NCBI RefSeq assembly: GCF_007830295.1 | Contig: NZ_VLKC01000002.1 | Coordinates: 3,889,546-3,913,545 of the forward strand | Length of the DNA stretch: 24,000 nt | Direction: 5' to 3' | Source of the DNA: Sporomusa sp. KB1 | GTDB lineage: Bacteria; Bacillota; Negativicutes; Sporomusales; Sporomusaceae | Shown here: in pieces, positions 1-24,000 of the stretch | How the letters are laid out: each line of letters opens with the position of its first letter | Numbering within the stretch: the stretch's first letter is position 1 | Notes under the pieces: generated by a model | Seen by the model: the letters and a program-made list of their open reading frames with translations, nothing else | What the model was told of the DNA's origin: nothing | Databases searched by the model: none | Program-made: the position numbers and the translations under genes

Positions 1-852
1 AGTCATTATGCCAAGGCCGGTACCCCCACTATGGGCGGGGTATTGATTTTGCTGGCACTGATTATTCCCAGTTTGATTTTTGCGGGTAGCAATCCGGAAG
101 TATTATTGGCTTTATTTGTTACCTTAGGGCATGGTCTAATTGGATTTTTGGATGATTTTATTAAAGTGGTATTAAAACGCTCACTAGGTTTGAAAGCCAG
201 GCAAAAGCTGCTGGGGCAGATAATTATGGCCCTGGCCCTGTCTTATATTGCCAGTATTTATTTTGGACGTGGTACAGATTTATGGATACCTGTGTTAGGG
301 GCAAGTGTTGACTTTGGGGCCTTATATTATGTATTGATTTTTCTTGTGCTTGTCGGAACGACAAATGCGGTTAATCTTACTGATGGACTTGACGGCTTGG
401 CTGCAGGTACGACCACAGTGGCCGCGCTAGCGTATACAGTAATCGCCTTGTACTTTGGCAAACCATACTTAGCCATTTTTTGTGTAGCCTTGGCGGGAGC
501 CTGTCTTGGTTTTTTACGATACAATGCTCATCCGGCCAAAGTATTTATGGGTGATACCGGTTCGCTGGCTTTGGGTGGGGCGCTGGCTGCAGCGGCGGTA
601 TTGACTAGAACTGAATTCCTGCTTGTTATCGTTGGTGGTGTATTTGTAATTGAAGCGTTGTCTGTCATTATTCAAGTTATTTCGTTTAAATCAACCGGAA
701 AACGGGTATTCAAAATGAGTCCTATTCATCACCACTTTGAATTATCCGGTTGGTCGGAAACAAAAGTTGTGACAGTATTCTGGCTGGCAGGGACACTGTT
801 TGCCGCTATCGCATTAAGTATCTTGGCAGTTAGCCGGGCTGGAGGAATATAA
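1..852 (+). CDS. mraY: Phospho-N-acetylmuramoyl-pentapeptide transferase MraY, 5'-truncated by the window edge
   Basis: Frame 1 is open from base 1 (SHYAKAGTPTMGGV...) and contains the MraY GTPTMGG motif. Also present are the DDFIKV, NAVNLTDGLDGLA and MGDTGSLALGG motifs, with multiple TM segments. Stop is at 850-852. Confidence 0.95.
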   Translation, partial: SHYAKAGTPTMGGVLILLALIIPSLIFAGSNPEVLLALFVTLGHGLIGFLDDFIKVVLKRSLGLKARQKLLGQIIMALALSYIASIYFGRGTDLWIPVLGASVDFGALYYVLIFLVLVGTTNAVNLTDGLDGLAAGTTTVAALAYTVIALYFGKPYLAIFCVALAGACLGFLRYNAHPAKVFMGDTGSLALGGALAAAAVLTRTEFLLVIVGGVFVIEALSVIIQVISFKSTGKRVFKMSPIHHHFELSGWSETKVVTVFWLAGTLFAAIALSILAVSRAGGI

Positions 853-853
853 A

Positions 854-2221
854 TTGATTAGACAAACAGAATTCGCCAATAAAAAAGTTCTGGTATTAGG
901 CGCTGGTATCAGCGGGCTTTCCGTAGCTCAAATTTTGCAGCAGTTAGGCGCGAGTGTTGTTGTAAGTGATGCTAAAGCTATGGATCAATTTGAGCAGGAT
1001 TTTTCTGAACTGCAAGCGGGTGGTATTGCCTTTGTGATGGGACACCAGAATGAGAAACTACTGGATGACATAGACTATCTTGTGGTGTCTCCGGGTATAT
1101 CCATTTATATCCCGCTTGTTGTGGCTGCGCAAAACCGGGGTATTTGTGTTATGAGCGAAGTCGAGGTGGCTTATCGTTTGAGTGAGGCACCCATGATTGC
1201 GATTACGGGCACTAATGGTAAAACGACAACAACAACTTTGGTTGGCGAAATGCTTAAAACTACCGGTCACCAAGTTGGGGTAGGGGGTAATATTGGAGCC
1301 GCATTGTCTGAGCAGGCGCTTGCGGCCAGACCGGATGGCTTTGTTGTGGCAGAGATATCGAGCTTTCAACTTGAGGGTGTTAGCGAGTTTCGTCCCCACA
1401 TTGCTGCCATTTTGAACCTGACTCCTGATCATTTAGACCGGCATCATACGATGGAAGTTTATCAGCAAATGAAAGAGCAAGTATTTAGCAGACAAGAAGC
1501 TAGCGATTACTTAATTTTGAACTATGATGATATGGCTGTGCGCGGTATGGCTAAGCGGGCCAAGGGAAAAGTAGTATATTTTAGCCGTCAGCAGTGTCTT
1601 GCTGCTGGAATTTATATCGAAAATGGCAAGATCAAAATGAACCTGGATGGTAATAGTAGTGAGATCTGTGCTGTTAATGATATTAACATAAAGGGCGGCC
1701 ACAATGTGGAAAATGCATTAGCTGCCTGTGGAGTTGCTTATTTTGCCGGAGTTCGGCCTGAAGCAATGGCAGAAGTTCTTAAAACTTTTTCCGGTGTGGA
1801 GCACAGGATTGAGTTTACGGCTGAAATTGCTGGCATAGCCTATTATAATGATTCTAAAGCCACTAATCCTGAATCGGCGATAAAAGCGCTGGAAGCCTTT
1901 GACGGTCATATTATTCTCATTGCCGGTGGACGGGATAAGAATACAGATTTAACCGCATTTATGAAGCTGGCAAAAGAACGTGTGGATCATCTGATTCTGC
2001 TTGGAGAGGCTAAGCAGCGTTTCGCTGAGGCAGCGACGCAGCAGGGGGTGAACAATATTCATCAGGTGGCCACATTTGCCGAGGCAGTAACGCTGGCACA
2101 CAAGTTGGCGCAGCCACCACAGGTGGTAGTATTATCGCCTGCTTGTGCCAGTTATGATATGTTCAATAATTACGAGGAACGGGGGAAAGTCTTTAAGGAC
2201 TTGGTGCGCCAATTAGGGTAA
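854..2221 (+). CDS. murD: UDP-N-acetylmuramoylalanine--D-glutamate ligase MurD
   Basis: TTG start 1 nt after the mraY stop. N-terminal Rossmann motif VLGAGISG, Mur ligase P-loop ITGTNGKTTT, and the C-terminal NDSKATN motif. dcw synteny supports the call. Confidence 0.95.
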   Translation: MIRQTEFANKKVLVLGAGISGLSVAQILQQLGASVVVSDAKAMDQFEQDFSELQAGGIAFVMGHQNEKLLDDIDYLVVSPGISIYIPLVVAAQNRGICVMSEVEVAYRLSEAPMIAITGTNGKTTTTTLVGEMLKTTGHQVGVGGNIGAALSEQALAARPDGFVVAEISSFQLEGVSEFRPHIAAILNLTPDHLDRHHTMEVYQQMKEQVFSRQEASDYLILNYDDMAVRGMAKRAKGKVVYFSRQQCLAAGIYIENGKIKMNLDGNSSEICAVNDINIKGGHNVENALAACGVAYFAGVRPEAMAEVLKTFSGVEHRIEFTAEIAGIAYYNDSKATNPESAIKALEAFDGHIILIAGGRDKNTDLTAFMKLAKERVDHLILLGEAKQRFAEAATQQGVNNIHQVATFAEAVTLAHKLAQPPQVVVLSPACASYDMFNNYEERGKVFKDLVRQLG

Positions 2222-2233
2222 GGAGGGAGCAAG

Positions 2234-3337
2234 ATGGGAGTCAGACCTAAGTCGCCCGATTATGTCGTTTTTTTTGCCATTATGGGTTTGTTGGGTTTCG
2301 GGATAGTAATGGTCTATAGTTCCAGTGCTGTTTCTGCATATGTAAACTATAATGACAGTTTCTATTTTTTAAAACGACAGTTGATATGGGCTACACTAGG
2401 AATACTGACGATGTTGTTTACTATGAATATTGATTATCACGTGTGGCGCAAACTAGCCAAACCGATTATGATAATCACCTTGCTTTTATTGGTCTTGGTT
2501 CTTGTTCCTGGTTTAGGAAAGGTAGTCAACGGTGCCAGACGTTGGCTGGGGTTTGGTTCACTTTATCTACAACCGTCAGAAATTGCGAAATTAAGTATGG
2601 TACTGTTTACTGCCAATAGTTTGGCACGGTCACAAGATAAAATTGGTAACTTTGTTAAGGGGGTTATGCCCCAATTATTGATGCTGATACTGGTATTTGG
2701 ATTAATTTTGAAAGAGCCTGATTTAGGGACCGCGCTTGTTATTAGCGGAACGGTTTTTATTCTATTGTTTGCCTCAGGTGCTAAGCTTACGCACCTGGGG
2801 TCCTTGGGTGCTGCCGGCGTGCTCGGTATAATTACCGCAATTATTGCCGAACCCTACCGGCTAAAACGTTTGTTAGCTTTTAGTGATCCGTGGGCCGATC
2901 CATTAAATAGCGGCTACCATATCATTCAGTCCTTATATGCGATCGGCTCTGGCGGTCTGTTTGGTGTTGGTTTGGGGCGCAGCCGGGAAAAGTTCTTGTA
3001 TTTGCCTGAGCCTCATACTGACTTTATCTTTGCTATTTTGGGTGAGGAACTTGGCTTTATTGGTACAGCCACAGTTGTAATCCTATTTTTTCTATTTGCC
3101 TGGAGAGGTTTTAAAACAGCTATATCAGCGCCAGATATATATGGCAGCCTGCTGGCTGGAGGTATAACCAGTATGATTGTACTGCAGGCGCTTATGAACA
3201 TTGCCGTAGTTACAGCCTCAATGCCGGTAACAGGAATCCCATTGCCCTTCATTAGCTTCGGTGGTTCAGCCCTGATTTTCACGTTGGCTGCGGTGGGTAT
3301 ACTCCTTAATATTTCCCGGTATGTCAGCTTGAAATGA
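2234..3337 (+). CDS. spoVE: SEDS-family peptidoglycan polymerase (FtsW/SpoVE); synteny matches Bacillus spoVE
   Basis: 367 aa polytopic membrane protein. RBS AAGGAGGG lies upstream. SEDS motifs QPSEIAK, EPDLGT, LPEPHTDFIFA and GIPLPFISFGGS are present. It sits between murD and murG. Confidence 0.88.
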   Translation: MGVRPKSPDYVVFFAIMGLLGFGIVMVYSSSAVSAYVNYNDSFYFLKRQLIWATLGILTMLFTMNIDYHVWRKLAKPIMIITLLLLVLVLVPGLGKVVNGARRWLGFGSLYLQPSEIAKLSMVLFTANSLARSQDKIGNFVKGVMPQLLMLILVFGLILKEPDLGTALVISGTVFILLFASGAKLTHLGSLGAAGVLGIITAIIAEPYRLKRLLAFSDPWADPLNSGYHIIQSLYAIGSGGLFGVGLGRSREKFLYLPEPHTDFIFAILGEELGFIGTATVVILFFLFAWRGFKTAISAPDIYGSLLAGGITSMIVLQALMNIAVVTASMPVTGIPLPFISFGGSALIFTLAAVGILLNISRYVSLK

Positions 3338-3354
3338 ATGTAGGGGGCAAGGTT

Positions 3355-4473
3355 ATGCGAATTATTATTTCTGGCGGGGGAACAGGTGGGCACATCTACC
3401 CCGCCATTACTATCGCCAGAGAGGTAGCCAAGTTAGCAGATAACTGCGAGATACTATTTGTGGGGACGAAGCATGGGCTGGAAGCAGATATCATTCCGAA
3501 GGAAGGTTTTCCCTTTGCTACTATCGAAGTACGCGGCCTAGAACGGCGGTTGTCCTGGCAGAATGTCCGAACACTCTTTACTACCGTAGGAAGTGTTTGG
3601 AATTCTGCTCAAATTATAAAAAAATTTCGCCCTGACGTTGTTATTGGTACTGGTGGTTATGTATGTGGTCCGGTGCTTTTAGCGGCCAGCTTGCTAAAAA
3701 TACCAACCATTATTCAAGAACAAAATGTTATACCTGGCATCACGAATAAAATTTTATCCCGGTTTGTTGATAAAATTGCTTTAGGCTATCAAGATGCTGC
3801 AGCTTATTTTACTAAATGCAGGCCTGAGCAAATTGTAGTTACCGGTAATCCTATTAGACCGGAGGTCATGTCCGCTAAACGGGAAGAAGGGTTGACTGAA
3901 CTCGGACTTGCGCCTGATAAACTCACTGTTTTGGTAGTTGGAGGAAGCCGGGGGGCTCGCAGTATTAATAAGGCGATGTCTGGTGTGTACAACCATTTTA
4001 GCGGCAATTCACAGATTCAAATATTGCATGTAACAGGACAAAGCGAGTATAATAGCATGGTTGGCAATAGTAAGCAATCTGGTATAGAGCTATCCAGTGC
4101 TGGTAATATTATCATCAAACCATATTTATATAATATGCCGTTAGCTTTGGCGGCTGCTGATTTAGCTATTTTCAGAGCTGGAGCAGTCGGTTTGGCTGAA
4201 TTAACAGCGCGCGGCATTCCAGCAATTTTGATACCATACCCCTATGCTGCAGAAAACCATCAGGAGTTTAATGCCAGAGCTTTAGAAAAGCAGGGGGCAG
4301 CAGTAGTAATTATCGACAAAGAACTGACAGATAGTAAACTGATAGATACTATCAAACAGCTGCTAGATAATCCGGAAGTACTTTCAAGTATGGCTAAGAA
4401 AAGTAAAGAGTTAGGTTGCCCACAGGCGGCAGAAACAATTGCCCGGCTGGCACTTAGTCTGAAAAAACCTTAA
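3355..4473 (+). CDS. murG: Undecaprenyldiphospho-muramoylpentapeptide beta-N-acetylglucosaminyltransferase MurG
   Basis: The GGGTGGHIYPA motif lies near the N-terminus, with GGYV, GGSRGA and a C-terminal GT-B fold pattern. I prefer the ATG at 3355 (RBS AGGGGGCAAGG just upstream) over the in-frame ATG at 3334 from the ORF track. Confidence 0.93.
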   Translation: MRIIISGGGTGGHIYPAITIAREVAKLADNCEILFVGTKHGLEADIIPKEGFPFATIEVRGLERRLSWQNVRTLFTTVGSVWNSAQIIKKFRPDVVIGTGGYVCGPVLLAASLLKIPTIIQEQNVIPGITNKILSRFVDKIALGYQDAAAYFTKCRPEQIVVTGNPIRPEVMSAKREEGLTELGLAPDKLTVLVVGGSRGARSINKAMSGVYNHFSGNSQIQILHVTGQSEYNSMVGNSKQSGIELSSAGNIIIKPYLYNMPLALAAADLAIFRAGAVGLAELTARGIPAILIPYPYAAENHQEFNARALEKQGAAVVIIDKELTDSKLIDTIKQLLDNPEVLSSMAKKSKELGCPQAAETIARLALSLKKP

Positions 4474-4615
4474 TCTTGCTAATAAGGTAACATCAGGTGC
4501 CAAGAGTGCATACACTATGGTATGCCAAAGCGGCAGCTAGATAGGCTAGGGAATAACTCTTTCTGCAGATATAGGCGCTGGAGTTACTGGTGCGCAAGAA
4601 AGGGGAGAAATACTG

Positions 4616-6001
4616 TTGTTAGATAATATAAAAAGAATTCATTTTGTTGGTATTGGTGGCTCAGGTATGAGCTCTATTGCGAAGGTACTGCTGGAAATGG
4701 GGTATACTGTGTCTGGTTCTGATGCTCAGGAATCAGCCGTTACCACAAAACTTGCTCAAGCTGGCGCGAGAGTGCATATTAGCCACAGTTACGAAAATAT
4801 TGGTGATACGCAAGCTGTAGTTGTTTCTACTGCAATCCCTGAGACCAATCCGGAGGTAAAGGCTGCCAGGGACAAGGAAATACCTGTATATCACCGGGCC
4901 GATGTGCTGGCATTTTTAATGTCTAAACAGCGGGGAATAGCTGTAGCTGGTGCGCATGGCAAGACTACAACGACGTCAATGATTGCTCTGATGTTGGAAC
5001 AGGCAGGTACAGATCCGACCATAGTCATTGGTGGTGAGCTGGAATCAATAGGCGGCAGCGCAAAACTTGGTCACGGTTCCTATTTGGTGGCAGAAGCCGA
5101 TGAAAGTGATGGCTCCTTTTTGAAACTTTCACCACAGATTGCCATTGTAACCAACATTGAAAACGATCATATGGATTACTACAAAACTATGGATAATATA
5201 TTGCGTACCTTTGATAAATTCTTGCATCAGCTTGCGCCGGCAGAGGGGATAGCTATTTTATGTTTTGATAATTCCTATGTAAGAAATATAGCTTCTAAGC
5301 TTGAAAGACGCTATATATCTTATGCGCTTGAGCATGAGGCAGATGTTGTCGCCCGCAATATAAAATCCGACGGTCCAGTTTCAACCTTCGATGTATACCA
5401 TCAAGGCAATCTTTTAGGCACAGCTAAAATCTGTGTACCAGGAATCCATAATGTATCTAATGCGTTAGCTGCGGTTGCTGTAGGTATTTATGCCGGGTTA
5501 AGTTTTGCACAAATTGTCGAAGGCCTTGGCCTATTTCAGGGAGCAAAACGCCGGTTTCAGACAAAAGGACGGGTTAATGGCGTATGGGTAGTGGATGATT
5601 ACGCCCATCATCCTACTGAAATTAGCACTACCTTACTCGGTGCACGCCAAACAGAACCTAAGCGGCTAATTTGTGTTTTTCAACCGCACCGGTATACCCG
5701 TACGAATTTTCTGCGAAAAGAGTTTGGTGCGGCATTTTCGCAAGCTGATTTGTTAATTCTTACCGATATTTATTCAGCTGGTGAACAGCCTATTCCTGGC
5801 GTCAGCGGGGAAACGATTAAGAATGAAATTGAACAGCAAACCAATCAGCGGGTAACTTATGTACCAGATAAAGGTAAAATTGCGCGTTATTTGAATGAAA
5901 TTGTTGAACCAGGAGATTTAGTAATGACTATGGGGGCCGGCAATATTTACCAAGTGGGTGAAGAGTTGGTAGAAAAACTCACGCAAGCGAATAATGTGTA
6001 G
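4616..6001 (+). CDS. murC: UDP-N-acetylmuramate--L-alanine ligase MurC
   Basis: TTG start with RBS AGGGGAG. Motifs HFVGIGGSGMS, GAHGKTTTTSM and DDYAHHPTEI are typical of MurC. Confidence 0.95.
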   Translation: MLDNIKRIHFVGIGGSGMSSIAKVLLEMGYTVSGSDAQESAVTTKLAQAGARVHISHSYENIGDTQAVVVSTAIPETNPEVKAARDKEIPVYHRADVLAFLMSKQRGIAVAGAHGKTTTTSMIALMLEQAGTDPTIVIGGELESIGGSAKLGHGSYLVAEADESDGSFLKLSPQIAIVTNIENDHMDYYKTMDNILRTFDKFLHQLAPAEGIAILCFDNSYVRNIASKLERRYISYALEHEADVVARNIKSDGPVSTFDVYHQGNLLGTAKICVPGIHNVSNALAAVAVGIYAGLSFAQIVEGLGLFQGAKRRFQTKGRVNGVWVVDDYAHHPTEISTTLLGARQTEPKRLICVFQPHRYTRTNFLRKEFGAAFSQADLLILTDIYSAGEQPIPGVSGETIKNEIEQQTNQRVTYVPDKGKIARYLNEIVEPGDLVMTMGAGNIYQVGEELVEKLTQANNV

Positions 6002-6068
6002 TTAGCTAGAGATTAGATTATATTAGAGAAGAGTAAAGGGTGATTGTACTTTTCTGGGAGGGAAGACG

Positions 6069-7313
6069 ATGGAGAAATTTATCGTCAAAGGAGAAGTACA
6101 ACTAAGTGGCAACGTCCGGATAAGCGGGGCGAAAAATGCTACTTTGCCAATTATGGCAGCAACGCTTCTGTGTTCTGGTATCAGTGTTATCCATGATGTT
6201 CCGTATTTGCGCGATATCCAAGCCATGCAGGATATTTTGATATTGCTTGGCGCTAAGATACGCAGGCAAGGTCATACCATGCTAATCGATACCAGCAATG
6301 TGAGTAAAGTTGAAATACCTGAACATTTGATGCGGGAAATGCGTGCTTCAGTTTTTTTGATGGGGCCGCTTTTGGGAAGATTTCGCAAAGTCAGACTGTC
6401 CTATCCAGGTGGTTGTGCTATCGGTCCTAGGCCAATTAATCTACATATCAAGGCATTAGAGAAAATCGGTGCAATTGTTGATGAAAGTTTTGGTTTTATT
6501 GATGCTGAGGCGAAAGAGTTAACCGGCGGTGAAATAAATTTTGATTTTCCCAGTGTTGGTGCTACAGAAAATGCGATGATGGCGGCCGCGCTGGCCAAAG
6601 GTACTACGATTATCCGCAATGCAGCGCGTGAACCTGAAATTGTTGATCTGCAGGCTATCTTAAATAAAATGGGAGCAAGAATCAATGGTGCAGGCACTGA
6701 TACGATTAGAGTTGATGGCGTAGCCCGGCTGGTTCCGGCAGAACATACAGTAATGTGTGATAGAATTGAGGCTGGTACTTTTTTAACCGCAGGCGTTATG
6801 ACACGTGGTGATATTGTAGTTGAGAATGTCGTTCCTGAATATTTATTCTCAGTTACTGATAAACTGCAGGATATTGGGGCGAAAATAATAACTGGTAAGG
6901 ATTATATCAGGATAAAGGCAGGCGAAGTCAGGGGTGTAGATATAAAGACGCTGCCATATCCTGGATTTCCTACCGATTTGCAAGCACCGATGTTGTCATT
7001 GGTTACCATTGCTAAAGGTACTAGCATTATCACGGAAACTATTTTTGAAAATCGGTTTAAGCATGTTGATGAGCTTACCCGGATGGGAGCTAAAATTAAG
7101 GTTGAAGGACGAACCGCTATTATTCGCGGGGTGGCGAAATTGACTGGCGCCATTGTGGCTGCCCCTGATTTGCGGGCTGGCAGTGCGCTGGTATTAGCCG
7201 CTTTAGCAGCAGAAGGAACCTCAGAAATTGAGCAGGTATATCATATTGAGCGTGGTTATGAAAATTTAGATAAAAAATTGCAAGCATTAGGAGCAAATAT
7301 TGTAAAGGTGTAA
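6069..7313 (+). CDS. murA: UDP-N-acetylglucosamine 1-carboxyvinyltransferase MurA
   Basis: RBS GGGAGGG. Motifs ISGAKNA and the active-site loop PGGCAIGPRPINLH are present, with EPSP-synthase-like repeats and a C-terminal DLRAGSALVLAAL...IERGYE. Confidence 0.95.
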   Translation: MEKFIVKGEVQLSGNVRISGAKNATLPIMAATLLCSGISVIHDVPYLRDIQAMQDILILLGAKIRRQGHTMLIDTSNVSKVEIPEHLMREMRASVFLMGPLLGRFRKVRLSYPGGCAIGPRPINLHIKALEKIGAIVDESFGFIDAEAKELTGGEINFDFPSVGATENAMMAAALAKGTTIIRNAAREPEIVDLQAILNKMGARINGAGTDTIRVDGVARLVPAEHTVMCDRIEAGTFLTAGVMTRGDIVVENVVPEYLFSVTDKLQDIGAKIITGKDYIRIKAGEVRGVDIKTLPYPGFPTDLQAPMLSLVTIAKGTSIITETIFENRFKHVDELTRMGAKIKVEGRTAIIRGVAKLTGAIVAAPDLRAGSALVLAALAAEGTSEIEQVYHIERGYENLDKKLQALGANIVKV

Positions 7314-7335
7314 GGGAGATAAAGGGGGACTTTTT

Positions 7336-8268
7336 ATGAAAGATAAAAAAATTGCAGTTGTTATGGGTGGACCGTCTGCAGAAAGGGAAGTATCTCTGAA
7401 TACGGGGCGGGCCATTCTAGCGGCGTTAAAAGAAAAAGGTTATCATGCCGTTGGCATCGACCTTGACCCCCGAAAATTAGTTGAGCAACTGGAACAAGAG
7501 CAGATCGAGGTCGTATTTAACGCTATTCATGGCCTTTATGGTGAAGATGGTTTGCTGCAAGGCACGCTGGAAATGTTAGGCATACCTTATACCGGCTCAG
7601 GTGTATTGGCTAGTGCGATGGCAATGGATAAAACAGTAAGCAAACGATTGTTTATGTCAGCAGGAATACCAACTCCGCGGTCGCGGTTATATACTAAACA
7701 GGATGTTGACCTTGCTGTGTTGACAAAAGAGATTCAAGAGGTATTCGGCACACCTGTGGTAGTAAAAGCGGCTGCGCAGGGATCAAGTATTGGCGTGATC
7801 ATCGTTGAAGATGCTGCAGACATTGTAGTTGCTGTAACAGAGGCTTTTAAATATAGCGGTCATATTGTAGTTGAAGAATTTATAAAAGGAAAAGAATTGA
7901 CTGTTTCTATACTTGGCAGTGAACAGCCGAAAGCATTACCGATCATCGAAATAGTGCCCCAATCAGGACGATATGATTATACATCTAAATACACTAAAGG
8001 CGCGACAGAGTATATAGTACCAGCTCGGTTAGAAGCCAAGGTTGCGGAGCATATCCAGCACATAGCGCTTGATGCCTATAAGTTATTGGGCTGCCGGGGA
8101 ATTGGGCGGGTTGATGTGATGCTCAGTGACGATAATCAGCCATACGTTTTGGAAATTAACACAATTCCAGGGATGACAGCTACTAGTTTAGTACCTAAAG
8201 CTGCTGCTGCTGTTGGCATAGGTTTTGCCGAATTGTGTGAGCAGATACTGCAGATGGTGACTGATTGA
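7336..8268 (+). CDS. ddl: D-alanine--D-alanine ligase
   Basis: 310 aa. Motifs GGPSAEREVSL, HGLYGEDGLLQG, ATP-grasp GSSIG and EINTIPGMT are present. Confidence 0.95.
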   Translation: MKDKKIAVVMGGPSAEREVSLNTGRAILAALKEKGYHAVGIDLDPRKLVEQLEQEQIEVVFNAIHGLYGEDGLLQGTLEMLGIPYTGSGVLASAMAMDKTVSKRLFMSAGIPTPRSRLYTKQDVDLAVLTKEIQEVFGTPVVVKAAAQGSSIGVIIVEDAADIVVAVTEAFKYSGHIVVEEFIKGKELTVSILGSEQPKALPIIEIVPQSGRYDYTSKYTKGATEYIVPARLEAKVAEHIQHIALDAYKLLGCRGIGRVDVMLSDDNQPYVLEINTIPGMTATSLVPKAAAAVGIGFAELCEQILQMVTD

Positions 8269-8275
8269 AAAAATT

Positions 8276-8301
8276 GGGCAGTATTTACTGCTCATTTTTT
8301 T
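8276..8301 (+). terminator. Rho-independent terminator-like hairpin after ddl
   Basis: GGGCAGT-ATTT-ACTGCTC forms a 7-bp stem including one G-T pair, followed by ATTTTTTTATTT. Confidence 0.55.
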
Positions 8302-8362
8302 ATTTATTTAGTGGACAATACGTTGTATAATTACTGCAGAAGATGTCTACAGGAGTGATTGT

Positions 8363-9109
8363 ATGCAGACCGCAGAACGCTTGAAAGCAGCTAGAAAGCG
8401 GCGCGCTTCTATATTGGCGTTGTGGCTGGCGGCGCTGATAGTATTAATAGCTATTTTTTTATTTATTAATTCTCCCTATTTTATTGTTGGGACAGTAGTG
8501 GTTGAGGGCAATAAATATGTAACTGTTGAAGAAGTGCTGCGAATAGCTGGAGTTCCAGAAAAAATAAATATCTTTAGACTAAAACCTGCAGAAATTAAAG
8601 AGCGGTTGACTAGTGATCTGCGTGTGGATGAGGTTAAGGTTGAGAGAAATTTTCCGGCTACGATTACTATTCATATCGAGGAACGCCAGCCGTTGGCTTT
8701 TGTTGCCAGTCAGTATGGTTTTGTAGAAATTGACCGGCAAGGTATAGTAATGGTTGCATTTAAAAACCTAAAGCAGGTAAAAGTGCCTGTTATTACTGGT
8801 GTTCGGTTGGGAAATGTTTATGTTGGCGATCAGATAAATAATCCGGGGCTTGCTAATGTTTTAACCTATTTATCCGAACTGGATGAAGGAGCATTAAACC
8901 AATTATCAGAAGTAAACATTAAATCACCGGATGAGCTTGTTGTTTACACTACAAATTCAGTTTGCATTCGGATTGGAGATAATCAGCGTCTCATAGAAAA
9001 AGCTAAGCTTACAGCTGAAATTTTACAGGAAATAGCTGCAAAAAAAATGGCTGTCGAGTATGTCGATCTAAACTATACCTCCCCAATTATTAAAATACGT
9101 AATAAATAG
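8363..9109 (+). CDS. ftsQ: Cell division protein FtsQ/DivIB (POTRA domain)
   Basis: RBS AGGAG. N-terminal basic region plus a single TM segment (ILALWLAALIVLIAIFLFI). A POTRA-like segment (VVEGNKYVTVEEVL...) follows. Conserved position upstream of ftsA. Confidence 0.85.
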   Translation: MQTAERLKAARKRRASILALWLAALIVLIAIFLFINSPYFIVGTVVVEGNKYVTVEEVLRIAGVPEKINIFRLKPAEIKERLTSDLRVDEVKVERNFPATITIHIEERQPLAFVASQYGFVEIDRQGIVMVAFKNLKQVKVPVITGVRLGNVYVGDQINNPGLANVLTYLSELDEGALNQLSEVNIKSPDELVVYTTNSVCIRIGDNQRLIEKAKLTAEILQEIAAKKMAVEYVDLNYTSPIIKIRNK

Positions 9110-9136
9110 GGTTCAATTTTGAAAGGAGACGATATT

Positions 9137-9829
9137 TTGTTACCCATCAAGCAAGGGCAGCTTGCCATTGCCCTGGTCTGCGTAGTATTGGGCATTATGC
9201 TGGCGGTGCAATTCCGTACTACGCAAGACATTAAGTCAAGTATTCCCTATCAAAGGGTTGAGGACTTATCCCAACGGCTAAGTCAGACCGAAAAGGAGCG
9301 GGACGCGCTAGTTAATCAAGTTCAAGAATTAAAGCGTACTTCAGGCGCTGAAGCCGCGTCTAAGGAATTTGAGAGGATAAAGATGGGGGCCGGTGTAGTA
9401 GCTGTCGAAGGACCTGGTATTATTGTAACAATTGATGATAGTAAGCGGCCATCTAAGCCGGGGGAAAACCCTAATTTGTATCTGATTCACGATGATGATA
9501 TCCTTAAAGTGATTAATGAATTGTGGGCAGCAGGTGCGGAAGCTATGTCGATTAACGAACAACGGCTTATTGCCAGTTCCGAAATTCGTTGTGCCGGGCC
9601 AACGTTATCAGTCAATAATTCGCGCTATTCACCACCCTATGAAGTTCGCGTTATTGGTGAGCCAACAACATTAGAGAATGCACTAAAAATGCGTGGCGGT
9701 GTGATTGAAACCTTACAGTTTTGGGGTATTCAGGTAACAATCAAAACGCAAGAAGTAGTAAAAGTTCCGGCATTTAAGGGCACTTTTCGGTTTGAACTCG
9801 CCAAGCCGGCACAGGAAGGTGGTCTTTAG
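9137..9829 (+). CDS. DUF881-family division/sporulation-associated membrane protein (YlxW/YlxX-like)
   Basis: One N-terminal TM segment, a short coiled-coil stretch and a conserved C-terminal domain, in the same position as B. subtilis ylxW/ylxX between divIB and sbp. The TTG at 9137 has AGGAG 8 nt upstream. The ORF-track start at 9119 lacks an RBS. Confidence 0.72.
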   Translation: MLPIKQGQLAIALVCVVLGIMLAVQFRTTQDIKSSIPYQRVEDLSQRLSQTEKERDALVNQVQELKRTSGAEAASKEFERIKMGAGVVAVEGPGIIVTIDDSKRPSKPGENPNLYLIHDDDILKVINELWAAGAEAMSINEQRLIASSEIRCAGPTLSVNNSRYSPPYEVRVIGEPTTLENALKMRGGVIETLQFWGIQVTIKTQEVVKVPAFKGTFRFELAKPAQEGGL

Positions 9830-9830
9830 T

Positions 9831-10160
9831 ATGGCATTGCCGATTGCCGGACTTATTATAGGTGTACTTATAGGTATATCTTTTCCGATTACAGTGCCTG
9901 TAGAATATGCTAAGTTTCTGTCAGTGGCGTTGCTGGCATCGCTTGATTCTGTGTTTGGTGGACTAAGAGCAGGCAGTGAAGAAAAATTTGACAATACGAT
10001 ATTTATCACCGGCTTTTTTACAAATGCTTTGTTGGCCGCAGGCTTGGTGTATATTGGCGACCGTCTGGGAATTGACTTATATTATGTTGCTCTATTGGCG
10101 TTTGGCTTACGGATATTTCAAAATCTAGCAATCATTCGTCGTTATTTTTTAAAAAAATAA
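9831..10160 (+). CDS. sbp: Small basic protein Sbp (DUF1290)
   Basis: From the ATG at 9831 the product MALPIAGLIIGVLIG...SLDSVFGGLRA...FGLRIFQNLAIIRR aligns by eye along its length with B. subtilis Sbp. The ORF-track start at 9792 would overlap the upstream gene and adds non-conserved residues. Confidence 0.85.
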   Translation: MALPIAGLIIGVLIGISFPITVPVEYAKFLSVALLASLDSVFGGLRAGSEEKFDNTIFITGFFTNALLAAGLVYIGDRLGIDLYYVALLAFGLRIFQNLAIIRRYFLKK

Positions 10161-10165
10161 TAAAA

Positions 10166-10217
10166 AAGCTTCAAAGTCATCCTAGCATCGTTTTGGCTTT
10201 GAAGCTTTCTTTATGTT
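10166..10217 (+). terminator. Hairpin terminator after sbp
   Basis: Perfect 11-bp stem AAGCTTCAAAG (10166-10176) / CTTTGAAGCTT (10197-10207) with a 20-nt loop, followed by TCTTTATGTTT. Confidence 0.6.
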
Positions 10218-10320
10218 TAAATGTAAAATAAATATAGATTTTTCGGTTTAAAAAAAGGGAAAATGGCACTTTTGTTGAAACTATTCTTGAAGAAACATAA
10301 TACTGTGCTGCGAGGGAGTT

Positions 10321-11517
10321 ATGAATAAAAAAAATATATTAGCTATTGATGTTGGCACAGGTATGATCAAAGTGTTTGTTGGCAGAATGCTAGCTGATGG
10401 CAGTGTGGACATTTTAGGTAGTGGTGCTGCTCCAACAGTCGGCTACGATAGAGGAGTTATCACGGACAGTAACGCTTTGACTCATTCTATAAGACAGGCA
10501 GTAGATTGTGTTCTTATGGCAGCTGACAGCCAGGAGACAGGTTGTGTATACTTAGGTATTAGCGGTTCATCACTTGTTATGCAAAATAGTATTGGTAGTA
10601 TTGCCCCAATAACTTCAGGAACTGTGACACGTGAAGATGTTGAACGCGCCTGTAAAGCAGCAGCCTTTGCCGTTGCCGATACTAATTATGAAATTTTACA
10701 TGTGTTTTCAACCAGGGAATCTGTCGTCAAACCAGGCGCCGCCCTTGAGGTAGAAGCTCACATAATATCGGCGCCGAAGGTAATTGTGCAAGGACTAACC
10801 CAGGCGCTTGCCGAAACTGGGCTTAACCTGAATGGCATTGTTGCTAATGGTATTGTGGCTGCAGAAACGTTGAGGAAAGAGTTGCCTGATGAGCGTAATA
10901 ACTTTATTTTTATGGACATTGGGGCAGGTACGGCCGATGTTGTTATTTATGTTGGTGGTAAGCTTTGCGCTTCAGCCTCGTTACCCTTGGGCGGTGATTA
11001 TATAACCAATGATTTGATGCAGGGATTGAGTGTTAACCGAGTCCATGCTGAAGAAATTAAGCGATATTATTCCAGGTTGTCTCCTGATTTGCATAATCAA
11101 GGAGTGGTTCTGGACTGTAATGATTACGGAACTACAGATAAGCATATTTCTTTTGATTTTTTATATGATATTATTGAAAGTAGAGTAGATGAAATTGTTG
11201 GTTTGCTGTATGATTCGGTTAAACCGCTTCTGGACAAGCATCTAACTGTAAATGGACAAACTTTGGAGTGTATTTATTTGACGGGTGGCTCAGGGACAAT
11301 GCCCAGTATGGGCGCTTGCATAGCCAAAGTGTTTCAGATACATACCGAAACGATTAAGCCAGCGCAATTGGCTGGTGAATATGCGCATGCAACTAATACT
11401 GTGTGTTATGGCATTATAAGCCATGGAGCCAAAATTGCAACGAGTGAGCCAGTTGCAGAAGGCTACAGTGCTTGGAATGCTTTGATCCGTAAGGCTAAAA
11501 AATTATTGAAAATTTGA
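10321..11517 (+). CDS. ftsA: Cell division protein FtsA (actin-like ATPase)
   Basis: Actin-fold phosphate motifs AIDVGTGMIKV, DIGAGTADV and LTGGSGTMP. The C-terminal amphipathic helix WNALIRKAKKLLKI is typical of the FtsA membrane-targeting sequence. The gene sits immediately upstream of ftsZ. Confidence 0.9.
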   Translation: MNKKNILAIDVGTGMIKVFVGRMLADGSVDILGSGAAPTVGYDRGVITDSNALTHSIRQAVDCVLMAADSQETGCVYLGISGSSLVMQNSIGSIAPITSGTVTREDVERACKAAAFAVADTNYEILHVFSTRESVVKPGAALEVEAHIISAPKVIVQGLTQALAETGLNLNGIVANGIVAAETLRKELPDERNNFIFMDIGAGTADVVIYVGGKLCASASLPLGGDYITNDLMQGLSVNRVHAEEIKRYYSRLSPDLHNQGVVLDCNDYGTTDKHISFDFLYDIIESRVDEIVGLLYDSVKPLLDKHLTVNGQTLECIYLTGGSGTMPSMGACIAKVFQIHTETIKPAQLAGEYAHATNTVCYGIISHGAKIATSEPVAEGYSAWNALIRKAKKLLKI

Positions 11518-11544
11518 TAGATGGTAAGGGAGGAAAACTTAGTA

Positions 11545-12591
11545 ATGTTGGAATTTGACATGGACTTGGACCAGTTTGCTTCAATAAAAGTTATTGGTGT
11601 GGGCGGTGGTGGCAATAATGCCGTCAATCGAATGATTGGCGCTGGCTTGCAGGGCGTAGAATTTATCACTATAAATACAGATGCGCAGGCATTGATTGGT
11701 TCTGAAGCTACTTATCGTATTCAGATTGGTGAGAAACTAACCAAAGGCTTGGGAGCGGGGGCTAATCCGGATATTGGTGAGAAGGCCGCTCAAGAAAGCC
11801 GAGATGACATCATTAAGGTTCTTAAAGGATCGGACATGGTGTTTATTACAGCTGGTATGGGTGGCGGTACTGGCACCGGGGCGGCACCGATAGTAGCTGA
11901 GTGTGCCCGGGAAGTGGGAGCTTTAACGGTTGGGGTTGTTACTAAGCCTTTTTCTTTTGAGGGACGTAAGCGTCAGCTCCAAGCTGAACGGGGAATTGCC
12001 AAGCTTAAGGAAAAAGTAGATACGTTGATTACTATCCCTAATGATCGATTGTTACAGGTTGTGGATAAACGCACTCCGATCATGGAAGCATTCAAGATTG
12101 TTGATGATGTACTCCGTCAAGGTGTGCAAGGGATTTCTGATCTCATTGCTGTGCCGGCACTAATAAATCTTGACTTCGCCGATGTTAAGACTATTATGAG
12201 CGATGCTGGTTCAGCACTTATGGGTATTGGTTTTGGTACAGGGGATAACCGCGCAATTACGGCTGTTGAAGCGGCGATTAAGAGTCCGCTCTTAGAAATG
12301 TCAATTGACGGTGCTAAAGGTGTATTACTTAATTTTACGGGCGGTCCTAATACTACATTGTTTGAAGTTAATGAGGCTGCTGATATTATTGCTAAAGCGG
12401 CTGATCCTGAAGCTACGATTATATTTGGCGCGACCATTGATGAAGCGTTTGAAGACCAAGTTCGGGTAACTGTCATTGCTACTGGCTTTGATCCCCTGCC
12501 TTTGAAGGTAAGTGCAGGTAAAAGCGAAACTACGGTTATTGAACCGTTTAAAGGGCGGGATTTAGATATTCCGGCTTGGATGCGGCGGTAG
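11545..12591 (+). CDS. ftsZ: Cell division GTPase FtsZ
   Basis: Tubulin signature [11 protein letters not shown]-terminal [17 protein letters not shown], and the conserved C-terminal peptide [11 protein letters not shown] prefer the ATG at 11545 (RBS AGGGAGG upstream) to the in-frame ATG at 11521. Confidence 0.97.
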
Positions 12592-12619
12592 ATAATATAG
12601 TAAATAAGGAATGTAACAT

Positions 12620-12650
12620 AAAACCCGGCTCATTACGAGCCGGGTTTTAT
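12620..12650 (+). terminator. Rho-independent terminator after ftsZ
   Basis: AAAACCCGGCTC-ATTAC-GAGCCGGGTTTT is a perfect GC-rich stem followed by a T run. Confidence 0.85.
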
Positions 12651-12682
12651 GTCTATTTTTGGAATCAATAAAATGGCAGGAA

Positions 12683-12715
12683 TTTACATTTTATTGAAGG
12701 AAAACTTAGTATAAT
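12683..12715 (+). promoter_or_regulatory. Candidate spoIIG-type promoter with an over-long spacer
   Basis: TTTACA (12683-12688), a 21-nt spacer, then TATAAT (12710-12715), about 85 nt upstream of the spoIIGA GTG. No consensus 0A box (TGTCGAA) was seen. Confidence 0.35.
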
Positions 12716-12799
12716 TAGAATAACAATTTGATTCCAAGCATATAGTCTTATGTGTAAAATGTTTTCATGTATGAAATTTCATCCAAGAAGGTATAGCCT

Positions 12800-13732
12800 G
12801 TGAGCATTTATGCTGATGTGGTATTGTTAATCAATTTTATTATGAATAGCATTATTTTAGTAATAACAGCTTATGCTGCAGGCATTTCTTTTTGTTGGAA
12901 ACGCTTGTTAATGACGGCTGTAGCGGGAGGCGTATATACATTAGTCGGTATCTTTCCGGAGATGGCTATATTTTATAGTATACCCGGAAAGTTTTTAGCG
13001 TCTGTGGTGATTATTTTATTGGCTTTTGGCTATAGGTCAGTAAAGCTGACAGTAACACTTACCGGCATTTTTTTTATAGTATCTTTTATTTTGGGTGGGG
13101 CTTTGTTGGGCTGGATGTATTTTATTCAAACGGAAGCGCCTTATAGAGCTGGTACTACTATTAAACTCTCCTGGGGCAATTTAATGGCAGGCAGTGTCTT
13201 AGCCATAGTTCTCATCCTGCTGGTTGTCAAAAGACTGCTGGCCAGAATGTACCGGTATAAGACTTTTTATCAGGCAAGAATAGAATATGCCGGGCAGTTG
13301 CAGGAGATTACAGGTATGATGGATACTGGCAATGGCCTCTATTCGTTGCTGGGGCGTAAACCGGTAGTTCTGCTTTCTCTGCAATCGGCACTTCAACTAC
13401 TGGGCCGGCAGGTTGCAGCATTCTTAACAGCTAATCGGCCGGATTCCTGGTTAGCTAATCTTGACAAATGTCAGGATTCAGCTTGGCTAGCCAGGGTGGA
13501 GGTTATTCCCTGCCAGTCTGTTGGGGGCCGCAATATGTTGCTTGGTTTTAGACCGGATAGTATTACCGTGATGAGCAATGTGGGCTCGTACTATACTTCA
13601 GAAGTACTTATCGGCATTTACGATGGTACCTTTGCTGATGGTAGCAATTGTCAGGCGCTTTTACATCCGGCGCTTATAACAGAAATTAATAGGACCAAGG
13701 GGGAAAGTACATGCGAATTACCTGGCCAATAA
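12800..13732 (+). CDS. spoIIGA: Sigma-E processing aspartic peptidase SpoIIGA
   Basis: GTG start with RBS AGAAGG. N-terminus [16 protein letters not shown] resembles B. subtilis SpoIIGA, and about five TM segments follow. The catalytic DTGN motif is present ([11 protein letters not shown]). The gene lies directly upstream of sigE. Confidence 0.9.
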
Positions 13733-14448
13733 TTAAATTGTATATAAGGCTAAGGATCATATCACTACTTCAGGCGATTGGCTGGCTGAAGCCTGATGAA
13801 GTATTTTATGTTGGTAGCGCGGAAATTTTACCGCCACCTTTATCAAGTGATGAAGAGATATTTTTGCTTAACCGTTTGCAAAAAGGGGATAAATCTGTCA
13901 GAAGTGTATTCATTGAGCGTAACCTCCGGCTTGTCGTCTACATTGCCCGCAAATTTGAAAATACCGGCGTAAGTGTCGAAGATTTAGTTAGCATCGGTAC
14001 GATTGGCCTAATTAAAGCAGTAAACACGTTTGATCCCGTCAAAAAGATTAAACTAGCCACATATGCTTCACGATGTATCGAAAATGAAATTTTAATGTAT
14101 TTACGCCGTAACAGTAAAACCCGGGCCGAAGTATCCTTTGACGAACCATTAAATATTGATTGGGATGGTAATGAGCTGTTGCTTTCTGATGTGTTAGGTA
14201 CAGATAATGATATTATTTATAAGTCAGTGGAGGAAGAGGTTGATAAAACCCTGTTATACACAGCCATGAGCAAGTTGTCAGGGCGGGAACGAAGAATTAT
14301 GGAACTACGGTTTGGCCTTAATGATGACGGTAATGAACGTACACAAAAAGAAGTAGCTGATATGCTGGGGATATCTCAGTCGTACATATCAAGGCTGGAA
14401 AAGAGAATAATAAAGAGGCTGCGTAAAGAGATTAGTCGCATGGAATGA
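13711..14448 (+). CDS. sigE: RNA polymerase sporulation sigma factor pro-sigma-E
   Basis: Near-identical blocks to B. subtilis SigE: [64 protein letters not shown] and [21 protein letters not shown]. An N-terminal pro-sequence is present. RBS GGGGGA. The start overlaps the spoIIGA end by 22 nt. Confidence 0.96.
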
Positions 14449-14470
14449 AGTCTTGCGGCTCTTTTTTTTT
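14434..14470 (+). terminator. Possible terminator or attenuator after sigE
   Basis: AGTCGCA (14434-14440) pairs with TGCGGCT (14454-14460), including one G-U pair, across a 13-nt loop. The run CTTTTTTTTT follows. The stem overlaps the sigE stop codon. Confidence 0.5.
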
Positions 14471-14512
14471 GCCTATTTTTGAAAAATGTCAGGCATCTCT
14501 TTGGCAGCAGAA

Positions 14513-14542
14513 GTATAAAACCAGCAGGCCATGGCAATAATG
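14513..14542 (+). promoter_or_regulatory. Forespore sigma-F/sigma-G-type promoter upstream of sigG
   Basis: GTATA (14513-14517), a 15-nt spacer, then GGCAATAATG (14533-14542). This fits the published sigma-F consensus GywTA-N15-GgnrAnAnTw at all but the last position. It lies about 58 nt upstream of the sigG ATG. Confidence 0.6.
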
Positions 14543-14599
14543 CTTGTGTAGGGTAGTTAAGTTGTTTTAGTAGCTTAGAAAAACTGGGGAGGGAATAAC

Positions 14600-15373
14600 A
14601 TGATTGTCAACAAAGTCGAAATATGTGGTGTAAATACAGCGAAGCTCCCGGTGCTTTCTGCCACTAAAATGCGTGAGTTGTTTGAGGTAATGCAGGGGGG
14701 CGAAAAAGGCGCCCGGGAACAGCTGATTTATAGCAATCTCCGATTAGTGCTTAGTGTAATTCAACGGTTTAATAATCGGGGAGAATATGTCGATGACTTA
14801 TTTCAGGTTGGCTGCATTGGCTTAATGAAAGCTATTGATAACTTTGATCTGGCACAGAATGTAAAGTTTTCTACCTATGCAGTACCGATGATTATTGGAG
14901 AAATCCGGCGCTATTTAAGAGATAACAACCCCATAAGGGTAAGCCGTTCAATGCGGGATGTTGCCTATAAAGCGCTGCAAGTACGGGATTCGTTAGTCAG
15001 TCGGTTTTCACGGGAGCCGTCAATTAATGAGATTGCTGATGAACTTAAGGTGCCAAGAGAAGAAATAATATTTGCCCTGGACGCAATCCAAGAGCCTATA
15101 TCCTTATTTGAACCTATTTATCATGATGGCGGTGATCCCATTTTTGTAATGGATCAAATCAGTGATGATAAACATTTAGATTTAAGTTGGCTTGAGGGAG
15201 TGGCAATTAAAGAAGCTCTGCGCAAACTGAGTGACCGCGAGAAACATATACTTACTCTTAGGTTCTTTGAGGGTAAAACGCAGATGGAAGTTGCAGATGA
15301 AATTGGTATTTCCCAGGCACAAGTGTCGCGGTTGGAAAAGGCCGCATTAGGCCATATGCGCAAATACATATAG
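14600..15373 (+). CDS. sigG: RNA polymerase sporulation sigma factor sigma-G
   Basis: Long near-identical blocks to B. subtilis SigG: NKVEICGV, NLRLVLSVIQRFNNRGEYVDDLFQVGCIGLMK, VKFSTYAVPMIIGEIRRYLRDNNPIRVSRS and KTQMEVADEIGISQAQVSRLEKAA. Confidence 0.96.
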   Translation: MIVNKVEICGVNTAKLPVLSATKMRELFEVMQGGEKGAREQLIYSNLRLVLSVIQRFNNRGEYVDDLFQVGCIGLMKAIDNFDLAQNVKFSTYAVPMIIGEIRRYLRDNNPIRVSRSMRDVAYKALQVRDSLVSRFSREPSINEIADELKVPREEIIFALDAIQEPISLFEPIYHDGGDPIFVMDQISDDKHLDLSWLEGVAIKEALRKLSDREKHILTLRFFEGKTQMEVADEIGISQAQVSRLEKAALGHMRKYI

Positions 15374-15402
15374 AGTTTATGATTTACTTGGGAGGCAGTG
15401 TA

Positions 15403-16011
15403 ATGGAGAGAAGTTTACCTTTGTGGAGTAAGCGAATGTTAATAATTCTAGTAGTTTGTTTTATTGCTGGTGGCTGGAGTGTACTTCTTTATCAGCAAAA
15501 ACACGGGGTACCAGTGACACCCAATAGCAGTGATTATGTTAGATTGCATATTTTGGCTAATAGCGATAGCGTACAAGACCAACAGCTTAAACTAAAGGTT
15601 CGCGATGCAGTAATTGCCTATCTAACCCCATATGTCAAAGATGTGACTGATGCCCAAGCAGCTAAAAACATTATAGCTAACCGCCAAGAGGAACTTGTTC
15701 TGGTAGCCAAAAACACGCTAGCCGAAAACGGCGTTGATTATCCTGTAGCTATCCAAATCGGTAGTTTTGAGTTTCCGGTGCGTTCCTACGGCAGCTTAGT
15801 GTTGCCTGCGGGAGAGTATCAGGCTGTTCGCATTCTCCTGGGAGAGGCTGCTGGGCAAAATTGGTGGTGCGTATTATTTCCACCCCTATGTTTTATTGAC
15901 GGTACTAACACGACCTTAGCCCCAGTTACTTCTTCAAAAGAATATACTCAGCAGGAAGATGGCGATAGACCTTTAAAAATTTGCTGGAAGCTGGCTGAGA
16001 TTTTTAATTAA
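15403..16011 (+). CDS. spoIIR: Stage II sporulation protein R (SpoIIR), the forespore signal that activates SpoIIGA
   Basis: Conserved SpoIIR blocks VRLHILANSDSVQDQQLKLKVRDAV and NWWCVLFPPLCF, with an N-terminal signal/TM segment. I prefer the ATG at 15403 (RBS GGGAGG 7 nt upstream) to the ORF-track ATG at 15379. Confidence 0.9.
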   Translation: MERSLPLWSKRMLIILVVCFIAGGWSVLLYQQKHGVPVTPNSSDYVRLHILANSDSVQDQQLKLKVRDAVIAYLTPYVKDVTDAQAAKNIIANRQEELVLVAKNTLAENGVDYPVAIQIGSFEFPVRSYGSLVLPAGEYQAVRILLGEAAGQNWWCVLFPPLCFIDGTNTTLAPVTSSKEYTQQEDGDRPLKICWKLAEIFN

Positions 16012-16034
16012 TAAATTGTGTAATGGGTAAAAAA

Positions 16035-16074
16035 ACAGCCTCAGCTCTGCGAAATGCAGAGTTGAGACTGTTTT
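16035..16074. terminator. Bidirectional terminator between the convergent spoIIR and 556-aa genes
   Basis: 16-bp stem ACAGCCTCAGCTCTGC / GCAGAGTTGAGACTGT (two G-U pairs), loop GAAAT. An A run (16029-16034) flanks the 5' side and TTTT the 3' side. Confidence 0.8.
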
Positions 16075-16151
16075 AATATGTAGACTAGAAAGTCGGACTT
16101 ATAAAGCTCTTTTTGTGCTTGTATTCATTGCGTGAAACTTTACTGAGATTG

Positions 16152-17822
16152 TTATACTTCGACAACGCGCCTGATATTGCTGTGTGCTACAACGCTTTCT
16201 TCTACTGAATAAGTAGGAATTGCAGCACTGGCCATCTGTTGGATGGTAAGGGGAATGTTGGTTTTGGACAAAAACACTAACCGTTTGTCGTAATAGCGAA
16301 TTAGTTTGATCATCTTATAAAAACAGTCATGGCTGAATTTGCAGCGAACATTGGCAAAAATAATATCAGCATGGATGATAAGCGCTTCATCAAAGCCGTT
16401 TGCATCGCCGGAGAGATAAACAAAATTAGGTAGCTGGGTCTTTAACTTGGTTTGCCAATTTTCAGCACCGCCGATAACCAAGGCGTGAATGTTGCTTAAT
16501 GTGCTTAATGCTGCCTCGATATTGTAGTGTTGATTAGATGTTGCTAAATTTATAATATTATTAGAGTTTTCTATGTCTTTACTTTGTCTTCGGTGATTTT
16601 CCGCTTGCGTAAGCTTAGTTTGAAGTAGCTCAGTTTCTTTGCTTAAGGCATTCACCACGAACTTTTGTTTGAGAACCAAGGCGTTAAGCTCTTCTTCTTT
16701 TTGAGCCAGCAAATCGGTTTTGGCTGCCAAATCTGCACTCATCCTGCGAACTTCTATTTCGTAGGCTCGAAGTTGTTTTTTGAGATTATCCATTTCGGCA
16801 GATAGAAAAGGATTGTTTTGTTCAAAATAATATTTCCTCGTTTTTTTATACTCACGTATGAATTCGAGTAAACTTAAGCCGAACATTACAAACTCGGCAC
16901 ATTTTGATTCCAGATCCTCGTGGCTTTGCGTATGATTGGATCGGAATAATTCTGAGGTCATCTTTATAATATAGAGGCGACAAAGTAGCTCAACATCTCG
17001 TTCTTTAATCTTTGTCAAAATTTTTGGTGATGCCAAGGATAATCCTGTTGATGATGACAAATACGCGGTGCAGTGAGCCATTCCTTCCCAGAAATGGTCG
17101 CCGTTCCAGGGTTCAAGATAATTATAAAATACCTTTTGATATATCGCATTTTTAAGTTGACGGGCCATTTTTTTTATTGCTGGTTTATTCAGCCTGTTTT
17201 TTAATTGTTGAAAATCGCTGGTGTTATCAAGCTTGCTGGCAAGTGTTTGCACAACGAATAAAGTCTCAGGTTCTGGTATGATTGCTTTTTTGCCTAAAAC
17301 ACAGGTAATAAACATGGCGAATTTTAGGGAGGCATGAGGCGGTAAATCAATAGCTGGATACATTGCAATGAAATATTGAAGATATTGTATTGCGGCGCCA
17401 GTAAGAAGATTGTGGTATTGAACGTCTTTGTCGGATTCGGCATAATACTCTGGCTGAGCGGCTTTTGATAAATCAATTGTTTCGGCATTTTTAATATAGC
17501 CATACAGATTGCTCCAGCGTTTTGTCAGAATGCGTATTACCTGTTCGAATAAGGGAGAACAAGGGCCATCTTCCATAGCCACAAGCACCATGCCTAAGTA
17601 TTTTAAGGCATAAATTTGTCGATCAATGCCGCTGATAGTGAACAAAGGATGATTAGCATAAGAAGAATGAGAGGCTGCAGTCTGGTAACGAGTTTTATCG
17701 ATTTCATAAAGCAAGTCTATTTCTTTGTATGCTGATGATGTATCGGCAGCGAGCTGGACAAAAAGAGGGAGCGTATCAACCGGGATATTGTTGGCTACTA
17801 ATATGAAATCCGAAATCTTCAT
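16152..17822 (-). CDS. Hypothetical 556-aa protein: novel helical N-terminal region, central coiled coil, DUF2325-like C-terminal domain
   Basis: Long uninterrupted ORF with RBS GGATGGTGA upstream. Residues ~341-412 are heptad-rich (EMDNLKKQLRAYEIEVRR...ELLQTKLTQAENH). Residues ~446-530 (ALVIGGAENW...HADIIFANVRCKFSHDCFYKMIKL...LVFLSKTN) match my memory of the DUF2325 pattern (GG ... aD-hh ... sH ... k). No TM segment or signal peptide. Confidence 0.7.
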   Translation of the reverse strand: MKISDFILVANNIPVDTLPLFVQLAADTSSAYKEIDLLYEIDKTRYQTAASHSSYANHPLFTISGIDRQIYALKYLGMVLVAMEDGPCSPLFEQVIRILTKRWSNLYGYIKNAETIDLSKAAQPEYYAESDKDVQYHNLLTGAAIQYLQYFIAMYPAIDLPPHASLKFAMFITCVLGKKAIIPEPETLFVVQTLASKLDNTSDFQQLKNRLNKPAIKKMARQLKNAIYQKVFYNYLEPWNGDHFWEGMAHCTAYLSSSTGLSLASPKILTKIKERDVELLCRLYIIKMTSELFRSNHTQSHEDLESKCAEFVMFGLSLLEFIREYKKTRKYYFEQNNPFLSAEMDNLKKQLRAYEIEVRRMSADLAAKTDLLAQKEEELNALVLKQKFVVNALSKETELLQTKLTQAENHRRQSKDIENSNNIINLATSNQHYNIEAALSTLSNIHALVIGGAENWQTKLKTQLPNFVYLSGDANGFDEALIIHADIIFANVRCKFSHDCFYKMIKLIRYYDKRLVFLSKTNIPLTIQQMASAAIPTYSVEESVVAHSNIRRVVEV

Positions 17823-17870
17823 GCGGTATCACCATCCTTTTTGTATTAAAAATAAAACGATCTATTCTCT

Positions 17871-18230
17871 TTACACTACTTTTTTGGTAATACATTCGAC
17901 ACTTTCTATTTGGTAAGACGCGGCAATAGTCGTGCTTCGTTCGCCTTTGGCTGTCTGTATTGCCGCTTTGACTGCAAGCAGAGACTCCGTAATATTTTTT
18001 AGGTTGTTTGTTAACGTTACAAGGATATTAACATAGGTATCAAATGTATAGTCGTTCTTAGACAAGGTAGCTTCTTGAATGGCTTTATGGGTATCTACAA
18101 GGAGTTCTTGAAAGGCATGTTCAGAGTATTGTAAGTCAGTTAGTGTATAGCAACCGGGTTCATTGTCGGTTAGTAACATAATCTTCCCATTGGTTAAAAC
18201 ATCACTGTGATCATTGATTCGTGAATACAT
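17871..18230 (-). CDS. Hypothetical 119-aa protein, first gene of the operon with the 556-aa gene
   Basis: ORF with a strong RBS (AGGGAGGAAAAATT-ATG). It lies 48 nt upstream of the 556-aa gene on the same strand. No recognisable motif, TM segment or signal peptide. Confidence 0.6.
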   Translation of the reverse strand: MYSRINDHSDVLTNGKIMLLTDNEPGCYTLTDLQYSEHAFQELLVDTHKAIQEATLSKNDYTFDTYVNILVTLTNNLKNITESLLAVKAAIQTAKGERSTTIAASYQIESVECITKKVV

Positions 18231-18281
18231 AATTTTTCCTCCCTAGTAACATTTTATTAGGCTAACTAAAGCGACAAGCTT

Positions 18282-18326
18282 AAACGAAAATATGCCAAGC
18301 CTATCCAGAACGGAAAGGGCTTGGCA
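18282..18326 (-). terminator. Leader terminator (attenuator) inside the 5' UTR of the 119-aa gene
   Basis: Read on the minus strand, UGCCAAGCC-N16-GGCUUGGCA forms a 9-bp stem followed by AUAUUUUCGUUU. It sits about 60 nt upstream of the ATG at 18230. Confidence 0.7.
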
Positions 18327-18392
18327 ATAAATTCAAGCGAACGTAATAAAAGAACATAAAACAAGTGTAAAACTTTGCACTGCTTGAAATAT

Positions 18393-18487
18393 TGCTCCTT
18401 TCCAAAAGGGAGATATAGCCGTTTTCAGCTATACCGATCGGCCGGATACCATGCCACGAAAGGATTAGGTAAATCGGCTAAGGAGCA
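18393..18487 (-). promoter_or_regulatory. Candidate riboswitch aptamer; class unproven, some resemblance to the Moco/Tuco RNA motif
   Basis: On the minus strand an 8-bp closing helix, UGCUCCUU (18487-18480) / AAGGAGCA (18400-18393), encloses about 80 nt. Internal hairpins are GCCG..UACC / GGUA..CGGC (18478-18441) and UAUAGC-UGAAAACG-GCUAUA (18433-18414). The 3' strand also pairs with the terminator's 5' arm. Confidence 0.5.
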
Positions 18488-18567
18488 GACTATCTGATTA
18501 TGAAACTTTAACAAAGAGGTATTCGATAACGAAAACTAACATAAACAAACATGAATAATTAATTACT

Positions 18568-18596
18568 ATTATATTGTTTGGCGGTGTATAAATCAA
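18568..18596 (-). promoter_or_regulatory. Sigma-A-type promoter for the riboswitch-like leader and the 119/556-aa operon
   Basis: On the minus strand: TTGATT (18596-18591), a 17-nt spacer, then TATAAT (18573-18568). Confidence 0.6.
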
Positions 18597-18699
18597 TATG
18601 GTTAGTATATGTTGGTTAGAAAAATTTTTTGTGAAGTTTAGATTAGAATTGACGTTCTCCTTTTTAAAAAGGGGTTGCATCGATTCGTCAATTAAACTC

Positions 18700-18729
18700 T
18701 TGCCAATATAAACAAACAAATACTATAAT
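18700..18729 (+). promoter_or_regulatory. Sigma-A-type promoter for the WtpA-like gene, with the shared motif in its spacer
   Basis: TTGCCA (18700-18705), an 18-nt spacer, then TATAAT (18724-18729). The spacer begins with AATATAAACAAACA (18705-18718). Confidence 0.55.
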
Positions 18730-18753
18730 AAAACCCAAAAGGGGGTATGGATA

Positions 18754-19743
18754 ATGAATCGTAATTTAATGAAACTAATGGGTCTTTTTCTCTGCGTAGT
18801 ACTCATTGGACTGGGGCAACAAAGCAGTTTTGCCGAGGAGAGCCCAAACCACCCAATTACGGAGGTTATTGTCTTTCATGCTGGCAGTTTAAGCGGACCA
18901 TTCCAGAAAGCGGCCGAAGCTTATGAAAAATCTCATCCAGATATCAAAATCACTTTAGAAGGAAGTGGCAGCCGGGAAGCCGCCCGGAAAGTAACGGAAC
19001 TGAAGAGACCATGTGACGTGGTTGCTTCTGCTGACTATGAAACTATTGATAATTTAATGATGCCTGAATATGCAAAGTTTAATATATTTTTCGCCCGTAA
19101 TAAAACAGTTGTAGCCTTTACCGACAAAAGTAAGTATGCTAATGAGATTACCAGTGATAATTGGTATGATATTTTATCAAGGCCAGATGTGCAGTATGGT
19201 CATACTGATCCGAATTTGGATCCTGGCGGCTACCGGGCAGTTCTGACATTGCAGTTAGCCGAAAAATATTATCATAAACAGGGCTTGTATCAAGCGCTGG
19301 TAAATAATTTTCATGAGTCTAACACTGTCAATGATGGAAAAAGTATCAAAGAAATGCTGAATTCAGGTCGGTTGGATTACTTCTTCTTTTATGAATCGTC
19401 AGCCAAACAAGGCGGCTATCACTATATTACCTTGCCGGTTGAACTCGATTTTTCTTCCTTGGATTATGCGAACTATTACAAGCAAGCAACACTGTCGCTT
19501 AATGGCAAAAAAACAGGCAGCACTGAACAAGTTTACGGACAACCAATAATTTATGGCCTTACTCTGGTGAATAACGCCCCACATTCCAAGGAAGCGCTGC
19601 AATTCATACACTTTCTTCTGACAGATGGACAAAAATATTTAAATGATGCAGGTTTTATTTCTATGAATCCGTTAGTTCGCACCAGGGAATTGCCTTACAT
19701 CCCGGCAGAATTAAAAGATTTAGTAAAGCCGTTCAAACAATAA
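18754..19743 (+). CDS. Periplasmic tungstate/molybdate-binding protein, WtpA/ModA superfamily (orphan; no adjacent permease or ATPase)
   Basis: RBS AAGGGGG. Sec signal peptide (MNRNLMKLMGLFLCVVLIGLGQQSSFA). VFHAGSL...GSGS...VVASADY parallels the ModA blocks VFAAASL...SSG...FISAD. The HTDPNLDPGGYR block resembles the WtpA-type oxyanion-binding motif, recalled from memory. Confidence 0.82.
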   Translation: MNRNLMKLMGLFLCVVLIGLGQQSSFAEESPNHPITEVIVFHAGSLSGPFQKAAEAYEKSHPDIKITLEGSGSREAARKVTELKRPCDVVASADYETIDNLMMPEYAKFNIFFARNKTVVAFTDKSKYANEITSDNWYDILSRPDVQYGHTDPNLDPGGYRAVLTLQLAEKYYHKQGLYQALVNNFHESNTVNDGKSIKEMLNSGRLDYFFFYESSAKQGGYHYITLPVELDFSSLDYANYYKQATLSLNGKKTGSTEQVYGQPIIYGLTLVNNAPHSKEALQFIHFLLTDGQKYLNDAGFISMNPLVRTRELPYIPAELKDLVKPFKQ

Positions 19744-19839
19744 GCAGTGATGCCGTATGGTCTATAATCACAAACATACATAAAGTCTGTATTCCTGGAT
19801 ATTTGTGATATCGATTTTCCAAAATCGGTTTGGATAATG

Positions 19840-19868
19840 AAAAAACGCTCCCCTTTCAAAGGGGAGCG
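19840..19868 (-). terminator. Terminator for the minus-strand hxlR-like gene
   Basis: CGCTCCCC-TTTCAAA-GGGGAGCG hairpin (19846-19868). The A6 run on its plus-strand 5' side becomes a U run after the hairpin on the minus strand. Confidence 0.7.
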
Positions 19869-19900
19869 AATCAATACCCGAAATACAGTGTTCTATGCTC

Positions 19901-19928
19901 GCCTAGACGTATGTCTAGGCATTTTTTT
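19901..19928 (+). terminator. Terminator for the WtpA-like gene
   Basis: GCCTAGAC-GTAT-GTCTAGGC is a perfect 8-bp stem followed by ATTTTTTT. Confidence 0.75.
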
Positions 19929-19952
19929 GTCTATGGAACTATGTATTTTTTC

Positions 19953-20420
19953 TTAGCCGTTACAGGTGCAAGCGTCACCGCAAGTACAACTGTCGCCGCA
20001 TGAACAACCGTCAGTATTTGCAATCATGCTATCATTTTTTGAAATACTTACTCCCGCTGCGGAAAGCTCTTCTTGTTTCTTCAATTTTTTATTGTAGTTG
20101 TTTATCCAGCCAAACACATCGTTCAAAATCGGTATAAAACTTTGTCCGATATCTGTTAATGAGTATTCGACTTTTGGCGGTACTTCTTTGTATATTTCTC
20201 TAAATACTATTCCGTCCCGTTCAAGTTCCCGTAACTGTTGTGTAAGTATTCCTTGTGAAATATCGGGTATTTGTTTTTGAAGTTCACTAAACCTTCTCGT
20301 TCCCTCGCTTAAACGCCAAAGAATTGTGAATTTCCATTTACCTGTGACTAACCTTTGGGCAACTGTTAGTGTTGCATTAGTCACTGGACAAAGACCTCTA
20401 AGGTTTTGTGCTTTGGTCAT
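19953..20420 (-). CDS. HxlR-family (DUF24) winged-helix transcriptional regulator with a C-terminal metallothionein-like Cys-rich tail
   Basis: Core [27 protein letters not shown]...[31 protein letters not shown].....[11 protein letters not shown] is the HxlR signature. An extra ~45 aa ends in [19 protein letters not shown], with six Cys arranged as three CxC pairs. Confidence 0.85.
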
Positions 20421-20517
20421 TTCAAATTGCTTCCTTTCTCAATGGTACTATAAATAGTAGTATGTCATATAAAAGTGCCTACTTGTATTTTTATTTATTA
20501 TATTATACCATTTTAGC

Positions 20518-20571
20518 AAATATAAACAAACATAGACAATAATTATAAGTCGTTTATGTTTGTTTATATTT
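20518..20571. promoter_or_regulatory. Perfect 17-bp inverted repeat; candidate operator in the divergent hxlR-like / HMA promoter region
   Basis: AAATATAAACAAACATA (20518-20534), a 20-nt spacer, then TATGTTTGTTTATATTT (20555-20571), an exact reverse complement. The left arm overlaps the -35 region of a minus-strand TGgTATAAT extended -10 (20510-20502). The right arm overlaps the -35 region of a plus-strand TATAGT (20581-20586). Confidence 0.65.
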
Positions 20572-20611
20572 GTAGATATTTATAGTTTGGCACAGGGAGG
20601 AAGTGAAGCTA

Positions 20612-20821
20612 ATGACTCAAACCAATCAAATTATCCTGAGAATTGAAGGTATGTCATGCAGTATGTGCAAAGGTAAAGTGGAAAAAGCACTTAAAAGTAT
20701 TTCAGGAGTAATAAACGTAAGTGTTGATTTGGAAACAAAGGAAGCCATTATTGGTGGCTTGGCTAATCCTGCAGCGCTTGTTAAAGCTGTTGAAGAAATT
20801 GGATTTAAAGTTAAAAACTAA
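20612..20821 (+). CDS. Heavy-metal-associated (HMA) domain protein, CopZ-like metallochaperone
   Basis: 69 aa with a ferredoxin-like HMA pattern and metal-binding loop GMSCSMC (MxCxxC). No signal peptide. I prefer the ATG at 20612 (RBS AGGGAGG 11 nt upstream) to the GTG at 20603. Confidence 0.85.
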   Translation: MTQTNQIILRIEGMSCSMCKGKVEKALKSISGVINVSVDLETKEAIIGGLANPAALVKAVEEIGFKVKN

Positions 20822-20861
20822 TATGCTTCACCACTTAGCACTATTCAAGAGGAGGGGGAAA

Positions 20862-23138
20862 ATGGCGAAAAACTTAACATGGAAACCATTTTGCAGTGTT
20901 ACACTTGCTATTGCCATGTTTCTATATGGAGCAGGTATTGCCGGGGCGGAAAATGCAGTGTCGCAATCAGACAGCACTCAGGTGTCCGAAGGTGATAAAC
21001 AGCAAAAACAGGATCAGGCAGCTGATAAGCAAGAACAGCACGAAAATAGTGATAGTTCGATTGCGGCGACTTCAACTGCGGCCAATGTTCCATTTACTGA
21101 GGTGGAGATTACTGCGGTGGAGGTTACTGCGGACAAGCAGAATAAACTGGCTATTGGCCAGCAACCCAACGCCGAAGGGATAAATAATTATGTAGTTACG
21201 AAAAGTTCTACCGGCAGTAAATCAGACGTTGCAAATAAGGATTTGCCGCAGTCGATTACGGTGGTCGGCCAAAAAATCATGAAGGAGCAAAATAATAAAA
21301 CAGTCGCCGATGCATTAACTAATGTGGCGGGGGTAACGGTAGCCCAAGCAGTTCCTAATTATTGGTACAACACAAGTTTTAATATCCGAGGTTTTGGTAA
21401 TGGTTTTTTGTCTGACAATGTATTTGTTAATGGGTTATGGGATCCGTGTATTTCAATGTCGGGATGGGTGGGAAATCTTGACCGTATCGAGGTATTAAAA
21501 GGTCCGGCCTCTGTACTGTACGGAAATGGTACGCCTGGAGGTTCAATCAACTATGTAACAAAAAAACCGTTGTCTGAACAGGCATTTACCTTGGGCACGG
21601 AGTTCGGCTCATGGGGATCCAAATCGACTGATATTGATATGTCCATTCCGCTAACTGATGATAAAAAATGGCTGTCCCGGACTATTATTCAGAATGCTGA
21701 TAATCATTCTTTTCAAAAGGACGTTAAATTCAAACGTTTCGACGGCAGCGTAATTGTGCAAGGCCAACCCCGGCAAGATACTGTGTACACTTTTGAAGTA
21801 CAGTTTCATGATCACGATGGTCCAACTGTTGGATTGCTGCCACTTACCGGTACAATAAATTCCCCCTATAATCTAGTTCCTTACGATGGGAATTATTATA
21901 ATCCAAATATAAAATTACATTATATAGGGCGCAGTATTTCGGCACAAATCGATCACCAGTTTAATAGTATTTGGTCCATCCGTTCGGCCTTCCGATATAG
22001 CAATGAAACCACAAATTTCTATTCGCAAGGAGGGTCGACTCTGAATCTCGATAATCTTACAGTCAATCAAGTTTGGCAGCATAGACTGATGCGCACCAGC
22101 GTTTATGCGTGGGATACGGCAGCAAATGCCAAATTTACTGCTTGGGGGCTTAAACACGATTTGACATTTGGTTTTGACTGGGCCCAATTTGATCAAAAAA
22201 TCCCCTATTATTATCGGGGCAATTTACCCAGCGTTTCGTTGTACAATCCTATTTTCACCAGCTCATTACCAACGAGGATTATGAATCCAATGAATAACTA
22301 TCATTCTTGGAGCAATCGATATGGGAGCTACATATCGGACATAATGGAACTTTCGCCCAAATTTAAGGTTGCTACAGGGGCAAGCTTTACCACTTTGGAT
22401 GGTGTCAGCAGCCATGATTCTGGCAAAGATTGGCGGGTCGGGGCGACCTATGAATTAACTCCAGGAGTTACCTTATTTACCGGCTACTCCACATCCTACG
22501 AACCACAAGGCTCTAAGCTTAGTGGTACTAAAACGATTTACTTTGAACCTGAAACCGGTAATCAGATCGAGGGCGGTTTGAAGGTAGATATAAGTAATCG
22601 CGCAAGTGTTACGTTAGCAAATTACCGGATCAATCGTGAAGATATGGTCTACGCTATTCCCGGAACGAACCCGCAAGAATATGAACAAATTGGCAAGCAA
22701 ACCAGCAAAGGGTTCGAACTTGATGCTAGCTACGTACTTCGTCCAGGCTGGAATCTGCTGGTCGCTTATTCTCATTGTGACGCTCGCGTAGTAAAAGACG
22801 CTACCTATAGTTCAGGCAGCGTGCTTCCCAATGTGCCGCTTAACTCCTTTAAACTTTGGAGTACATACGAATTTCAAGAAGGGCCTTGTAAAGGGCTGGG
22901 TTTTGGCGGCGGTTTGACTCGTGTCGGCAGCCGCGCAGTCGATTATGATAATAGCTTAGGTTGGATGGATGGCTATACTACGATTGACGCCGAAATACAT
23001 TACAAAATCAAAGATTGGCGTTACTCCCTCAACCTATATAATTTGACTAATGAGAAGTATTGGGCGTTAGGCAGTTCTAGTGGTGTTTACGCGGGAACAC
23101 CTAGAAGTTATACTTTGCGCGTAGAAAAGTCATTTTAA
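20862..23138 (+). CDS. TonB-dependent outer-membrane receptor (siderophore/metallophore-receptor type)
   Basis: RBS GAGGAGGGGG then ATG at 20862. Signal peptide (...AIAMFLYGAGIAGA-ENA). Plug-domain motifs TKSSTGSKSDVANKDLPQSITVV, NVAGVTV, IRGF, IEVLKGPASVLYG and PGGSINYVTKKP. A beta-barrel-like repeat region follows, with the terminal aromatic ...YTLRVEKSF. The ORF-track start at 20721 overlaps the HMA gene and lacks an RBS. Confidence 0.9.
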   Translation: MAKNLTWKPFCSVTLAIAMFLYGAGIAGAENAVSQSDSTQVSEGDKQQKQDQAADKQEQHENSDSSIAATSTAANVPFTEVEITAVEVTADKQNKLAIGQQPNAEGINNYVVTKSSTGSKSDVANKDLPQSITVVGQKIMKEQNNKTVADALTNVAGVTVAQAVPNYWYNTSFNIRGFGNGFLSDNVFVNGLWDPCISMSGWVGNLDRIEVLKGPASVLYGNGTPGGSINYVTKKPLSEQAFTLGTEFGSWGSKSTDIDMSIPLTDDKKWLSRTIIQNADNHSFQKDVKFKRFDGSVIVQGQPRQDTVYTFEVQFHDHDGPTVGLLPLTGTINSPYNLVPYDGNYYNPNIKLHYIGRSISAQIDHQFNSIWSIRSAFRYSNETTNFYSQGGSTLNLDNLTVNQVWQHRLMRTSVYAWDTAANAKFTAWGLKHDLTFGFDWAQFDQKIPYYYRGNLPSVSLYNPIFTSSLPTRIMNPMNNYHSWSNRYGSYISDIMELSPKFKVATGASFTTLDGVSSHDSGKDWRVGATYELTPGVTLFTGYSTSYEPQGSKLSGTKTIYFEPETGNQIEGGLKVDISNRASVTLANYRINREDMVYAIPGTNPQEYEQIGKQTSKGFELDASYVLRPGWNLLVAYSHCDARVVKDATYSSGSVLPNVPLNSFKLWSTYEFQEGPCKGLGFGGGLTRVGSRAVDYDNSLGWMDGYTTIDAEIHYKIKDWRYSLNLYNLTNEKYWALGSSSGVYAGTPRSYTLRVEKSF
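21102..21131 (+). repeat. Tandem 15-bp duplication inside the receptor gene, encoding VEITA-VEVTA
   Basis: GTGGAGATTACTGCG (21102-21116) is followed directly by GTGGAGGTTACTGCG (21117-21131), with one mismatch. Confidence 0.8.
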
Positions 23139-23178
23139 AATGTATGATAGTTAACTATTTCGAAGGAGCAACTTAAAA

Positions 23179-24000
23179 GTGACCGCTCAATCAAAAACAT
23201 TTTATCAAGAATTGTGGCACATCGTCCGTCCCTTTTGGCGGTCGAGGGAAGGCAGGATAGCAGCGGCAATGCTGTTAGGAGTGCTAATCCTGATTATTTT
23301 TCGTCTCTATGTAAGTGTTCTGATAAATGAATGGCAAAAACTTTTCTTTAATGCCATTCATTTATTGAATGCCGCTGAGTGTATCCACCAGCTTTTCCGA
23401 TTTGCGGGCTTGTCGCTGCTGTTTTTGCCGTTGCTTGGCTGTCAGAAATATTTACGGGGGCTTGTGCAAATTCGCTGGCGGCAATGGTTATCGGAACGCT
23501 ATGCTGAGAAACTGCTGAAAAACCGGAATTATTACCGTTTACAGTATGCATCAGGCGATACTGATAATCTTGATCAGCGTATTGCTGAGGATTTGCGGAT
23601 TTTTCCCGTGGAGACCATCAACATGATTTTTGGTTTTATTGATGCGATGGGATCACTTGCGGCATTTTCTGTTATATTGTGGAATTCGCCGGGATCACCG
23701 GAGGTAGCCGGCCTGGAAATTACTGGCTTTCTATTTTGGCTGGCTTTATTCTTTTCGTTAGCCGGTACATGGGTCAATCACCTTATGGGGAAAATTCTCA
23801 GTGTTTTTAACCGGGAACAACAGAAATATGAAGCTAATTATCGGTTTTCCCTAGTCCGGCTCCGAGAAAATGCTGAGGCTATTGCCGCATACGGTGGCGA
23901 ATGCCGGGAAATGGAAGCCCTCGCTGATCGGTTTGGTAGTATCGCCGGGGTATGGCAGAATATTTTGCGCCGGAATAGGATACTGGACTGGTTTTTCAGT
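23179..24000 (+). CDS. YddA-like ABC transporter (ABC_membrane_2 / SbmA-BacA-type TMD fused to an ATPase), 3'-truncated by the window edge
   Basis: Not in the ORF track, because it starts at a GTG and has no stop within the window. GTG at 23179 has RBS GAAGGAG 10 nt upstream, and the frame stays open for 274 codons to base 24000. Blocks LINEWQKLFFNAI, IRWRQWLSERY, NYYRLQY and DNLDQRIAEDLRIF match E. coli YddA (WLNDWNNDFFNAL, IRWREWLTDYY, NYYFTQIY, DNPDQRIAEDILL), recalled from memory. Confidence 0.82.
   Translation, partial: MTAQSKTFYQELWHIVRPFWRSREGRIAAAMLLGVLILIIFRLYVSVLINEWQKLFFNAIHLLNAAECIHQLFRFAGLSLLFLPLLGCQKYLRGLVQIRWRQWLSERYAEKLLKNRNYYRLQYASGDTDNLDQRIAEDLRIFPVETINMIFGFIDAMGSLAAFSVILWNSPGSPEVAGLEITGFLFWLALFFSLAGTWVNHLMGKILSVFNREQQKYEANYRFSLVRLRENAEAIAAYGGECREMEALADRFGSIAGVWQNILRRNRILDWFFS

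Follow-up and report, generated by a model that had tools for sequence, protein, structure and literature searches.

A pair of uncharacterised genes in Sporomusa sp. KB1, encoding proteins of 119 and 556 amino acids, is predicted from its sequence to form one transcription unit, in which a promoter is followed by a P3-less Moco-class riboswitch, two hairpins that resemble terminators, the genes in the order 119-aa then 556-aa, and finally a terminator. The leader aptamer is a proposed sensor of the tungsten cofactor (Tuco). On balance, the operon is probably induced at cofactor scarcity and probably acts in tungsten/molybdenum (W/Mo) homeostasis, while a binding or hand-over scaffold role for the two proteins is a guess. 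The features on which the argument draws are given below; the window is the whole stretch of DNA that was analysed (24,000 nucleotides).

16040..16066, both strands: hairpin terminator (12-bp G+C-rich stem with 6 G-C pairs)
16152..17822, minus strand: 556-aa gene (ORF, ATG start)
16218..16520, minus strand: four-strand alpha/beta domain of the 556-aa protein, with an IGG...W...FD...H...Y motif (AF2 model and wider-family alignment)
17871..18230, minus strand: 119-aa gene (ORF, ATG start)
18282..18326, minus strand: leader hairpin 2, UGCCAAGCC...GGCUUGGCA with a U-rich tail, a terminator-like expression platform (MFE folds)
18358..18386, minus strand: leader hairpin 1, CAAGCAGUG...CACUUG followed by UUUU, a possible first terminator (MFE fold)
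18379..18497, minus strand: Moco RNA motif riboswitch aptamer (RF01055), P3-less subclass (cmscan)
18568..18596, minus strand: candidate sigma-70-like promoter, TTGATT-17 nt-TATAAT (consensus scan)
18754..19743, plus strand: tungstate-binding WtpA, a divergent neighbour outside the transcript (TIGR03730, 306.9 bits against a cut-off of 242.75; SBP_bac_11)

Layout and conservation of the two genes

An earlier sequence-only reading had described a two-gene operon with its own promoter and leader and a bidirectional terminator, and all of these elements were recovered. The ORFs are separated by 48 nt, and Shine-Dalgarno-like sequences precede both starts (AGGGAGG at 18244-18238 for the 119-aa gene and AAGGATGGTGA at 17839-17829 for the 556-aa gene). 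The candidate promoter matches the consensus at 10 of 12 positions and lies about 70 nt 5' of the aptamer; we infer promoter activity from this match. The terminator, which has T-runs on both strands, separates the operon from the convergent spoIIR and is common to both.

Purifying selection shows both ORFs to be real genes: dN/dS values (Nei-Gojobori, against three or four Sporomusa species) are 0.11-0.24 for the 556-aa gene and 0.06-0.14 for the 119-aa gene. Conservation in related genomes, on which the earlier proposal had been made to depend, was found in the form of 33 homologues of the 556-aa protein (down to 39% identity) and 13 of the 119-aa protein (to about 28%). The highest 19-residue Kyte-Doolittle means were 1.43 and 0.92, respectively, and thus no transmembrane segment is evident in either protein, in agreement with the earlier reading; both proteins are predicted to be cytoplasmic.

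The riboswitch leader

Ligand-dependent control had previously been proposed from a long structured leader and a shared operator-like motif. The leader is more structured than its shuffled counterparts (MFE z = -4.25) and was identified as a riboswitch: cmscan matched RF01055 at 52.6 bits (gathering score 36 bits; E = 3.6e-10) over the full length of the model (positions 1-135). Ligand-dependent control is therefore a reasonable prediction for a Moco/Tuco-class riboswitch that is conserved with its genes. The operator-like motif fared less well, since the 8-mer TTGCCAAG occurs at chance level in the window (2 matches against 1.41 expected, not enriched), this 8-mer having been picked from the conserved leader hairpin and possibly differing from the motif originally meant.

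In the cmscan alignment the P3 positions of the model are deleted in the window copy, and P3 is missing from all 12 aligned aptamers (the window and 11 others). The GAAA tetraloop, the multi-stem fold and the GGAAAGGAG core are kept in all 12, with 30 consensus pairs predicted. P3-less Moco RNAs have been tied to Tuco organisms and genes and were proposed to be a Tuco-sensing subclass (Regulski et al., 2008; PMC2408646). The assignment of Tuco or Moco as the ligand of this subclass is a proposal rather than a direct demonstration, and the Moco RNA ligand is unstable (PMC2408646).

The interval between the aptamer and the ribosome-binding site is occupied by two hairpins with U-runs. Hairpin 1 is kept in 14 loci, with pairs in which both sides have changed (G-C to A-U in four sequences), and the sequence of hairpin 2 is almost invariant across 14 loci. 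Because CCUUUCC of hairpin 2 is complementary to the invariant GGAAAGG of the aptamer, an antiterminator pairing may be envisaged. The experimentally tested Moco RNA of Escherichia coli moaA is an OFF switch (PMC2408646). By analogy, bound cofactor would favour the terminator and turn the operon off; at low Tuco or Moco the aptamer GGAAAGG would pair with CCUUUCC and allow read-through, so that production of both proteins would be limited to times of cofactor shortage.

Conservation of the cassette and its neighbours

An aptamer was found upstream of the 556-aa homologue at every one of the 15 distinct loci with upstream DNA, one copy being degenerate. RF01055 scored above its gathering score at 11 loci besides that of the window; a clade-specific model added aptamers at L024/25, L027/29 and L028 and gave 40.4 bits for the divergent aptamer of S. 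aerivorans. The aptamer and expression platform thus precede every orthologue of the 556-aa protein down to about 41% identity, at many genomic sites, and the cassette is kept while its genomic position differs between species. The 119-aa gene is missing at three of the 15 loci, and therefore the pair is not obligate.

The location of the operon between a sporulation cluster and a metal-uptake module, as originally described, is correct for the window, and the first gene of the latter is the tungstate-binding wtpA. The sporulation link is positional only and confined to three close species. A structural role in forespore development would be suggested by the long coiled coil, a feature typical of structural proteins, and by the position of its gene, which directly follows the sigE/sigG cluster (spoIIGA-sigE-sigG-spoIIR) and converges on spoIIR. 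However, this synteny is restricted to KB1, S. ovata and S. silvacetica, the cassette lies elsewhere in 10 other genomes, and the operon is transcribed from the other strand under a promoter and riboswitch of its own. Given this lack of conserved synteny, the sporulation link was rejected, and such a role is considered highly improbable.

Metal-related neighbours recur among the loci. The WtpA of the window has a 94%-identity counterpart at the S. ovata and S. silvacetica loci, ModA adjoins the cassette at L009 and L012, and a ModA-like substrate-binding protein (SBP) does so at L011. Two SBPs and a permease are found at L024/25; SBPs, a permease, an ATPase and TOBE in Anaeroselena; and a TOBE gene directly 3' of the cassette at L027. 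The neighbours in S. malonica are TonB-ExbB-ExbD and a CobW-like GTPase, and those in S. aerivorans are a CobW-like GTPase and ABC components. DUF364/DUF4213 'heavy-metal chelation' proteins lie near the cassette at L001 and L014. Overall, the recurring neighbours are WtpA, ModA/ModB, Mop (TOBE), TonB/ExbBD, TonB-dependent receptors and CobW-like GTPases, and the neighbourhood survey that had been recommended thus returned Mo/W-uptake, TonB-system and CobW-like genes beside the homologues. The cassette would move as a unit between genomic sites, landing repeatedly beside wtpA, modA/modB, mop, TonB-system and CobW-like genes.

At one paralogous locus the large protein is truncated ahead of its DUF2325-like domain and C251 is replaced by Gly; this paralogue reflects either differing domain needs or a decaying copy. 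The observations counted against the preferred explanation include the lack of a Mo/W-related domain in the Pfam and NCBIfam scans, the loss of the small partner at some loci and this truncated paralogue, as well as the generic fold matches of the C-terminal domain, the low model confidence around the Cys residues and the occurrence of the conserved pocket residues in phage relatives (see below).

The 556-aa protein

The large protein is composed of an N-terminal domain (residues 1-130), a helical region (about 160-335), a coiled coil (337-410) and a C-terminal alpha/beta domain (about 435-535). In the AF2 model (mean pLDDT 71.8) residues 337-410 form a long helix, in agreement with the coiled coil of about 70 residues (16587-16802) that had been read from the sequence. 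The middle region, where the Cys residues sit, has a pLDDT of only 50-70. C251, C281, C308, H58, H250 and H498 are invariant in the clade alignment A1.

The earlier judgement that neither protein belongs to a recognisable family was borne out by the HMM and structure searches that it had called for, which gave no confident match to a characterised family. Pfam, NCBIfam and PADLOC scans of both proteins gave nothing significant, only weak coiled-coil noise (NET2A, EpsF). At E <= 1 in Pfam and NCBIfam, neither matched ModA/WtpA/TupA, ModE, Mop/TOBE, MoaB/MogA, MoeA, MobA/B, XdhC or FdhD. PADLOC returned no defence family and Pfam no toxin or antitoxin domain. Furthermore, a PDB sequence search with the large-family profile A6 returned coiled coils only, with no meaningful relative, and Foldseek against the PDB gave no match at E <= 0.001 for either model.

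The C-terminal segment (16233-16487) had been likened to DUF2325 (PF10087), a claim that held in part. A four-strand alpha/beta domain corresponding to this segment is present in the AF2 model, with strands at residues 447-450, 468-470, 487-491 and 514-518 (pLDDT about 85), and G451, G452, F477 and H498 show no variation across the wider family. However, hmmscan found no PF10087 match in the 556-aa protein at E <= 1, the gathering score being 33.6 bits. Most clade members scanned also lack a match (P0030 reaches 13 bits), and members of the wider family score 17-28 bits, with P0177 alone passing at 34.4 bits. The A1 profile reaches P0177 at E = 2.2e-21, and the top BFVD match (E = 5.7e-15) carries the name 'DUF2325 domain-containing protein'. 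Comparison of the domain with PDB folds gave generic flavodoxin/Rossmann-like matches only (E > 0.1). The domain is a remote relative of DUF2325, linked to it via intermediate sequences only.

Relatives on phages and plasmids

A profile search at E <= 0.001 found 1,181 relatives, mostly of 460-520 aa, and residues 311-531 match phrog_11092 (E = 3.5e-24; profile positions 278-476 of 481). Full-length relatives are encoded by the Clostridium phages c-st and D-1873, phiCD211-like phages and large Firmicute plasmids. The phage proteins (phrog_11092; c-st CST013, D-1873 CLG_B2345 and phiCD211 CEK40542; about 480-500 aa) have the same full-length architecture as the 556-aa protein, sharing an N-terminal LPF...ID.LY...Y.HP domain, a YK..K.YYF motif, the coiled coil and the C-terminal alpha/beta domain, at about 20-27% identity to the Sporomusaceae clade. 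They differ in that an insertion of about 40 residues and the invariant C251, C281, C308 and H250 of the helical region are found only in the Sporomusaceae clade and are absent from the wider family, whereas an EL..LREF motif is found in the phage and plasmid relatives and not in the clade. Since the family is otherwise located on Firmicute phage-plasmids and plasmids, among relatives whose location could be checked, the Sporomusaceae proteins appear to be a branch that was recruited and became specialised.

The relatives themselves gave few leads on function. Their contexts are heterogeneous (antirepressor, regulators, transposase, HNH, RusA, integrase and toxin), with no functional clue and no Mo/W neighbours, and their cluster names are uninformative on function. 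Scans of five phage or plasmid loci of the wider family found no aptamer. A third homologue search, run with the mixed alignment A6, yielded only the already known Sporomusaceae clade. P0050 is the nearest outgroup, and a metagenome scan found no locus for it. In addition, the insertion-sequence name 'ISCbt2', which the c-st annotation gives to a relative, was considered and rejected as a sign of transposition: the protein occurs at one place per phage record, matches no transposase family, and ISCbt2 was not found in the literature.

It is improbable that the large protein keeps a phage-plasmid function, for example in conflict or in the maintenance of DNA or plasmids, with no part in W/Mo metabolism and a riboswitch link that arose by accident from the ancestral insertion site. 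The phrog_11092 match and the full-length mobile relatives point in that direction, as do the annotation of one relative as an IS element and the G+C content, which drops at 16-21 kb relative to the upstream part of the window. These are opposed by the retention of the aptamer and platform ahead of every orthologue across sites, by the recurrence of different Mo/W gene classes (WtpA, ModA and Mop) alongside, and by the unrelated small protein that is independently under the same riboswitch class; there is also no PADLOC defence signature, and each phage has a single copy.

The 119-aa protein

The small protein is acidic (pI 5.0), and its AF2 model, with short N-terminal strands and two long helices, is too poor to interpret (pLDDT only 62.8). 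Its named homologues are all from Sporomusa or unclassified Bacillota MAGs. A PDB sequence search with the small-family profile A3 gave coiled coils only, and Pfam, NCBIfam and PADLOC gave no match. A solo paralogue in KB1 sits behind a P3-less Moco aptamer, and one paralogue of the small protein is encoded directly 3' of a PadR regulator gene.

This last arrangement bears on a different explanation, in which the large protein is a sensor or adaptor (N-terminal sensing, coiled-coil transducer, receiver-like output) that switches on wtpA, modA and the TonB system at shortage by contacting other proteins or nucleic acid, with the small protein as an antagonist or co-factor. The divergent wtpA, whose short leader held no riboswitch in the cmscan search, and modA in the window both lack a riboswitch of their own; the architecture resembles that of signalling proteins, with CheY-type receiver fold matches (3cg0, 3hdg, PleD and RssB; E 0.3-1); and the phage relatives adjoin antirepressors and transcriptional regulators. 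However, the receiver fold matches are not significant, no DNA-binding or phosphoacceptor motif was found by Pfam or NCBIfam, and the neighbours vary by locus, which makes a single fixed target unlikely. We regard the sensor or adaptor explanation as unlikely, although it is the strongest of the three rivals.

Proposed role and significance

Going beyond the preferred reading, the pair may be an unrecognised component of Tuco/Moco homeostasis in acetogenic Negativicutes, consisting of a coiled-coil, DUF2325-type protein of phage/plasmid-family origin and a small partner, which is produced only at cofactor scarcity and binds or routes tungstate, molybdate or the pterin cofactor, or switches on uptake; this is put forward tentatively, as a possibility somewhat short of an even prospect. 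The likeliest mechanism is proposed with low confidence: the large protein would be a coiled-coil dimer that binds the oxyanion or pterin cofactor and, during shortage, holds it or hands it over to the biosynthesis or insertion machinery, and the small acidic protein would be a dispensable adaptor or modulator. The predicted binding parts would be the clade-specific Cys/His-rich helical region and the DUF2325-type alpha/beta pocket. The pocket residues GG...H are common to phage relatives without Mo/W context, and the pocket is thus not W-specific.

Riboswitch-linked genes without assigned function have repeatedly yielded new transporters and enzymes, and are informative because the riboswitch names the relevant metabolite. 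CO2 fixation and electrosynthesis in acetogenic Sporomusa rely on W/Mo enzymes, namely formate dehydrogenases and aldehyde oxidoreductases. Should the proteins prove to store, regulate or act as chaperones for W/Mo or the cofactor, a gap in the tungsten management of anaerobes would be filled, a first function would be obtained for DUF2325 and for a mostly mobile-element family of more than 1,000 members, and the operon would be a natural reporter for whether P3-less Moco RNAs sense Tuco. If a W/Mo role is false, the locus is a conserved hypothetical operon of one bacterial family.

Comparison with known systems

The literature on DUF2325, and on the Moco riboswitch with hypothetical proteins, Sporomusa or tungstate, contained no description of this operon. 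One known protein for comparison is Campylobacter jejuni Cj1384c (DUF2325, PF10087), which has in common with the 556-aa protein the small alpha/beta domain, a Gly-Gly turn following strand 1 and a conserved His following strand 3. Cj1384c is a 104-aa PerR-regulated protein encoded next to katA, with a suspected redox or metal role (PMC9426514). It is a stand-alone protein, whereas the domain makes up the C-terminal fifth of the multidomain 556-aa protein, and control is by PerR in the former case and by a riboswitch in the latter.

In terms of function, the pair may be compared with the Mo/W handlers, namely Mop/TOBE molbindins, ModE, MogA/MoaB, XdhC-type chaperones and LOG-like Rossmann-fold Moco carrier proteins, which are cytoplasmic, bind the oxyanion or pterin cofactor and have their genes close to mod, tup or wtp. 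Only a functional analogy is possible, with no sequence similarity by Pfam or NCBIfam and none of these proteins among the top PDB fold matches. To our knowledge, a coiled-coil architecture is unprecedented among Mo/W-handling proteins.

The aptamer is of the same family as those of known Moco RNA operons, such as E. coli moaABCDE and, for the P3-less class, those preceding clostridial genes for molybdopterin synthesis or tungstate transport (PMC2408646), and the locus further resembles the P3-less operons in its terminator-type platform and surrounding Mo/W transport genes. Unlike in those operons, the genes here encode neither transporters nor enzymes of molybdopterin/Moco biosynthesis nor Moco/Tuco enzymes; the two proteins are candidate new components of W/Mo handling.

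Operon layout and riboswitch leader

The two-gene unit proposed in a sequence-only reading was located as described, with 48 nt between the two ORFs and a Shine–Dalgarno-like sequence before each (sequence inspection), and it is bracketed by a predicted promoter and a predicted bidirectional terminator, as had been suggested. The adjoining cluster was identified by Pfam as the sporulation cluster that it had been taken to be. The features are as follows.

12800-16011, plus strand: canonical spoIIGA–sigE–sigG–spoIIR cluster (Pfam Peptidase_U4, sigma-70 regions and Spore_II_R), adjoining the operon
16040-16066: 12-bp hairpin with T-runs on both strands, between the operon and convergent spoIIR
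16152..17822, minus strand: large gene (ORF, 556 aa; product 100% identical to a protein of Sporomusa sp. KB1)
17871..18230, minus strand: small gene (ORF, 119 aa)
18326-18282, minus strand: leader hairpin 2, then a U-run, downstream of the aptamer
18386-18358, minus strand: leader hairpin 1, then a U-run, downstream of the aptamer
18379-18497, minus strand: Moco RNA motif (RF01055, 52.6 bits; gathering score 36)
18596-18568, minus strand: predicted sigma-70-like promoter (consensus resemblance)

The molybdenum cofactor (Moco) RNA motif is the sole Rfam match in the whole window and is situated between the predicted promoter and the small gene. The long structured leader from which ligand-dependent control had been postulated is thus a riboswitch by its Rfam match, and as a whole it is far more stably folded than shuffled sequence (z = -4.25). 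Moco RNAs have been divided into P3-containing and P3-less forms, the latter of which are almost exclusively tied to organisms and genes of tungsten cofactor (Tuco) metabolism (Regulski et al., 2008; PMC2408646); in the window aptamer the P3 stem is deleted, as seen in the alignment to the RF01055 model. Furthermore, CCUUUCC in hairpin 2 could pair with the aptamer's invariant GGAAAGG, to which it is complementary, and this suggests an antiterminator.

Conservation of the cassette

The conservation in related genomes on which the proposal of an operon depended was confirmed: homologues of the large and small proteins extend to 39% and about 28% identity, respectively (homologue search), and dN/dS against other Sporomusa species is 0.11-0.24 for the large gene and 0.06-0.14 for the small gene. 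By these measures both ORFs are real genes. Only 13 homologues of the small protein are detectable, every named one being from Sporomusa or an unclassified Bacillota MAG. Large-protein loci were obtained from a scan of representative genomes (12 loci), with more added through exact protein-sequence look-ups, and the locus is confined to one bacterial family.

Rfam located the aptamer upstream in Anaeroselena agilis, S. ovata, S. silvacetica, S. malonica, S. acidovorans and six MAGs, and a clade-specific model built from these aptamers located it in two further metagenomic lineages; with this model the degenerate S. aerivorans aptamer scored 40.4 bits, compared with only 16 bits with Rfam. An aptamer precedes the large gene at each of the 15 distinct loci for which upstream DNA was included, P3 is absent from each of the 12 aligned copies, and both leader hairpins are kept in 14 loci, the sequence of hairpin 2 being almost invariant. 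In 12 of the 15 loci the small gene separates the platform from the large gene; it is absent from S. malonica, S. aerivorans and the MAG locus L016. Synteny with spoIIR/sigG is common only to the window, S. ovata and S. silvacetica, and the inherited unit is therefore the aptamer, the predicted expression platform and the genes. A role in sporulation, as the adjoining cluster might suggest, is largely excluded because this synteny is not conserved.

Two leaders depart from the common form. In S. aerivorans (L013 6763-6881) the P2 region of the aptamer is remodelled with the conserved core kept, and the terminator has a different stem sequence, AATTGCCGCGC...GCGCGGCAATTTTTT; this riboswitch may be decaying or re-specified. 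The S. silvacetica leader (L008, about 6390-6590) contains a ~160-nt insertion between hairpin 2 and the RBS, which holds two copies of a ~45-nt direct repeat, CCAGATGGAAAGTA...CTTTCCCTGGATTGAACGACTAAGGCTT, and is absent in other species (leader alignment A5).

Paralogous loci

A solo small-gene paralogue in KB1 (protein P0040) likewise lies behind a P3-less Moco aptamer. At the second locus of KB1 (L002) the large paralogue is gone and just the riboswitch and small gene are left; the second locus of a related organism retains a large-protein paralogue (L024 6556-7830; also L025 and L026) that ends after residue ~409, lacking the C-terminal DUF2325-like domain and carrying Gly in place of C251. 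Judging from these sequences, the second locus looks like a duplicated cassette in stepwise decay. A third small-gene paralogue directly follows a PadR gene, without an aptamer.

A ZMP/ZTP riboswitch (RF01750, 50.9 bits) was also observed at L002 2772-3032 (minus strand), ~60 nt upstream of the second Moco aptamer (71.3 bits), with the same tandem in L003 2810-3070. The second-locus Moco aptamer occurs in addition at L024 8805-8923, L025 7680-7798 and L026 2945-3063; among these second loci, the ZTP scan covered L002 and L003. In L024 a Rex-family gene (Put_DNA-bind_N and CoA_binding) lies ~190 nt downstream of it, and the small ORFs called across this gap appear spurious. For an acetogen, it would be unusual to find a redox repressor gene preceded by folate-stress and Mo/W-cofactor riboswitches in tandem.

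Protein folds and relatives

Searches of both proteins against Pfam, NCBIfam and PADLOC gave no significant match, in agreement with the sequence-only reading, and no 19-residue window in either protein was hydrophobic enough for a membrane helix, as had also been claimed. In the large protein as modelled by AF2 (mean pLDDT 71.8), the N-terminal domain (residues 1-130) is confident and is followed by a helical region of lower confidence, a single long helix (337-410) and a four-strand alpha/beta domain (about 435-535). Neither fold nor sequence searches of the PDB with the large protein gave a significant match; for the C-terminal domain the resemblance was to generic flavodoxin/Rossmann-like folds (CENP-M, CheY receivers and nucleoside deoxyribosyltransferases among them), with E values of 0.15-1. 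The small-protein model is poor (pLDDT 62.8), with short N-terminal strands and two long helices, and had no fold match.

The DUF2325-like C-terminus that had been proposed was not detected in the window protein by PF10087, and finds support among its relatives. A clade profile retrieved 1,181 proteins at E <= 0.001, mostly of 460-520 aa and with the same architecture; PF10087 gave sub-threshold matches in 7 of 10 tested, and the relative P0177 (222 aa) exceeded the threshold (34.4 versus 33.6 bits). Among viral structures, the large protein is best matched by a 484-aa 'DUF2325 domain-containing protein' (E = 5.7e-15), and in PHROG it matches phrog_11092 at E = 3.5e-24.

Full-length relatives occur in Clostridium phages c-st and D-1873, phiCD211-like C. 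difficile phages and large Firmicute plasmids, in heterogeneous neighbourhoods, and the Moco aptamer was absent from all five phage/plasmid loci scanned. That the genes have a mobile-element function only, with an accidental linkage to the riboswitch, is unlikely in view of the depth and breadth of conservation.

The c-st relative of the large protein, CST013 (L019 3101-4591), is labelled 'insertion sequence ISCbt2-a, truncated' in GenBank, with the coordinates of the CDS. It is present in one copy per phage, has no transposase domain and its ISCbt2 name appears in no paper found; this annotation looks unsupported.

Neighbouring genes

Genes beside the cassette at individual loci
Window: divergent WtpA, 18754-19743 (TIGR03730, 306.9 bits; cut-off 242.75)
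S. ovata, S. silvacetica: same WtpA, 94% identity
L009, L012: ModA (TIGR01256, over 200 bits)
L011: ModA-like SBP_bac_11 protein
L024/25: permease and two SBP_bac_11 proteins
Anaeroselena (L001): ABC ATPase, permease, two SBPs, ModE-like regulator, TOBE
L027: TOBE (Mop) immediately downstream, then formate transporter and formyl-THF synthetase
S. malonica (L010): TonB, ExbB, ExbD, CobW-like GTPase, ABC ATPase
S. aerivorans (L013): CobW-like GTPase, ABC ATPase, SBP
L001, L014: DUF364/DUF4213 'heavy-metal chelation' proteins
Window, L015: TonB-dependent receptors

Among the neighbours raised in the sequence-only reading, Mo/W genes (WtpA, ModA and Mop) and TonB genes (receptors and TonB–ExbB–ExbD) recur, and the sporulation genes recur only in S. 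ovata and S. silvacetica. The repeated position of a cassette that shifts between sites beside differing classes of Mo/W gene argues for a functional link to Mo/W, and is the chief argument apart from the riboswitch.

The window wtpA is solitary, without an adjacent permease or ATPase gene. After it come an HxlR-type regulator gene, encoded on the opposite strand, and that of the TonB-dependent receptor (20721-23138; 805 aa), the plug domain of which begins only at residue ~172, leaving a long N-terminal extension. This region may serve uptake across the outer membrane of a diderm Firmicute. In two MAG loci, T-box leaders and a ZTP riboswitch lie a few kb from the cassette (L009 1548-1808, L011 2733-2998 and L011 10218-10300) and are probably unrelated to it.

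Interpretation

Sequence analysis showed the locus to be a conserved transcription unit, fronted by a predicted riboswitch, within the Sporomusaceae Moco/Tuco regulon. By analogy with the E. coli moaA Moco RNA, a demonstrated OFF switch (PMC2408646), abundant cofactor would turn the operon off, so that the proteins would be made under cofactor shortage; the sensing of Tuco by P3-less Moco RNAs is a proposal. Both proteins would probably take part in W/Mo homeostasis. On a more speculative reading, the large protein may be a coiled-coil dimer that binds the oxyanion or the pterin cofactor and delivers it onward, the small protein serving as an adaptor that can be dispensed with; the alternative of a regulator or sensor is almost equally plausible.

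Literature searches turned up no account of this operon and none of a function for DUF2325. The Sporomusaceae clade shares G451, G452, F477 and H498 with the wider family of phage and plasmid relatives, whereas an insertion and invariant C251, C281, C308 and H250 distinguish the clade from it. The riboswitch class is already known, and the type of genes that it controls here is unreported for that class.

Follow-up and report, generated by a model that had tools for sequence, protein, structure and literature searches.

A P3-lacking Moco/Tuco riboswitch of the RF01055 class in the leader of an operon of two uncharacterized genes in Sporomusa sp. KB1

On the minus strand of a 24,000-nt stretch of the Sporomusa sp. 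KB1 genome (hereafter the window), two uncharacterized genes encoding proteins of 119 and 556 amino acids (p119 and p556) are preceded by a leader of ~330 nt, which raises the question of what this RNA senses, how it would control the genes behind it, and to which part of the physiology of the organism these genes belong. An earlier note on this DNA had mapped a promoter, a closing helix (P1), a terminator and an antiterminator to the leader, and each of these elements is indeed present. The sigma-70-type promoter (18568-18596, minus strand) combines a -35 element TTGATT (18596-18591), a 17-nt spacer and a -10 element TATAAT (18573-18568); in a promoter scan it matches the consensus at 10 of 12 positions, and a leader alignment showed both hexamers to be kept in seven orthologous or paralogous leaders. 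Transcription is predicted to start at ~18561, from where the leader extends to the ATG at 18230. A 73-aa ORF (18498-18719, minus strand) overlaps both promoter and leader and lacks a JGI gene call; we rejected it as a gene.

As the earlier note had suggested, we searched the leader against Rfam, folded it and collected homologous leaders. The covariance model of RF01055, the Moco RNA motif or Moco/Tuco riboswitch (Weinberg 2007; Regulski et al. 2008), aligned over its full length (model positions 1-135) to 18379-18497 on the minus strand with 52.6 bits (E = 3.6e-10), well above the gathering score of 36 bits. This was the sole Rfam match in the whole window, and orthologous leaders scored between 44 and 55 bits. 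Moco and Tuco are the molybdenum cofactor and the tungsten-pterin cofactor, respectively. Judged by sequence and predicted structure, the leader is a real Moco/Tuco riboswitch of a known class, as the resemblance pointed out in the earlier note had led one to expect.

The structural evidence agrees with this assignment. Folding of the 231-nt leader gave a z-score of -4.25 relative to dinucleotide shuffles, and the minimum free energy (MFE) fold holds exactly helices P1, P2, P4 and P5 plus the terminator; an RNAalifold consensus likewise reproduces the aptamer helices. P1 is formed by UGCUCCUU (18480-18487) and AAGGAGCA (18400-18393), and its outer pair changes from G-C to A-U in three orthologues. 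Across 23 distinct aptamers, 97.5% of the cells are paired, as opposed to 31-47% with slid partners, and eight base pairs are changed on both sides, a number reached by none of 500 shuffles; since this alignment of related sequences was fitted to the structure of the model, these figures are biased toward that structure. Close relatedness of the sequences and an almost unvarying core keep the covariation modest. The 3′ core of the window aptamer is intact (CUCCCUUUUGGAAAGGAG; family CCUCCC...UGGAAAGGAG), and P2 carries the receptor-like CCUAA...(C/U)AUGG. The family pattern is a GNRA (GAAA) tetraloop of P4 that docks with a receptor within the bulge of P2. The P4 loop reads GAAA in most orthologues and AAAA in the S. 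ovata clade (the window, L002 and L003; L numbers denote related loci).

Which branch of the class does the element belong to? In its RF01055 alignment, the model positions of P3 are deleted, and in all 25 aptamers inspected P2 is joined directly to P4 by CCGGCC-GAU-CGG. P3 is absent from 58 of the 176 original motif members (Regulski 2008, PMC2408646). Having no P3 stem, the window element files with the P3-lacking, Tuco-associated subclass, with which it shares P1, P2, P4 and P5, the CCUCCC...UGGAAAGGAG core, a receptor-like sequence in P2, and a genomic link to tungstate and molybdate transport genes. It departs from that subclass in its J1/2 junction (see below), in the AAAA loop of P4 in its clade, and in its cargo, which comprises two uncharacterized proteins instead of transport, pterin-biosynthesis or Mo/W-enzyme genes.

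Downstream of the aptamer lies an intrinsic terminator (18282-18326, minus strand), in which a 9-bp hairpin formed by UGCCAAGCC (18326-18318) and GGCUUGGCA (18301-18293) is followed by an interrupted U-tract, UAUUUUCGUUU (18292-18282). The hairpin (18326-18293) has a predicted energy of -18.6 kcal/mol; a simple terminator scan did not call it because its loop exceeds the 8-nt limit of the scan. The switching segment GGAAAGGAGCAAU (18391-18403), which includes the 3′ strand of P1 (18400-18393), is complementary to AUUGC-CAAGC-CCUUUCC (18328-18312), that is, to the 5′ arm and loop of the terminator (AUUGCCAAGCCCUUUCC). The terminator 5′ arm can thus alternatively pair with the P1 3′ strand, and the same segment serves either P1 or, as 5′ strand, the antiterminator. 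This antiterminator duplex has an energy of -15.0 kcal/mol, which only 7 of 1,000 shuffles of the terminator arm equal.

The platform is conserved. In each of the 12 leaders examined, the aptamer is followed at a distance of 49-68 nt by a hairpin of -16 to -30 kcal/mol and its U-rich tail, as located under a single-hairpin constraint, and all 12 are able to form the antiterminator duplex; shuffles that equal its energy number 0-34 per 1,000 in 11 leaders and 87 per 1,000 in L004. Compensatory antiterminator changes occur in L011 and L008, the former showing a two-base swap that pairs UGGAGCGG with CCGCUCCA where other leaders pair UGGAAAGG with CCUUUCC.

In the full-length RNA, the MFE fold contains aptamer and terminator, and the terminator remains most stable even with P1 blocked, so that full-length folding cannot discriminate between the two states and we turned to folding of the nascent transcript. 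There, the MFE structure contains the antiterminator and leaves P2 and P4 undisturbed; its margin over the P1 state is 2.6 kcal/mol for the window and 1.1-10.5 kcal/mol for the orthologues. With the antiterminator as the lowest-energy nascent structure, the default state would be ON and ligand binding would turn the switch OFF. The ligand-OFF layout with mutually exclusive P1 and antiterminator, proposed in the earlier note from the window alone, is therefore seen to be kept and to covary across the 12 leaders.

Our preferred reading, to which we assign a probability of about 0.8, is that the leader is a P3-lacking RF01055 member, of the subclass proposed for Tuco, which most likely acts as a kinetic ligand-OFF transcription attenuator. 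Transcription would begin at the conserved promoter near 18561, after which the aptamer (18497-18379) would fold. Without ligand, GGAAAGGAGCAAU (18403-18391) would capture the 5′ arm of the terminator (18328-18312) as it emerges, and the resulting antiterminator would let polymerase read through into the 119-aa and 556-aa genes. Bound cofactor would instead lock P1, allowing the terminator hairpin (18326-18293) and U-tract to form and transcription to stop before the genes. Such ligand-OFF attenuation means that the operon would be expressed when the cofactor is scarce; in vivo, too, regulation would most likely be in the OFF direction.

The aptamer travels with p556. At 13 of 14 Sporomusaceae loci, an aptamer scoring at or above the gathering threshold lies on the same strand upstream of a p556 homologue, down to 41% protein identity; the 14th (L008) carries a diverged aptamer, to which Rfam gives 16 bits and a clade model 48 bits. 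Genes for WtpA, ModA/ModD, Mop or CobW-like proteins are found within a few kilobases of most p556 loci: WtpA adjoins the module in the window, L002, L003 and L031, ModA/ModD in L004, L006, L007, L012 and L075, and Mop or CobW-like genes in L003, L005, L008, L010 and L015. Judging from these gene maps, the association of the module with molybdenum and tungsten is thus one of neighborhood, not of cargo. None of the papers available to the literature search links RF01055 to Sporomusa.

The first regulated gene, p119 (17871-18230, minus strand), is preceded by a ribosome-binding site AGGGAGG (18244-18238) and matches no Pfam, NCBIfam, PADLOC or PHROG family. Its homologues fall into only 13 clusters, all Sporomusa-like; one paralogue, P0040, has an RF01055 aptamer of its own, and divergent homologues of ~87-99 aa occur in L009, L010, L012, L014 and L054. 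Members of the p119 family range from ~90 to 140 aa. The second gene, p556 (16152-17822, minus strand), encodes an N-terminal domain, a long coiled coil and a Rossmann-like, DUF2325-like C-terminal domain. It matches no Pfam or NCBIfam family either, in keeping with the earlier statement that the regulated genes are not known Mo/W cofactor genes, and a match to NET2A was rejected as coiled-coil noise. Homologues of p556 form 33 clusters within a wider family of ~190 clusters of common architecture. The C-terminal resemblance to DUF2325 is plausible: an AF2 model of p556 shows a small alpha/beta Rossmann-like domain at this end, and UniRef names some family members "DUF2325 domain-containing". 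PF10087 (DUF2325; gathering score 33.6 bits) does not match p556 itself, appears in 3 of 21 family members at E values of at least 0.017, and in 7 of 10 wider relatives at 17-28 bits, all below threshold.

Outside the Sporomusaceae, p556 has relatives among the ~490-aa proteins of PHROG 11092, also named "DUF2325 domain-containing", which are encoded by the Clostridium phages phiCD211, c-st and D-1873 and in Firmicute defence islands and have the same N-domain, coiled coil and DUF2325-like architecture. p556 itself matches phrog_11092 in two stretches (86.4 bits, E = 3.5e-24), and relatives retrieved with an N-terminal profile match it over the full length, with E values down to 1.7e-62. The Sporomusaceae branch differs in being longer (535-572 aa), in a conserved set of residues (H250-C251, C281 and C308), which would be the candidate site should the protein bind pterin or metal, and in traveling with the riboswitch (13 of 14 loci, the copy in L008 having diverged); the phage and island loci have neither a Moco aptamer nor Mo/W neighbors. 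A defence-system identity for p119, p556 and their relatives was rejected, as PADLOC gave only weak coiled-coil noise. Nothing in the p119 and p556 sequences themselves points to a Mo/W function; it is the surrounding sequence that suggests a role for both in Mo/W homeostasis.

Part of this suggestion comes from an operator-like 14-mer, TGTTTGTTTATGTT (18538-18551, minus strand), at approximately +10 to +23 of the leader. These sites can also be written TGTTTGTTTATRTT. Four exact copies occur in the window, against 0.08 expected. The identical 14-mer follows the promoter in L002, L003, L004, L009, L015 and L031, and is found at the promoter of the mod operon (modDAB) in the relative L012. Within the window, a copy at 18705-18718 sits in the spacer of the promoter (18700-18729) of a divergent gene for a tungstate-binding protein of 329 aa (18754-19743, plus strand). 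The earlier note had called this gene a tungstate/molybdate-binding protein gene, and the more specific name wtpA is warranted by TIGR03730 (306.9 bits; cutoff 242.75); with NF003196 it scores 330.3 bits, just under the cutoff of 355. We rejected an action of the riboswitch on wtpA, which lies on the opposite strand and is served by a separate promoter 25 nt ahead of the ATG. An inverted pair of 14-mers (20519-20570) separates an hxlR-like gene (19953-20420, minus strand) from an HMA/TonB-receptor operon (from 20612, plus strand) and thereby links the promoters of both to the riboswitch operon.

We consider the 14-mer probably a repressor binding site, with an HTH_17+PBP_like protein and an HxlR-like protein with a Cys-rich tail as candidate regulators at the promoter level. 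A repressor bound just downstream of the -10 element would add a second layer of control to attenuation. That the wtpA, hxlR-like, HMA/TonB-receptor and mod promoters have the 14-mer in common suggests such dual control and would assign the operon to Mo/W homeostasis.

The 5′ junction of the aptamer stands apart from that of the family. Where RF01055 has a conserved CUCCGAGCC, with J1/2 reading CC-GA-GCC, the window has CC-UUA-GCC, and this CUCC-UUA-GCC form, in which U takes the place of the conserved G and one nucleotide is inserted, is present in all 24 aptamers of the regulon, including every aptamer that precedes p119/p556 genes (15 loci found via the proteins). A third aptamer of the same genome, ahead of rex, has the canonical CUCCGAG and scores 71 bits. 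The string UCCUUAG does not occur in the 2008 alignment of 176 members, in which 54 CGAGC strings were counted by the same text search, itself a weak test. Of the 78 loci that matched the pattern of the UUA variant in metagenomes, 69 did so by chance and nine passed the covariance model; each of these nine lies ahead of a p119 or p556 homologue, an ORF resembling p119, or a LysR gene. The earlier note had considered that the aptamer might be new: a new class is not supported, and what stands of this idea is its weaker form, a variant J1/2 junction.

As to the ligand, Tuco is most likely favored over Moco, on several grounds. P3-containing members are associated exclusively with Moco genes, and Tuco markers are present in 17 of the 19 organisms with P3-less members, a correlation with Tuco use that is not a demonstration (Regulski 2008, PMC2408646). 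The instability of both cofactors rules out routine in-line probing and has made it difficult to demonstrate their direct binding to any RNA of the class (Regulski 2008, PMC2408646). S. ovata is a heavy tungsten user, with six predicted W-AOR genes and a W-FDH, and is tungstate-responsive (PMC4973070). To this can be added that WtpA is the neighbor in the window's own clade and that all three aptamers seen in a KB1-like genome lack P3. An element of the same class and mechanism might nonetheless sense Moco, or fail to discriminate between the two cofactors, with the loss of P3 being a mere trait of the lineage. This is rather unlikely but deserves consideration, for the link between P3 and Tuco is a genomic correlation, ModA/ModD and not WtpA is the adjacent transporter in about half of the related loci, and a mod operon, too, has the operator motif at its promoter.

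A more far-reaching departure from a Tuco-sensing attenuator would be that the UUA junction marks a subtype of changed specificity, with another pterin-related ligand (metal-free MPT, cPMP or a dinucleotide form) and a regulon of its own made up of p119, p556 and LysR genes. The confinement of the UUA form to the p119/p556 and LysR contexts, metagenomes included, the canonical rex aptamer in the same genome and the missing string in the 2008 alignment would all fit. We nevertheless regard a changed specificity as improbable: the remaining core (CCUCCC...UGGAAAGGAG, the P2 receptor and P4) is unchanged, the RF01055 score still clears the family threshold by a wide margin, comparison within the clade is limited to a single canonical aptamer, and the variant may owe its distribution simply to the shared ancestry of duplicated leader-gene modules. 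Least probable by far is that the aptamer is a decaying relic and that control is exerted only by the promoter-proximal operator together with a constitutive partial terminator. Signs of erosion do exist, such as the degraded P2 of L008 (S. aerivorans; only 16 bits in Rfam) and a P4 that has lost its GNRA loop in the S. ovata clade, and a putative independent operator is present; yet aptamer core, terminator and antiterminator have been kept across proteins only 41% identical, with compensatory changes in helices and antiterminator that neutral decay would not preserve.

The attenuator that we favor has its closest counterpart in Eubacterium limosum, where P3-less RF01055 elements and terminators precede fetABC1 and focA, and these genes are up under W limitation (PNAS 2024, PMC11725836). 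Common to both are the P3-less aptamer, the terminator hairpin, the overlapping antiterminator and target genes outside cofactor metabolism. Such up-regulation in E. limosum amounts to OFF-switch behavior; the two hosts belong to different phylum-level lineages (Eubacteriaceae and Negativicutes), and the cargo is an iron ABC transporter and a FocA-like channel there and p119 and p556 here. For the layering of control, moaABCDE of E. coli offers a parallel, as it combines promoter control by ModE and FNR with a Moco riboswitch leader (Regulski 2008, PMC2408646); here, too, one operon would be subject to a promoter-level regulator, acting through the putative operator, and to a cofactor-sensing leader. 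However, the aptamer of E. coli includes P3, its ligand is Moco, and it controls translation by masking the ribosome-binding site, while the element in the window lacks P3 and has a terminator as its platform.

What does this mean for Sporomusa? The riboswitch class is established and standard Rfam-based annotation would flag this RF01055 element, so its presence here is no discovery in itself; what is new is the membership of its regulon, in a tungsten-using acetogen. An RNA that senses a cofactor labels gene function reliably, and this one tags the p119 and p556 families to tungsten/molybdenum cofactor physiology. p556 thereby becomes a first experimental handle on PHROG 11092 and on DUF2325-like domains, and its relatives in Clostridium phages and defence islands suggest that a mobile-element gene may have been recruited into metal-cofactor homeostasis. 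Both the junction variant and the common operator motif lend themselves to direct tests. As a long shot, the UUA subclass may sense a pterin species different from that recognized by the canonical aptamer of the same genome, with a private regulon of p119, the phage-derived p556 and LysR. If so, the UUA regulon would be a previously unrecognized cofactor-starvation response in tungsten-dependent Negativicutes, which the shared operator would wire to the mod and wtp transporters and to the TonB-dependent uptake cluster. Sporomusa ovata is a leading catalyst of microbial electrosynthesis and tungsten limits its productivity, which makes unknown members of its tungsten-responsive regulon of practical interest.

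The earlier note described a riboswitch-like leader on the minus strand of the window, and direct reading of that strand, combined with a promoter scan, found all of its elements in place. The promoter (TTGATT-N17-TATAAT, 18596-18568) is followed by helix P1, in which UGCUCCUU (18487-18480) pairs with AAGGAGCA (18400-18393), and by a GC-rich terminator hairpin of 9 bp, UGCCAAGCC / GGCUUGGCA (18326-18318 / 18301-18293), with the tail UAUUUUCGUUU (18292-18282) directly 3′ of it. The switching segment, GGAAAGGAGCAAU (18403-18391), is complementary to AUUGC-CAAGC-CCUUUCC (18328-18312). Folding of the 231-nt leader gave z = -4.25 versus shuffles, and its minimum free energy (MFE) structure comprises P1 around two hairpins and a short helix, then the terminator. 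The operon behind this leader consists of two genes, p119 and p556 (encoding proteins of 119 and 556 aa), and its end is convergent with spoIIR; the same window of the spore-forming diderm Firmicute Sporomusa sp. KB1 also holds the dcw cluster, spoIIGA-sigE-sigG-spoIIR and a TonB-dependent receptor gene.

The suspected resemblance to the Moco/Tuco (molybdenum/tungsten cofactor) motif was borne out by Rfam family RF01055, which matches 18497-18379 (minus strand) at 52.6 bits (gathering score 36; E = 3.6e-10). This is the sole Rfam match across the whole window and spans the full model, with the P3 hairpin positions deleted. Gathering homologous loci through homologues of the 556-aa protein (one genome per species, plus an exact-protein look-up), we found that 13 of 14 loci have an upstream, same-strand RF01055 match at or above the gathering score, reaching as far as MAGs whose p556 homologue is only 41% identical. 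The fourteenth locus, L008 of S. aerivorans, has a diverged copy in the same place (16 bits with Rfam, 48 bits with a clade-specific model). In this copy (5763-5881, plus strand) P2 is degraded, yet the terminator is still strong and the antiterminator still co-varies; the switch may be in decay or have been re-purposed. Among 23 distinct aptamers, 97.5% of base-pair cells were standard, versus 31-47% with the 3′ partners slid, and eight pairs showed changes on both sides, a number reached by 0 of 500 shuffles, figures that we take as corroboration only because the alignment was model-fitted and the sequences are related. The main evidence for the class is the match above a curated threshold together with conservation ahead of the same gene. 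The covariance-model score, the helix structure and the genomic association spoke for RF01055 membership, whereas the P3 stem that defines the Moco subtype is absent from every aptamer of the set examined; we therefore class the element as Tuco-type, lacking P3 and equipped with a terminator platform, one more of an already known riboswitch class. In the window, L002 and L003, the P4 loop (18431-18416, minus strand) is AAAA, where the family has a GAAA tetraloop, and the receptor-like CCUAA/CAUGG of P2 is retained.

In each of 12 leaders examined, the aptamer is followed after 49-68 nt by a single strong hairpin of -16 to -30 kcal/mol and its U-rich tail, and, again in all 12, the 3′ segment of the aptamer is able to pair with the 5′ arm and loop of the terminator. 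This antiterminator duplex has -15.0 kcal/mol in the window, equalled by 7 of 1,000 arm shuffles. One locus (L011) has UGGAGCGG in the aptamer and CCGCUCCA in the terminator, as compared to UGGAAAGG and CCUUUCC in other leaders, a two-base compensatory swap (0 of 1,000 shuffles); the L008 antiterminator is another co-varying version (1 of 1,000). When nascent RNA was folded up to the terminator loop to compare the states, the antiterminator was the MFE structure in the window and most orthologues, leaving P2 and P4 intact; its advantage in stability over the P1 state is 2.6 kcal/mol in the window and 1.1-10.5 kcal/mol elsewhere. With the terminator 3′ arm included, the global minimum is aptamer plus terminator. 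The earlier proposal that P1 and the antiterminator are exclusive alternatives in a ligand-OFF layout thus stands. These structures and energetics most likely reflect a standard kinetic design, in which the antiterminator would form by default and permit read-through into the operon, while ligand binding would lock P1, allow the terminator to form and end transcription. Since read-through would be the default and termination would need ligand-locked P1, the switch is predicted to be ligand-OFF. We infer the same direction in vivo, in agreement with E. limosum, in which genes behind P3-less, terminator-bearing RF01055 elements were up-regulated when tungsten was limiting (PMC11725836); the fetABC1 and focA leaders of that species are the closest analogues.

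As to the ligand, P3 is absent in 58 of 176 members, and the distribution of such P3-less RNAs follows that of organisms and genes for tungsten cofactor metabolism, while the P3-containing RNA of E. coli senses Moco but not Tuco (Regulski et al., PMC2408646); the E. limosum study likewise takes a missing P3 as the Tuco signature (PMC11725836). S. ovata, which is tungstate-limited in standard medium, carries a W-FDH and six predicted tungsten AOR genes (PMC4973070). In the clade of the window, the divergent neighbour is indeed a tungstate-binding-protein gene, wtpA (18754-19743, plus strand). On these grounds, all correlative, Tuco is the most likely ligand. Moco, or a lack of discrimination between the two, is a live alternative, favored by the ModA/ModD, rather than WtpA, neighbours in other Sporomusaceae.

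A second question is raised by the junction, since every aptamer of the regulon has CUCC-UUA-GCC in place of the consensus CUCC-GA-GCC of the family, the replaced G being upper-case (conserved) in the Rfam consensus line. A third P3-less aptamer in a KB1-like genome, ahead of rex, keeps CUCCGAG (71 bits), and a text search of the 2008 alignment found 54 CGAGC strings and no UCCUUAG. Scanning metagenomes for this junction gave 78 pattern matches, 9 of them true aptamers by covariance model: six before p119/p556 homologues, one before a p119-like ORF adjoining mop and two before a LysR-type regulator gene. The latter two aptamers lie on metagenomic contigs (L032, 8062-9351, minus strand; L049, 10532-11753, plus strand), and the regulators behind them have 329-333 aa. 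We consider it improbable that the UUA junction marks altered specificity; it may instead be neutral inheritance among duplicated leader-gene modules. On contig JAVKYP010000273.1 of a KB1-like genome (L016, 2772-3032, minus strand) and also in L017, a ZMP/ZTP aptamer (RF01750, 50.9 bits) immediately precedes a canonical P3-less RF01055 copy (71.3 bits) upstream of 42- and 69-aa ORFs and a Rex-like repressor gene; these are tandem riboswitches for two different ligands.

A further, independent indication of a link to Mo/W came from an alignment of the promoters, which revealed a conserved block directly after the -10 element. The 14-mer TGTTTGTTTATRTT has four exact copies in the window versus 0.08 expected, four being reached in 0 of 100 shuffles. 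One copy (18551-18538, minus strand) covers +10 to +23 of the riboswitch leader, another (18718-18705, minus) lies within the wtpA promoter spacer, and an inverted pair (20532-20519, minus; 20557-20570, plus) separates an hxlR-like gene from an HMA/TonB-receptor operon. The riboswitch promoters of L002, L003, L004 (5293-5306), L009 (5278-5291), L015 (7605-7618) and L031 also have this 14-mer behind them, and in L012 (11652-11665, minus) it marks the promoter of a modD-like-modA-modA-modB operon divergent from a gene for an HTH_17 plus PBP_like (PF12727) protein. Because its placement at promoters is orientation-independent and includes an inverted pair, we read it as an operator acting in the DNA and not as part of the RNA, probably that of a Mo/W-responsive repressor; candidate regulators are the HTH_17+PBP_like protein and the HxlR-like protein with its Cys-rich tail. 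The operon would then be under dual control by a putative repressor and a riboswitch, analogous to E. coli moaA with ModE and a Moco riboswitch. Most p556 loci with usable flanks have a WtpA, ModA/ModD, Mop or CobW-like gene no more than a few kb away. wtpA itself is an orphan binding-protein gene; the cluster beside it (19953-20420, minus; 20612-20821, 20721-23138 and 23269-24000, plus; L001 2124-7870) encodes the HxlR-family regulator with the C-terminal Cys-rich tail, a 69-aa HMA protein and a TonB-dependent receptor, with an SbmA/BacA-like ABC protein and a DUF364 protein as further neighbours, and could serve outer-membrane metal or metallophore uptake, co-regulated via the 14-mer.

The regulated genes are, as anticipated, not known Mo/W cofactor genes. 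p119 (17871-18230, minus), which has a strong ribosome-binding site, gave no family match in Pfam, NCBIfam, PADLOC or PHROGs, and its homologues form only 13 clusters, all Sporomusa-like. KB1 has three p119 paralogues, one of which (P0040) is a stand-alone gene directly 3′ of its own RF01055 aptamer (60 bits). Another paralogue, P0045 of a KB1-like genome (L018, 1795-2633, plus), lies downstream of a padR-family gene without an aptamer, and members of this family therefore sit under different regulators. In distant loci the same slot is taken by divergent homologues of ~87-99 aa; in S. malonica, S. termitida, S. aerivorans and one MAG the small gene is missing and the aptamer abuts the large one.

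p556 (16152-17822, minus), which matches the function-unknown family PHROG 11092 (E = 3.5e-24), has homologues in 33 clusters, confined to Sporomusaceae and Selenomonadales MAGs. In its AF2 model (pLDDT 68.8), an N-terminal domain predicted with confidence (residues 1-125) is followed by a helical middle, a single helix of ~100 residues and a small alpha/beta C-terminal domain; the PDB holds no significant fold match. A profile of the N-terminal 335 residues retrieved about 190 clusters from 1.84 billion representatives, most of them ~480-500 aa, built in the same three parts and matching DUF2325 below threshold; these wider relatives match PHROG 11092 full-length (best E = 1.7e-62). The Clostridium phages phiCD211, phiCDIF1296T, c-st and D-1873 carry them beside regulator, anti-restriction, CRISPR and transposase genes, as do Firmicute islands that also bear integrases, Mu-type transposases, TnsA, DndB/GmrSD and an OLD/UvrD pair resembling Gabija. 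The c-st relative (L102, 5971-7461, CST013) is annotated "insertion sequence ISCbt2-a, truncated", and that of phiCD211 (L101, 5989-7434) is followed by three small transcriptional regulators. No Moco aptamer was found at the phage or island relatives; the Sporomusaceae branch therefore looks like a mobile-element protein family that has come under cofactor control. The branch conserves H250-C251, C281 and C308, which are not obviously common to the profile matches. GC content is 0.36-0.39 over 16001-21000 (p556 to the hxlR-like gene) versus 0.41-0.45 in the adjacent dcw/sporulation cluster, and the chromosomal context of the riboswitch-p556 module varies, with an rRNA operon nearby in S. malonica and mutS/mutL/hfq in S. 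termitida; the GC drop and differing contexts suggest that the segment was relocated or acquired.

The new content is the regulon, comprising p119, p556, the LysR regulator and the shared putative operator. The furthest functional reading is that p119 and p556 would be needed when the cofactor is scarce. The regulon members offer testable leads into the tungsten homeostasis of an industrially relevant acetogen, and p556 a lead into the function of PHROG 11092 and DUF2325-like proteins.

What the first reader, a model, noticed from the sequence alone, without database searches (positions are those of the whole stretch)
18541..18718. The operator core ATAAACAAACA recurs at both promoters of the 18.5-kb divergent region, implying a shared regulon
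The exact 12-mer ATAAACAAACAT from the 20.5-kb inverted repeat recurs at 18541-18552, just downstream of the minus-strand -10 and so in the first ~20 nt of the riboswitch-like leader. A 14-mer, AATATAAACAAACA, recurs at 18705-18718, filling the spacer between the -35 and -10 of the WtpA-like gene promoter. An exact 12-14-mer is not expected by chance in 24 kb, since 4^12 is about 1.7e7. I noted all four full-length copies in regulatory DNA. The only related sequence in coding DNA is a partial 8-mer, GTTTGTTT, inside spoIIR (~15456), which I regard as chance. This links four transcription units: the 119/556-aa operon, the WtpA-like gene, the hxlR-like gene and the HMA-TonB receptor-YddA operon. 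They may form one co-regulated module.
Basis: seen in the sequence. Interest (0 to 1): 0.68.

Follow-up and report, generated by a model that had tools for sequence, protein, structure and literature searches.

The report
Shared operator of a tungsten-uptake regulon
A short DNA box (ATAAACAAACA) overlaps four neighbouring promoters in a Sporomusa-like bacterium and recurs at matching tungsten/molybdenum genes in related species, so it is very likely a real shared regulator-binding site, though probably not for the HxlR-like regulator encoded next to it.

Summary
ATAAACAAACA occurs four times in the window, against 0.06 expected, always in promoter DNA, and the copies are alike over 21-28 nt. 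The "riboswitch-like leader" is a Moco/Tuco riboswitch that lacks stem P3, which marks the tungsten-cofactor type. The "WtpA-like" gene passes the WtpA model. Comparative data support co-regulation. The 20.5-kb palindrome is conserved in four orthologous hxlR/HMA-TonB-receptor-YddA loci. Related boxes lie upstream of the non-syntenic WtpA gene of S. acidovorans. They also lie at the promoter of the riboswitch-556-aa gene in S. termitida, S. malonica and a metagenomic relative. In about 200 kb of Sporomusaceae DNA, every strong match is in such intergenic regions. The boxes are arrays of a 10-bp unit (CAAACATAAA), usually as two inverted arms about 34-36 bp apart, and they overlap -35, spacer or +10 positions, which suggests a repressor. 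The regulator is probably not HxlR. All hxlR leaders carry a second conserved element (AGTAC...ATACT-N9-AGTAC) that resembles known HxlR/HypR operators. The S. termitida ortholog keeps this element but has no AAACAAACA palindrome. The binding protein remains unidentified. This is a new, plausible tungsten/molybdenum regulon motif of ordinary kind and moderate interest.

The parts
18533..18560 (-). Box 1. ATAAACAAACAT lies at 18541-18552. On the minus strand it reads ATGTTTGTTTAT at about +10 to +21 of the riboswitch promoter. A weak partner (CCAAACAA, 18574-18581) lies in the promoter spacer.
   Evidence: Exact match. PWM score 30.9 bits. The TGTTTGTTTA-TGTT block is conserved upstream of the riboswitch in 4 species (A4).
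18700..18727 (+). Box 2. AATATAAACAAACA (18705-18718) fills the 18-nt spacer of the WtpA promoter, TTGCCA(18700-18705)/TATAAT(18724-18729).
   Evidence: 28 nt, 86% identical to the left arm at 20516-20543. The S. acidovorans WtpA ortholog has AAATATAAACAAAA twice, plus an inverted copy, at the corresponding place.
20517..20537 (+). Box 3, the left arm of the hxlR/HMA palindrome. It overlaps the -35 of the hxlR promoter (-10 TATAAT at 20502-20497).
   Evidence: I2: 21-nt arms, 95% complementary. Conserved in L002, L003, L006 and more weakly L009 (A1).
20552..20572 (-). Box 4, the right arm of the palindrome. It overlaps the likely -35 region of the HMA-TonB receptor-YddA operon promoter.
   Evidence: The promoter assignment is weak: TAGACA-16-TATGTT scores 9/12, or a TATAGT at 20581-20586 read from the sequence.
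18379..18497 (-). Moco/Tuco riboswitch aptamer (RF01055) lacking stem P3.
   Evidence: 52.6 bits against gathering 36. The alignment shows the P3 hairpin deleted. P3-less aptamers are assigned to the tungsten cofactor in PMC11725836.
18282..18325 (-). Terminator-like hairpin plus U-run between the aptamer and the 119-aa ORF. It is the riboswitch expression platform.
   Evidence: Predicted fold of the leader, together with the sequence reading GCCAAGCC...GGCUUGGC followed by AUAUUUUCGUUU.
16152..18230 (-). Operon of a 119-aa ORF (17871-18230) and a 556-aa ORF (16152-17822), both of unknown function.
   Evidence: No Pfam or NCBIfam hit. The 556-aa family has 33 members, all from Sporomusaceae or relatives. 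It lies behind RF01055 in L013, L014 and L137 as well.
18754..19743 (+). Orphan WtpA-type tungstate/molybdate-binding protein.
   Evidence: TIGR03730 scores 306.9 bits against a cutoff of 242.75. NF003196 scores 330 against a cutoff of 355, so it does not pass.
19953..20420 (-). HxlR-family regulator (155 aa) with a C-terminal Cys-rich tail, [15 protein letters not shown].
   Evidence: PF01638, E=4.8e-32. The tail is conserved in 7 orthologs (A2).
20444..20486 (-). Conserved hxlR leader element ACAAGTAgGCACTTTTATATGACATACT-N9-AGTAC. This is the probable HxlR box.
   Evidence: Conserved in all six hxlR loci, including the S. termitida locus that has no palindrome. TACT-N9-AGTA occurs only once in the window. 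Half-sites resemble B. subtilis HxlR DNA CAGTATCC..GGATACTG and the HypR box found at +24..+39 of its own promoter.
20612..24000 (+). Operon of an HMA/CopZ-like protein (20612-20821), a TonB-dependent receptor (20862-23138) and a YddA/SbmA-like ABC transporter (from about 23179, running off the window).
   Evidence: The same gene order is conserved with hxlR in L002, L003, L006, L009 and L016.

Best explanation
The ATAAACAAACA(T) boxes are operator sites of a transcription factor that coordinates tungsten/molybdenum acquisition in Sporomusaceae. Each site is a short array of a 10-bp unit (consensus CAAACATAAA). The arrays are often arranged as two inverted arms about 34-36 bp apart, or about one helical turn more. 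In the window the boxes overlap core promoter elements of four units. These are the -35 regions of the divergent hxlR and HMA-TonB receptor-YddA promoters, the -35/-10 spacer of the wtpA promoter, and +10..+21 of the promoter that drives the Tuco-riboswitch leader of the 119/556-aa operon. Binding there would block RNA polymerase. The inferred mechanism is therefore repression when the metal is sufficient, with the riboswitch adding a second, cofactor-level check on one operon. What is shown: the boxes exist, are non-random, overlap predicted promoters, and are conserved at orthologous and non-syntenic promoters in related species. What is inferred: protein binding, repression, and the tungsten/molybdenum signal. 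The regulator is not identified. The adjacent Cys-tailed HxlR is more likely a target of this regulon with its own separate operator in its leader.
For: Four exact copies occur against 0.06 expected, with extended 21-28 nt similarity. The palindrome is conserved in the hxlR/HMA intergenic regions of S. acidovorans L002 and the MAG loci L003, L006 and L009 (A1). The 10-bp units repeat exactly, for example CAAACATAAG three times in L003. Related boxes lie upstream of the non-syntenic WtpA ortholog of S. acidovorans. They also lie at the promoter of the riboswitch-556-aa gene in S. termitida L014, S. malonica L013 and L137, and between the TonB-ExbBD-cobW-ABC-DUF364-receptor operon and a TOBE gene in S. 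malonica. Across 197 kb of Sporomusaceae loci the 12-mer with up to 1 mismatch gives 14 hits against about 2.9 expected, and each lies in one of these intergenic regions by position. PWM hits of 14 bits or more occur only there, including sites not used for training (L013 27.6 bits, L137 16.9 bits). Links to tungsten/molybdenum: WtpA passes TIGR03730, the RF01055 aptamer lacks P3, and the orthologous clusters contain ModD-like QRPTase, FmdE, TOBE and SBP_bac_11 genes. Evidence against HxlR as the binder: the recognition helix and wing are nearly identical to B. subtilis HxlR, whose crystal DNA is CAGTATCCTCGAGGATACTG. A matching AGTAC/ATACT element is conserved in every hxlR leader. The S. termitida hxlR-HMA locus lacks the AAACAAACA palindrome.
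Against: There is no experimental or genome-wide evidence. The loci examined were chosen because they carry related genes, which biases the enrichment test, and the PWM was trained on most of the sites it recovers. Arm spacing and orientation vary: about 34-36 bp in five sites, 44-48 bp in two, and a single arm at the window's wtpA. No candidate regulator gene was found. The promoters are consensus predictions only. L012, a 69%-identical WtpA homolog next to a TunR-like gene, has no box, so the motif is lineage-restricted.
Confidence: 0.7

Rival explanations
1. The neighbouring Cys-tailed HxlR-family protein itself binds the AAACAAACA arrays. It would then be the metal-sensing master regulator of all four units.
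For: It is the only regulator gene conserved next to the palindrome. All five loci with a Cys-tailed ortholog have the palindrome, and the tail-less S. termitida ortholog's locus lacks it. S. acidovorans has both the tailed HxlR and boxes at its distant wtpA. The palindrome overlaps the hxlR promoter, as expected for autoregulation.
Against: Known HxlR/DUF24 operators are compact 16-20-bp palindromes with GTAT/ATAC-type half-sites. Here the arms are non-palindromic 21-mers about 35 bp apart. The protein's recognition helix and wing match B. subtilis HxlR closely, and a fitting AGTAC/ATACT element already exists in every hxlR leader. The tail-less S. termitida ortholog P0018 has an identical recognition helix, and the search returned no Cys-tailed ortholog attributed to S. 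termitida (best 120 hits only). Yet S. termitida carries the motif at cobW/riboswitch-557. S. malonica has the boxes at two promoters with no hxlR nearby.
Confidence: 0.2
2. The boxes are not a dedicated operator. They are A/T-rich promoter-context sequence, such as -35-like TTGTTT hexamers, curved DNA or UP-like elements, or a chance low-complexity recurrence.
For: The motif is A-rich and low in complexity. TTGTTT can serve as a weak -35. Similar strings are common in unrelated genomes, as hairpin stems and minisatellites. With 2 mismatches the 11-mer gives 30 hits in the window against 16 expected.
Against: Exact 11-14-mers occur four times against 0.06 expected. The C positions are conserved and the 10-bp register is kept across species. 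The boxes occupy different promoter positions and both orientations (spacer, +10, -35), which does not fit a single core-promoter role. Other promoters in the window carry none.
Confidence: 0.06
3. The similarity reflects recent duplication of a promoter cassette, or a mobile-element remnant within this island, rather than selection for a shared regulator.
For: All four copies lie within 2.1 kb. The cluster has different neighbours in different genomes, and a serine recombinase lies just beyond it.
Against: Similarity is confined to 21-28 nt with unrelated flanks. The same motif occurs at non-syntenic wtpA and riboswitch promoters in species whose proteins are only 57-80% identical.
Confidence: 0.04

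Closest known systems
ModE/Mo-box control combined with the Moco riboswitch (E. coli moaABCDE, modABC)
   Same: A metal-responsive DNA operator at promoters of Mo/W uptake and cofactor genes is layered with an RF01055 riboswitch on one operon. The operator is a dyad that overlaps the promoter.
   Different: The sequence is unrelated to the ModE box as I recall it (TATATA-N6-TATATA type); that pattern has 0 matches in the window. No ModE gene was seen. The arms are arrays of 10-bp units about 35 bp apart. The riboswitch is the P3-less (Tuco) type. The organism is a diderm Firmicute, and a TonB-dependent receptor belongs to the regulon.
HxlR/DUF24 (MarR-type) regulators: B. subtilis HxlR, HypR, YodB; S. 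aureus QsrR
   Same: The adjacent regulator is a clear family member (PF01638; 7bze E=2.6e-28). It has the conserved N-terminal Cys (C11). A family-like AGTAC/ATACT element lies downstream of its own promoter, as the HypR box does at +24..+39.
   Different: The AAACAAACA arrays do not look like family operators. The protein also carries a CxCGDxCxCGDxCxC tail that the solved homologs' alignments do not cover, and it is linked to a metal-import operon rather than to electrophile detoxification.
Tuco-riboswitch regulon of Eubacterium limosum (PMC11725836)
   Same: P3-less RF01055 elements control tungsten-related transport genes, with protein regulators layered on top.
   Different: There the extra regulators are Rex, CcpA and LctR, each with its own known motif. 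Here the motif is new, and the riboswitch controls an uncharacterised 119/556-aa pair.
E. coli YddA-YddB-PqqL TonB-dependent import system (recalled from memory: Fur-regulated)
   Same: A TonB-dependent receptor is encoded next to a YddA/SbmA-like fused ABC transporter.
   Different: There is no PqqL protease. The companions are HMA, FmdE/TrmO, DUF364 or ModD proteins. No Fur-like box is evident by eye (no Fur-box scan was run). The context points to tungsten/molybdenum rather than iron.

Membership tests
HxlR/DUF24-type operator (for the AAACAAACA boxes) | A compact palindrome of about 16-20 bp contacted by one winged-helix dimer, with GTAT/ATAC-like half-sites. | tested here: not met
   The arms are 21 nt, not self-complementary, and 14 nt apart, giving about 35 bp centre to centre. 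Spacing in other loci is 33-48 bp. Reference operators are GTATCAAAATTGATAC and CAGTATCCTCGAGGATACTG.
HxlR/DUF24-type operator (for the hxlR leader element 20444-20486) | Family-like half-sites in dyad arrangement near the regulator's own promoter, co-occurring with the regulator gene. | tested here: met
   ATACT-N9-AGTAC, plus an upstream AAGTAC, is conserved in 6 of 6 hxlR loci, with AATAC replacing AGTAC in two. It occurs once in the window. Actual binding was not tested.
Moco/Tuco riboswitch (Rfam RF01055) | Covariance-model score above the gathering threshold over the full model. | tested here: met
   52.6 bits against 36, model positions 1-135, E=3.6e-10. Orthologous hits score 51.9, 46.9 and 52.4 bits.
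Tuco (tungsten-cofactor) subclass of RF01055 | Absence of stem P3. | tested here: met
   The P3 hairpin columns are deleted in the alignment. The criterion is stated in PMC11725836. Ligand specificity itself cannot be tested here.
WtpA tungstate/molybdate-binding protein | Score above the curated cutoff of the equivalog model. | tested here: met
   TIGR03730 scores 306.9 against 242.75. The second model, NF003196, scores 330.3 against a cutoff of 355 and does not pass. No cognate permease or ATPase lies adjacent.
ModE Mo-box | TATATA-N(about 6)-TATATA dyad (consensus recalled from memory). | tested here: not met
   The pattern TATATA-N4-9-TATATA has 0 matches in the window.
OmpR/PhoB-type response-regulator boxes | Direct repeats with a 10-11 bp period at or replacing the -35, plus a cognate response regulator. 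| tested here: inconclusive
   The 10-bp direct-repeat units are present, and the arms overlap the -35 at hxlR/HMA. However, other sites lie in the spacer or at +10, and no response-regulator gene was found in any locus.

The most novel reading that the evidence does not exclude
Sporomusaceae, which are Firmicutes with an outer membrane, may possess an undescribed tungsten/molybdenum regulon. It would be governed by an unknown regulator that reads arrays of a 10-bp CAAACATAAA unit. The regulon would tie together four things: a TonB-dependent receptor/YddA-type importer with HMA, FmdE, ModD and DUF364 accessory proteins; an orphan WtpA; a metallothionein-tailed HxlR regulator, which would be a first metal-linked member of that electrophile-sensing family; and a lineage-specific 556-aa protein under Tuco-riboswitch control. 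This would imply energised outer-membrane uptake of tungsten or molybdenum, or of a metallophore or thiometallate.
Probability: 0.35. Interest if true: 0.65.

Novelty: new member of a known kind. Interest (0 to 1): 0.45.

Why it matters
Sporomusa species are acetogens whose formate dehydrogenases and aldehyde oxidoreductases depend on tungsten or molybdenum. How bacteria with an outer membrane sense and import these oxyanions beyond the inner-membrane ABC systems is poorly known. A defined operator motif gives a handle to map the regulon, to fish out the regulator, and to assign a role to several uncharacterised genes. These include the 556-aa riboswitch-controlled family, the Cys-tailed HxlR, and the HMA-TonB receptor-YddA system. 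The kind of feature, a shared transcription-factor box at neighbouring promoters, is itself ordinary.

Tried and rejected
1. I scanned genome contigs for TAAACAAAC-N25-27-GTTTGTTTA. It therefore said nothing about the regulon.

2. I scanned metagenome contigs for CAAAYATAAACAAACATAR.

3. I looked for a candidate regulator gene near the boxes in 13 related loci. Only HxlR recurs. The sigma-54 activators near L010 and L137 appear to belong to neighbouring operons, and the promoters here look sigma-70-like.

4. I predicted the structure of the 556-aa protein with AlphaFold2 (pLDDT 74.8) and searched it with Foldseek against the PDB. The best E-value was 0.36, and only the small C-terminal alpha/beta domain weakly resembles Rossmann or receiver folds. 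This gave no functional clue.

5. A Pfam search of the Cys-rich tail alone found nothing.

6. A literature search for the TunR motif found nothing relevant in the library.

7. I compared the motif from memory with Fur, Zur, PerR, Rex, CopY, CsoR, ArsR, NikR, PhoP and CodY boxes. None resembles it. Of the known boxes only the ModE-like pattern was scanned for, and it gave no match.

Full report
**Observation.** The 11-mer ATAAACAAACA occurs exactly four times in the 24-kb window: 18541+, 18708+, 20522+ and 20557-. Dinucleotide shuffles give 0.06 expected, and none of 100 shuffles reached four. The only other AAACAAAC 8-mer lies in spoIIR at 15454-15461. The copies share more than the core. There are 28 nt at 86% identity between 18702-18729 and 20516-20543, and 22 nt at 82% between 18538-18559 and 20519-20540. 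The 20.5-kb palindrome has 21-nt arms that are 95% complementary and 14 nt apart.

**Context.** The window comes from a sporulating bacterium with an outer membrane. It carries ftsA/ftsZ, spoIIGA, sigE, sigG and spoIIR, plus a TonB-dependent receptor. The closest named relatives are Sporomusa species.
- The minus-strand leader is a full-length Moco/Tuco riboswitch (RF01055, 18379-18497, 52.6 bits against gathering 36). Its P3 hairpin is deleted, which the literature uses as the signature of the tungsten-cofactor class (PMC11725836).
- A terminator-like hairpin with a U-run (about 18282-18325) follows the aptamer.
- The riboswitch precedes a 119-aa ORF and a 556-aa ORF that match no Pfam or NCBIfam family.
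- The plus-strand gene at 18754-19743 passes the WtpA equivalog TIGR03730 (306.9 against 242.75) and has no adjacent permease or ATPase.
- The gene at 19953-20420(-) is an HxlR-family regulator.
- Divergent from it is an operon of an HMA/CopZ-like protein (20612-20821), a TonB-dependent receptor (20862-23138) and a YddA/SbmA-like ABC transporter (from about 23179).

**Positions relative to promoters (consensus predictions).**
- At wtpA the box fills the spacer of TTGCCA-18-TATAAT, which at 11/12 is the best match in the region.
- At the riboswitch promoter (TTGATT-17-TATAAT, minus strand) the box lies about 15 nt downstream of the -10. A weak partner, CCAAACAA, lies in the spacer.
- At the hxlR/HMA region the two arms overlap the -35 regions of the back-to-back promoters. 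The hxlR -10 is a TATAAT at 20502-20497. The HMA promoter is poorly defined.

**Comparative evidence, hxlR/HMA palindrome.** Orthologs of the HxlR protein (69-91% identity) are always divergent from an operon of HMA, TonB receptor and YddA, often followed by FmdE/TrmO, DUF364 or ModD, and TonB-ExbB-ExbD. This holds in S. acidovorans (L002) and three metagenomic lineages (L003, L006, L009). The aligned intergenic regions conserve the palindrome (A1). It resolves into arrays of a 10-bp unit, for example ACAAACATAA twice in L002 and CAAACATAAG three times in L003.

**Comparative evidence, wtpA.** The WtpA ortholog of S. acidovorans (80% identity) lies elsewhere in its genome, next to corA. Even so, it has AAATATAAACAAAA twice plus an inverted copy at the place corresponding to the window's promoter.

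**Comparative evidence, the riboswitch operon.** The 556-aa protein belongs to a family of 33 sequences found only in Sporomusaceae and relatives.
- In S. malonica (L013), S. termitida (L014) and L137 it again follows an RF01055 riboswitch.
- In those loci it sits among TOBE, cobW, ABC, SBP and TonB-ExbBD-receptor genes.
- Upstream of each riboswitch there is an AAACAAA-type dyad. In L014 it is ATAAACAAAC...ATGTTTGTTTAT plus a further copy. In L137 it is ACAAAAACAAATAA-TATAAT...-TTATTTGTTTTTGT, flanking the -10. In L013 it is CAAACAAAAC...TTTTTGTTG.
- The block TGTTTGTTTA-TGTT is invariant in the four-species alignment (A4).
- S. malonica has a further perfect dyad (ACAAAAACAAAC/GTTTGTTTTTGT) between its TonB-ExbBD-cobW-ABC-DUF364-receptor operon and a TOBE gene.

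**Specificity.** In 197 kb of non-redundant Sporomusaceae loci, the 12-mer with up to one mismatch occurs 14 times against about 2.9 expected. By position, all 14 lie in these intergenic regions. A 28-nt PWM gives hits of 14 bits or more only there, including sites that were not in the training set (L013 27.6 bits, L137 16.9 bits), and gives no extra site in the window. There are caveats. The loci were selected through related genes, and most sites were used for training. Both attempts at collection-wide scans also failed.

**Architecture.** Start-to-start distance between inverted 12-mers is 33-36 bp in the window, L002, L003, L014 and L137, and 44-48 bp in L006 and L013, roughly one 10-bp unit more. 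The window's wtpA site has one arm only. Because the sites overlap the -35, the spacer or +10, repression by promoter occlusion is the most economical mechanism. This is inference.

Three results argue against that.
- The regulator's recognition helix and wing are nearly identical to B. subtilis HxlR. That protein was crystallised on CAGTATCCTCGAGGATACTG (PMC7835342). HypR binds GTATCAAAATTGATAC, which is also found at +24..+39 of its own promoter (PMC3351151). MarR-type proteins generally bind 16-20-bp pseudo-palindromes.
- Every hxlR leader carries a second conserved element, ACAAGTAC-N16-ATACT-N9-A(G/A)TAC. TACT-N9-AGTA occurs once in the window, at 20446-20462.
- The S. termitida ortholog P0018 has an identical recognition helix but no Cys tail. 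It sits in the same HMA-receptor-TonB-ExbBD-YddA context and keeps that leader element, but its intergenic region has no AAACAAACA palindrome. S. termitida nevertheless carries the motif at its cobW/riboswitch-557 region.

The simplest reading is that the AGTAC/ATACT element is the HxlR box. The AAACAAACA arrays would then belong to another, still unidentified, trans-acting regulator, and hxlR would be one of its targets. This is not proven. All five loci with a Cys-tailed HxlR have the palindrome, and no alternative regulator gene was found.

**Comparison with known systems.** The logic resembles ModE plus the Moco riboswitch in E. coli, and the layered protein and Tuco-riboswitch control in E. 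limosum. The sequence is unrelated to the ModE-type TATATA dyad, which has 0 matches in the window. From memory it also resembles none of the Fur, Zur, PerR, Rex, CopY, CsoR, ArsR, NikR, PhoP or CodY boxes. I found no description of this motif or of a Sporomusa tungsten/molybdenum regulon in the searchable literature.

**Verdict.** The shared-regulon interpretation is supported by phylogenetic footprinting. The regulator assignment is doubtful, and the metal is most likely tungsten or molybdenum. The feature is a new instance of a familiar kind, a transcription-factor operator that defines a small metal-homeostasis regulon. The interesting components around it, namely the Cys-tailed HxlR, the TonB-dependent import system and the riboswitch-controlled orphan protein, deserve follow-up.

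Noticed in passing
window 16152-18230 (-); L013 7001-8674; L014 7001-8674; L137 7605-9683: The 556-aa protein, preceded in some genomes by a 119-125-aa ORF, belongs to a family seen only in Sporomusaceae and relatives (33 sequences). It lies behind an RF01055 riboswitch in all four species examined; the window's aptamer lacks P3. It has no Pfam or NCBIfam match. The AlphaFold2 model (pLDDT 74.8) shows an all-alpha N-terminal region, a long coiled coil and a small C-terminal alpha/beta domain, with no PDB fold match (best E=0.36).
   Followed up: partly
window 19953-20075 (-), C-terminal 40 residues of HxlR: The HxlR-family regulator has a C-terminal Cys-rich tail, [17 protein letters not shown] (CxCGDxCxCGDxCxC). 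The tail is conserved in seven orthologs down to 55% identity and is absent from the S. termitida ortholog. It is not covered by the alignments to solved HxlR, HypR and YodB structures and has no Pfam hit. It suggests thiophilic metal or thiometallate binding.
   Followed up: partly
window 20444-20486 (-): The hxlR 5' leader has a highly conserved element, ACAAGTAgGCACTTTTATATGACATACTactatttatAGTACC. It is present in all six hxlR loci, including the one without the AAACAAACA palindrome, and is the probable HxlR autoregulatory box.
   Followed up: yes
L003 947-1060 (-): An RF01055 (Moco) riboswitch hit (42.1 bits against gathering 36) lies directly upstream of a trigger factor (tig) gene, followed by a U-run and an RBS. 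This is an unexpected target for this riboswitch class.
   Followed up: no
L001 1475-5462 (beyond the window's right end): Downstream of the YddA-like gene the source contig carries a DUF364 (putative heavy-metal chelation) gene, an MntP gene and a 493-aa serine recombinase. The hxlR-HMA-receptor cluster has different neighbours in every genome, so it may be a movable island.
   Followed up: no
L016 7790-7850 and 9441-14225: In S. termitida the HMA leader contains a long near-perfect GC-containing hairpin (AGCAAAAGAGCTAAAGGCTAAGTT...AACTTAGCCTTTAGCTCTTTGCT) in place of the AAACAAACA palindrome. A 1594-aa protein with TonB-receptor domains lies nearby.
   Followed up: no
L002 3700-5408; L003 3855-5421; L012 7171-9790: Orthologous clusters add a ModD-like QRPTase, a TrmO_N+FmdE fusion protein and DUF364 between the YddA-like gene and tonB-exbBD. 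In L012 a modD-wtpA-SBP operon sits next to a TunR-like (HTH_17+PBP_like) regulator and tupABC-like genes. This reinforces the tungsten/molybdenum assignment.
   Followed up: partly
L015 6119-6203 (-): A ZMP/ZTP riboswitch (57.6 bits) lies upstream of formate-tetrahydrofolate ligase. This is a known association, noted only for completeness.
   Followed up: no

Follow-up and report, generated by a model that had tools for sequence, protein, structure and literature searches.

An HxlR-family regulator with a six-cysteine tail, encoded divergently from a putative metal-uptake operon in Sporomusa

An HxlR/DUF24-family regulator of Sporomusa sp. KB1 carries a C-terminal tail with six cysteines (Cys6 tail). 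This fusion of domains is conserved among its relatives, its gene is linked to a divergent operon encoding a CopZ-like metallochaperone, a TonB-dependent receptor and an ABC transporter, and a conserved cis box is present in the intergenic region. The conserved tail and its constant pairing with a metal-chaperone and uptake operon make it probable that the regulator represents a novel type of metal-sensing switch. In the reading preferred here, to which a probability somewhat below one half (about 0.45) is given from sequence comparisons, the tail would act as a thiolate cluster like those of CopY and Mac1, reporting thiophilic-metal sufficiency and shutting off the uptake operon. The predicted parts of this proposal are the binding of a metal by the tail, its identity, the direction of the regulatory effect and an allosteric link to the core. 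The features identified in the window (the whole stretch of 24,000 nucleotides that was analysed) are listed in Table 1.

Table 1. Features of the regulator locus, with positions in the window
Feature	Position	Strand	Details
HxlR/DUF24-family regulator gene	19953..20420	-	155 aa, stop codon included; from ORF list
Cys6 tail, residues 137-155	19956..20012	-	Motif C-x-C-G-D-x-C-x-C-G-[DE]-x-C-x-C
Variable linker, residues 113-136	20013..20084	-	Defined by identity and pLDDT
Winged-helix core, residues 1-112	20085..20420	-	Defined by AF2 model and Cys11 conservation
Conserved box, best operator candidate	20441..20487	.	AAGTA-N17-TACT-N9-AGTA(C); from alignment
Predicted HMA-operon promoter	20483..20511	+	-35 TTGTAT (20483-20488), 17-nt spacer, -10 TACCAT (20506-20511)
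Predicted regulator-gene promoter	20502..20529	-	-35 TTGTTT (20529-20524), extended -10 TGgTATAAT (20510-20502)
Inverted repeat	20517..20572	+	CAAACATAAA-type units; arms 20517-20537 / 20552-20572, 21 nt, 95% complementary
CopZ-like HMA metallochaperone gene	20612..20821	+	GMSCSMC loop, without signal peptide; Pfam HMA 6.3e-16
TonB-dependent receptor, siderophore type	~20862-23138	+	Plug and barrel domains
ABC transporter, 5' part	23179..24000	+	Fused transmembrane and ATPase, ABC_membrane_2/SbmA_BacA; leaves window

The HxlR core and the Cys6 tail

The regulator gene has an ATG start and the ribosome-binding site AAAGGA, and its product is 100% identical to protein P0001 of Sporomusa sp. KB1. 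Residues 24-112 of its product match the Pfam family HxlR (PF01638; E = 4.8e-32, 110.1 bits against a cut-off of 20.8), and the only other match in the Pfam scan was a sub-threshold one to PadR. Of the solved structures, B. subtilis HxlR (7BZE, E = 2.6e-28) is nearest, and the nearest PDB entries are HxlR, YtcD, YybR and YodB. The AF2 model contains five helices (residues 15-26, 28-38, 44-50, 56-68 and 96-122) and two strands (72-77 and 83-88). It is confident over residues ~15-122, comprising the helices and the wing (pLDDT ~85-90 over residues 31-100), and of low confidence over residues 1-13. The model shows a winged helix-turn-helix and a C-terminal dimerisation helix. Cys11, located in the sequence LCPV, is invariant in all 48 aligned proteins of the tailed, sister and outgroup clades, and is the sole cysteine of residues 1-136. 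The Pfam match and Cys11 agree with the first-pass annotation, which had described residues 1 to ~110 as an HxlR/DUF24 winged helix with an N-terminal cysteine.

Characterised DUF24 members sense electrophiles or oxidants via a conserved N-terminal cysteine, and B. subtilis HxlR senses formaldehyde via an intrahelical methylene bridge linking Cys11 with Lys13 (PMC7835342). The Sporomusa regulator has no lysine at position +2 from Cys11 (C11-P12-V13), and thus lacks the Lys13 required for formaldehyde sensing; the second core cysteine of YodB and HypR is also missing. A classical thiol-based switch like those of YodB and HypR would use the conserved Cys11, and since the core has no second cysteine, those of the tail could serve as resolving thiols, forming disulfides with Cys11 or with each other when oxidants or electrophiles cause stress. 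Such a switch is improbable here, as the genes of the target operon are those of a metallochaperone and of TonB-dependent import, with no reductases or detoxification enzymes among them, and PNPOx-type flavoproteins are paired with outgroup HxlRs that bear a different four-cysteine tail. Moreover, the CxC-GD units are regularly spaced and their Gly and Asp invariant, a pattern of metal clusters, as in metallothioneins and CopY, rather than of disulfides.

The tail contains its six cysteines within 15 residues, arranged as CxC pairs. Nine of its residues (C139, C141, G142, D143, C145, C147, G148, C151 and C153) are invariant in eight aligned relatives, and the motif is kept by 9 of 9 close full-length relatives, the lowest of them at 56% identity, and by an S. 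ovata group that is more distant. Pairwise identity averages 81% over the core and 79% over the motif, against 30% over the linker between them, which has one invariant column in 26. The pLDDT of the AF2 model is below 50 from residue 120 onward, through linker and tail. Both TGT and TGC are used at each of the six tail cysteine columns (seven genes), which indicates that purifying selection acts on the protein.

A strain-specific frameshift or read-through as the origin of the tail is refuted by this conservation and by the synonymous cysteine codons, and its probability is close to nil: the nine close relatives and the S. ovata group all carry the tail in frame, and no cryptic remnant of it was detected downstream of the tail-less genes. 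Absence of the tail from orthologues had been set by the first-pass annotation as the refutation of its proposal; every orthologue keeps it.

The C-terminal extension is cysteine-free in 188 of 263 related HxlR proteins, which together with the conservation in relatives bears out the earlier description of a genuine six-cysteine tail in CxC pairs that is atypical for HxlR. The length of 19 residues given there is also right, whereas the range assigned to the tail (19956-20042) takes in 10 extra residues of the linker. Among 1.84 billion representatives, a full-length match with the tail was obtained in only two 50%-identity clusters, and the tailed regulators form one clade, which points to a single, retained acquisition. 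The isolated 31-aa linker plus tail showed no match to Pfam at E<=1, including no metallothionein family, and NCBIfam likewise yielded no metallothionein family for the tail.

The Cys6 motif has also been detected on SlyD-type FKBPs, GrpE, ferredoxins, HisRS, trigger factor, aquaporin and an ArsR-type regulator, among the matches listed. The SlyD-type FKBPs and the ArsR-type regulator are metal-handling contexts, whereas sensing is unlikely on HisRS, GrpE, trigger factor and aquaporin, on which the motif may be a generic metal sponge. As the motif is shared so promiscuously by unrelated proteins, its presence alone is no proof of allosteric sensing.

The divergent operon and the intergenic region

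The operon of KB1-type loci consists of genes for the HMA protein, the TonB-dependent receptor, an Rv1819c-like ABC transporter, TrmO_N/FmdE and/or DUF364 proteins, and TonB-ExbBD. Its co-transcription is deduced from the common orientation and the short intergenic gaps. The HMA protein scores 80 bits against the NCBIfam model CopZ_AFE_1862, just under the cut-off of 85, and its M-x-C-x-x-C loop is kept in 8 of 8 orthologous loci. The receptor, whose start at 20862 was placed by a signal-peptide-like sequence (MAKNLTWKPF...), scores 269.6 bits against TIGR01783 (cut-off 223.5); its nearest solved structures are FetA (3QLB), FoxA and FhuA. PDB labels of "CntO" on FoxA-like entries were not taken to indicate an opine-metallophore receptor, since these sequences bear the label FoxA as well. 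The part of the ABC transporter within the window matches the Pfam families ABC_membrane_2 (1.3e-45) and SbmA_BacA (3.7e-14), and a full-length orthologue is nearest to the M. tuberculosis importer Rv1819c (6TQE, E = 6.7e-88).

The divergent arrangement of regulator and HMA-receptor-ABC operon is present in 6 of 6 KB1-type tailed loci, whereas the opposite flank differs among them. The divergent operon had already been pointed out from the KB1 sequence, and its constancy fits a metal-linked switch. Judged from its sequence, the operon has the components of TonB-dependent metal or metallophore uptake, namely a plug-and-barrel receptor, TonB-ExbB-ExbD and an importer of the inner membrane. We infer that it serves to acquire a thiophilic metal or metal chelate. 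Since the operon encodes an importer (TonB/ExbBD and the Rv1819c-like ABC transporter), the expected logic is shut-off when metal is replete, and not detoxification. A metagenome scan with a TrmO_N-FmdE alignment for distant versions of the operon, in which control by a known riboswitch or regulator might have pointed to the metal, recovered only three near-identical loci.

DUF364 and FmdE proteins have long been suspected of roles in metal chelation. A DUF364 enzyme cyclises methylated SAM to methylazetidine-carboxylate (PMC12930334), a chemistry related to that of nicotianamine-type chelators, and genome context ties DUF364 to metal transport, including tungstate and molybdate transporters (PMC2954201). 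The latter tie, the FmdE domain within the operon, the WtpA gene and Moco riboswitch adjoining in the window, and the NifX-like, NifU_N and MoCF_biosynth genes that flank the orthologue in loci L003-L005 would suit a tail that binds a thiometallate (MoS4 or WS4, possibly with Cu) or an Fe-S cluster and thereby links the operon to Mo/W or Fe-S status. This is very unlikely. The WtpA adjacency is missing in the S. acidovorans, L002 and L129 loci, the Moco riboswitch belongs to the opposite strand and serves other ORFs, the conserved module has no molybdate-type transporter, and CxC triplets are unusual as Fe-S ligands. WtpA and tungstate were accordingly rejected as part of the module, and the thiometallate idea of the first-pass annotation, resting mainly on the adjoining WtpA, loses its ground because WtpA is not kept beside the orthologues.

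The box is conserved in 8 of 8 aligned intergenic regions, tail-less loci included. Its pattern matches once in the window, against 0.02 matches expected, and the sequence CAAGTAC-N15-ATACT is found at one place in each of 15 related loci and is missing from all of 126 unrelated ones. The predicted transcript start of the HMA operon is ~20518, and that of the regulator gene, on the minus strand, is ~20495. The TTGnnn-17-TAnnAT geometry of its promoter was read directly from the window sequence and is kept in seven other loci; a simple promoter scan did not report this promoter. For the regulator promoter, the same scan reported a neighbouring TATAAT, and the -10 element is conserved in the intergenic alignment A2. 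The box overlaps the HMA promoter at its -35 element and follows closely downstream of the regulator start site; it would therefore control both transcription units.

The inverted repeat also occurs in S. acidovorans and L129 and, in weaker form, in L003, with changes in both arms that preserve complementarity; RNA fold z-scores are -6.2, -7.2, -6.6 and -3.0. It is missing from the P0009 locus and from the tail-less loci, whose hairpins at this position differ from it in sequence. The repeat therefore finds no support as a family-wide operator. The earlier suggestion of an inverted repeat is correct as to its existence and is not supported as to its role, since the repeat is lineage-specific and begins at the predicted +1 of the HMA operon, whereas the box at 20441-20487 is common to all loci. 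The repeat is possibly a 5'-terminal hairpin of the HMA-operon mRNA or a second, lineage-specific operator.

A tail-less sister clade, found in S. termitida and Dendrosporobacter, has the same type of divergent operon and the same operator box in 4 of 4 tested cases. The tail is therefore an add-on that is dispensable for the circuit, and not its sole sensor; the sister clade must sense otherwise, probably via Cys11. The tail-based metal switch put forward in the first-pass annotation is thus retained as a metal-linked switch and given up as one in which the tail is the only sensor. An S. ovata-type tailed paralogue is not beside an HMA operon and is flanked by DUF134 (upstream) and an M16 peptidase (downstream), as seen in 8 kb plus a 1.2-kb contig.

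The sister clade also bears on whether the tail senses at all. The tail could serve as an extra metal sponge, or as the place where the HMA chaperone docks and hands over its metal, and have no part in allostery, while the core reads the signal in both clades via Cys11 and an insertion in alpha1; the tail would then do no more than buffer metal or concentrate it close to the regulator. The shared operon and box of the tail-less regulators, the invariance of Cys11, the promiscuity of the motif as an appendage, and the alpha1 insertion, which is common to both HMA-linked clades and missing from the outgroups, are all consistent with this. It is nevertheless held to be rather doubtful, because the tail is conserved like the core despite the drifting linker, and a regulator, being expected at low abundance, would be a poor metal buffer. 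Met18 and His73, invariant in the tail-less sister clade, have in addition been lost in the crown tailed group, which hints that function moved toward the tail.

Related regulators and a proposed mechanism

The regulator resembles CopY in being a small winged-helix protein with C-terminal CxC pairs, which in CopY bind Cu(I)/Zn(II) and alter DNA binding. CopZ is the metal donor to the Zn/Cu switch of CopY. The short CxCxxxxCxC peptide of CopY alone is enough to bind Cu(I)/Zn(II) and to dimerise upon binding metal (PMC12648655), and CopY partners a CopZ/CupA-type chaperone (PMC5646241); the HMA protein is likewise CopZ-like. The candidate box is unlike the cop box TACAnnTGTA (PMC7253601). CopY further differs in its BlaI/MecI-type domain (Penicillinase_R), which is not found in the HxlR/DUF24 regulator, and in having four cysteines (CxC-x4-CxC) where the regulator has six (CxC-x3-CxC-x3-CxC) behind a long variable linker. 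CopY controls an efflux ATPase, whereas an uptake operon is the putative target here.

In yeast Mac1 and Ace1, Cys-rich CxC motifs form polycopper-thiolate clusters, and the C-terminal repeats of Mac1 shut off high-affinity copper-uptake genes at copper repletion. Mac1 is similar in its combination of uptake genes with a C-terminal sensor and in the predicted logic, but both proteins are eukaryotic, with an unrelated DNA-binding domain and no sequence relationship. AdcR and ZitR, MarR-family proteins that repress zinc uptake in a Zn(II)-dependent way, provide a winged-helix precedent in the MarR superfamily for metal-dependent repression of uptake; they belong to another subfamily, have no Cys tail, and hold their metal in His/Glu sites inside the core.

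The B. subtilis regulators HxlR, YodB, HypR/YybR and YtcD share the fold, the Pfam family and the conserved N-terminal cysteine, and hxlR is likewise divergent from its target operon hxlAB. Characterised HxlR/DUF24 regulators sense formaldehyde, quinones or hypochlorite and control detoxification enzymes, whereas the Sporomusa regulator has a Cys6 tail and an uptake operon. The identical C-x-C-G-D-x-C-x-C-G-D-x-C-x-C motif is present on bacterial SlyD-like proteins of the FKBP type, and the CxCxxxCxC segments of plant metallothioneins have similar spacing; these, however, are buffers or chaperones and not DNA-binding regulators. A literature search for HxlR/DUF24 proteins with metal-binding, metallothionein-like or Cys-rich features, or with a TonB-dependent link, found no relevant paper.

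In the preferred reading, a dimeric HxlR/DUF24 regulator dedicated to the divergent operon would bind the box, with its Cys6 tail held on a flexible linker and disordered without metal. When cytosolic metal is replete, the tail would fold round a metal-thiolate cluster, possibly after hand-over from the HMA chaperone. Candidate clusters are a Cu(I)4S6-type or a Zn-, Cd- or Ni-thiolate, which may bridge two subunits or recruit Cys11. The metal-loaded tail would then alter DNA binding or activation and thereby turn uptake down. As an evolutionary add-on, it would supply or sharpen metal sensing in one clade. There is little obvious need for copper in a strict anaerobic acetogen, which counts against this reading.

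Implications for metal sensing and uptake

Bacterial metal-sensor scaffolds are few (ArsR, MerR, CsoR, CopY, Fur, DtxR, NikR, and some MarR/TetR). A metal-sensing DUF24/HxlR protein with a thiolate tail, if confirmed, would be an additional scaffold and, next to CopY, a second and independent case of a winged helix joined to CxC pairs at its C-terminus. The C-x-C-G-D-x-C repeat, being carried by many housekeeping proteins of anaerobes, merits a description of its own.

In a wider and more speculative reading, against which the odds lie, the tailed regulator would found a new metalloregulator scaffold (DUF24 plus poly-thiolate tail) and, with the CopZ-like chaperone, govern an undescribed pathway for acquisition of chalcophile metals in diderm Firmicutes. 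The metals would be Cu, Ni, Co, Zn or thiometallate-bound Mo/W, taken up under sulfidic conditions. The TrmO_N-FmdE and DUF364 enzymes would make a SAM-derived azetidine- or nicotianamine-like metallophore, which would enter via the dedicated TonB-dependent receptor and the Rv1819c-type ABC importer. If this were true, the tailed and tail-less clades would show a sensor module being added onto an existing circuit.

The presence of both clades on the same operon offers a natural experiment on the acquisition of a sensing module, and the operon gives a functional handle on the DUF364 and FmdE proteins. The growth of acetogens depends on Ni, Co, W/Mo and Zn, and their habitats are rich in sulfide; the operon may represent an unrecognised route of metal or metallophore uptake in these organisms.

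The regulator and its cysteine tail

The regulator gene, whose product exactly matches a protein of Sporomusa sp. KB1, starts with ATG behind the ribosome-binding site AAAGGA. Residues 24-112 of its product form an HxlR domain (Pfam: E 4.8e-32, 110 bits vs a cut-off of 20.8), and among solved structures the protein is nearest to B. subtilis HxlR (7BZE, 2.6e-28), YtcD, YybR and YodB. Both results agree with the winged-helix identity assigned in the first-pass annotation, and the protein is a bona fide HxlR/DUF24 family member. An AlphaFold model from eight relatives predicts with confidence a winged helix whose long last helix reaches residue 122; confidence is below 50 over residues 120-155, consistent with a flexible linker and a tail that would be unstructured without ligand.

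The protein ends in a six-cysteine motif, C-x-C-G-D-x-C-x-C-G-(D/E)-x-C-x-C (Cys6 tail). The 19 residues first quoted for this tail are correct and lie at 19956-20012; the range given with them, 19956-20042, takes in ten linker residues. When orthologues were checked the tail was found to be kept: the motif ends 9 of 9 close full-length relatives (identity down to 56%, S. acidovorans among them) and likewise the more distant S. ovata group, which shows that the tail is real. Pairwise identity averages 81% for the core, falls to 30% in the linker and returns to 79% in the motif, and both TGT and TGC are used in each of the six Cys columns of seven genes. The tail is thus under selection. An artefact origin was rejected as next to inconceivable, given the in-frame motif in nine relatives and the TGT/TGC variation at Cys codons.

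A profile search of 1.84 billion representatives gave matches through the tail in only two clusters at 50% identity, and in a neighbour-joining analysis of core-domain sequences the tailed proteins fall into one clade; the fusion therefore appears to be rare, to have arisen once and to have been retained. Of 263 related HxlR proteins, 188 lack cysteine in the C-terminal extension. The S. ovata-type tailed regulator (149 aa, tail SCHCGDYCICGDKCDC) belongs to L037, a locus of Sporomusa ovata DSM 2662 (6780-7229 (-) and 7338-7787 (-)), and has no adjoining HMA operon. Its gene immediately follows that of a putative DNA-binding protein (DUF134) and converges with the gene of an M16 PreP-like peptidase.

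A degenerate DNA pattern for the Cys6 motif matched at least 120 loci in the genome collection. Among the matches listed, the motif forms in-frame C-terminal tails on SlyD-type FKBPs, ferredoxins, HisRS, trigger factor and aquaporins, is an N-terminal extension of GrpE, and is carried by many small secreted proteins and one ArsR-type regulator (confirmed HTH_5). Examples among these listed matches (L006-L125) are L008, L010, L011, L023, L028, L053, L076 and L090; the HisRS of L090 has more than 20 tandem repeats. The isolated tail matched no Pfam family. The motif appears to be a general soft-metal-binding appendage of anaerobes, and because it is spread over unrelated proteins, its meaning on the regulator must be argued from context.

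Features of the regulator region and its surroundings (window positions)
Feature	Position	Strand	Details
Cell-wall/division and sporulation cluster	31-16011		
ORF behind riboswitch	16152-17822	-	556 aa
ORF behind riboswitch	17871-18230	-	119 aa
Moco/Tuco riboswitch RF01055	18379-18497	-	52.6 bits vs gathering score 36
WtpA tungstate-binding gene	18754..19743		
HxlR/DUF24-family regulator gene	19953..20420	-	155 residues; ORF list
Conserved box	20441-20487		AAGTA-N17-TACT-N9-AGTA(C); alignment of eight intergenic regions
Predicted HMA -35	20483-20488	+	TTGTAT; read from window sequence
Predicted HMA -10	20506-20511	+	TACCAT; read from window sequence
Predicted extended -10 of regulator	20510-20502	-	TGgTATAAT; overlaps HMA -10 on opposite strand
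Inverted repeat	20517-20537 / 20552-20572		two arms
HMA protein gene	20612-20821	+	69 aa; loop GMSCSMC; CopZ_AFE_1862 (NCBIfam) 80 bits vs cut-off 85

The divergent HMA operon and its control region

In the window, the regulator is divergent from genes encoding the HMA protein, a TonB-dependent receptor of the siderophore type (TIGR01783, 269.6 bits, over its cut-off) and an ABC_membrane_2/SbmA_BacA-type ABC transporter, whose gene extends beyond the window end. The unit runs in the order HMA, receptor, fused ABC, TrmO_N/FmdE and/or DUF364, then TonB, ExbB and ExbD. The same HMA-led unit was found in 6 of 6 KB1-type tailed loci examined, so that the divergence first noted in KB1 holds for the group. 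The receptor is nearest to FetA, FoxA and FhuA, and the ABC protein to the M. tuberculosis importer Rv1819c (6TQE, 6.7e-88). Since TonB-ExbBD lie within the operon, it is read as an uptake system, not a detoxification system. In the stretch 20721-20861, the listed receptor ORF begins at a GTG within the HMA gene; its true start is likely the ATG at ~20862 (MAKNLTWKPF..., signal-peptide-like), and a Q/D/K-rich low-complexity stretch lies between this region and the plug domain.

The TrmO_N-FmdE fusion and/or DUF364 gene is present in the operons of three loci (L001 2641-3408, L129 1846-3412 and L003 2401-3132). DUF364 was tied to metal transport through genome context in 2010 (PMC2954201), and recent work on one DUF364 enzyme showed that it converts methylated SAM to methylazetidine-carboxylate by cyclisation (PMC12930334). 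From this chemistry and the SAM-binding TrmO_N domain it may reasonably be inferred that these genes build a SAM-derived chelator.

The opposite flank differs at each of the six tailed loci, so the WtpA gene is a chance neighbour and was rejected as part of the module. The riboswitch was rejected as serving WtpA, which is divergent from it. The two ORFs it precedes matched nothing in Pfam or NCBIfam, the sole match of the 556-aa protein being the phage family phrog_11092 of unassigned function (E 3.5e-24); they are an unusual cargo for a Moco riboswitch. Further off lie mraY-type, murD, ftsW, murG, murC, murA, ddl, ftsQ, ftsA and ftsZ genes, then spoIIGA, two sigma factor genes and spoIIR, consistent with a spore-forming Negativicute. 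Elsewhere, a second, ordinary HxlR gene (131 aa), paired with a PNPOx_N gene, adjoins the tailed gene of protein P0004 (L129 and L130, 8906-9817). Beside the P0005 orthologue (L003-L005, 8721-12933) lie genes for NifU_N, two MinD/CbiA-type ATPases with ferredoxin motifs and two Nitro_FeMo-Co (NifX-like) proteins, followed by sulfur-transport genes and MoCF_biosynth.

Every promoter and start-site assignment given here is a prediction. One intergenic element, the box, is kept in 8 of 8 aligned regions, tailed and tail-less, and occurs once in the window vs 0.02 expected. Each of 15 related loci has a single copy of its core, CAAGTAC-N15-ATACT, invariably a short way upstream of the regulator gene, and 126 unrelated loci have none; the box is absent from the S. 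ovata-type locus L037. Read in the HMA direction, all loci show TTGnnn followed after exactly 17 nt by TAnnAT, and the predicted HMA -35 falls inside the box. Judged from the regulator -10, the box would span roughly +8 to +54 of the regulator's own predicted transcript. Such placement would suit both autoregulation and control of the HMA promoter, by -35 occlusion or by activation from upstream, the mode of B. subtilis HxlR.

The inverted repeat, proposed earlier as the operator, is real; in S. acidovorans and L129 both arms have changed with complementarity preserved. As a shared HxlR site it is not supported, being missing in P0009 and replaced in tail-less loci by hairpins of unrelated sequence at the same position. 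The predicted HMA transcript starts at ~20518, the first base of the repeat, which is more probably a hairpin at the 5' end of the mRNA or a second, lineage-specific operator. The long hairpin at the predicted 5' end of the transcript differs by lineage (L131 5794-5847; L132 4106-4141; window 20517-20572), that of L132 being GC-rich and followed by a U7 run, terminator-like. These hairpins could act in leader attenuation or mRNA stabilisation.

Tail-less relatives and the proposed metal switch

In the core-domain tree, the sister clade has no tail; its proteins end in short non-Cys extensions or directly after the last helix. Four members were tested, those of S. termitida and Dendrosporobacter quercicolus and two metagenomic proteins, and each is divergent from the same HMA-led operon, with receptor, TonB-ExbB and ABC transporter wherever the contig is long enough; no out-of-frame tail remnant was found downstream of these genes. 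One HxlR subfamily is therefore dedicated to the HMA operon and the Cys6 tail was gained by one of its two clades, so the tail cannot be the circuit's sole sensing device; on comparison of these loci it is demonstrably non-essential to the circuit. The tail could instead be a non-allosteric sponge or chaperone dock while the core does the sensing, a reading judged rather unlikely. An insertion in helix alpha1 is common to both HMA-linked clades. Met18 and His73 do not vary in the tail-less clade, and the crown tailed group has Leu and Phe in their places; this is no more than a hint of a functional shift toward the tail.

Outgroup HxlR proteins of 130-147 aa (P0084-P0119 and P0129; loci L133 and L135) bear a different, unrelated tail of four cysteines, C-N-(M/I)-D-(I/V)-C-x6-8-C-x-K-C. 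Each of their genes stands back to back with one for a PNPOx_N flavoprotein, and this tail may be a zinc-ribbon-like or redox module.

Cys11 is invariant throughout the tailed, sister and outgroup proteins aligned. A thiol redox or electrophile switch is nevertheless improbable, as the nature of the HMA operon speaks against it and Lys13, required for formaldehyde sensing (PMC7835342), is absent from the regulator.

The tail is likely to bind a soft metal of some kind. That it is the allosteric metal sensor of the HMA-operon circuit is the leading reading, at somewhat below even odds (about 45%). Six thiolates per subunit would suit a Cu4S6-type or Zn/Cd/Ni-thiolate cluster, as in metallothionein and Ace1/Mac1 chemistry. 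A CopY/Mac1-type switch would be the most economical form of such sensing. The empty tail would be disordered; given sufficient cytosolic thiophilic metal, it would collapse around a metal-thiolate cluster, with the CopZ-like product of the first gene as a possible metal donor. The filled tail would then alter how the box is occupied or how active the regulator is there, and uptake would decrease. For CopY, the isolated tail peptide is able to bind Cu(I) and Zn(II), and metal makes it dimerise (PMC12648655); a chaperone serves CopY (PMC5646241).

Two features favour Cu(I): the HMA loop, M-S-C-x-x-C with no Asp, and the CopZ score just short of its cut-off. Ni or Zn is suggested by the occurrence of the Cys6 motif on SlyD proteins. 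The ABC transporter's subfamily includes cobalamin-transporting members. The FmdE domain and the neighbours in two loci are a weak pointer to Mo/W; binding of a thiometallate or Fe-S by the tail is very unlikely.

The existence of the fusion, its conservation and its linkage to the operon are well established; the regulator's function rests wholly on inference, as does any likeness in working to CopY and Mac1. The regulator is no member of the CopY family, from which it differs in both DNA-binding domain and motif spacing, and by sequence it matches no metallothionein family. Literature searches yielded no account of an HxlR/DUF24 metal sensor or of an HxlR-Cys6 tail fusion. In this winged-helix regulator, the new features would be the scaffold bearing the C-terminal CxC metal module and the control of uptake; the tailed and tail-less sister clades on the same operon make the regulator an unusually testable case.

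Follow-up and report, generated by a model that had tools for sequence, protein, structure and literature searches.

Organization of the hxlR-HMA intergenic region

The analysed stretch of Sporomusa sp. KB1 DNA, referred to below as the window, has a length of 24,000 nucleotides, in a genome of 6.06 Mb with a G+C content of 43.6%. A gap of 191 bp separates the minus-strand gene of an HxlR-family regulator from a plus-strand operon that encodes an HMA-type metallochaperone, a TonB-dependent receptor and an ABC transporter (Table 1). The ABC transporter gene is followed by a DUF364-like gene. The best NCBIfam match of the HMA protein is to NF047957 (CopZ family), with a score of 80.2 bits that lies just under the cut-off of 85. 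On the other side of hxlR the window contains an orphan gene for a WtpA-type tungstate-binding protein and a Moco/Tuco riboswitch, which leads two genes. Just past the window, downstream of the HMA operon (L066:3548-6492, corresponding to G000:C1:3915547-3918491), there are an MntP-like gene and the gene of a large serine recombinase on the opposite strand, which may represent the edge of an acquired island. The first and the last 137.5 kb of contig 2 of the same assembly (G000:C2:1-137475 and 701565-839039) are 100% identical, which indicates an untrimmed circular overlap and hence a replicon that is really 701,564 bp long; the overlap may inflate the contamination and duplication figures.

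Table 1. Features of the window that are considered in the analysis (positions are those of the window)
Feature	Position	Strand	Units, score or basis
Moco/Tuco riboswitch RF01055	18379-18497	-	52.6 bits
Two units near the riboswitch	18536..18555	+	CTAACATAAA, CAAACATGAA; between minus-strand TATAAT (18573-18568) and the Moco riboswitch
Two units in the wtpA promoter	18703..18722	+	CCAATATAAA, CAAACAAATA; unit match
WtpA-type tungstate-binding protein, orphan	18754-19743	+	TIGR03730, 306.9 bits (cut-off 242.75)
HxlR-family regulator, 155 aa, Cys-rich C-terminal tail	19953..20420	-	PF01638, 110 bits
27-bp HxlR-family box	20459..20485	-	CAAGTAGGCACTTTTATATGACATACT; invariant block in orthologue alignment
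hxlR promoter P1, extended -10	20502..20510	-	TGGTATAAT; alignment of five close orthologues
Left arm of the inverted repeat	20517..20537	+	units CAAATATAAA (20517-20526) and CAAACATAGA (20527-20536)
Right arm of the inverted repeat	20552..20572	-	units CAAACATAAA (20562-20553) and CAAATATAAA (20572-20563)
Possible degenerate third unit	20573..20582	-	TAAATATCTA; three-unit score 27/30, weak alone
Candidate HMA operon -10 hexamers	20575..20586	+	flank comparison of orthologues
HMA/CopZ-like metallochaperone, GMSCSMC motif	20612..20821	+	PF00403
TonB-dependent receptor	20862..23138	+	plug and barrel domains; TIGR01783, 269.9 bits (cut-off 223.5)
SbmA/BacA-type ABC transporter, 568 aa, extends past the window	23179..24000	+	domain match

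The intergenic gap contains an inverted repeat in which the 17-nt sequence AAATATAAACAAACATA (20518-20534) is followed, after a gap of 20 nt, by its exact complement (20555-20571). The perfect 17-bp repeat described in a sequence-only reading of this DNA is thus confirmed, and the perfect match in fact extends over 18 bp (20517-20534 and 20555-20572); a longer version of the arms, with one mismatch, matches at 20 of 21 positions around a gap of 14 nt. Such a match greatly exceeds what chance would produce. Each arm is composed of two tandem 10-bp units with the consensus CAAAYATAAR. The wide spacing between the arms had been taken as a possible sign of a dimer of dimers or DNA looping, but the anatomy is simpler, with head-to-tail 10-bp units, two or three on each side, that face each other across a gap of variable length. 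The palindrome ATAATTAT, which had been pointed out in the spacer, is present at 20539-20546, but it lies 2 bp off the dyad centre, and among the aligned orthologues neither this palindrome, nor the spacer sequence, nor the 20-nt spacing is conserved.

As single-stranded DNA the repeat folds with an energy of -15.6 kcal/mol, compared to -3.3 ± 1.6 kcal/mol for 200 shuffled sequences (z = -7.7). Perfect inverted repeats whose arms reach 17 nt or more, across a gap no longer than 40 nt, do not occur in a simulated genome (first-order Markov model of the genome, 1.5 Mb), and 237 such dyads are present in the actual genome, where many of the longest dyads are short-gapped, as judged by inspection. 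Several other readings of the repeat were considered and rejected. With respect to an intrinsic terminator, no terminator-like sites are found in the region 20300-20750; with respect to an RNA element, no Rfam match covers the repeat; and with respect to a dispersed repeat of the REP or MITE type, the exact 13-mer core occurs only four times in the genome, of which three copies are located within this locus.

The inverted repeat spans the cores of both divergent promoters, so that a single factor could control both. The left arm covers the -35 region of the hxlR promoter P1, at about -22 to -42, in agreement with the earlier assignment of its TGgTATAAT element. The right arm overlaps the -35 and spacer region of the HMA operon promoter and occupies about -22 to -42 of the likely start. 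This overlap had also been predicted, but the -10 hexamer originally assigned, TATAGT (20581-20586), is not conserved in the orthologues; the conserved position is held by the other candidate, GATATT (20575-20580), which directly follows the last unit and lies 6 nt nearer to the arm. The possible degenerate third unit would extend into this -10 region. At both divergent promoters the -35 hexamers are weak. A second element, the 27-bp box, is located between the -10 element and the start codon of hxlR, at approximately +10 to +36 of P1, and itself contains a promoter-like element (ATACAA-18-CATACT, with TGA before it).

Conservation of the repeat and of the 27-bp box

Orthologous loci were compared from a soil MAG (L001), from two members of the same genus (L048 and L049) and from metagenome contigs (L064, L060 and L061), all of which keep hxlR facing the HMA-receptor-ABC genes. 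As the sequence-only reading had expected of an operator, the repeat is conserved at the orthologous loci. Its position and unit phase are kept across orthologues in which the regulator is 78-91% identical, and the unit repeat is found at every close locus that encodes a Cys-tailed HxlR. The number of units on the two sides is 2+2 in the window, 3+2 in L064, 2+3 in L048, 2+2 in L049 and about 3+2 in L001. In the close orthologues the innermost opposed units are either 26-27 or 16 bp apart, distances which differ by about one helical turn, while the last unit on the hxlR side is fixed at 9 nt from the extended -10 element TG(G/A)TATAAT in all five. These comparisons support the inverted repeat as a real element of operator type that is conserved and positioned over both divergent promoter cores.

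The 27-bp box is better conserved than the repeat. It is nearly invariant at the five close loci and is still recognisable at the distant loci L060, L061 and L051, where the identity of the HxlR proteins is 56-69%. A search of 20 family genomes with a degenerate pattern of the box, allowing at most three mismatches, yields 67 matches, while the reversed pattern, used as a control, gives 0-2 matches per genome. Of these matches 33 lie directly upstream, and on the same strand, of 33 of the 121 HxlR-family (PF01638) genes, at 65-128 bp from the HxlR domains, against a chance expectation far below 1; these and the other cross-genome counts given below derive from related genomes, which are not independent observations. 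The clade consensus of the box is CAAGTAcGCAcTTTTTTGTTATATACT. In the Sporomusa sp. KB1 genome three of the five matches precede HxlR paralogues and two stand beside other genes. Many of the HxlR-family genes with a box adjoin genes that resemble those of nitroreductases, flavin reductases or OYE proteins; these neighbours were recognised by reading translated ORFs and not by an HMM search, as were the oxidoreductase-like genes mentioned below. With its recurrence upstream of HxlR genes, the box behaves as an operator of the HxlR clade with an embedded promoter, and it is probably the binding site of the Cys-tailed HxlR. Its location just upstream of the regulator gene resembles that of the operators of the HxlR/MarR-DUF24 proteins YodB, HypR and HxlR of B. 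subtilis. The inverted repeat, on the other hand, is unlike these operators, and the Cys-rich tail, which is retained in the HxlR orthologues, is without counterpart in the characterised members.

Two further loci show a different arrangement of the module. In L051 (G007:C1:541295-544723) the locus of the Cys-tailed HxlR is rearranged: a short N-terminal hxlR fragment retains the box and the HMA neighbour, and a Cys-rich gene, DUF134-like as judged by eye, is inserted ahead of the intact hxlR gene. In L050 (G009:C1:1157350-1160700) the gene of a tail-less HxlR is divergent from an HMA gene, which is followed by a two-HMA-domain fragment resembling the N-terminus of a CopA-type ATPase and subsequently by a TonB-dependent receptor gene. 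The layout of L050 hints that the HxlR-HMA module was originally tied to copper or another heavy metal.

Unit arrays at Mo/W genes and a candidate regulator

The 10-bp units are also found elsewhere, at genes for the uptake or use of molybdenum and tungsten. Within the window, the units CCAATATAAA and CAAACAAATA fill the 18-nt spacer of the wtpA promoter (TTGCCA at 18700-18705, TATAAT at 18724-18729), and the arrangement of two units between a TATAAT element and the Moco riboswitch recurs in two other genomes, G011 and G013. Unit arrays are present in five nearly complete genomes that have no Cys-tailed HxlR: before modD-modA in G006; between the Moco-riboswitch operon and modA, and before DUF364/DUF4213-modD, in G013; between modA and the riboswitch operon, and before the gene of a Peripla_BP_2 lipoprotein, in G011; before modA in G014; and before TonB-ExbB in G005. 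Another site in the Sporomusa sp. KB1 genome (G000:C1:4233067-4233125; L141:1568-1625) consists of four tandem units and an opposed unit and precedes an operon encoding TonB, a TonB-dependent receptor, a FecCD permease, a methyltransferase and a Peripla_BP_2 protein. By virtue of this array, a second TonB-dependent uptake system appears to be part of the same Mo/W box regulon.

A genome scan with two units, at 18 of 20 matching positions, gives 18 matches versus 14 for the reversed control, and a scan with three units, at 25 of 30, gives 13 versus 10. Since the A/T-rich, low-information unit thus stands barely above its control, support for it comes from comparative position and not from genome-wide enrichment, and the scan, having poor specificity, was not used to define the regulon. 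Some strong arrays are also seen at genes without an obvious link to Mo/W, i.e., the UbiA-ABC1 operon and a hydrogenase-like gene (G007/G009), and another array stands at a Crp-like gene (G009), the latter two genes identified by reading of translated ORFs; these matches may be due to chance. Five to seven weaker tandem units of the CAAAAATAAA type are located just downstream of a TTGTCA/TAATAT promoter, before the UbiA prenyltransferase-ABC1 kinase operon (L138, G007:C1:3045100-3045200, and G000:C2:71377-71426).

A candidate for the protein that reads the units is encoded in the same genome at 1.2 Mb from the repeat (G000:C1:5115044-5115976). This regulator of 311 aa contains an HTH_17 domain (PF12728, 54.8 bits), which also matches the excisionase model TIGR01764, and a PBP_like domain (PF12727, 239.4 bits); a sequence search of the PDB with this protein gave no match. 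A combination of HTH_17 and PBP-like domains is described as canonical for TaoR, a characterised regulator of tungsten-containing aldehyde oxidoreductase, in the passage of PMC11980592 that deals with it. The TaoR of Desulfovibrio vulgaris is reported to control a tungsten aldehyde oxidoreductase as well as the transport of tungstate (Rajeev et al. 2019, Environ Microbiol 21:784), and the title of that study (reference 40 in PMC11980592) extends the TaoR family to molybdate/tungstate transport.

Regulators with the HTH_17 and PBP_like domains are present in 18 of the 20 family genomes. At each of the 16 orthologous loci the regulator gene faces away from modA (11 loci) or from a gene for a modC-like ATPase (5 loci), and the shared intergenic region carries a three-unit array at approximately -120 to -90 from the regulator ATG. 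In G003 the HTH stretch of the regulator is near-identical, and its own promoter is without an array; in G015 no TaoR-type gene is found, and the modA contig ends 200 bp upstream of modA. Nine more distant homologues (L117-L125) show no modA or modC match in flanks of about 1.5 kb, and none of them has a clear tandem array. Among these, L123-L125 (from G009, G011 and G004) represent a paralogue with 47% identity, which is divergent from the gene of a 349-aa membrane protein and in G004 adjoins an aldehyde:ferredoxin-oxidoreductase-like gene, assigned from its N-terminus. The promoter of the paralogue carries other 10-bp tandem repeats, CGAAATAATA, which fits with family members reading 10-bp direct repeats. 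This paralogue is probably the true counterpart of TaoR.

The likeness of the candidate regulator to the TaoR family rests on the two-domain architecture and on the adjacency of its gene to Mo/W transport genes, with a predicted regulon of Mo/W uptake genes. For this family, the study of Rajeev and colleagues is also said to have predicted regulons in Firmicutes. In contrast to D. vulgaris, the host here is a diderm Firmicute of the Sporomusa type. Among the predicted targets there are moreover two operons for TonB-dependent uptake and the genes of an HMA chaperone and an HxlR-type regulator, and the putative operator consists of two arrays of 10-bp units in inverted orientation over two divergent promoters. 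A comparable logic is known from ModE and the Moco riboswitch of E. coli (modABC, moaABCDE), where a metal-replete regulator acts on transporter promoters and a Moco riboswitch belongs to the regulon. ModE differs, however, in its DNA-binding and sensor domains, and its site is a palindrome, versus the direct 10-bp units found here. Control of the repeat by ModE was ruled out, since a search for ModE (TIGR00637) found none in the complete genome, while controls match in 5 of 14 genomes. The 10-bp unit bears no evident resemblance to the consensus boxes of Fur, Zur, CopY, NikR and ModE. In its HTH type (TIGR01764) the candidate regulator resembles the excisionases, among them lambda Xis, whose molecules line up head-to-tail on directly repeated sites; by analogy, the spacing of the units by about one helical turn suggests an array of protein molecules on one face of the DNA. 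Excisionases differ from the candidate regulator in that they serve as architectural factors in recombination and have no sensor domain.

Interpretation of the inverted repeat

The explanation that we favour, and consider reasonably probable, is that the repeat is a double operator of a Mo/W-uptake regulon, read by the TaoR-type regulator, which would repress both promoters when metal is plentiful. The case for a Mo/W operator is built on the conserved position of the units and on their two-way dissociation from HxlR, discussed below. The sequence comparisons establish how repeat and box are built, conserved and distributed; the identity of the binding protein, the oxyanion signal and the direction of control are inferred. 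Each array covers the -35 and spacer region of the nearest promoter, P1 of hxlR on the left and the promoter of the HMA-TonB receptor-ABC operon on the right, and the inverted layout would simply place one array on each of two back-to-back promoters. In the proposed mechanism, the regulator senses tungstate or molybdate through its ModA-like PBP_like domain; in the oxyanion-bound form, a single protomer would then load onto each unit, all of them along the same side of the DNA, in the manner of an excisionase-type HTH protein, and RNA polymerase would be blocked at both promoters. The promoters of wtpA, of the Moco-riboswitch operon, of modA/modC and of a TonB-receptor operon would be blocked in the same way. 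Once metal becomes scarce, the regulator would depart and the uptake genes would be expressed. Binding of the Cys-tailed HxlR to its own 27-bp box, downstream of P1, would provide a second, separate input to hxlR. We infer repression from the location of the sites, which lie within the near-consensus wtpA spacer, downstream of the -10 element that precedes the riboswitch, and over the -35 and spacer regions at the present locus; the two promoters with weak -35 hexamers would allow activation instead.

One alternative follows the sequence-only reading: the neighbouring HxlR, here the Cys-tailed protein, would occupy the inverted repeat, either as a dimer of dimers or with looping of the DNA, and would in this way autoregulate its gene and repress the HMA operon. 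The signal in this alternative would be a thiophilic metal. Its gene is adjacent and divergent, its cysteine tail is conserved, and the repeat accompanies it at every close locus. However, the unit arrays occur in the five nearly complete genomes that have no Cys-tailed HxlR, whereas the tail-less HxlR-HMA loci of G009 and G018 keep the 27-bp box and have no CAAACATAA units; the co-occurrence of units and regulator expected of an HxlR operator is therefore not observed across the genomes examined. The element that HxlR genes have in common is the box, rather than the units. The arms do not provide two inverted half-sites at a fixed spacing for one dimer, but direct 10-bp repeats with a variable gap, which from established knowledge of the fold are ill-suited to a MarR-like dimer. 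In addition, a visual comparison of translations shows the putative recognition-helix stretch of the Cys-tailed HxlR to be like that of the paralogues associated with the box. The arrays without a Cys-tailed HxlR, the tail-less loci without units and the association of the box with HxlR genes together argue that the inverted repeat is not the HxlR operator, and we regard binding of HxlR to it as quite unlikely. Of the simultaneous control put forward earlier, the coverage of both promoter cores thus stands, while the assignment of HxlR as the binder is not supported.

The link between the TaoR-type regulator and the units is one of position, and the regulator of G003, with its near-identical HTH stretch, lacks an array in its own promoter. 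The arrays at the regulator loci could accordingly belong to the modA/modC promoters and be recognised by some other transcription factor that controls the Mo/W regulon, in which case the TaoR-type gene would just happen to lie beside modA/modC. We consider this rather unlikely, as the genome has no ModE, no second regulator gene stands consistently next to the arrays, and the type of sensor domain and the 10-bp direct repeats suit an excisionase-type HTH protein. The presence of units and box within 60 bp on the hxlR side, jointly conserved in five orthologues, with P1 overlapped by the arm and then followed by the box, would also fit a composite switch, in which the TaoR-type regulator on the units and the Cys-tailed HxlR on the box interact or act sequentially on P1, so that the W/Mo status is combined at the locus with another signal, picked up by the cysteine tail. 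However, the box lies about 100 bp from the HMA -10 element, a distance at which it is not obvious that HxlR would act directly on the operon; this arrangement seems unlikely. That the repeat has no regulatory role at all, and is instead an A/T-rich palindrome arisen by chance, a site of cruciform formation or recombination, or the remnant of a mobile element, is highly improbable. Although the region is A/T-rich and of low complexity, and slippage or gene conversion could produce the symmetry of the arms, the conserved position and phase of the units, the lack of a terminator-like tail and of an Rfam match, and a sequence that is not dispersed in the genome all speak against this.

The preferred reading, a double operator of a TaoR-type regulator, corrects an attractive but probably wrong assignment, in which the neighbouring regulator is the binder, and resolves one intergenic region into two separate control elements, each with a testable partner. 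In most respects the repeat would be an ordinary operator, working by analogy like a metal-replete operator of the ModE or TaoR type. The new details predicted from the sequence comparisons are the two opposed arrays of 10-bp units that span divergent promoters, and the addition of an HMA chaperone, two TonB-dependent receptor operons and the Cys-tailed HxlR to the predicted Mo/W regulon of acetogenic Sporomusa-type bacteria. For the HxlR proteins of this clade, the 27-bp box supplies a family-wide candidate site.

Formate dehydrogenase and aldehyde oxidoreductase make the supply of tungsten important to acetogenic bacteria of the Sporomusa type, in which no outer-membrane uptake route for W or Mo is known. 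In a more speculative extension, to which we assign a low probability, the repeat would be the control point of a W/Mo-regulated TonB-dependent import system, with the Cys-tailed HxlR, itself part of the regulon, feeding in a second signal, from a metal or a thiometallate, by way of its own box. If this were true, it would imply the uptake of metallophore- or thiometallate-bound W/Mo in an anaerobic diderm Firmicute, controlled by a two-sensor switch for which no precedent is known.

Follow-up and report, generated by a model that had tools for sequence, protein, structure and literature searches.

What an operon might import when it encodes, side by side, a CopZ-like metallochaperone, an outer-membrane receptor and an ABC protein is the question raised by a locus of Sporomusa sp. 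KB1, which lies at the end of the window (the whole stretch of 24,000 nucleotides that was analysed) and runs past it. The classical ligands of HMA proteins with a CxxC motif are Cu(I), Hg, Cd or Zn rather than oxyanions, and the general assumption is that tungstate and molybdate pass the outer membrane passively before being captured by ModA, TupA or WtpA. The comparative analysis presented here nevertheless leans, by a little, towards TonB-dependent import of a tungsten- or molybdenum-bearing (W/Mo) ligand by an operon belonging to the Sporomusa W/Mo homeostasis regulon. The features of the operon are as follows.

20612..20821, plus strand: HMA/CopZ-like metallochaperone, 69 aa (PF00403, 59 bits, E 5.5e-16)
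20862..23138, plus strand: TonB-dependent receptor of predicted siderophore type, 758 aa (plug and barrel; TIGR01783)
23179..24000, plus strand: window part of a YddA/Rv1819c-type ABC protein, residues 1-274 (PF06472, PF05992, PF00005)
23179 to 24885 (end extrapolated; L003 5179-6885): the same ABC gene at full length, 568 aa, fused TMD and NBD
24968-25699 (extrapolated; L003 6968-7699): fourth gene, DUF364-fold protein, 243 aa (PF04016)
25802-25843 (extrapolated; L003 7802-7843): closing intrinsic terminator, 18-pair stem with a T-run

A reading made earlier from this stretch alone (the sequence-only reading) described three co-oriented genes separated by two 40-nt gaps, and ORF and domain calls agree: the HMA, receptor and ABC genes share one strand, with gaps at 20822-20861 and 23139-23178 of exactly 40 nt each. 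That reading had also proposed following the sequence past 24000, where an intact ATPase completes the ABC protein and is followed by the DUF364 gene and a strong terminator. The operon consists of four genes (HMA, TonB-dependent receptor, YddA/Rv1819c-type ABC protein, DUF364), and no convincing terminator was found inside it, from HMA to DUF364. The protease said to be missing is indeed absent, as no M16/PqqL gene occurs from the divergent HxlR regulator gene to the terminator or among the annotated flanking genes. In the present genome tonB-exbBD are encoded elsewhere, outside the operon. A serine recombinase gene lies nearby.

Conservation across relatives indicates that the association is genuine. 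The HMA gene stands immediately upstream of the orthologous receptor gene at every locus compared (14/14, in 12 genomes distributed over five GTDB families of the class) and none of the other ~14 TBDR-like matches of the present genome has an HMA neighbour, so the arrangement is not due to chance; the tight coupling of a cytoplasmic CxxC HMA protein to the receptor/ABC pair, asserted earlier, is upheld by this adjacency. A YddA-type gene follows the receptor in nearly all orthologous loci, where such genes have been recruited from two different lineages, and tonB-exbB-exbD lie within the operon in most. A conserved import-type operon combining a receptor with an SBP-independent YddA/Rv1819c-type ABC protein is real, transport being presumably inward. 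Genes added to the operons of relatives comprise tonB-exbBD, ModD, TrmO-FmdE and RsmG-like methyltransferases; the operon of S. acidovorans encodes both ModD (TIGR01334, 241 bits vs cut-off 179) and a TrmO_N-FmdE protein. The distribution of the operon is patchy, and mobile-element genes (Rep3, transposase, group II intron) are found near relatives' loci.

The receptor has a Sec-type signal peptide, an RBS (GAGGAGGGGG) and a ~90-aa low-complexity extension at its N-terminus, and its domains score 71.6 bits (PF07715) and 166.8 bits (PF00593), with 269.9 bits for TIGR01783 (cut-off 223.5). Its best solved relatives are FetA, CntO, FoxA and FhuA (E 1e-46 to 1e-56), with which it shares a plug and 22-strand barrel and a score above the TIGR01783 cut-off, so that by sequence it is assigned to the FhuA/FoxA/CntO/FetA siderophore-type subfamily. 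Among characterised relatives, the closest transport either ferric siderophores or Zn/Ni/Co-pseudopaline. The receptor could be placed in none of the characterised equivalogs tested (FhuA, FoxA, FhuE, Fiu, FauA, PqqU, BtuB), all scores being far below the cut-offs (FhuA 236 bits vs 803; FoxA 179 bits vs 1300). A further trait in common with siderophore and opine-metallophore receptors is that relatives of the present operon encode TonB-ExbBD alongside; however, the receptor is paired here not with a FhuBCD- or Cnt-type permease but with an HMA protein and an ABC protein of YddA type, and control involves no Fur box and, in S. ovata, Moco-class riboswitches. No chelator biosynthesis pathway is recognisable at the present locus.

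The ABC protein matches PF06472 (161 bits), PF05992 (91 bits) and PF00005 (71 bits), i.e. ABC_membrane_2/SbmA_BacA with a full ABC_tran domain; it is 32% identical to E. coli YddA over 551 aa with Walker A, signature and Walker B intact. The analogy drawn in the sequence-only reading with E. coli yddA-yddB-pqqL thus holds for this component but fails for the receptor, which is not YddB/FusA-like: outside their common superfamily it shares no significant similarity with E. coli YddB (BLASTP, E 0.37). Both systems encode homologous ABC_membrane_2 and ABC_tran proteins beside a TonB-dependent receptor and no periplasmic binding protein alongside, whereas the present operon lacks the M16 protease, has gained HMA and DUF364, places the receptor before the ABC gene and appears tied to W/Mo rather than Fur in its regulation. 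In a preprint YddA is reported to carry ubonodin across the inner membrane, with PupB as the receptor ahead of it (10.1101/2022.03.09.483586). The best solved relative is Rv1819c (6TQE, E 3.4e-85). Like Rv1819c (BacA), the SbmA/BacA family and ABCD4, which import bulky hydrophilic compounds (cofactors such as cobalamin being given as cargo of Rv1819c/ABCD4-type transporters; PMC3603451), the protein has an exporter fold and is SBP-independent; Rv1819c, however, functions in the absence of any outer-membrane receptor operon and has no link to metal regulators.

The HMA protein is a single HMA domain with the motif GMSCSMC and no signal peptide, and is probably cytoplasmic. The motif GM[SA]CxxC recurs in 13/13 aligned orthologs, and the match to NF047957 (CopZ_AFE_1862) reaches 80.2 bits, just below the cut-off of 85. 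Fold, motif (GMxCxxC) and size are those of CopZ in CopZ-CopA pairs, and the protein is 57% identical to the CopZ encoded beside CopA elsewhere in the same genome. Unlike in such pairs, no P-type ATPase gene occurs in the present or any orthologous locus, and the HMA gene always precedes that of an outer-membrane importer.

The fourth protein scores 27.2 bits with PF04016 (cut-off 23), a domain found in nearly all of its 2,197 homologs. A sequence-profile search of the PDB gave no match with it; its AF2 model (pLDDT 83) matches the folds of 3NPG (E 3e-7) and 3L5O (E 1.6e-5) with probability 1.00, and is consistent with a two-domain architecture, enolase-N-like and Rossmann-like. A paralog in the same genome (72%) lies within a MrpORP/orange-protein cluster. 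The family has been associated with Mo/W/V transporters and, in the structure paper, proposed to have substrates resembling pterins or flavins (PMC2954201); a DUF364 gene of M. maripaludis belongs to a modABC operon showing cofitness with nifH (10.1101/2024.03.05.583561). Orf5, the sole family member characterised, is a SAM-derivative cyclase and does not act on pterin (PMC12930334).

Regulation provides the clues to the substrate. The elements upstream of the operon are listed here.

18379..18497, minus strand: Moco/Tuco-class riboswitch (RF01055, 52.6 bits, E 6e-10)
18754..19743, plus strand: orphan wtpA, tungstate-binding protein (TIGR03730, 307 bits vs cut-off 243)
19953..20420, minus strand: divergent HxlR-family regulator, 155 aa, with a Cys-rich C-terminal tail (PF01638, E 4.8e-32)
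20445..20486: conserved box by the HxlR start, candidate HxlR site, GTACTATA..AGTATGTCATA..AAGTGCsTACTTG
20517..20572: 21-nt inverted repeat, arms 20517-20537 and 20552-20572, core ATAAACAAACA

An HxlR ortholog is divergent from the HMA gene at 8/13 loci, and the orthologs of S. acidovorans, L027, MAG L045 and S. ovata retain the Cys-rich tail. The box by the HxlR start, which hardly varies among the four type-A leaders (G000, L026, L027, L045), would be bound by the HxlR protein itself. The inverted repeat, which recurs in S. acidovorans, L027 and L045, overlaps promoter-like -35 (TAGACA, 20533-20538) and -10 (TATGTT, 20555-20560) elements. The exact operator 11-mer has 9 copies in the 6 Mb genome, four of them within 2 kb here, at the promoters of the present operon, of wtpA and of the operon led by the Moco riboswitch; in the wtpA promoter the same ATAAACAAACA box occupies 18704-18714, between -35 TTGCCA and -10 TATAAT. 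A related box precedes a gene for an HTH_17 and PBP_like (TaoR-type) regulator. The proposal of a putative metal-sensing HxlR regulator is sound as to the divergent gene and its Cys-rich tail, but HxlR is probably not the sole regulator: boxes similar to the large inverted repeat occur at W/Mo genes and ahead of a TaoR-like regulator gene. Judged by motif similarity, the operator may be read by a W/Mo sensor. At 8/13 loci a different leader with a TGATTAG/terminator motif is found; it says nothing on W/Mo, since this motif occurs widely across the genome, in front of other receptors too. In the 13 orthologous upstream regions no Fur, Zur or PerR box matched better than shuffled sequence, the Fur scan relying on 7-1-7 and 19-mer consensus sequences from other bacteria. 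The observation named earlier as able to overturn the proposal, a ferric-siderophore clade under Fur control with no link to HMA, is thus not what these regions and the 14/14 adjacency display.

The riboswitch of the window lies ~2 kb upstream of the present operon on the opposite strand and leads an adjacent minus-strand operon (17871-18230 and 16152-17822); the leader of the present operon has no RF01055 aptamer of its own. In S. ovata, three RF01055 riboswitches (65, 58 and 57 bits) are located directly 5' of orthologous receptor units, and all four receptor copies of strain DSM 2662 are downstream of Moco-class riboswitches. The one whose alignment was inspected is devoid of P3, and the other two have the same length (116-117 nt). 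According to Regulski 2008 (PMC2408646), a paper in which 'TonB' or 'outer membrane' has 0 occurrences, lack of P3 is correlated with genes for the tungsten cofactor. Within the sequence covered, no riboswitch was seen at the loci of the other 11 genomes, the link being seen only in S. ovata. There the HMA gene is followed by a separate terminator and is upstream of the riboswitch, not behind it, and at a second locus the HMA copies are truncated with receptors and riboswitches intact. The S. ovata units resemble the Moco/Tuco riboswitch regulon (modABC, tupABC, wtpABC, moa) in lying directly behind the aptamers, and the operator core common to the present promoter, wtpA and the riboswitch-led operon recalls ModE/TaoR-type control; known members of that regulon differ in being ABC transporters of the inner membrane that work with binding proteins, enzymes of biosynthesis, or W/Mo enzymes. 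No TonB-dependent receptor under Moco/Tuco-type control, and no such W/Mo uptake route, was found in the literature searched. The earlier view that sequence alone gives no indication of the substrate was too pessimistic, since the metal can be read in part: the S. ovata riboswitches and the operator common to wtpA and the present promoter point to W/Mo.

Import of a W/Mo ligand has to be set against the lack of a riboswitch in the present operon and the restriction of that link to S. ovata, the preference of HMA CxxC proteins for cations, the siderophore or pseudopaline cargo of the receptor's relatives, the want of a chelator pathway at the locus and the leader found at 8/13 loci. In its strict form, the proposal of the sequence-only reading would mean uptake of a thiophilic-cation chelate (Cu(I) or Ni/Co/Zn), with the metal delivered to the CopZ-like protein and sensed by the Cys-tailed HxlR, the W/Mo connection being indirect. 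Such a connection could arise from Cu-thiomolybdate/thiotungstate antagonism or from a metal needed by cofactor-dependent enzymes. The canonical CopZ/Atx1-type motif and resemblance to the genome's CopZ, the metallothionein-like tail of HxlR, the presence of CntO among the best solved relatives and the separately terminated HMA gene of S. ovata all suit this idea, which we consider unlikely, as Moco-class riboswitches, ModD and an operator common to wtpA are hard to explain for a Cu/Ni/Zn importer, no Zur-type element better than shuffled sequence was found in the 13 upstream regions, and truncated HMA copies accompany intact receptors and riboswitches in S. ovata.

Two further explanations concern other cargoes. 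Salvage of a pterin cofactor or precursor (Moco, Tuco, MPT, cPMP) through the receptor and a large-cavity Rv1819c-type importer appears improbable: Moco and Tuco are very labile outside proteins, no bacterial importer of either is known, the HMA protein is left unexplained, and the one characterised DUF364 enzyme uses a SAM derivative, despite the bulky cofactors carried by related transporters, a riboswitch controlled by the cofactor itself and the pterin or flavin activity proposed for DUF364. The riboswitch would then exert end-product feedback, with DUF364, ModD and FmdE-like proteins processing the cofactor. More improbable still is ordinary ferric-siderophore (xenosiderophore) uptake with an incidental HMA gene, brought near W/Mo genes by mobile-island shuffling. 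The TIGR01783 score, the matches to FhuA, FoxA and FetA, the existence of siderophore importers of exporter-fold ABC architecture (IrtAB, YbtPQ), the patchy distribution and the mobile-element genes would fit it, but no Fur box better than chance occurs in 13 promoters, three riboswitches sit directly on the S. ovata receptor transcripts, ModD and DUF364 are found in the operon, and the HMA gene accompanies this receptor at every locus and no other TBDR in the genome.

If W/Mo import is correct, scarcity of the cofactor or oxyanion would release the promoter, with the large inverted-repeat operator and HxlR box acting here and the riboswitches in S. ovata. The FhuA-like receptor would bind a small W- or Mo-bearing ligand, such as a metallophore-type chelate, at the cell surface; TonB-ExbBD would energise its passage across the outer membrane, and the SBP-independent, exporter-fold ABC protein would move it into the cytoplasm. 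The DUF364 enzyme might make or dismantle the ligand, possibly with ModD, TrmO-FmdE and RsmG-like SAM enzymes in relatives, and the CxxC HMA protein might capture a thiophilic species arriving with it. More tentatively, and with greater doubt than belief, diderm Firmicutes may possess a dedicated, energised outer-membrane route for W (and/or Mo), in which the HMA protein and the Cys-tailed HxlR would serve as cytoplasmic acceptor and sensor of a thio-species. Candidates for the ligand are then a thiometallate, alone or in a complex with Cu, and a 'tungstophore' derived from SAM in whose synthesis DUF364 would assist.

Such a dedicated route, if true, would be without precedent both as a TonB-dependent system for W/Mo uptake and as a case of an HMA chaperone serving an importer. 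A TonB-dependent, cofactor-regulated module would add an energised first step to W/Mo uptake, would give a physiological setting to an uncharacterised group of YddA-type ABC proteins and to DUF364 enzymes, and would place a CopZ-like protein on the import side. The prediction is directly testable in S. ovata DSM 2662, because its four receptor copies lie downstream of Moco-class riboswitches. Sporomusa species are acetogens that rely on formate dehydrogenases and aldehyde oxidoreductases containing W/Mo and find use in microbial electrosynthesis, so that their trace-metal supply also has practical weight.

The substrate of this operon was held by the sequence-only reading not to be readable from the sequence, and transport, its direction and its substrate can indeed only be inferred, but comparative evidence now points to tungsten or molybdenum (W/Mo) along four lines: the riboswitches of S. 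ovata, a shared operator, ModD in S. acidovorans and what is known of DUF364 proteins and their genes. The three genes first placed here were recovered as open reading frames with the expected domains and with two gaps of exactly 40 nt, and the HxlR gene was likewise found divergent from them. Extension past position 24000, proposed then as a check, completed the ABC protein with its entire ATPase domain and added a fourth gene (L003 is the sequence fetched beyond the window).

20612-20821, + strand: HMA gene; 69 aa, PF00403 match, GMSCSMC, no signal peptide
20862-23138, + strand: TonB-dependent receptor; 758 aa, Plug and barrel domains, Sec-type signal peptide, strong RBS
from 23179, + strand: ABC_membrane_2/SbmA-like protein; 568 aa in full, extends beyond the window
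L003 6968-7699: DUF364 gene; 243 aa, PF04016 match, own RBS
L003 7802-7843: 18-pair terminator, closing the operon after the DUF364 gene
19953-20420, divergent from the HMA gene: HxlR gene, ending in a Cys-rich 15-residue tail
18379-18497, - strand: Moco-class riboswitch (RF01055), leading the operon 17871-18230 + 16152-17822

The gap between the ABC and DUF364 genes measures 82 nt and contains the RBS of the latter; no strong terminator was found inside the operon. The protease reported as missing is absent up to the terminator, and annotation of the downstream sequence placed no tonB or exbBD in the operon either. Downstream follow ytaF and a serine recombinase gene, then nrdR/nrdD, so that the module occupies a variable stretch between conserved blocks of the 6.06-Mb genome of Sporomusa sp. 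KB1 (G000). The window (G000:C1:3889546-3913545) also carries the dcw/ftsAZ cluster and spoIIGA-sigE-sigG-spoIIR, which identify the host as a sporulating diderm Firmicute.

All parts of the operon belong to known protein families. With 32% identity to E. coli YddA over 551 aa and intact Walker A, signature and Walker B motifs, the ABC protein is, by sequence comparison, a true YddA homolog; among solved structures it matches the M. tuberculosis importer Rv1819c best (6TQE, E 3.4e-85), and ABCD-type transporters, the cobalamin transporter ABCD4 among them, rank next. The proposed analogy with E. coli yddA-yddB thus holds for the ABC protein, to which YddA and Rv1819c are full-length homologs, but fails for the receptor, since direct BLASTP against YddB gave only E 0.37. 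Cobalamin uptake was considered because Rv1819c and ABCD4 carry B12, and was set aside, no cobalamin riboswitch being present in any scanned locus at Rfam gathering thresholds. The HMA protein is of the canonical CopZ/Atx1 type; used as a tblastn query, it retrieved two places only in G000, its own gene and the CopZ gene adjoining CopA, a standard pair whose CopZ is 57% identical to it.

Receptor orthologs (45-70% identity) occur in 7 of 19 other genomes searched within the family and, at E <= 1e-120, in 12 of 401 genomes sampled from the class, G000 included, which belong to five GTDB families. Together they provide 14 loci, each with an HMA gene or fragment directly upstream of the receptor; no such neighbour was seen at the other ~14 TBDR-like matches of G000. 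A YddA-type gene follows the receptor in every sufficiently long locus except the second of S. ovata, and tonB-exbB-exbD lies between or after the two genes in most loci. Two distinct YddA lineages, ~39% identical to each other, are used, and the receptor-YddA pairing therefore appears, on these sequence grounds, to be selected and not merely inherited. More remote receptors, 31-33% identical, from Rhodoblastus and Nostoc have neither HMA nor YddA neighbours and were set aside for this reason. Accessory genes vary: DUF364 in G000, MAG CTSoil_075 and S. ovata, three RsmG-like SAM methyltransferases in S. ovata, and ModD (TIGR01334, above cut-off) with a TrmO_N-FmdE protein in S. acidovorans. 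The second S. silvacetica locus (L030 7549-8237 and 15756-18656) has two to three tandem HMA copies 5' of the receptor and two nitrogenase-component-1-type (Oxidored_nitro) genes downstream of the YddA gene. Depending on the genome, a gene for a Rep3-type initiator, a DDE transposase or a serine recombinase borders the module (L024 16923-17765; L032 14656-16386; L003 9465-10946), and these mobile-element genes, together with the patchy distribution, suggest horizontal spread.

The promoter of the G000 operon is overlapped by a 21-nt inverted repeat (arms 20517-20537 and 20552-20572). Nine copies of its 11-nt core exist in G000, four of them within 2 kb of one another here: two at the operon promoter, one at the adjacent orphan wtpA, where it is enclosed by the -35 and -10 elements, and one in the promoter region that serves the riboswitch-led operon. 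That minus-strand operon encodes proteins of 119 aa (17871-18230) and 556 aa (16152-17822) with no significant Pfam match; the former has three G000 paralogs (60-70% identity), one of which likewise follows a Moco riboswitch immediately (C1:883023). A box related to the operator, with decamer periodicity, precedes a G000 gene (C1:5115029-5115982) with confirmed HTH_17 and PBP_like domains, the architecture of TaoR (PMC11980592), which makes its product a candidate regulator. Inverted-repeat pairs of the box across the genome form a mixed set, with partly unrelated genes beside a PAS-GGDEF-HD-GYP/ModA-like fusion, TonB, FecCD and a CobW-like GTPase, and a regulon based on these pairs was set aside; the motif being AT-rich, only the clustering of exact copies is used as evidence.

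The fusion protein (726 aa; G000:C2:139095-141275, equal to L033 1096-3276, minus strand) joins PAS-GGDEF-HD-GYP to a ModA/WtpA-like SBP_bac_11 domain and may connect W/Mo sensing with c-di-GMP; its gene is preceded, at a distance of 230 nt, by an inverted repeat of the operator-box type (ATAAACAAACT, 33 nt, AGTTTGTTTAT), and a sub-threshold RF01055 match lies nearby (C2:142310). Many matches on contig C2 are doubled 701,564 bases apart (e.g. 55760 and 757324; 130216 and 831780), and the first ~137 kb of this 839-kb contig seem to recur at its other end, which is what a circular replicon of ~702 kb would give when assembled with overlap.

The leader is of another type in 8 of the 13 loci compared, with GCTGATTAG, a short spacer, CTAAAGGCC and a covarying terminator hairpin (consensus (G)GCTGAT[TC]AG, 3-10 nt, CT[AG]AAGGC, covarying GC hairpin, T-run). 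The motif, with its palindromic core CTGATCAG, lies shortly 3' of promoter-like hexamers and 60-490 nt ahead of the next ORF, has no match among Rfam families, and is a candidate for a new attenuator or antitermination signal.

Sites in fetched loci: L028 about 8640-8760; L029; L030; L031; L032; L053; L073; L074
Sites in G000, e.g.: C1:2851984, C1:3021449, C1:758090

It occurs 2-23 times per genome (no match for the reversed control pattern), also before several other TBDR genes and a Crp-like gene; with 23 copies in G000 before many unrelated operons, it is ruled out as a W/Mo-specific RNA and holds no W/Mo information.

One of the four lines comes from the riboswitches of S. ovata DSM 2662. 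At the first locus an RF01055 riboswitch (65 bits) separates the HMA gene from the unit RsmG-like - DUF364 - RsmG-like - receptor - RsmG-like - receptor - YddA - TonB - ExbBD, and at the second two others (58 and 57 bits) each directly precede a receptor unit, placing all four receptor copies downstream of such a riboswitch. With 17 RF01055 matches in the 5.4-Mb genome, chance is no credible explanation for three such placements. The aptamer with a printed alignment lacks stem P3, and the other two share its short length (116-117 nt); the P3-less class correlates with tungsten-cofactor metabolism in the survey of Regulski et al. 2008 (PMC2408646), which makes no mention of TonB-dependent receptors. 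The second locus (L025, G007:C1:3875000-3894999, 6900-15800) consists of two degenerate module repeats, each with a truncated HMA gene (residues 1-31 or 1-41), a riboswitch, an intact receptor and RsmG-like genes or fragments; between the repeats lies a group II intron (RF02005) that contains a 611-aa ORF, and the locus has no YddA gene. Other Moco riboswitches in G000 precede no receptor, ABC, DUF364 or ModD homolog.

For the DUF364 protein no PDB match was obtained by single sequence or profile, and the best fold matches of its AlphaFold model (pLDDT 83) are 3NPG and 3L5O (probability 1.00), the two solved DUF364 structures. A 72% paralog in G000 adjoins MrpORP and NifX-like proteins in a cluster of the orange-protein type. 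This cluster (L041 6525-10923, G000:C1:3606525-3610923, minus strand) comprises two MinD-like ATPases with Fer4 domains, a NifX-like protein and MrpORP (NF041136, 537 bits), with the paralog as last gene and a Crp-family regulator gene upstream. According to references in PMC6345978, the Desulfovibrio orange protein carries a Mo-Cu cluster. DUF364 genes have been described in the context of molybdate, tungstate and vanadium transporters (PMC2954201) and, in M. maripaludis, within a modABC operon co-fit with nifH (10.1101/2024.03.05.583561). The sole characterised enzyme of the family cyclises a SAM derivative into an azetidine amino acid (PMC12930334). Nicotianamine-type metallophores are generally formed by this kind of chemistry.

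The operon thus probably belongs to a W/Mo regulon, and import of a W/Mo-bearing ligand is slightly favoured. Both judgements are kept at this level because S. ovata alone shows the link to riboswitches, the leader of the G000 operon contains no riboswitch, most loci have the other leader, and HMA proteins are not known to bind oxyanions. A metallophore system for a thiophilic cation is unlikely. Salvage of a cofactor or pterin is a good deal less probable. Plain ferric-siderophore uptake is the least probable. The receptor passes the TIGR01783 siderophore-receptor cut-off, but it reaches no equivalog cut-off, stands about equidistant from FetA, CntO, FoxA and FhuA (solved structures), and adjoins HMA in every locus; the sequence-only reading had named a Fur-controlled ferric-siderophore clade unlinked to HMA as the opposing case. 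In consensus scans of the 13 upstream regions, with a Fur consensus from other bacteria, the Fur, Zur and PerR matches did no better than those in shuffled sequence; this speaks against iron, and control by these regulators was set aside.

Neither the gene combination HMA - TBDR - YddA-type ABC - DUF364, nor the association of an importer with a CopZ-like protein, seen in all 14 loci, nor control of a TonB-dependent receptor by a Moco-class riboswitch was found in the literature searched. If a W/Mo-bearing ligand is imported, a shortage of the oxyanion or of the W/Mo cofactor would release the operator in G000 and relieve the riboswitch in S. ovata, while the HxlR box (20445-20486) and the Cys tail of HxlR may add a second, thiol-based input. 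The receptor, judging from its family, would bind a ligand of siderophore size at the outer membrane, with uptake powered by TonB-ExbBD. At the inner membrane the ABC protein, a homodimer of exporter fold to judge from its homologs Rv1819c and YddA, would import the ligand without a binding protein, which fits the lack of an SBP gene in the 14 operons. In the cytoplasm DUF364, joined in relatives by ModD, TrmO-FmdE and RsmG-like enzymes, would make or dismantle the ligand, and the HMA protein may serve as buffer or relay for a thiophilic species, for which Cu(I) and a thiometallate are candidates.
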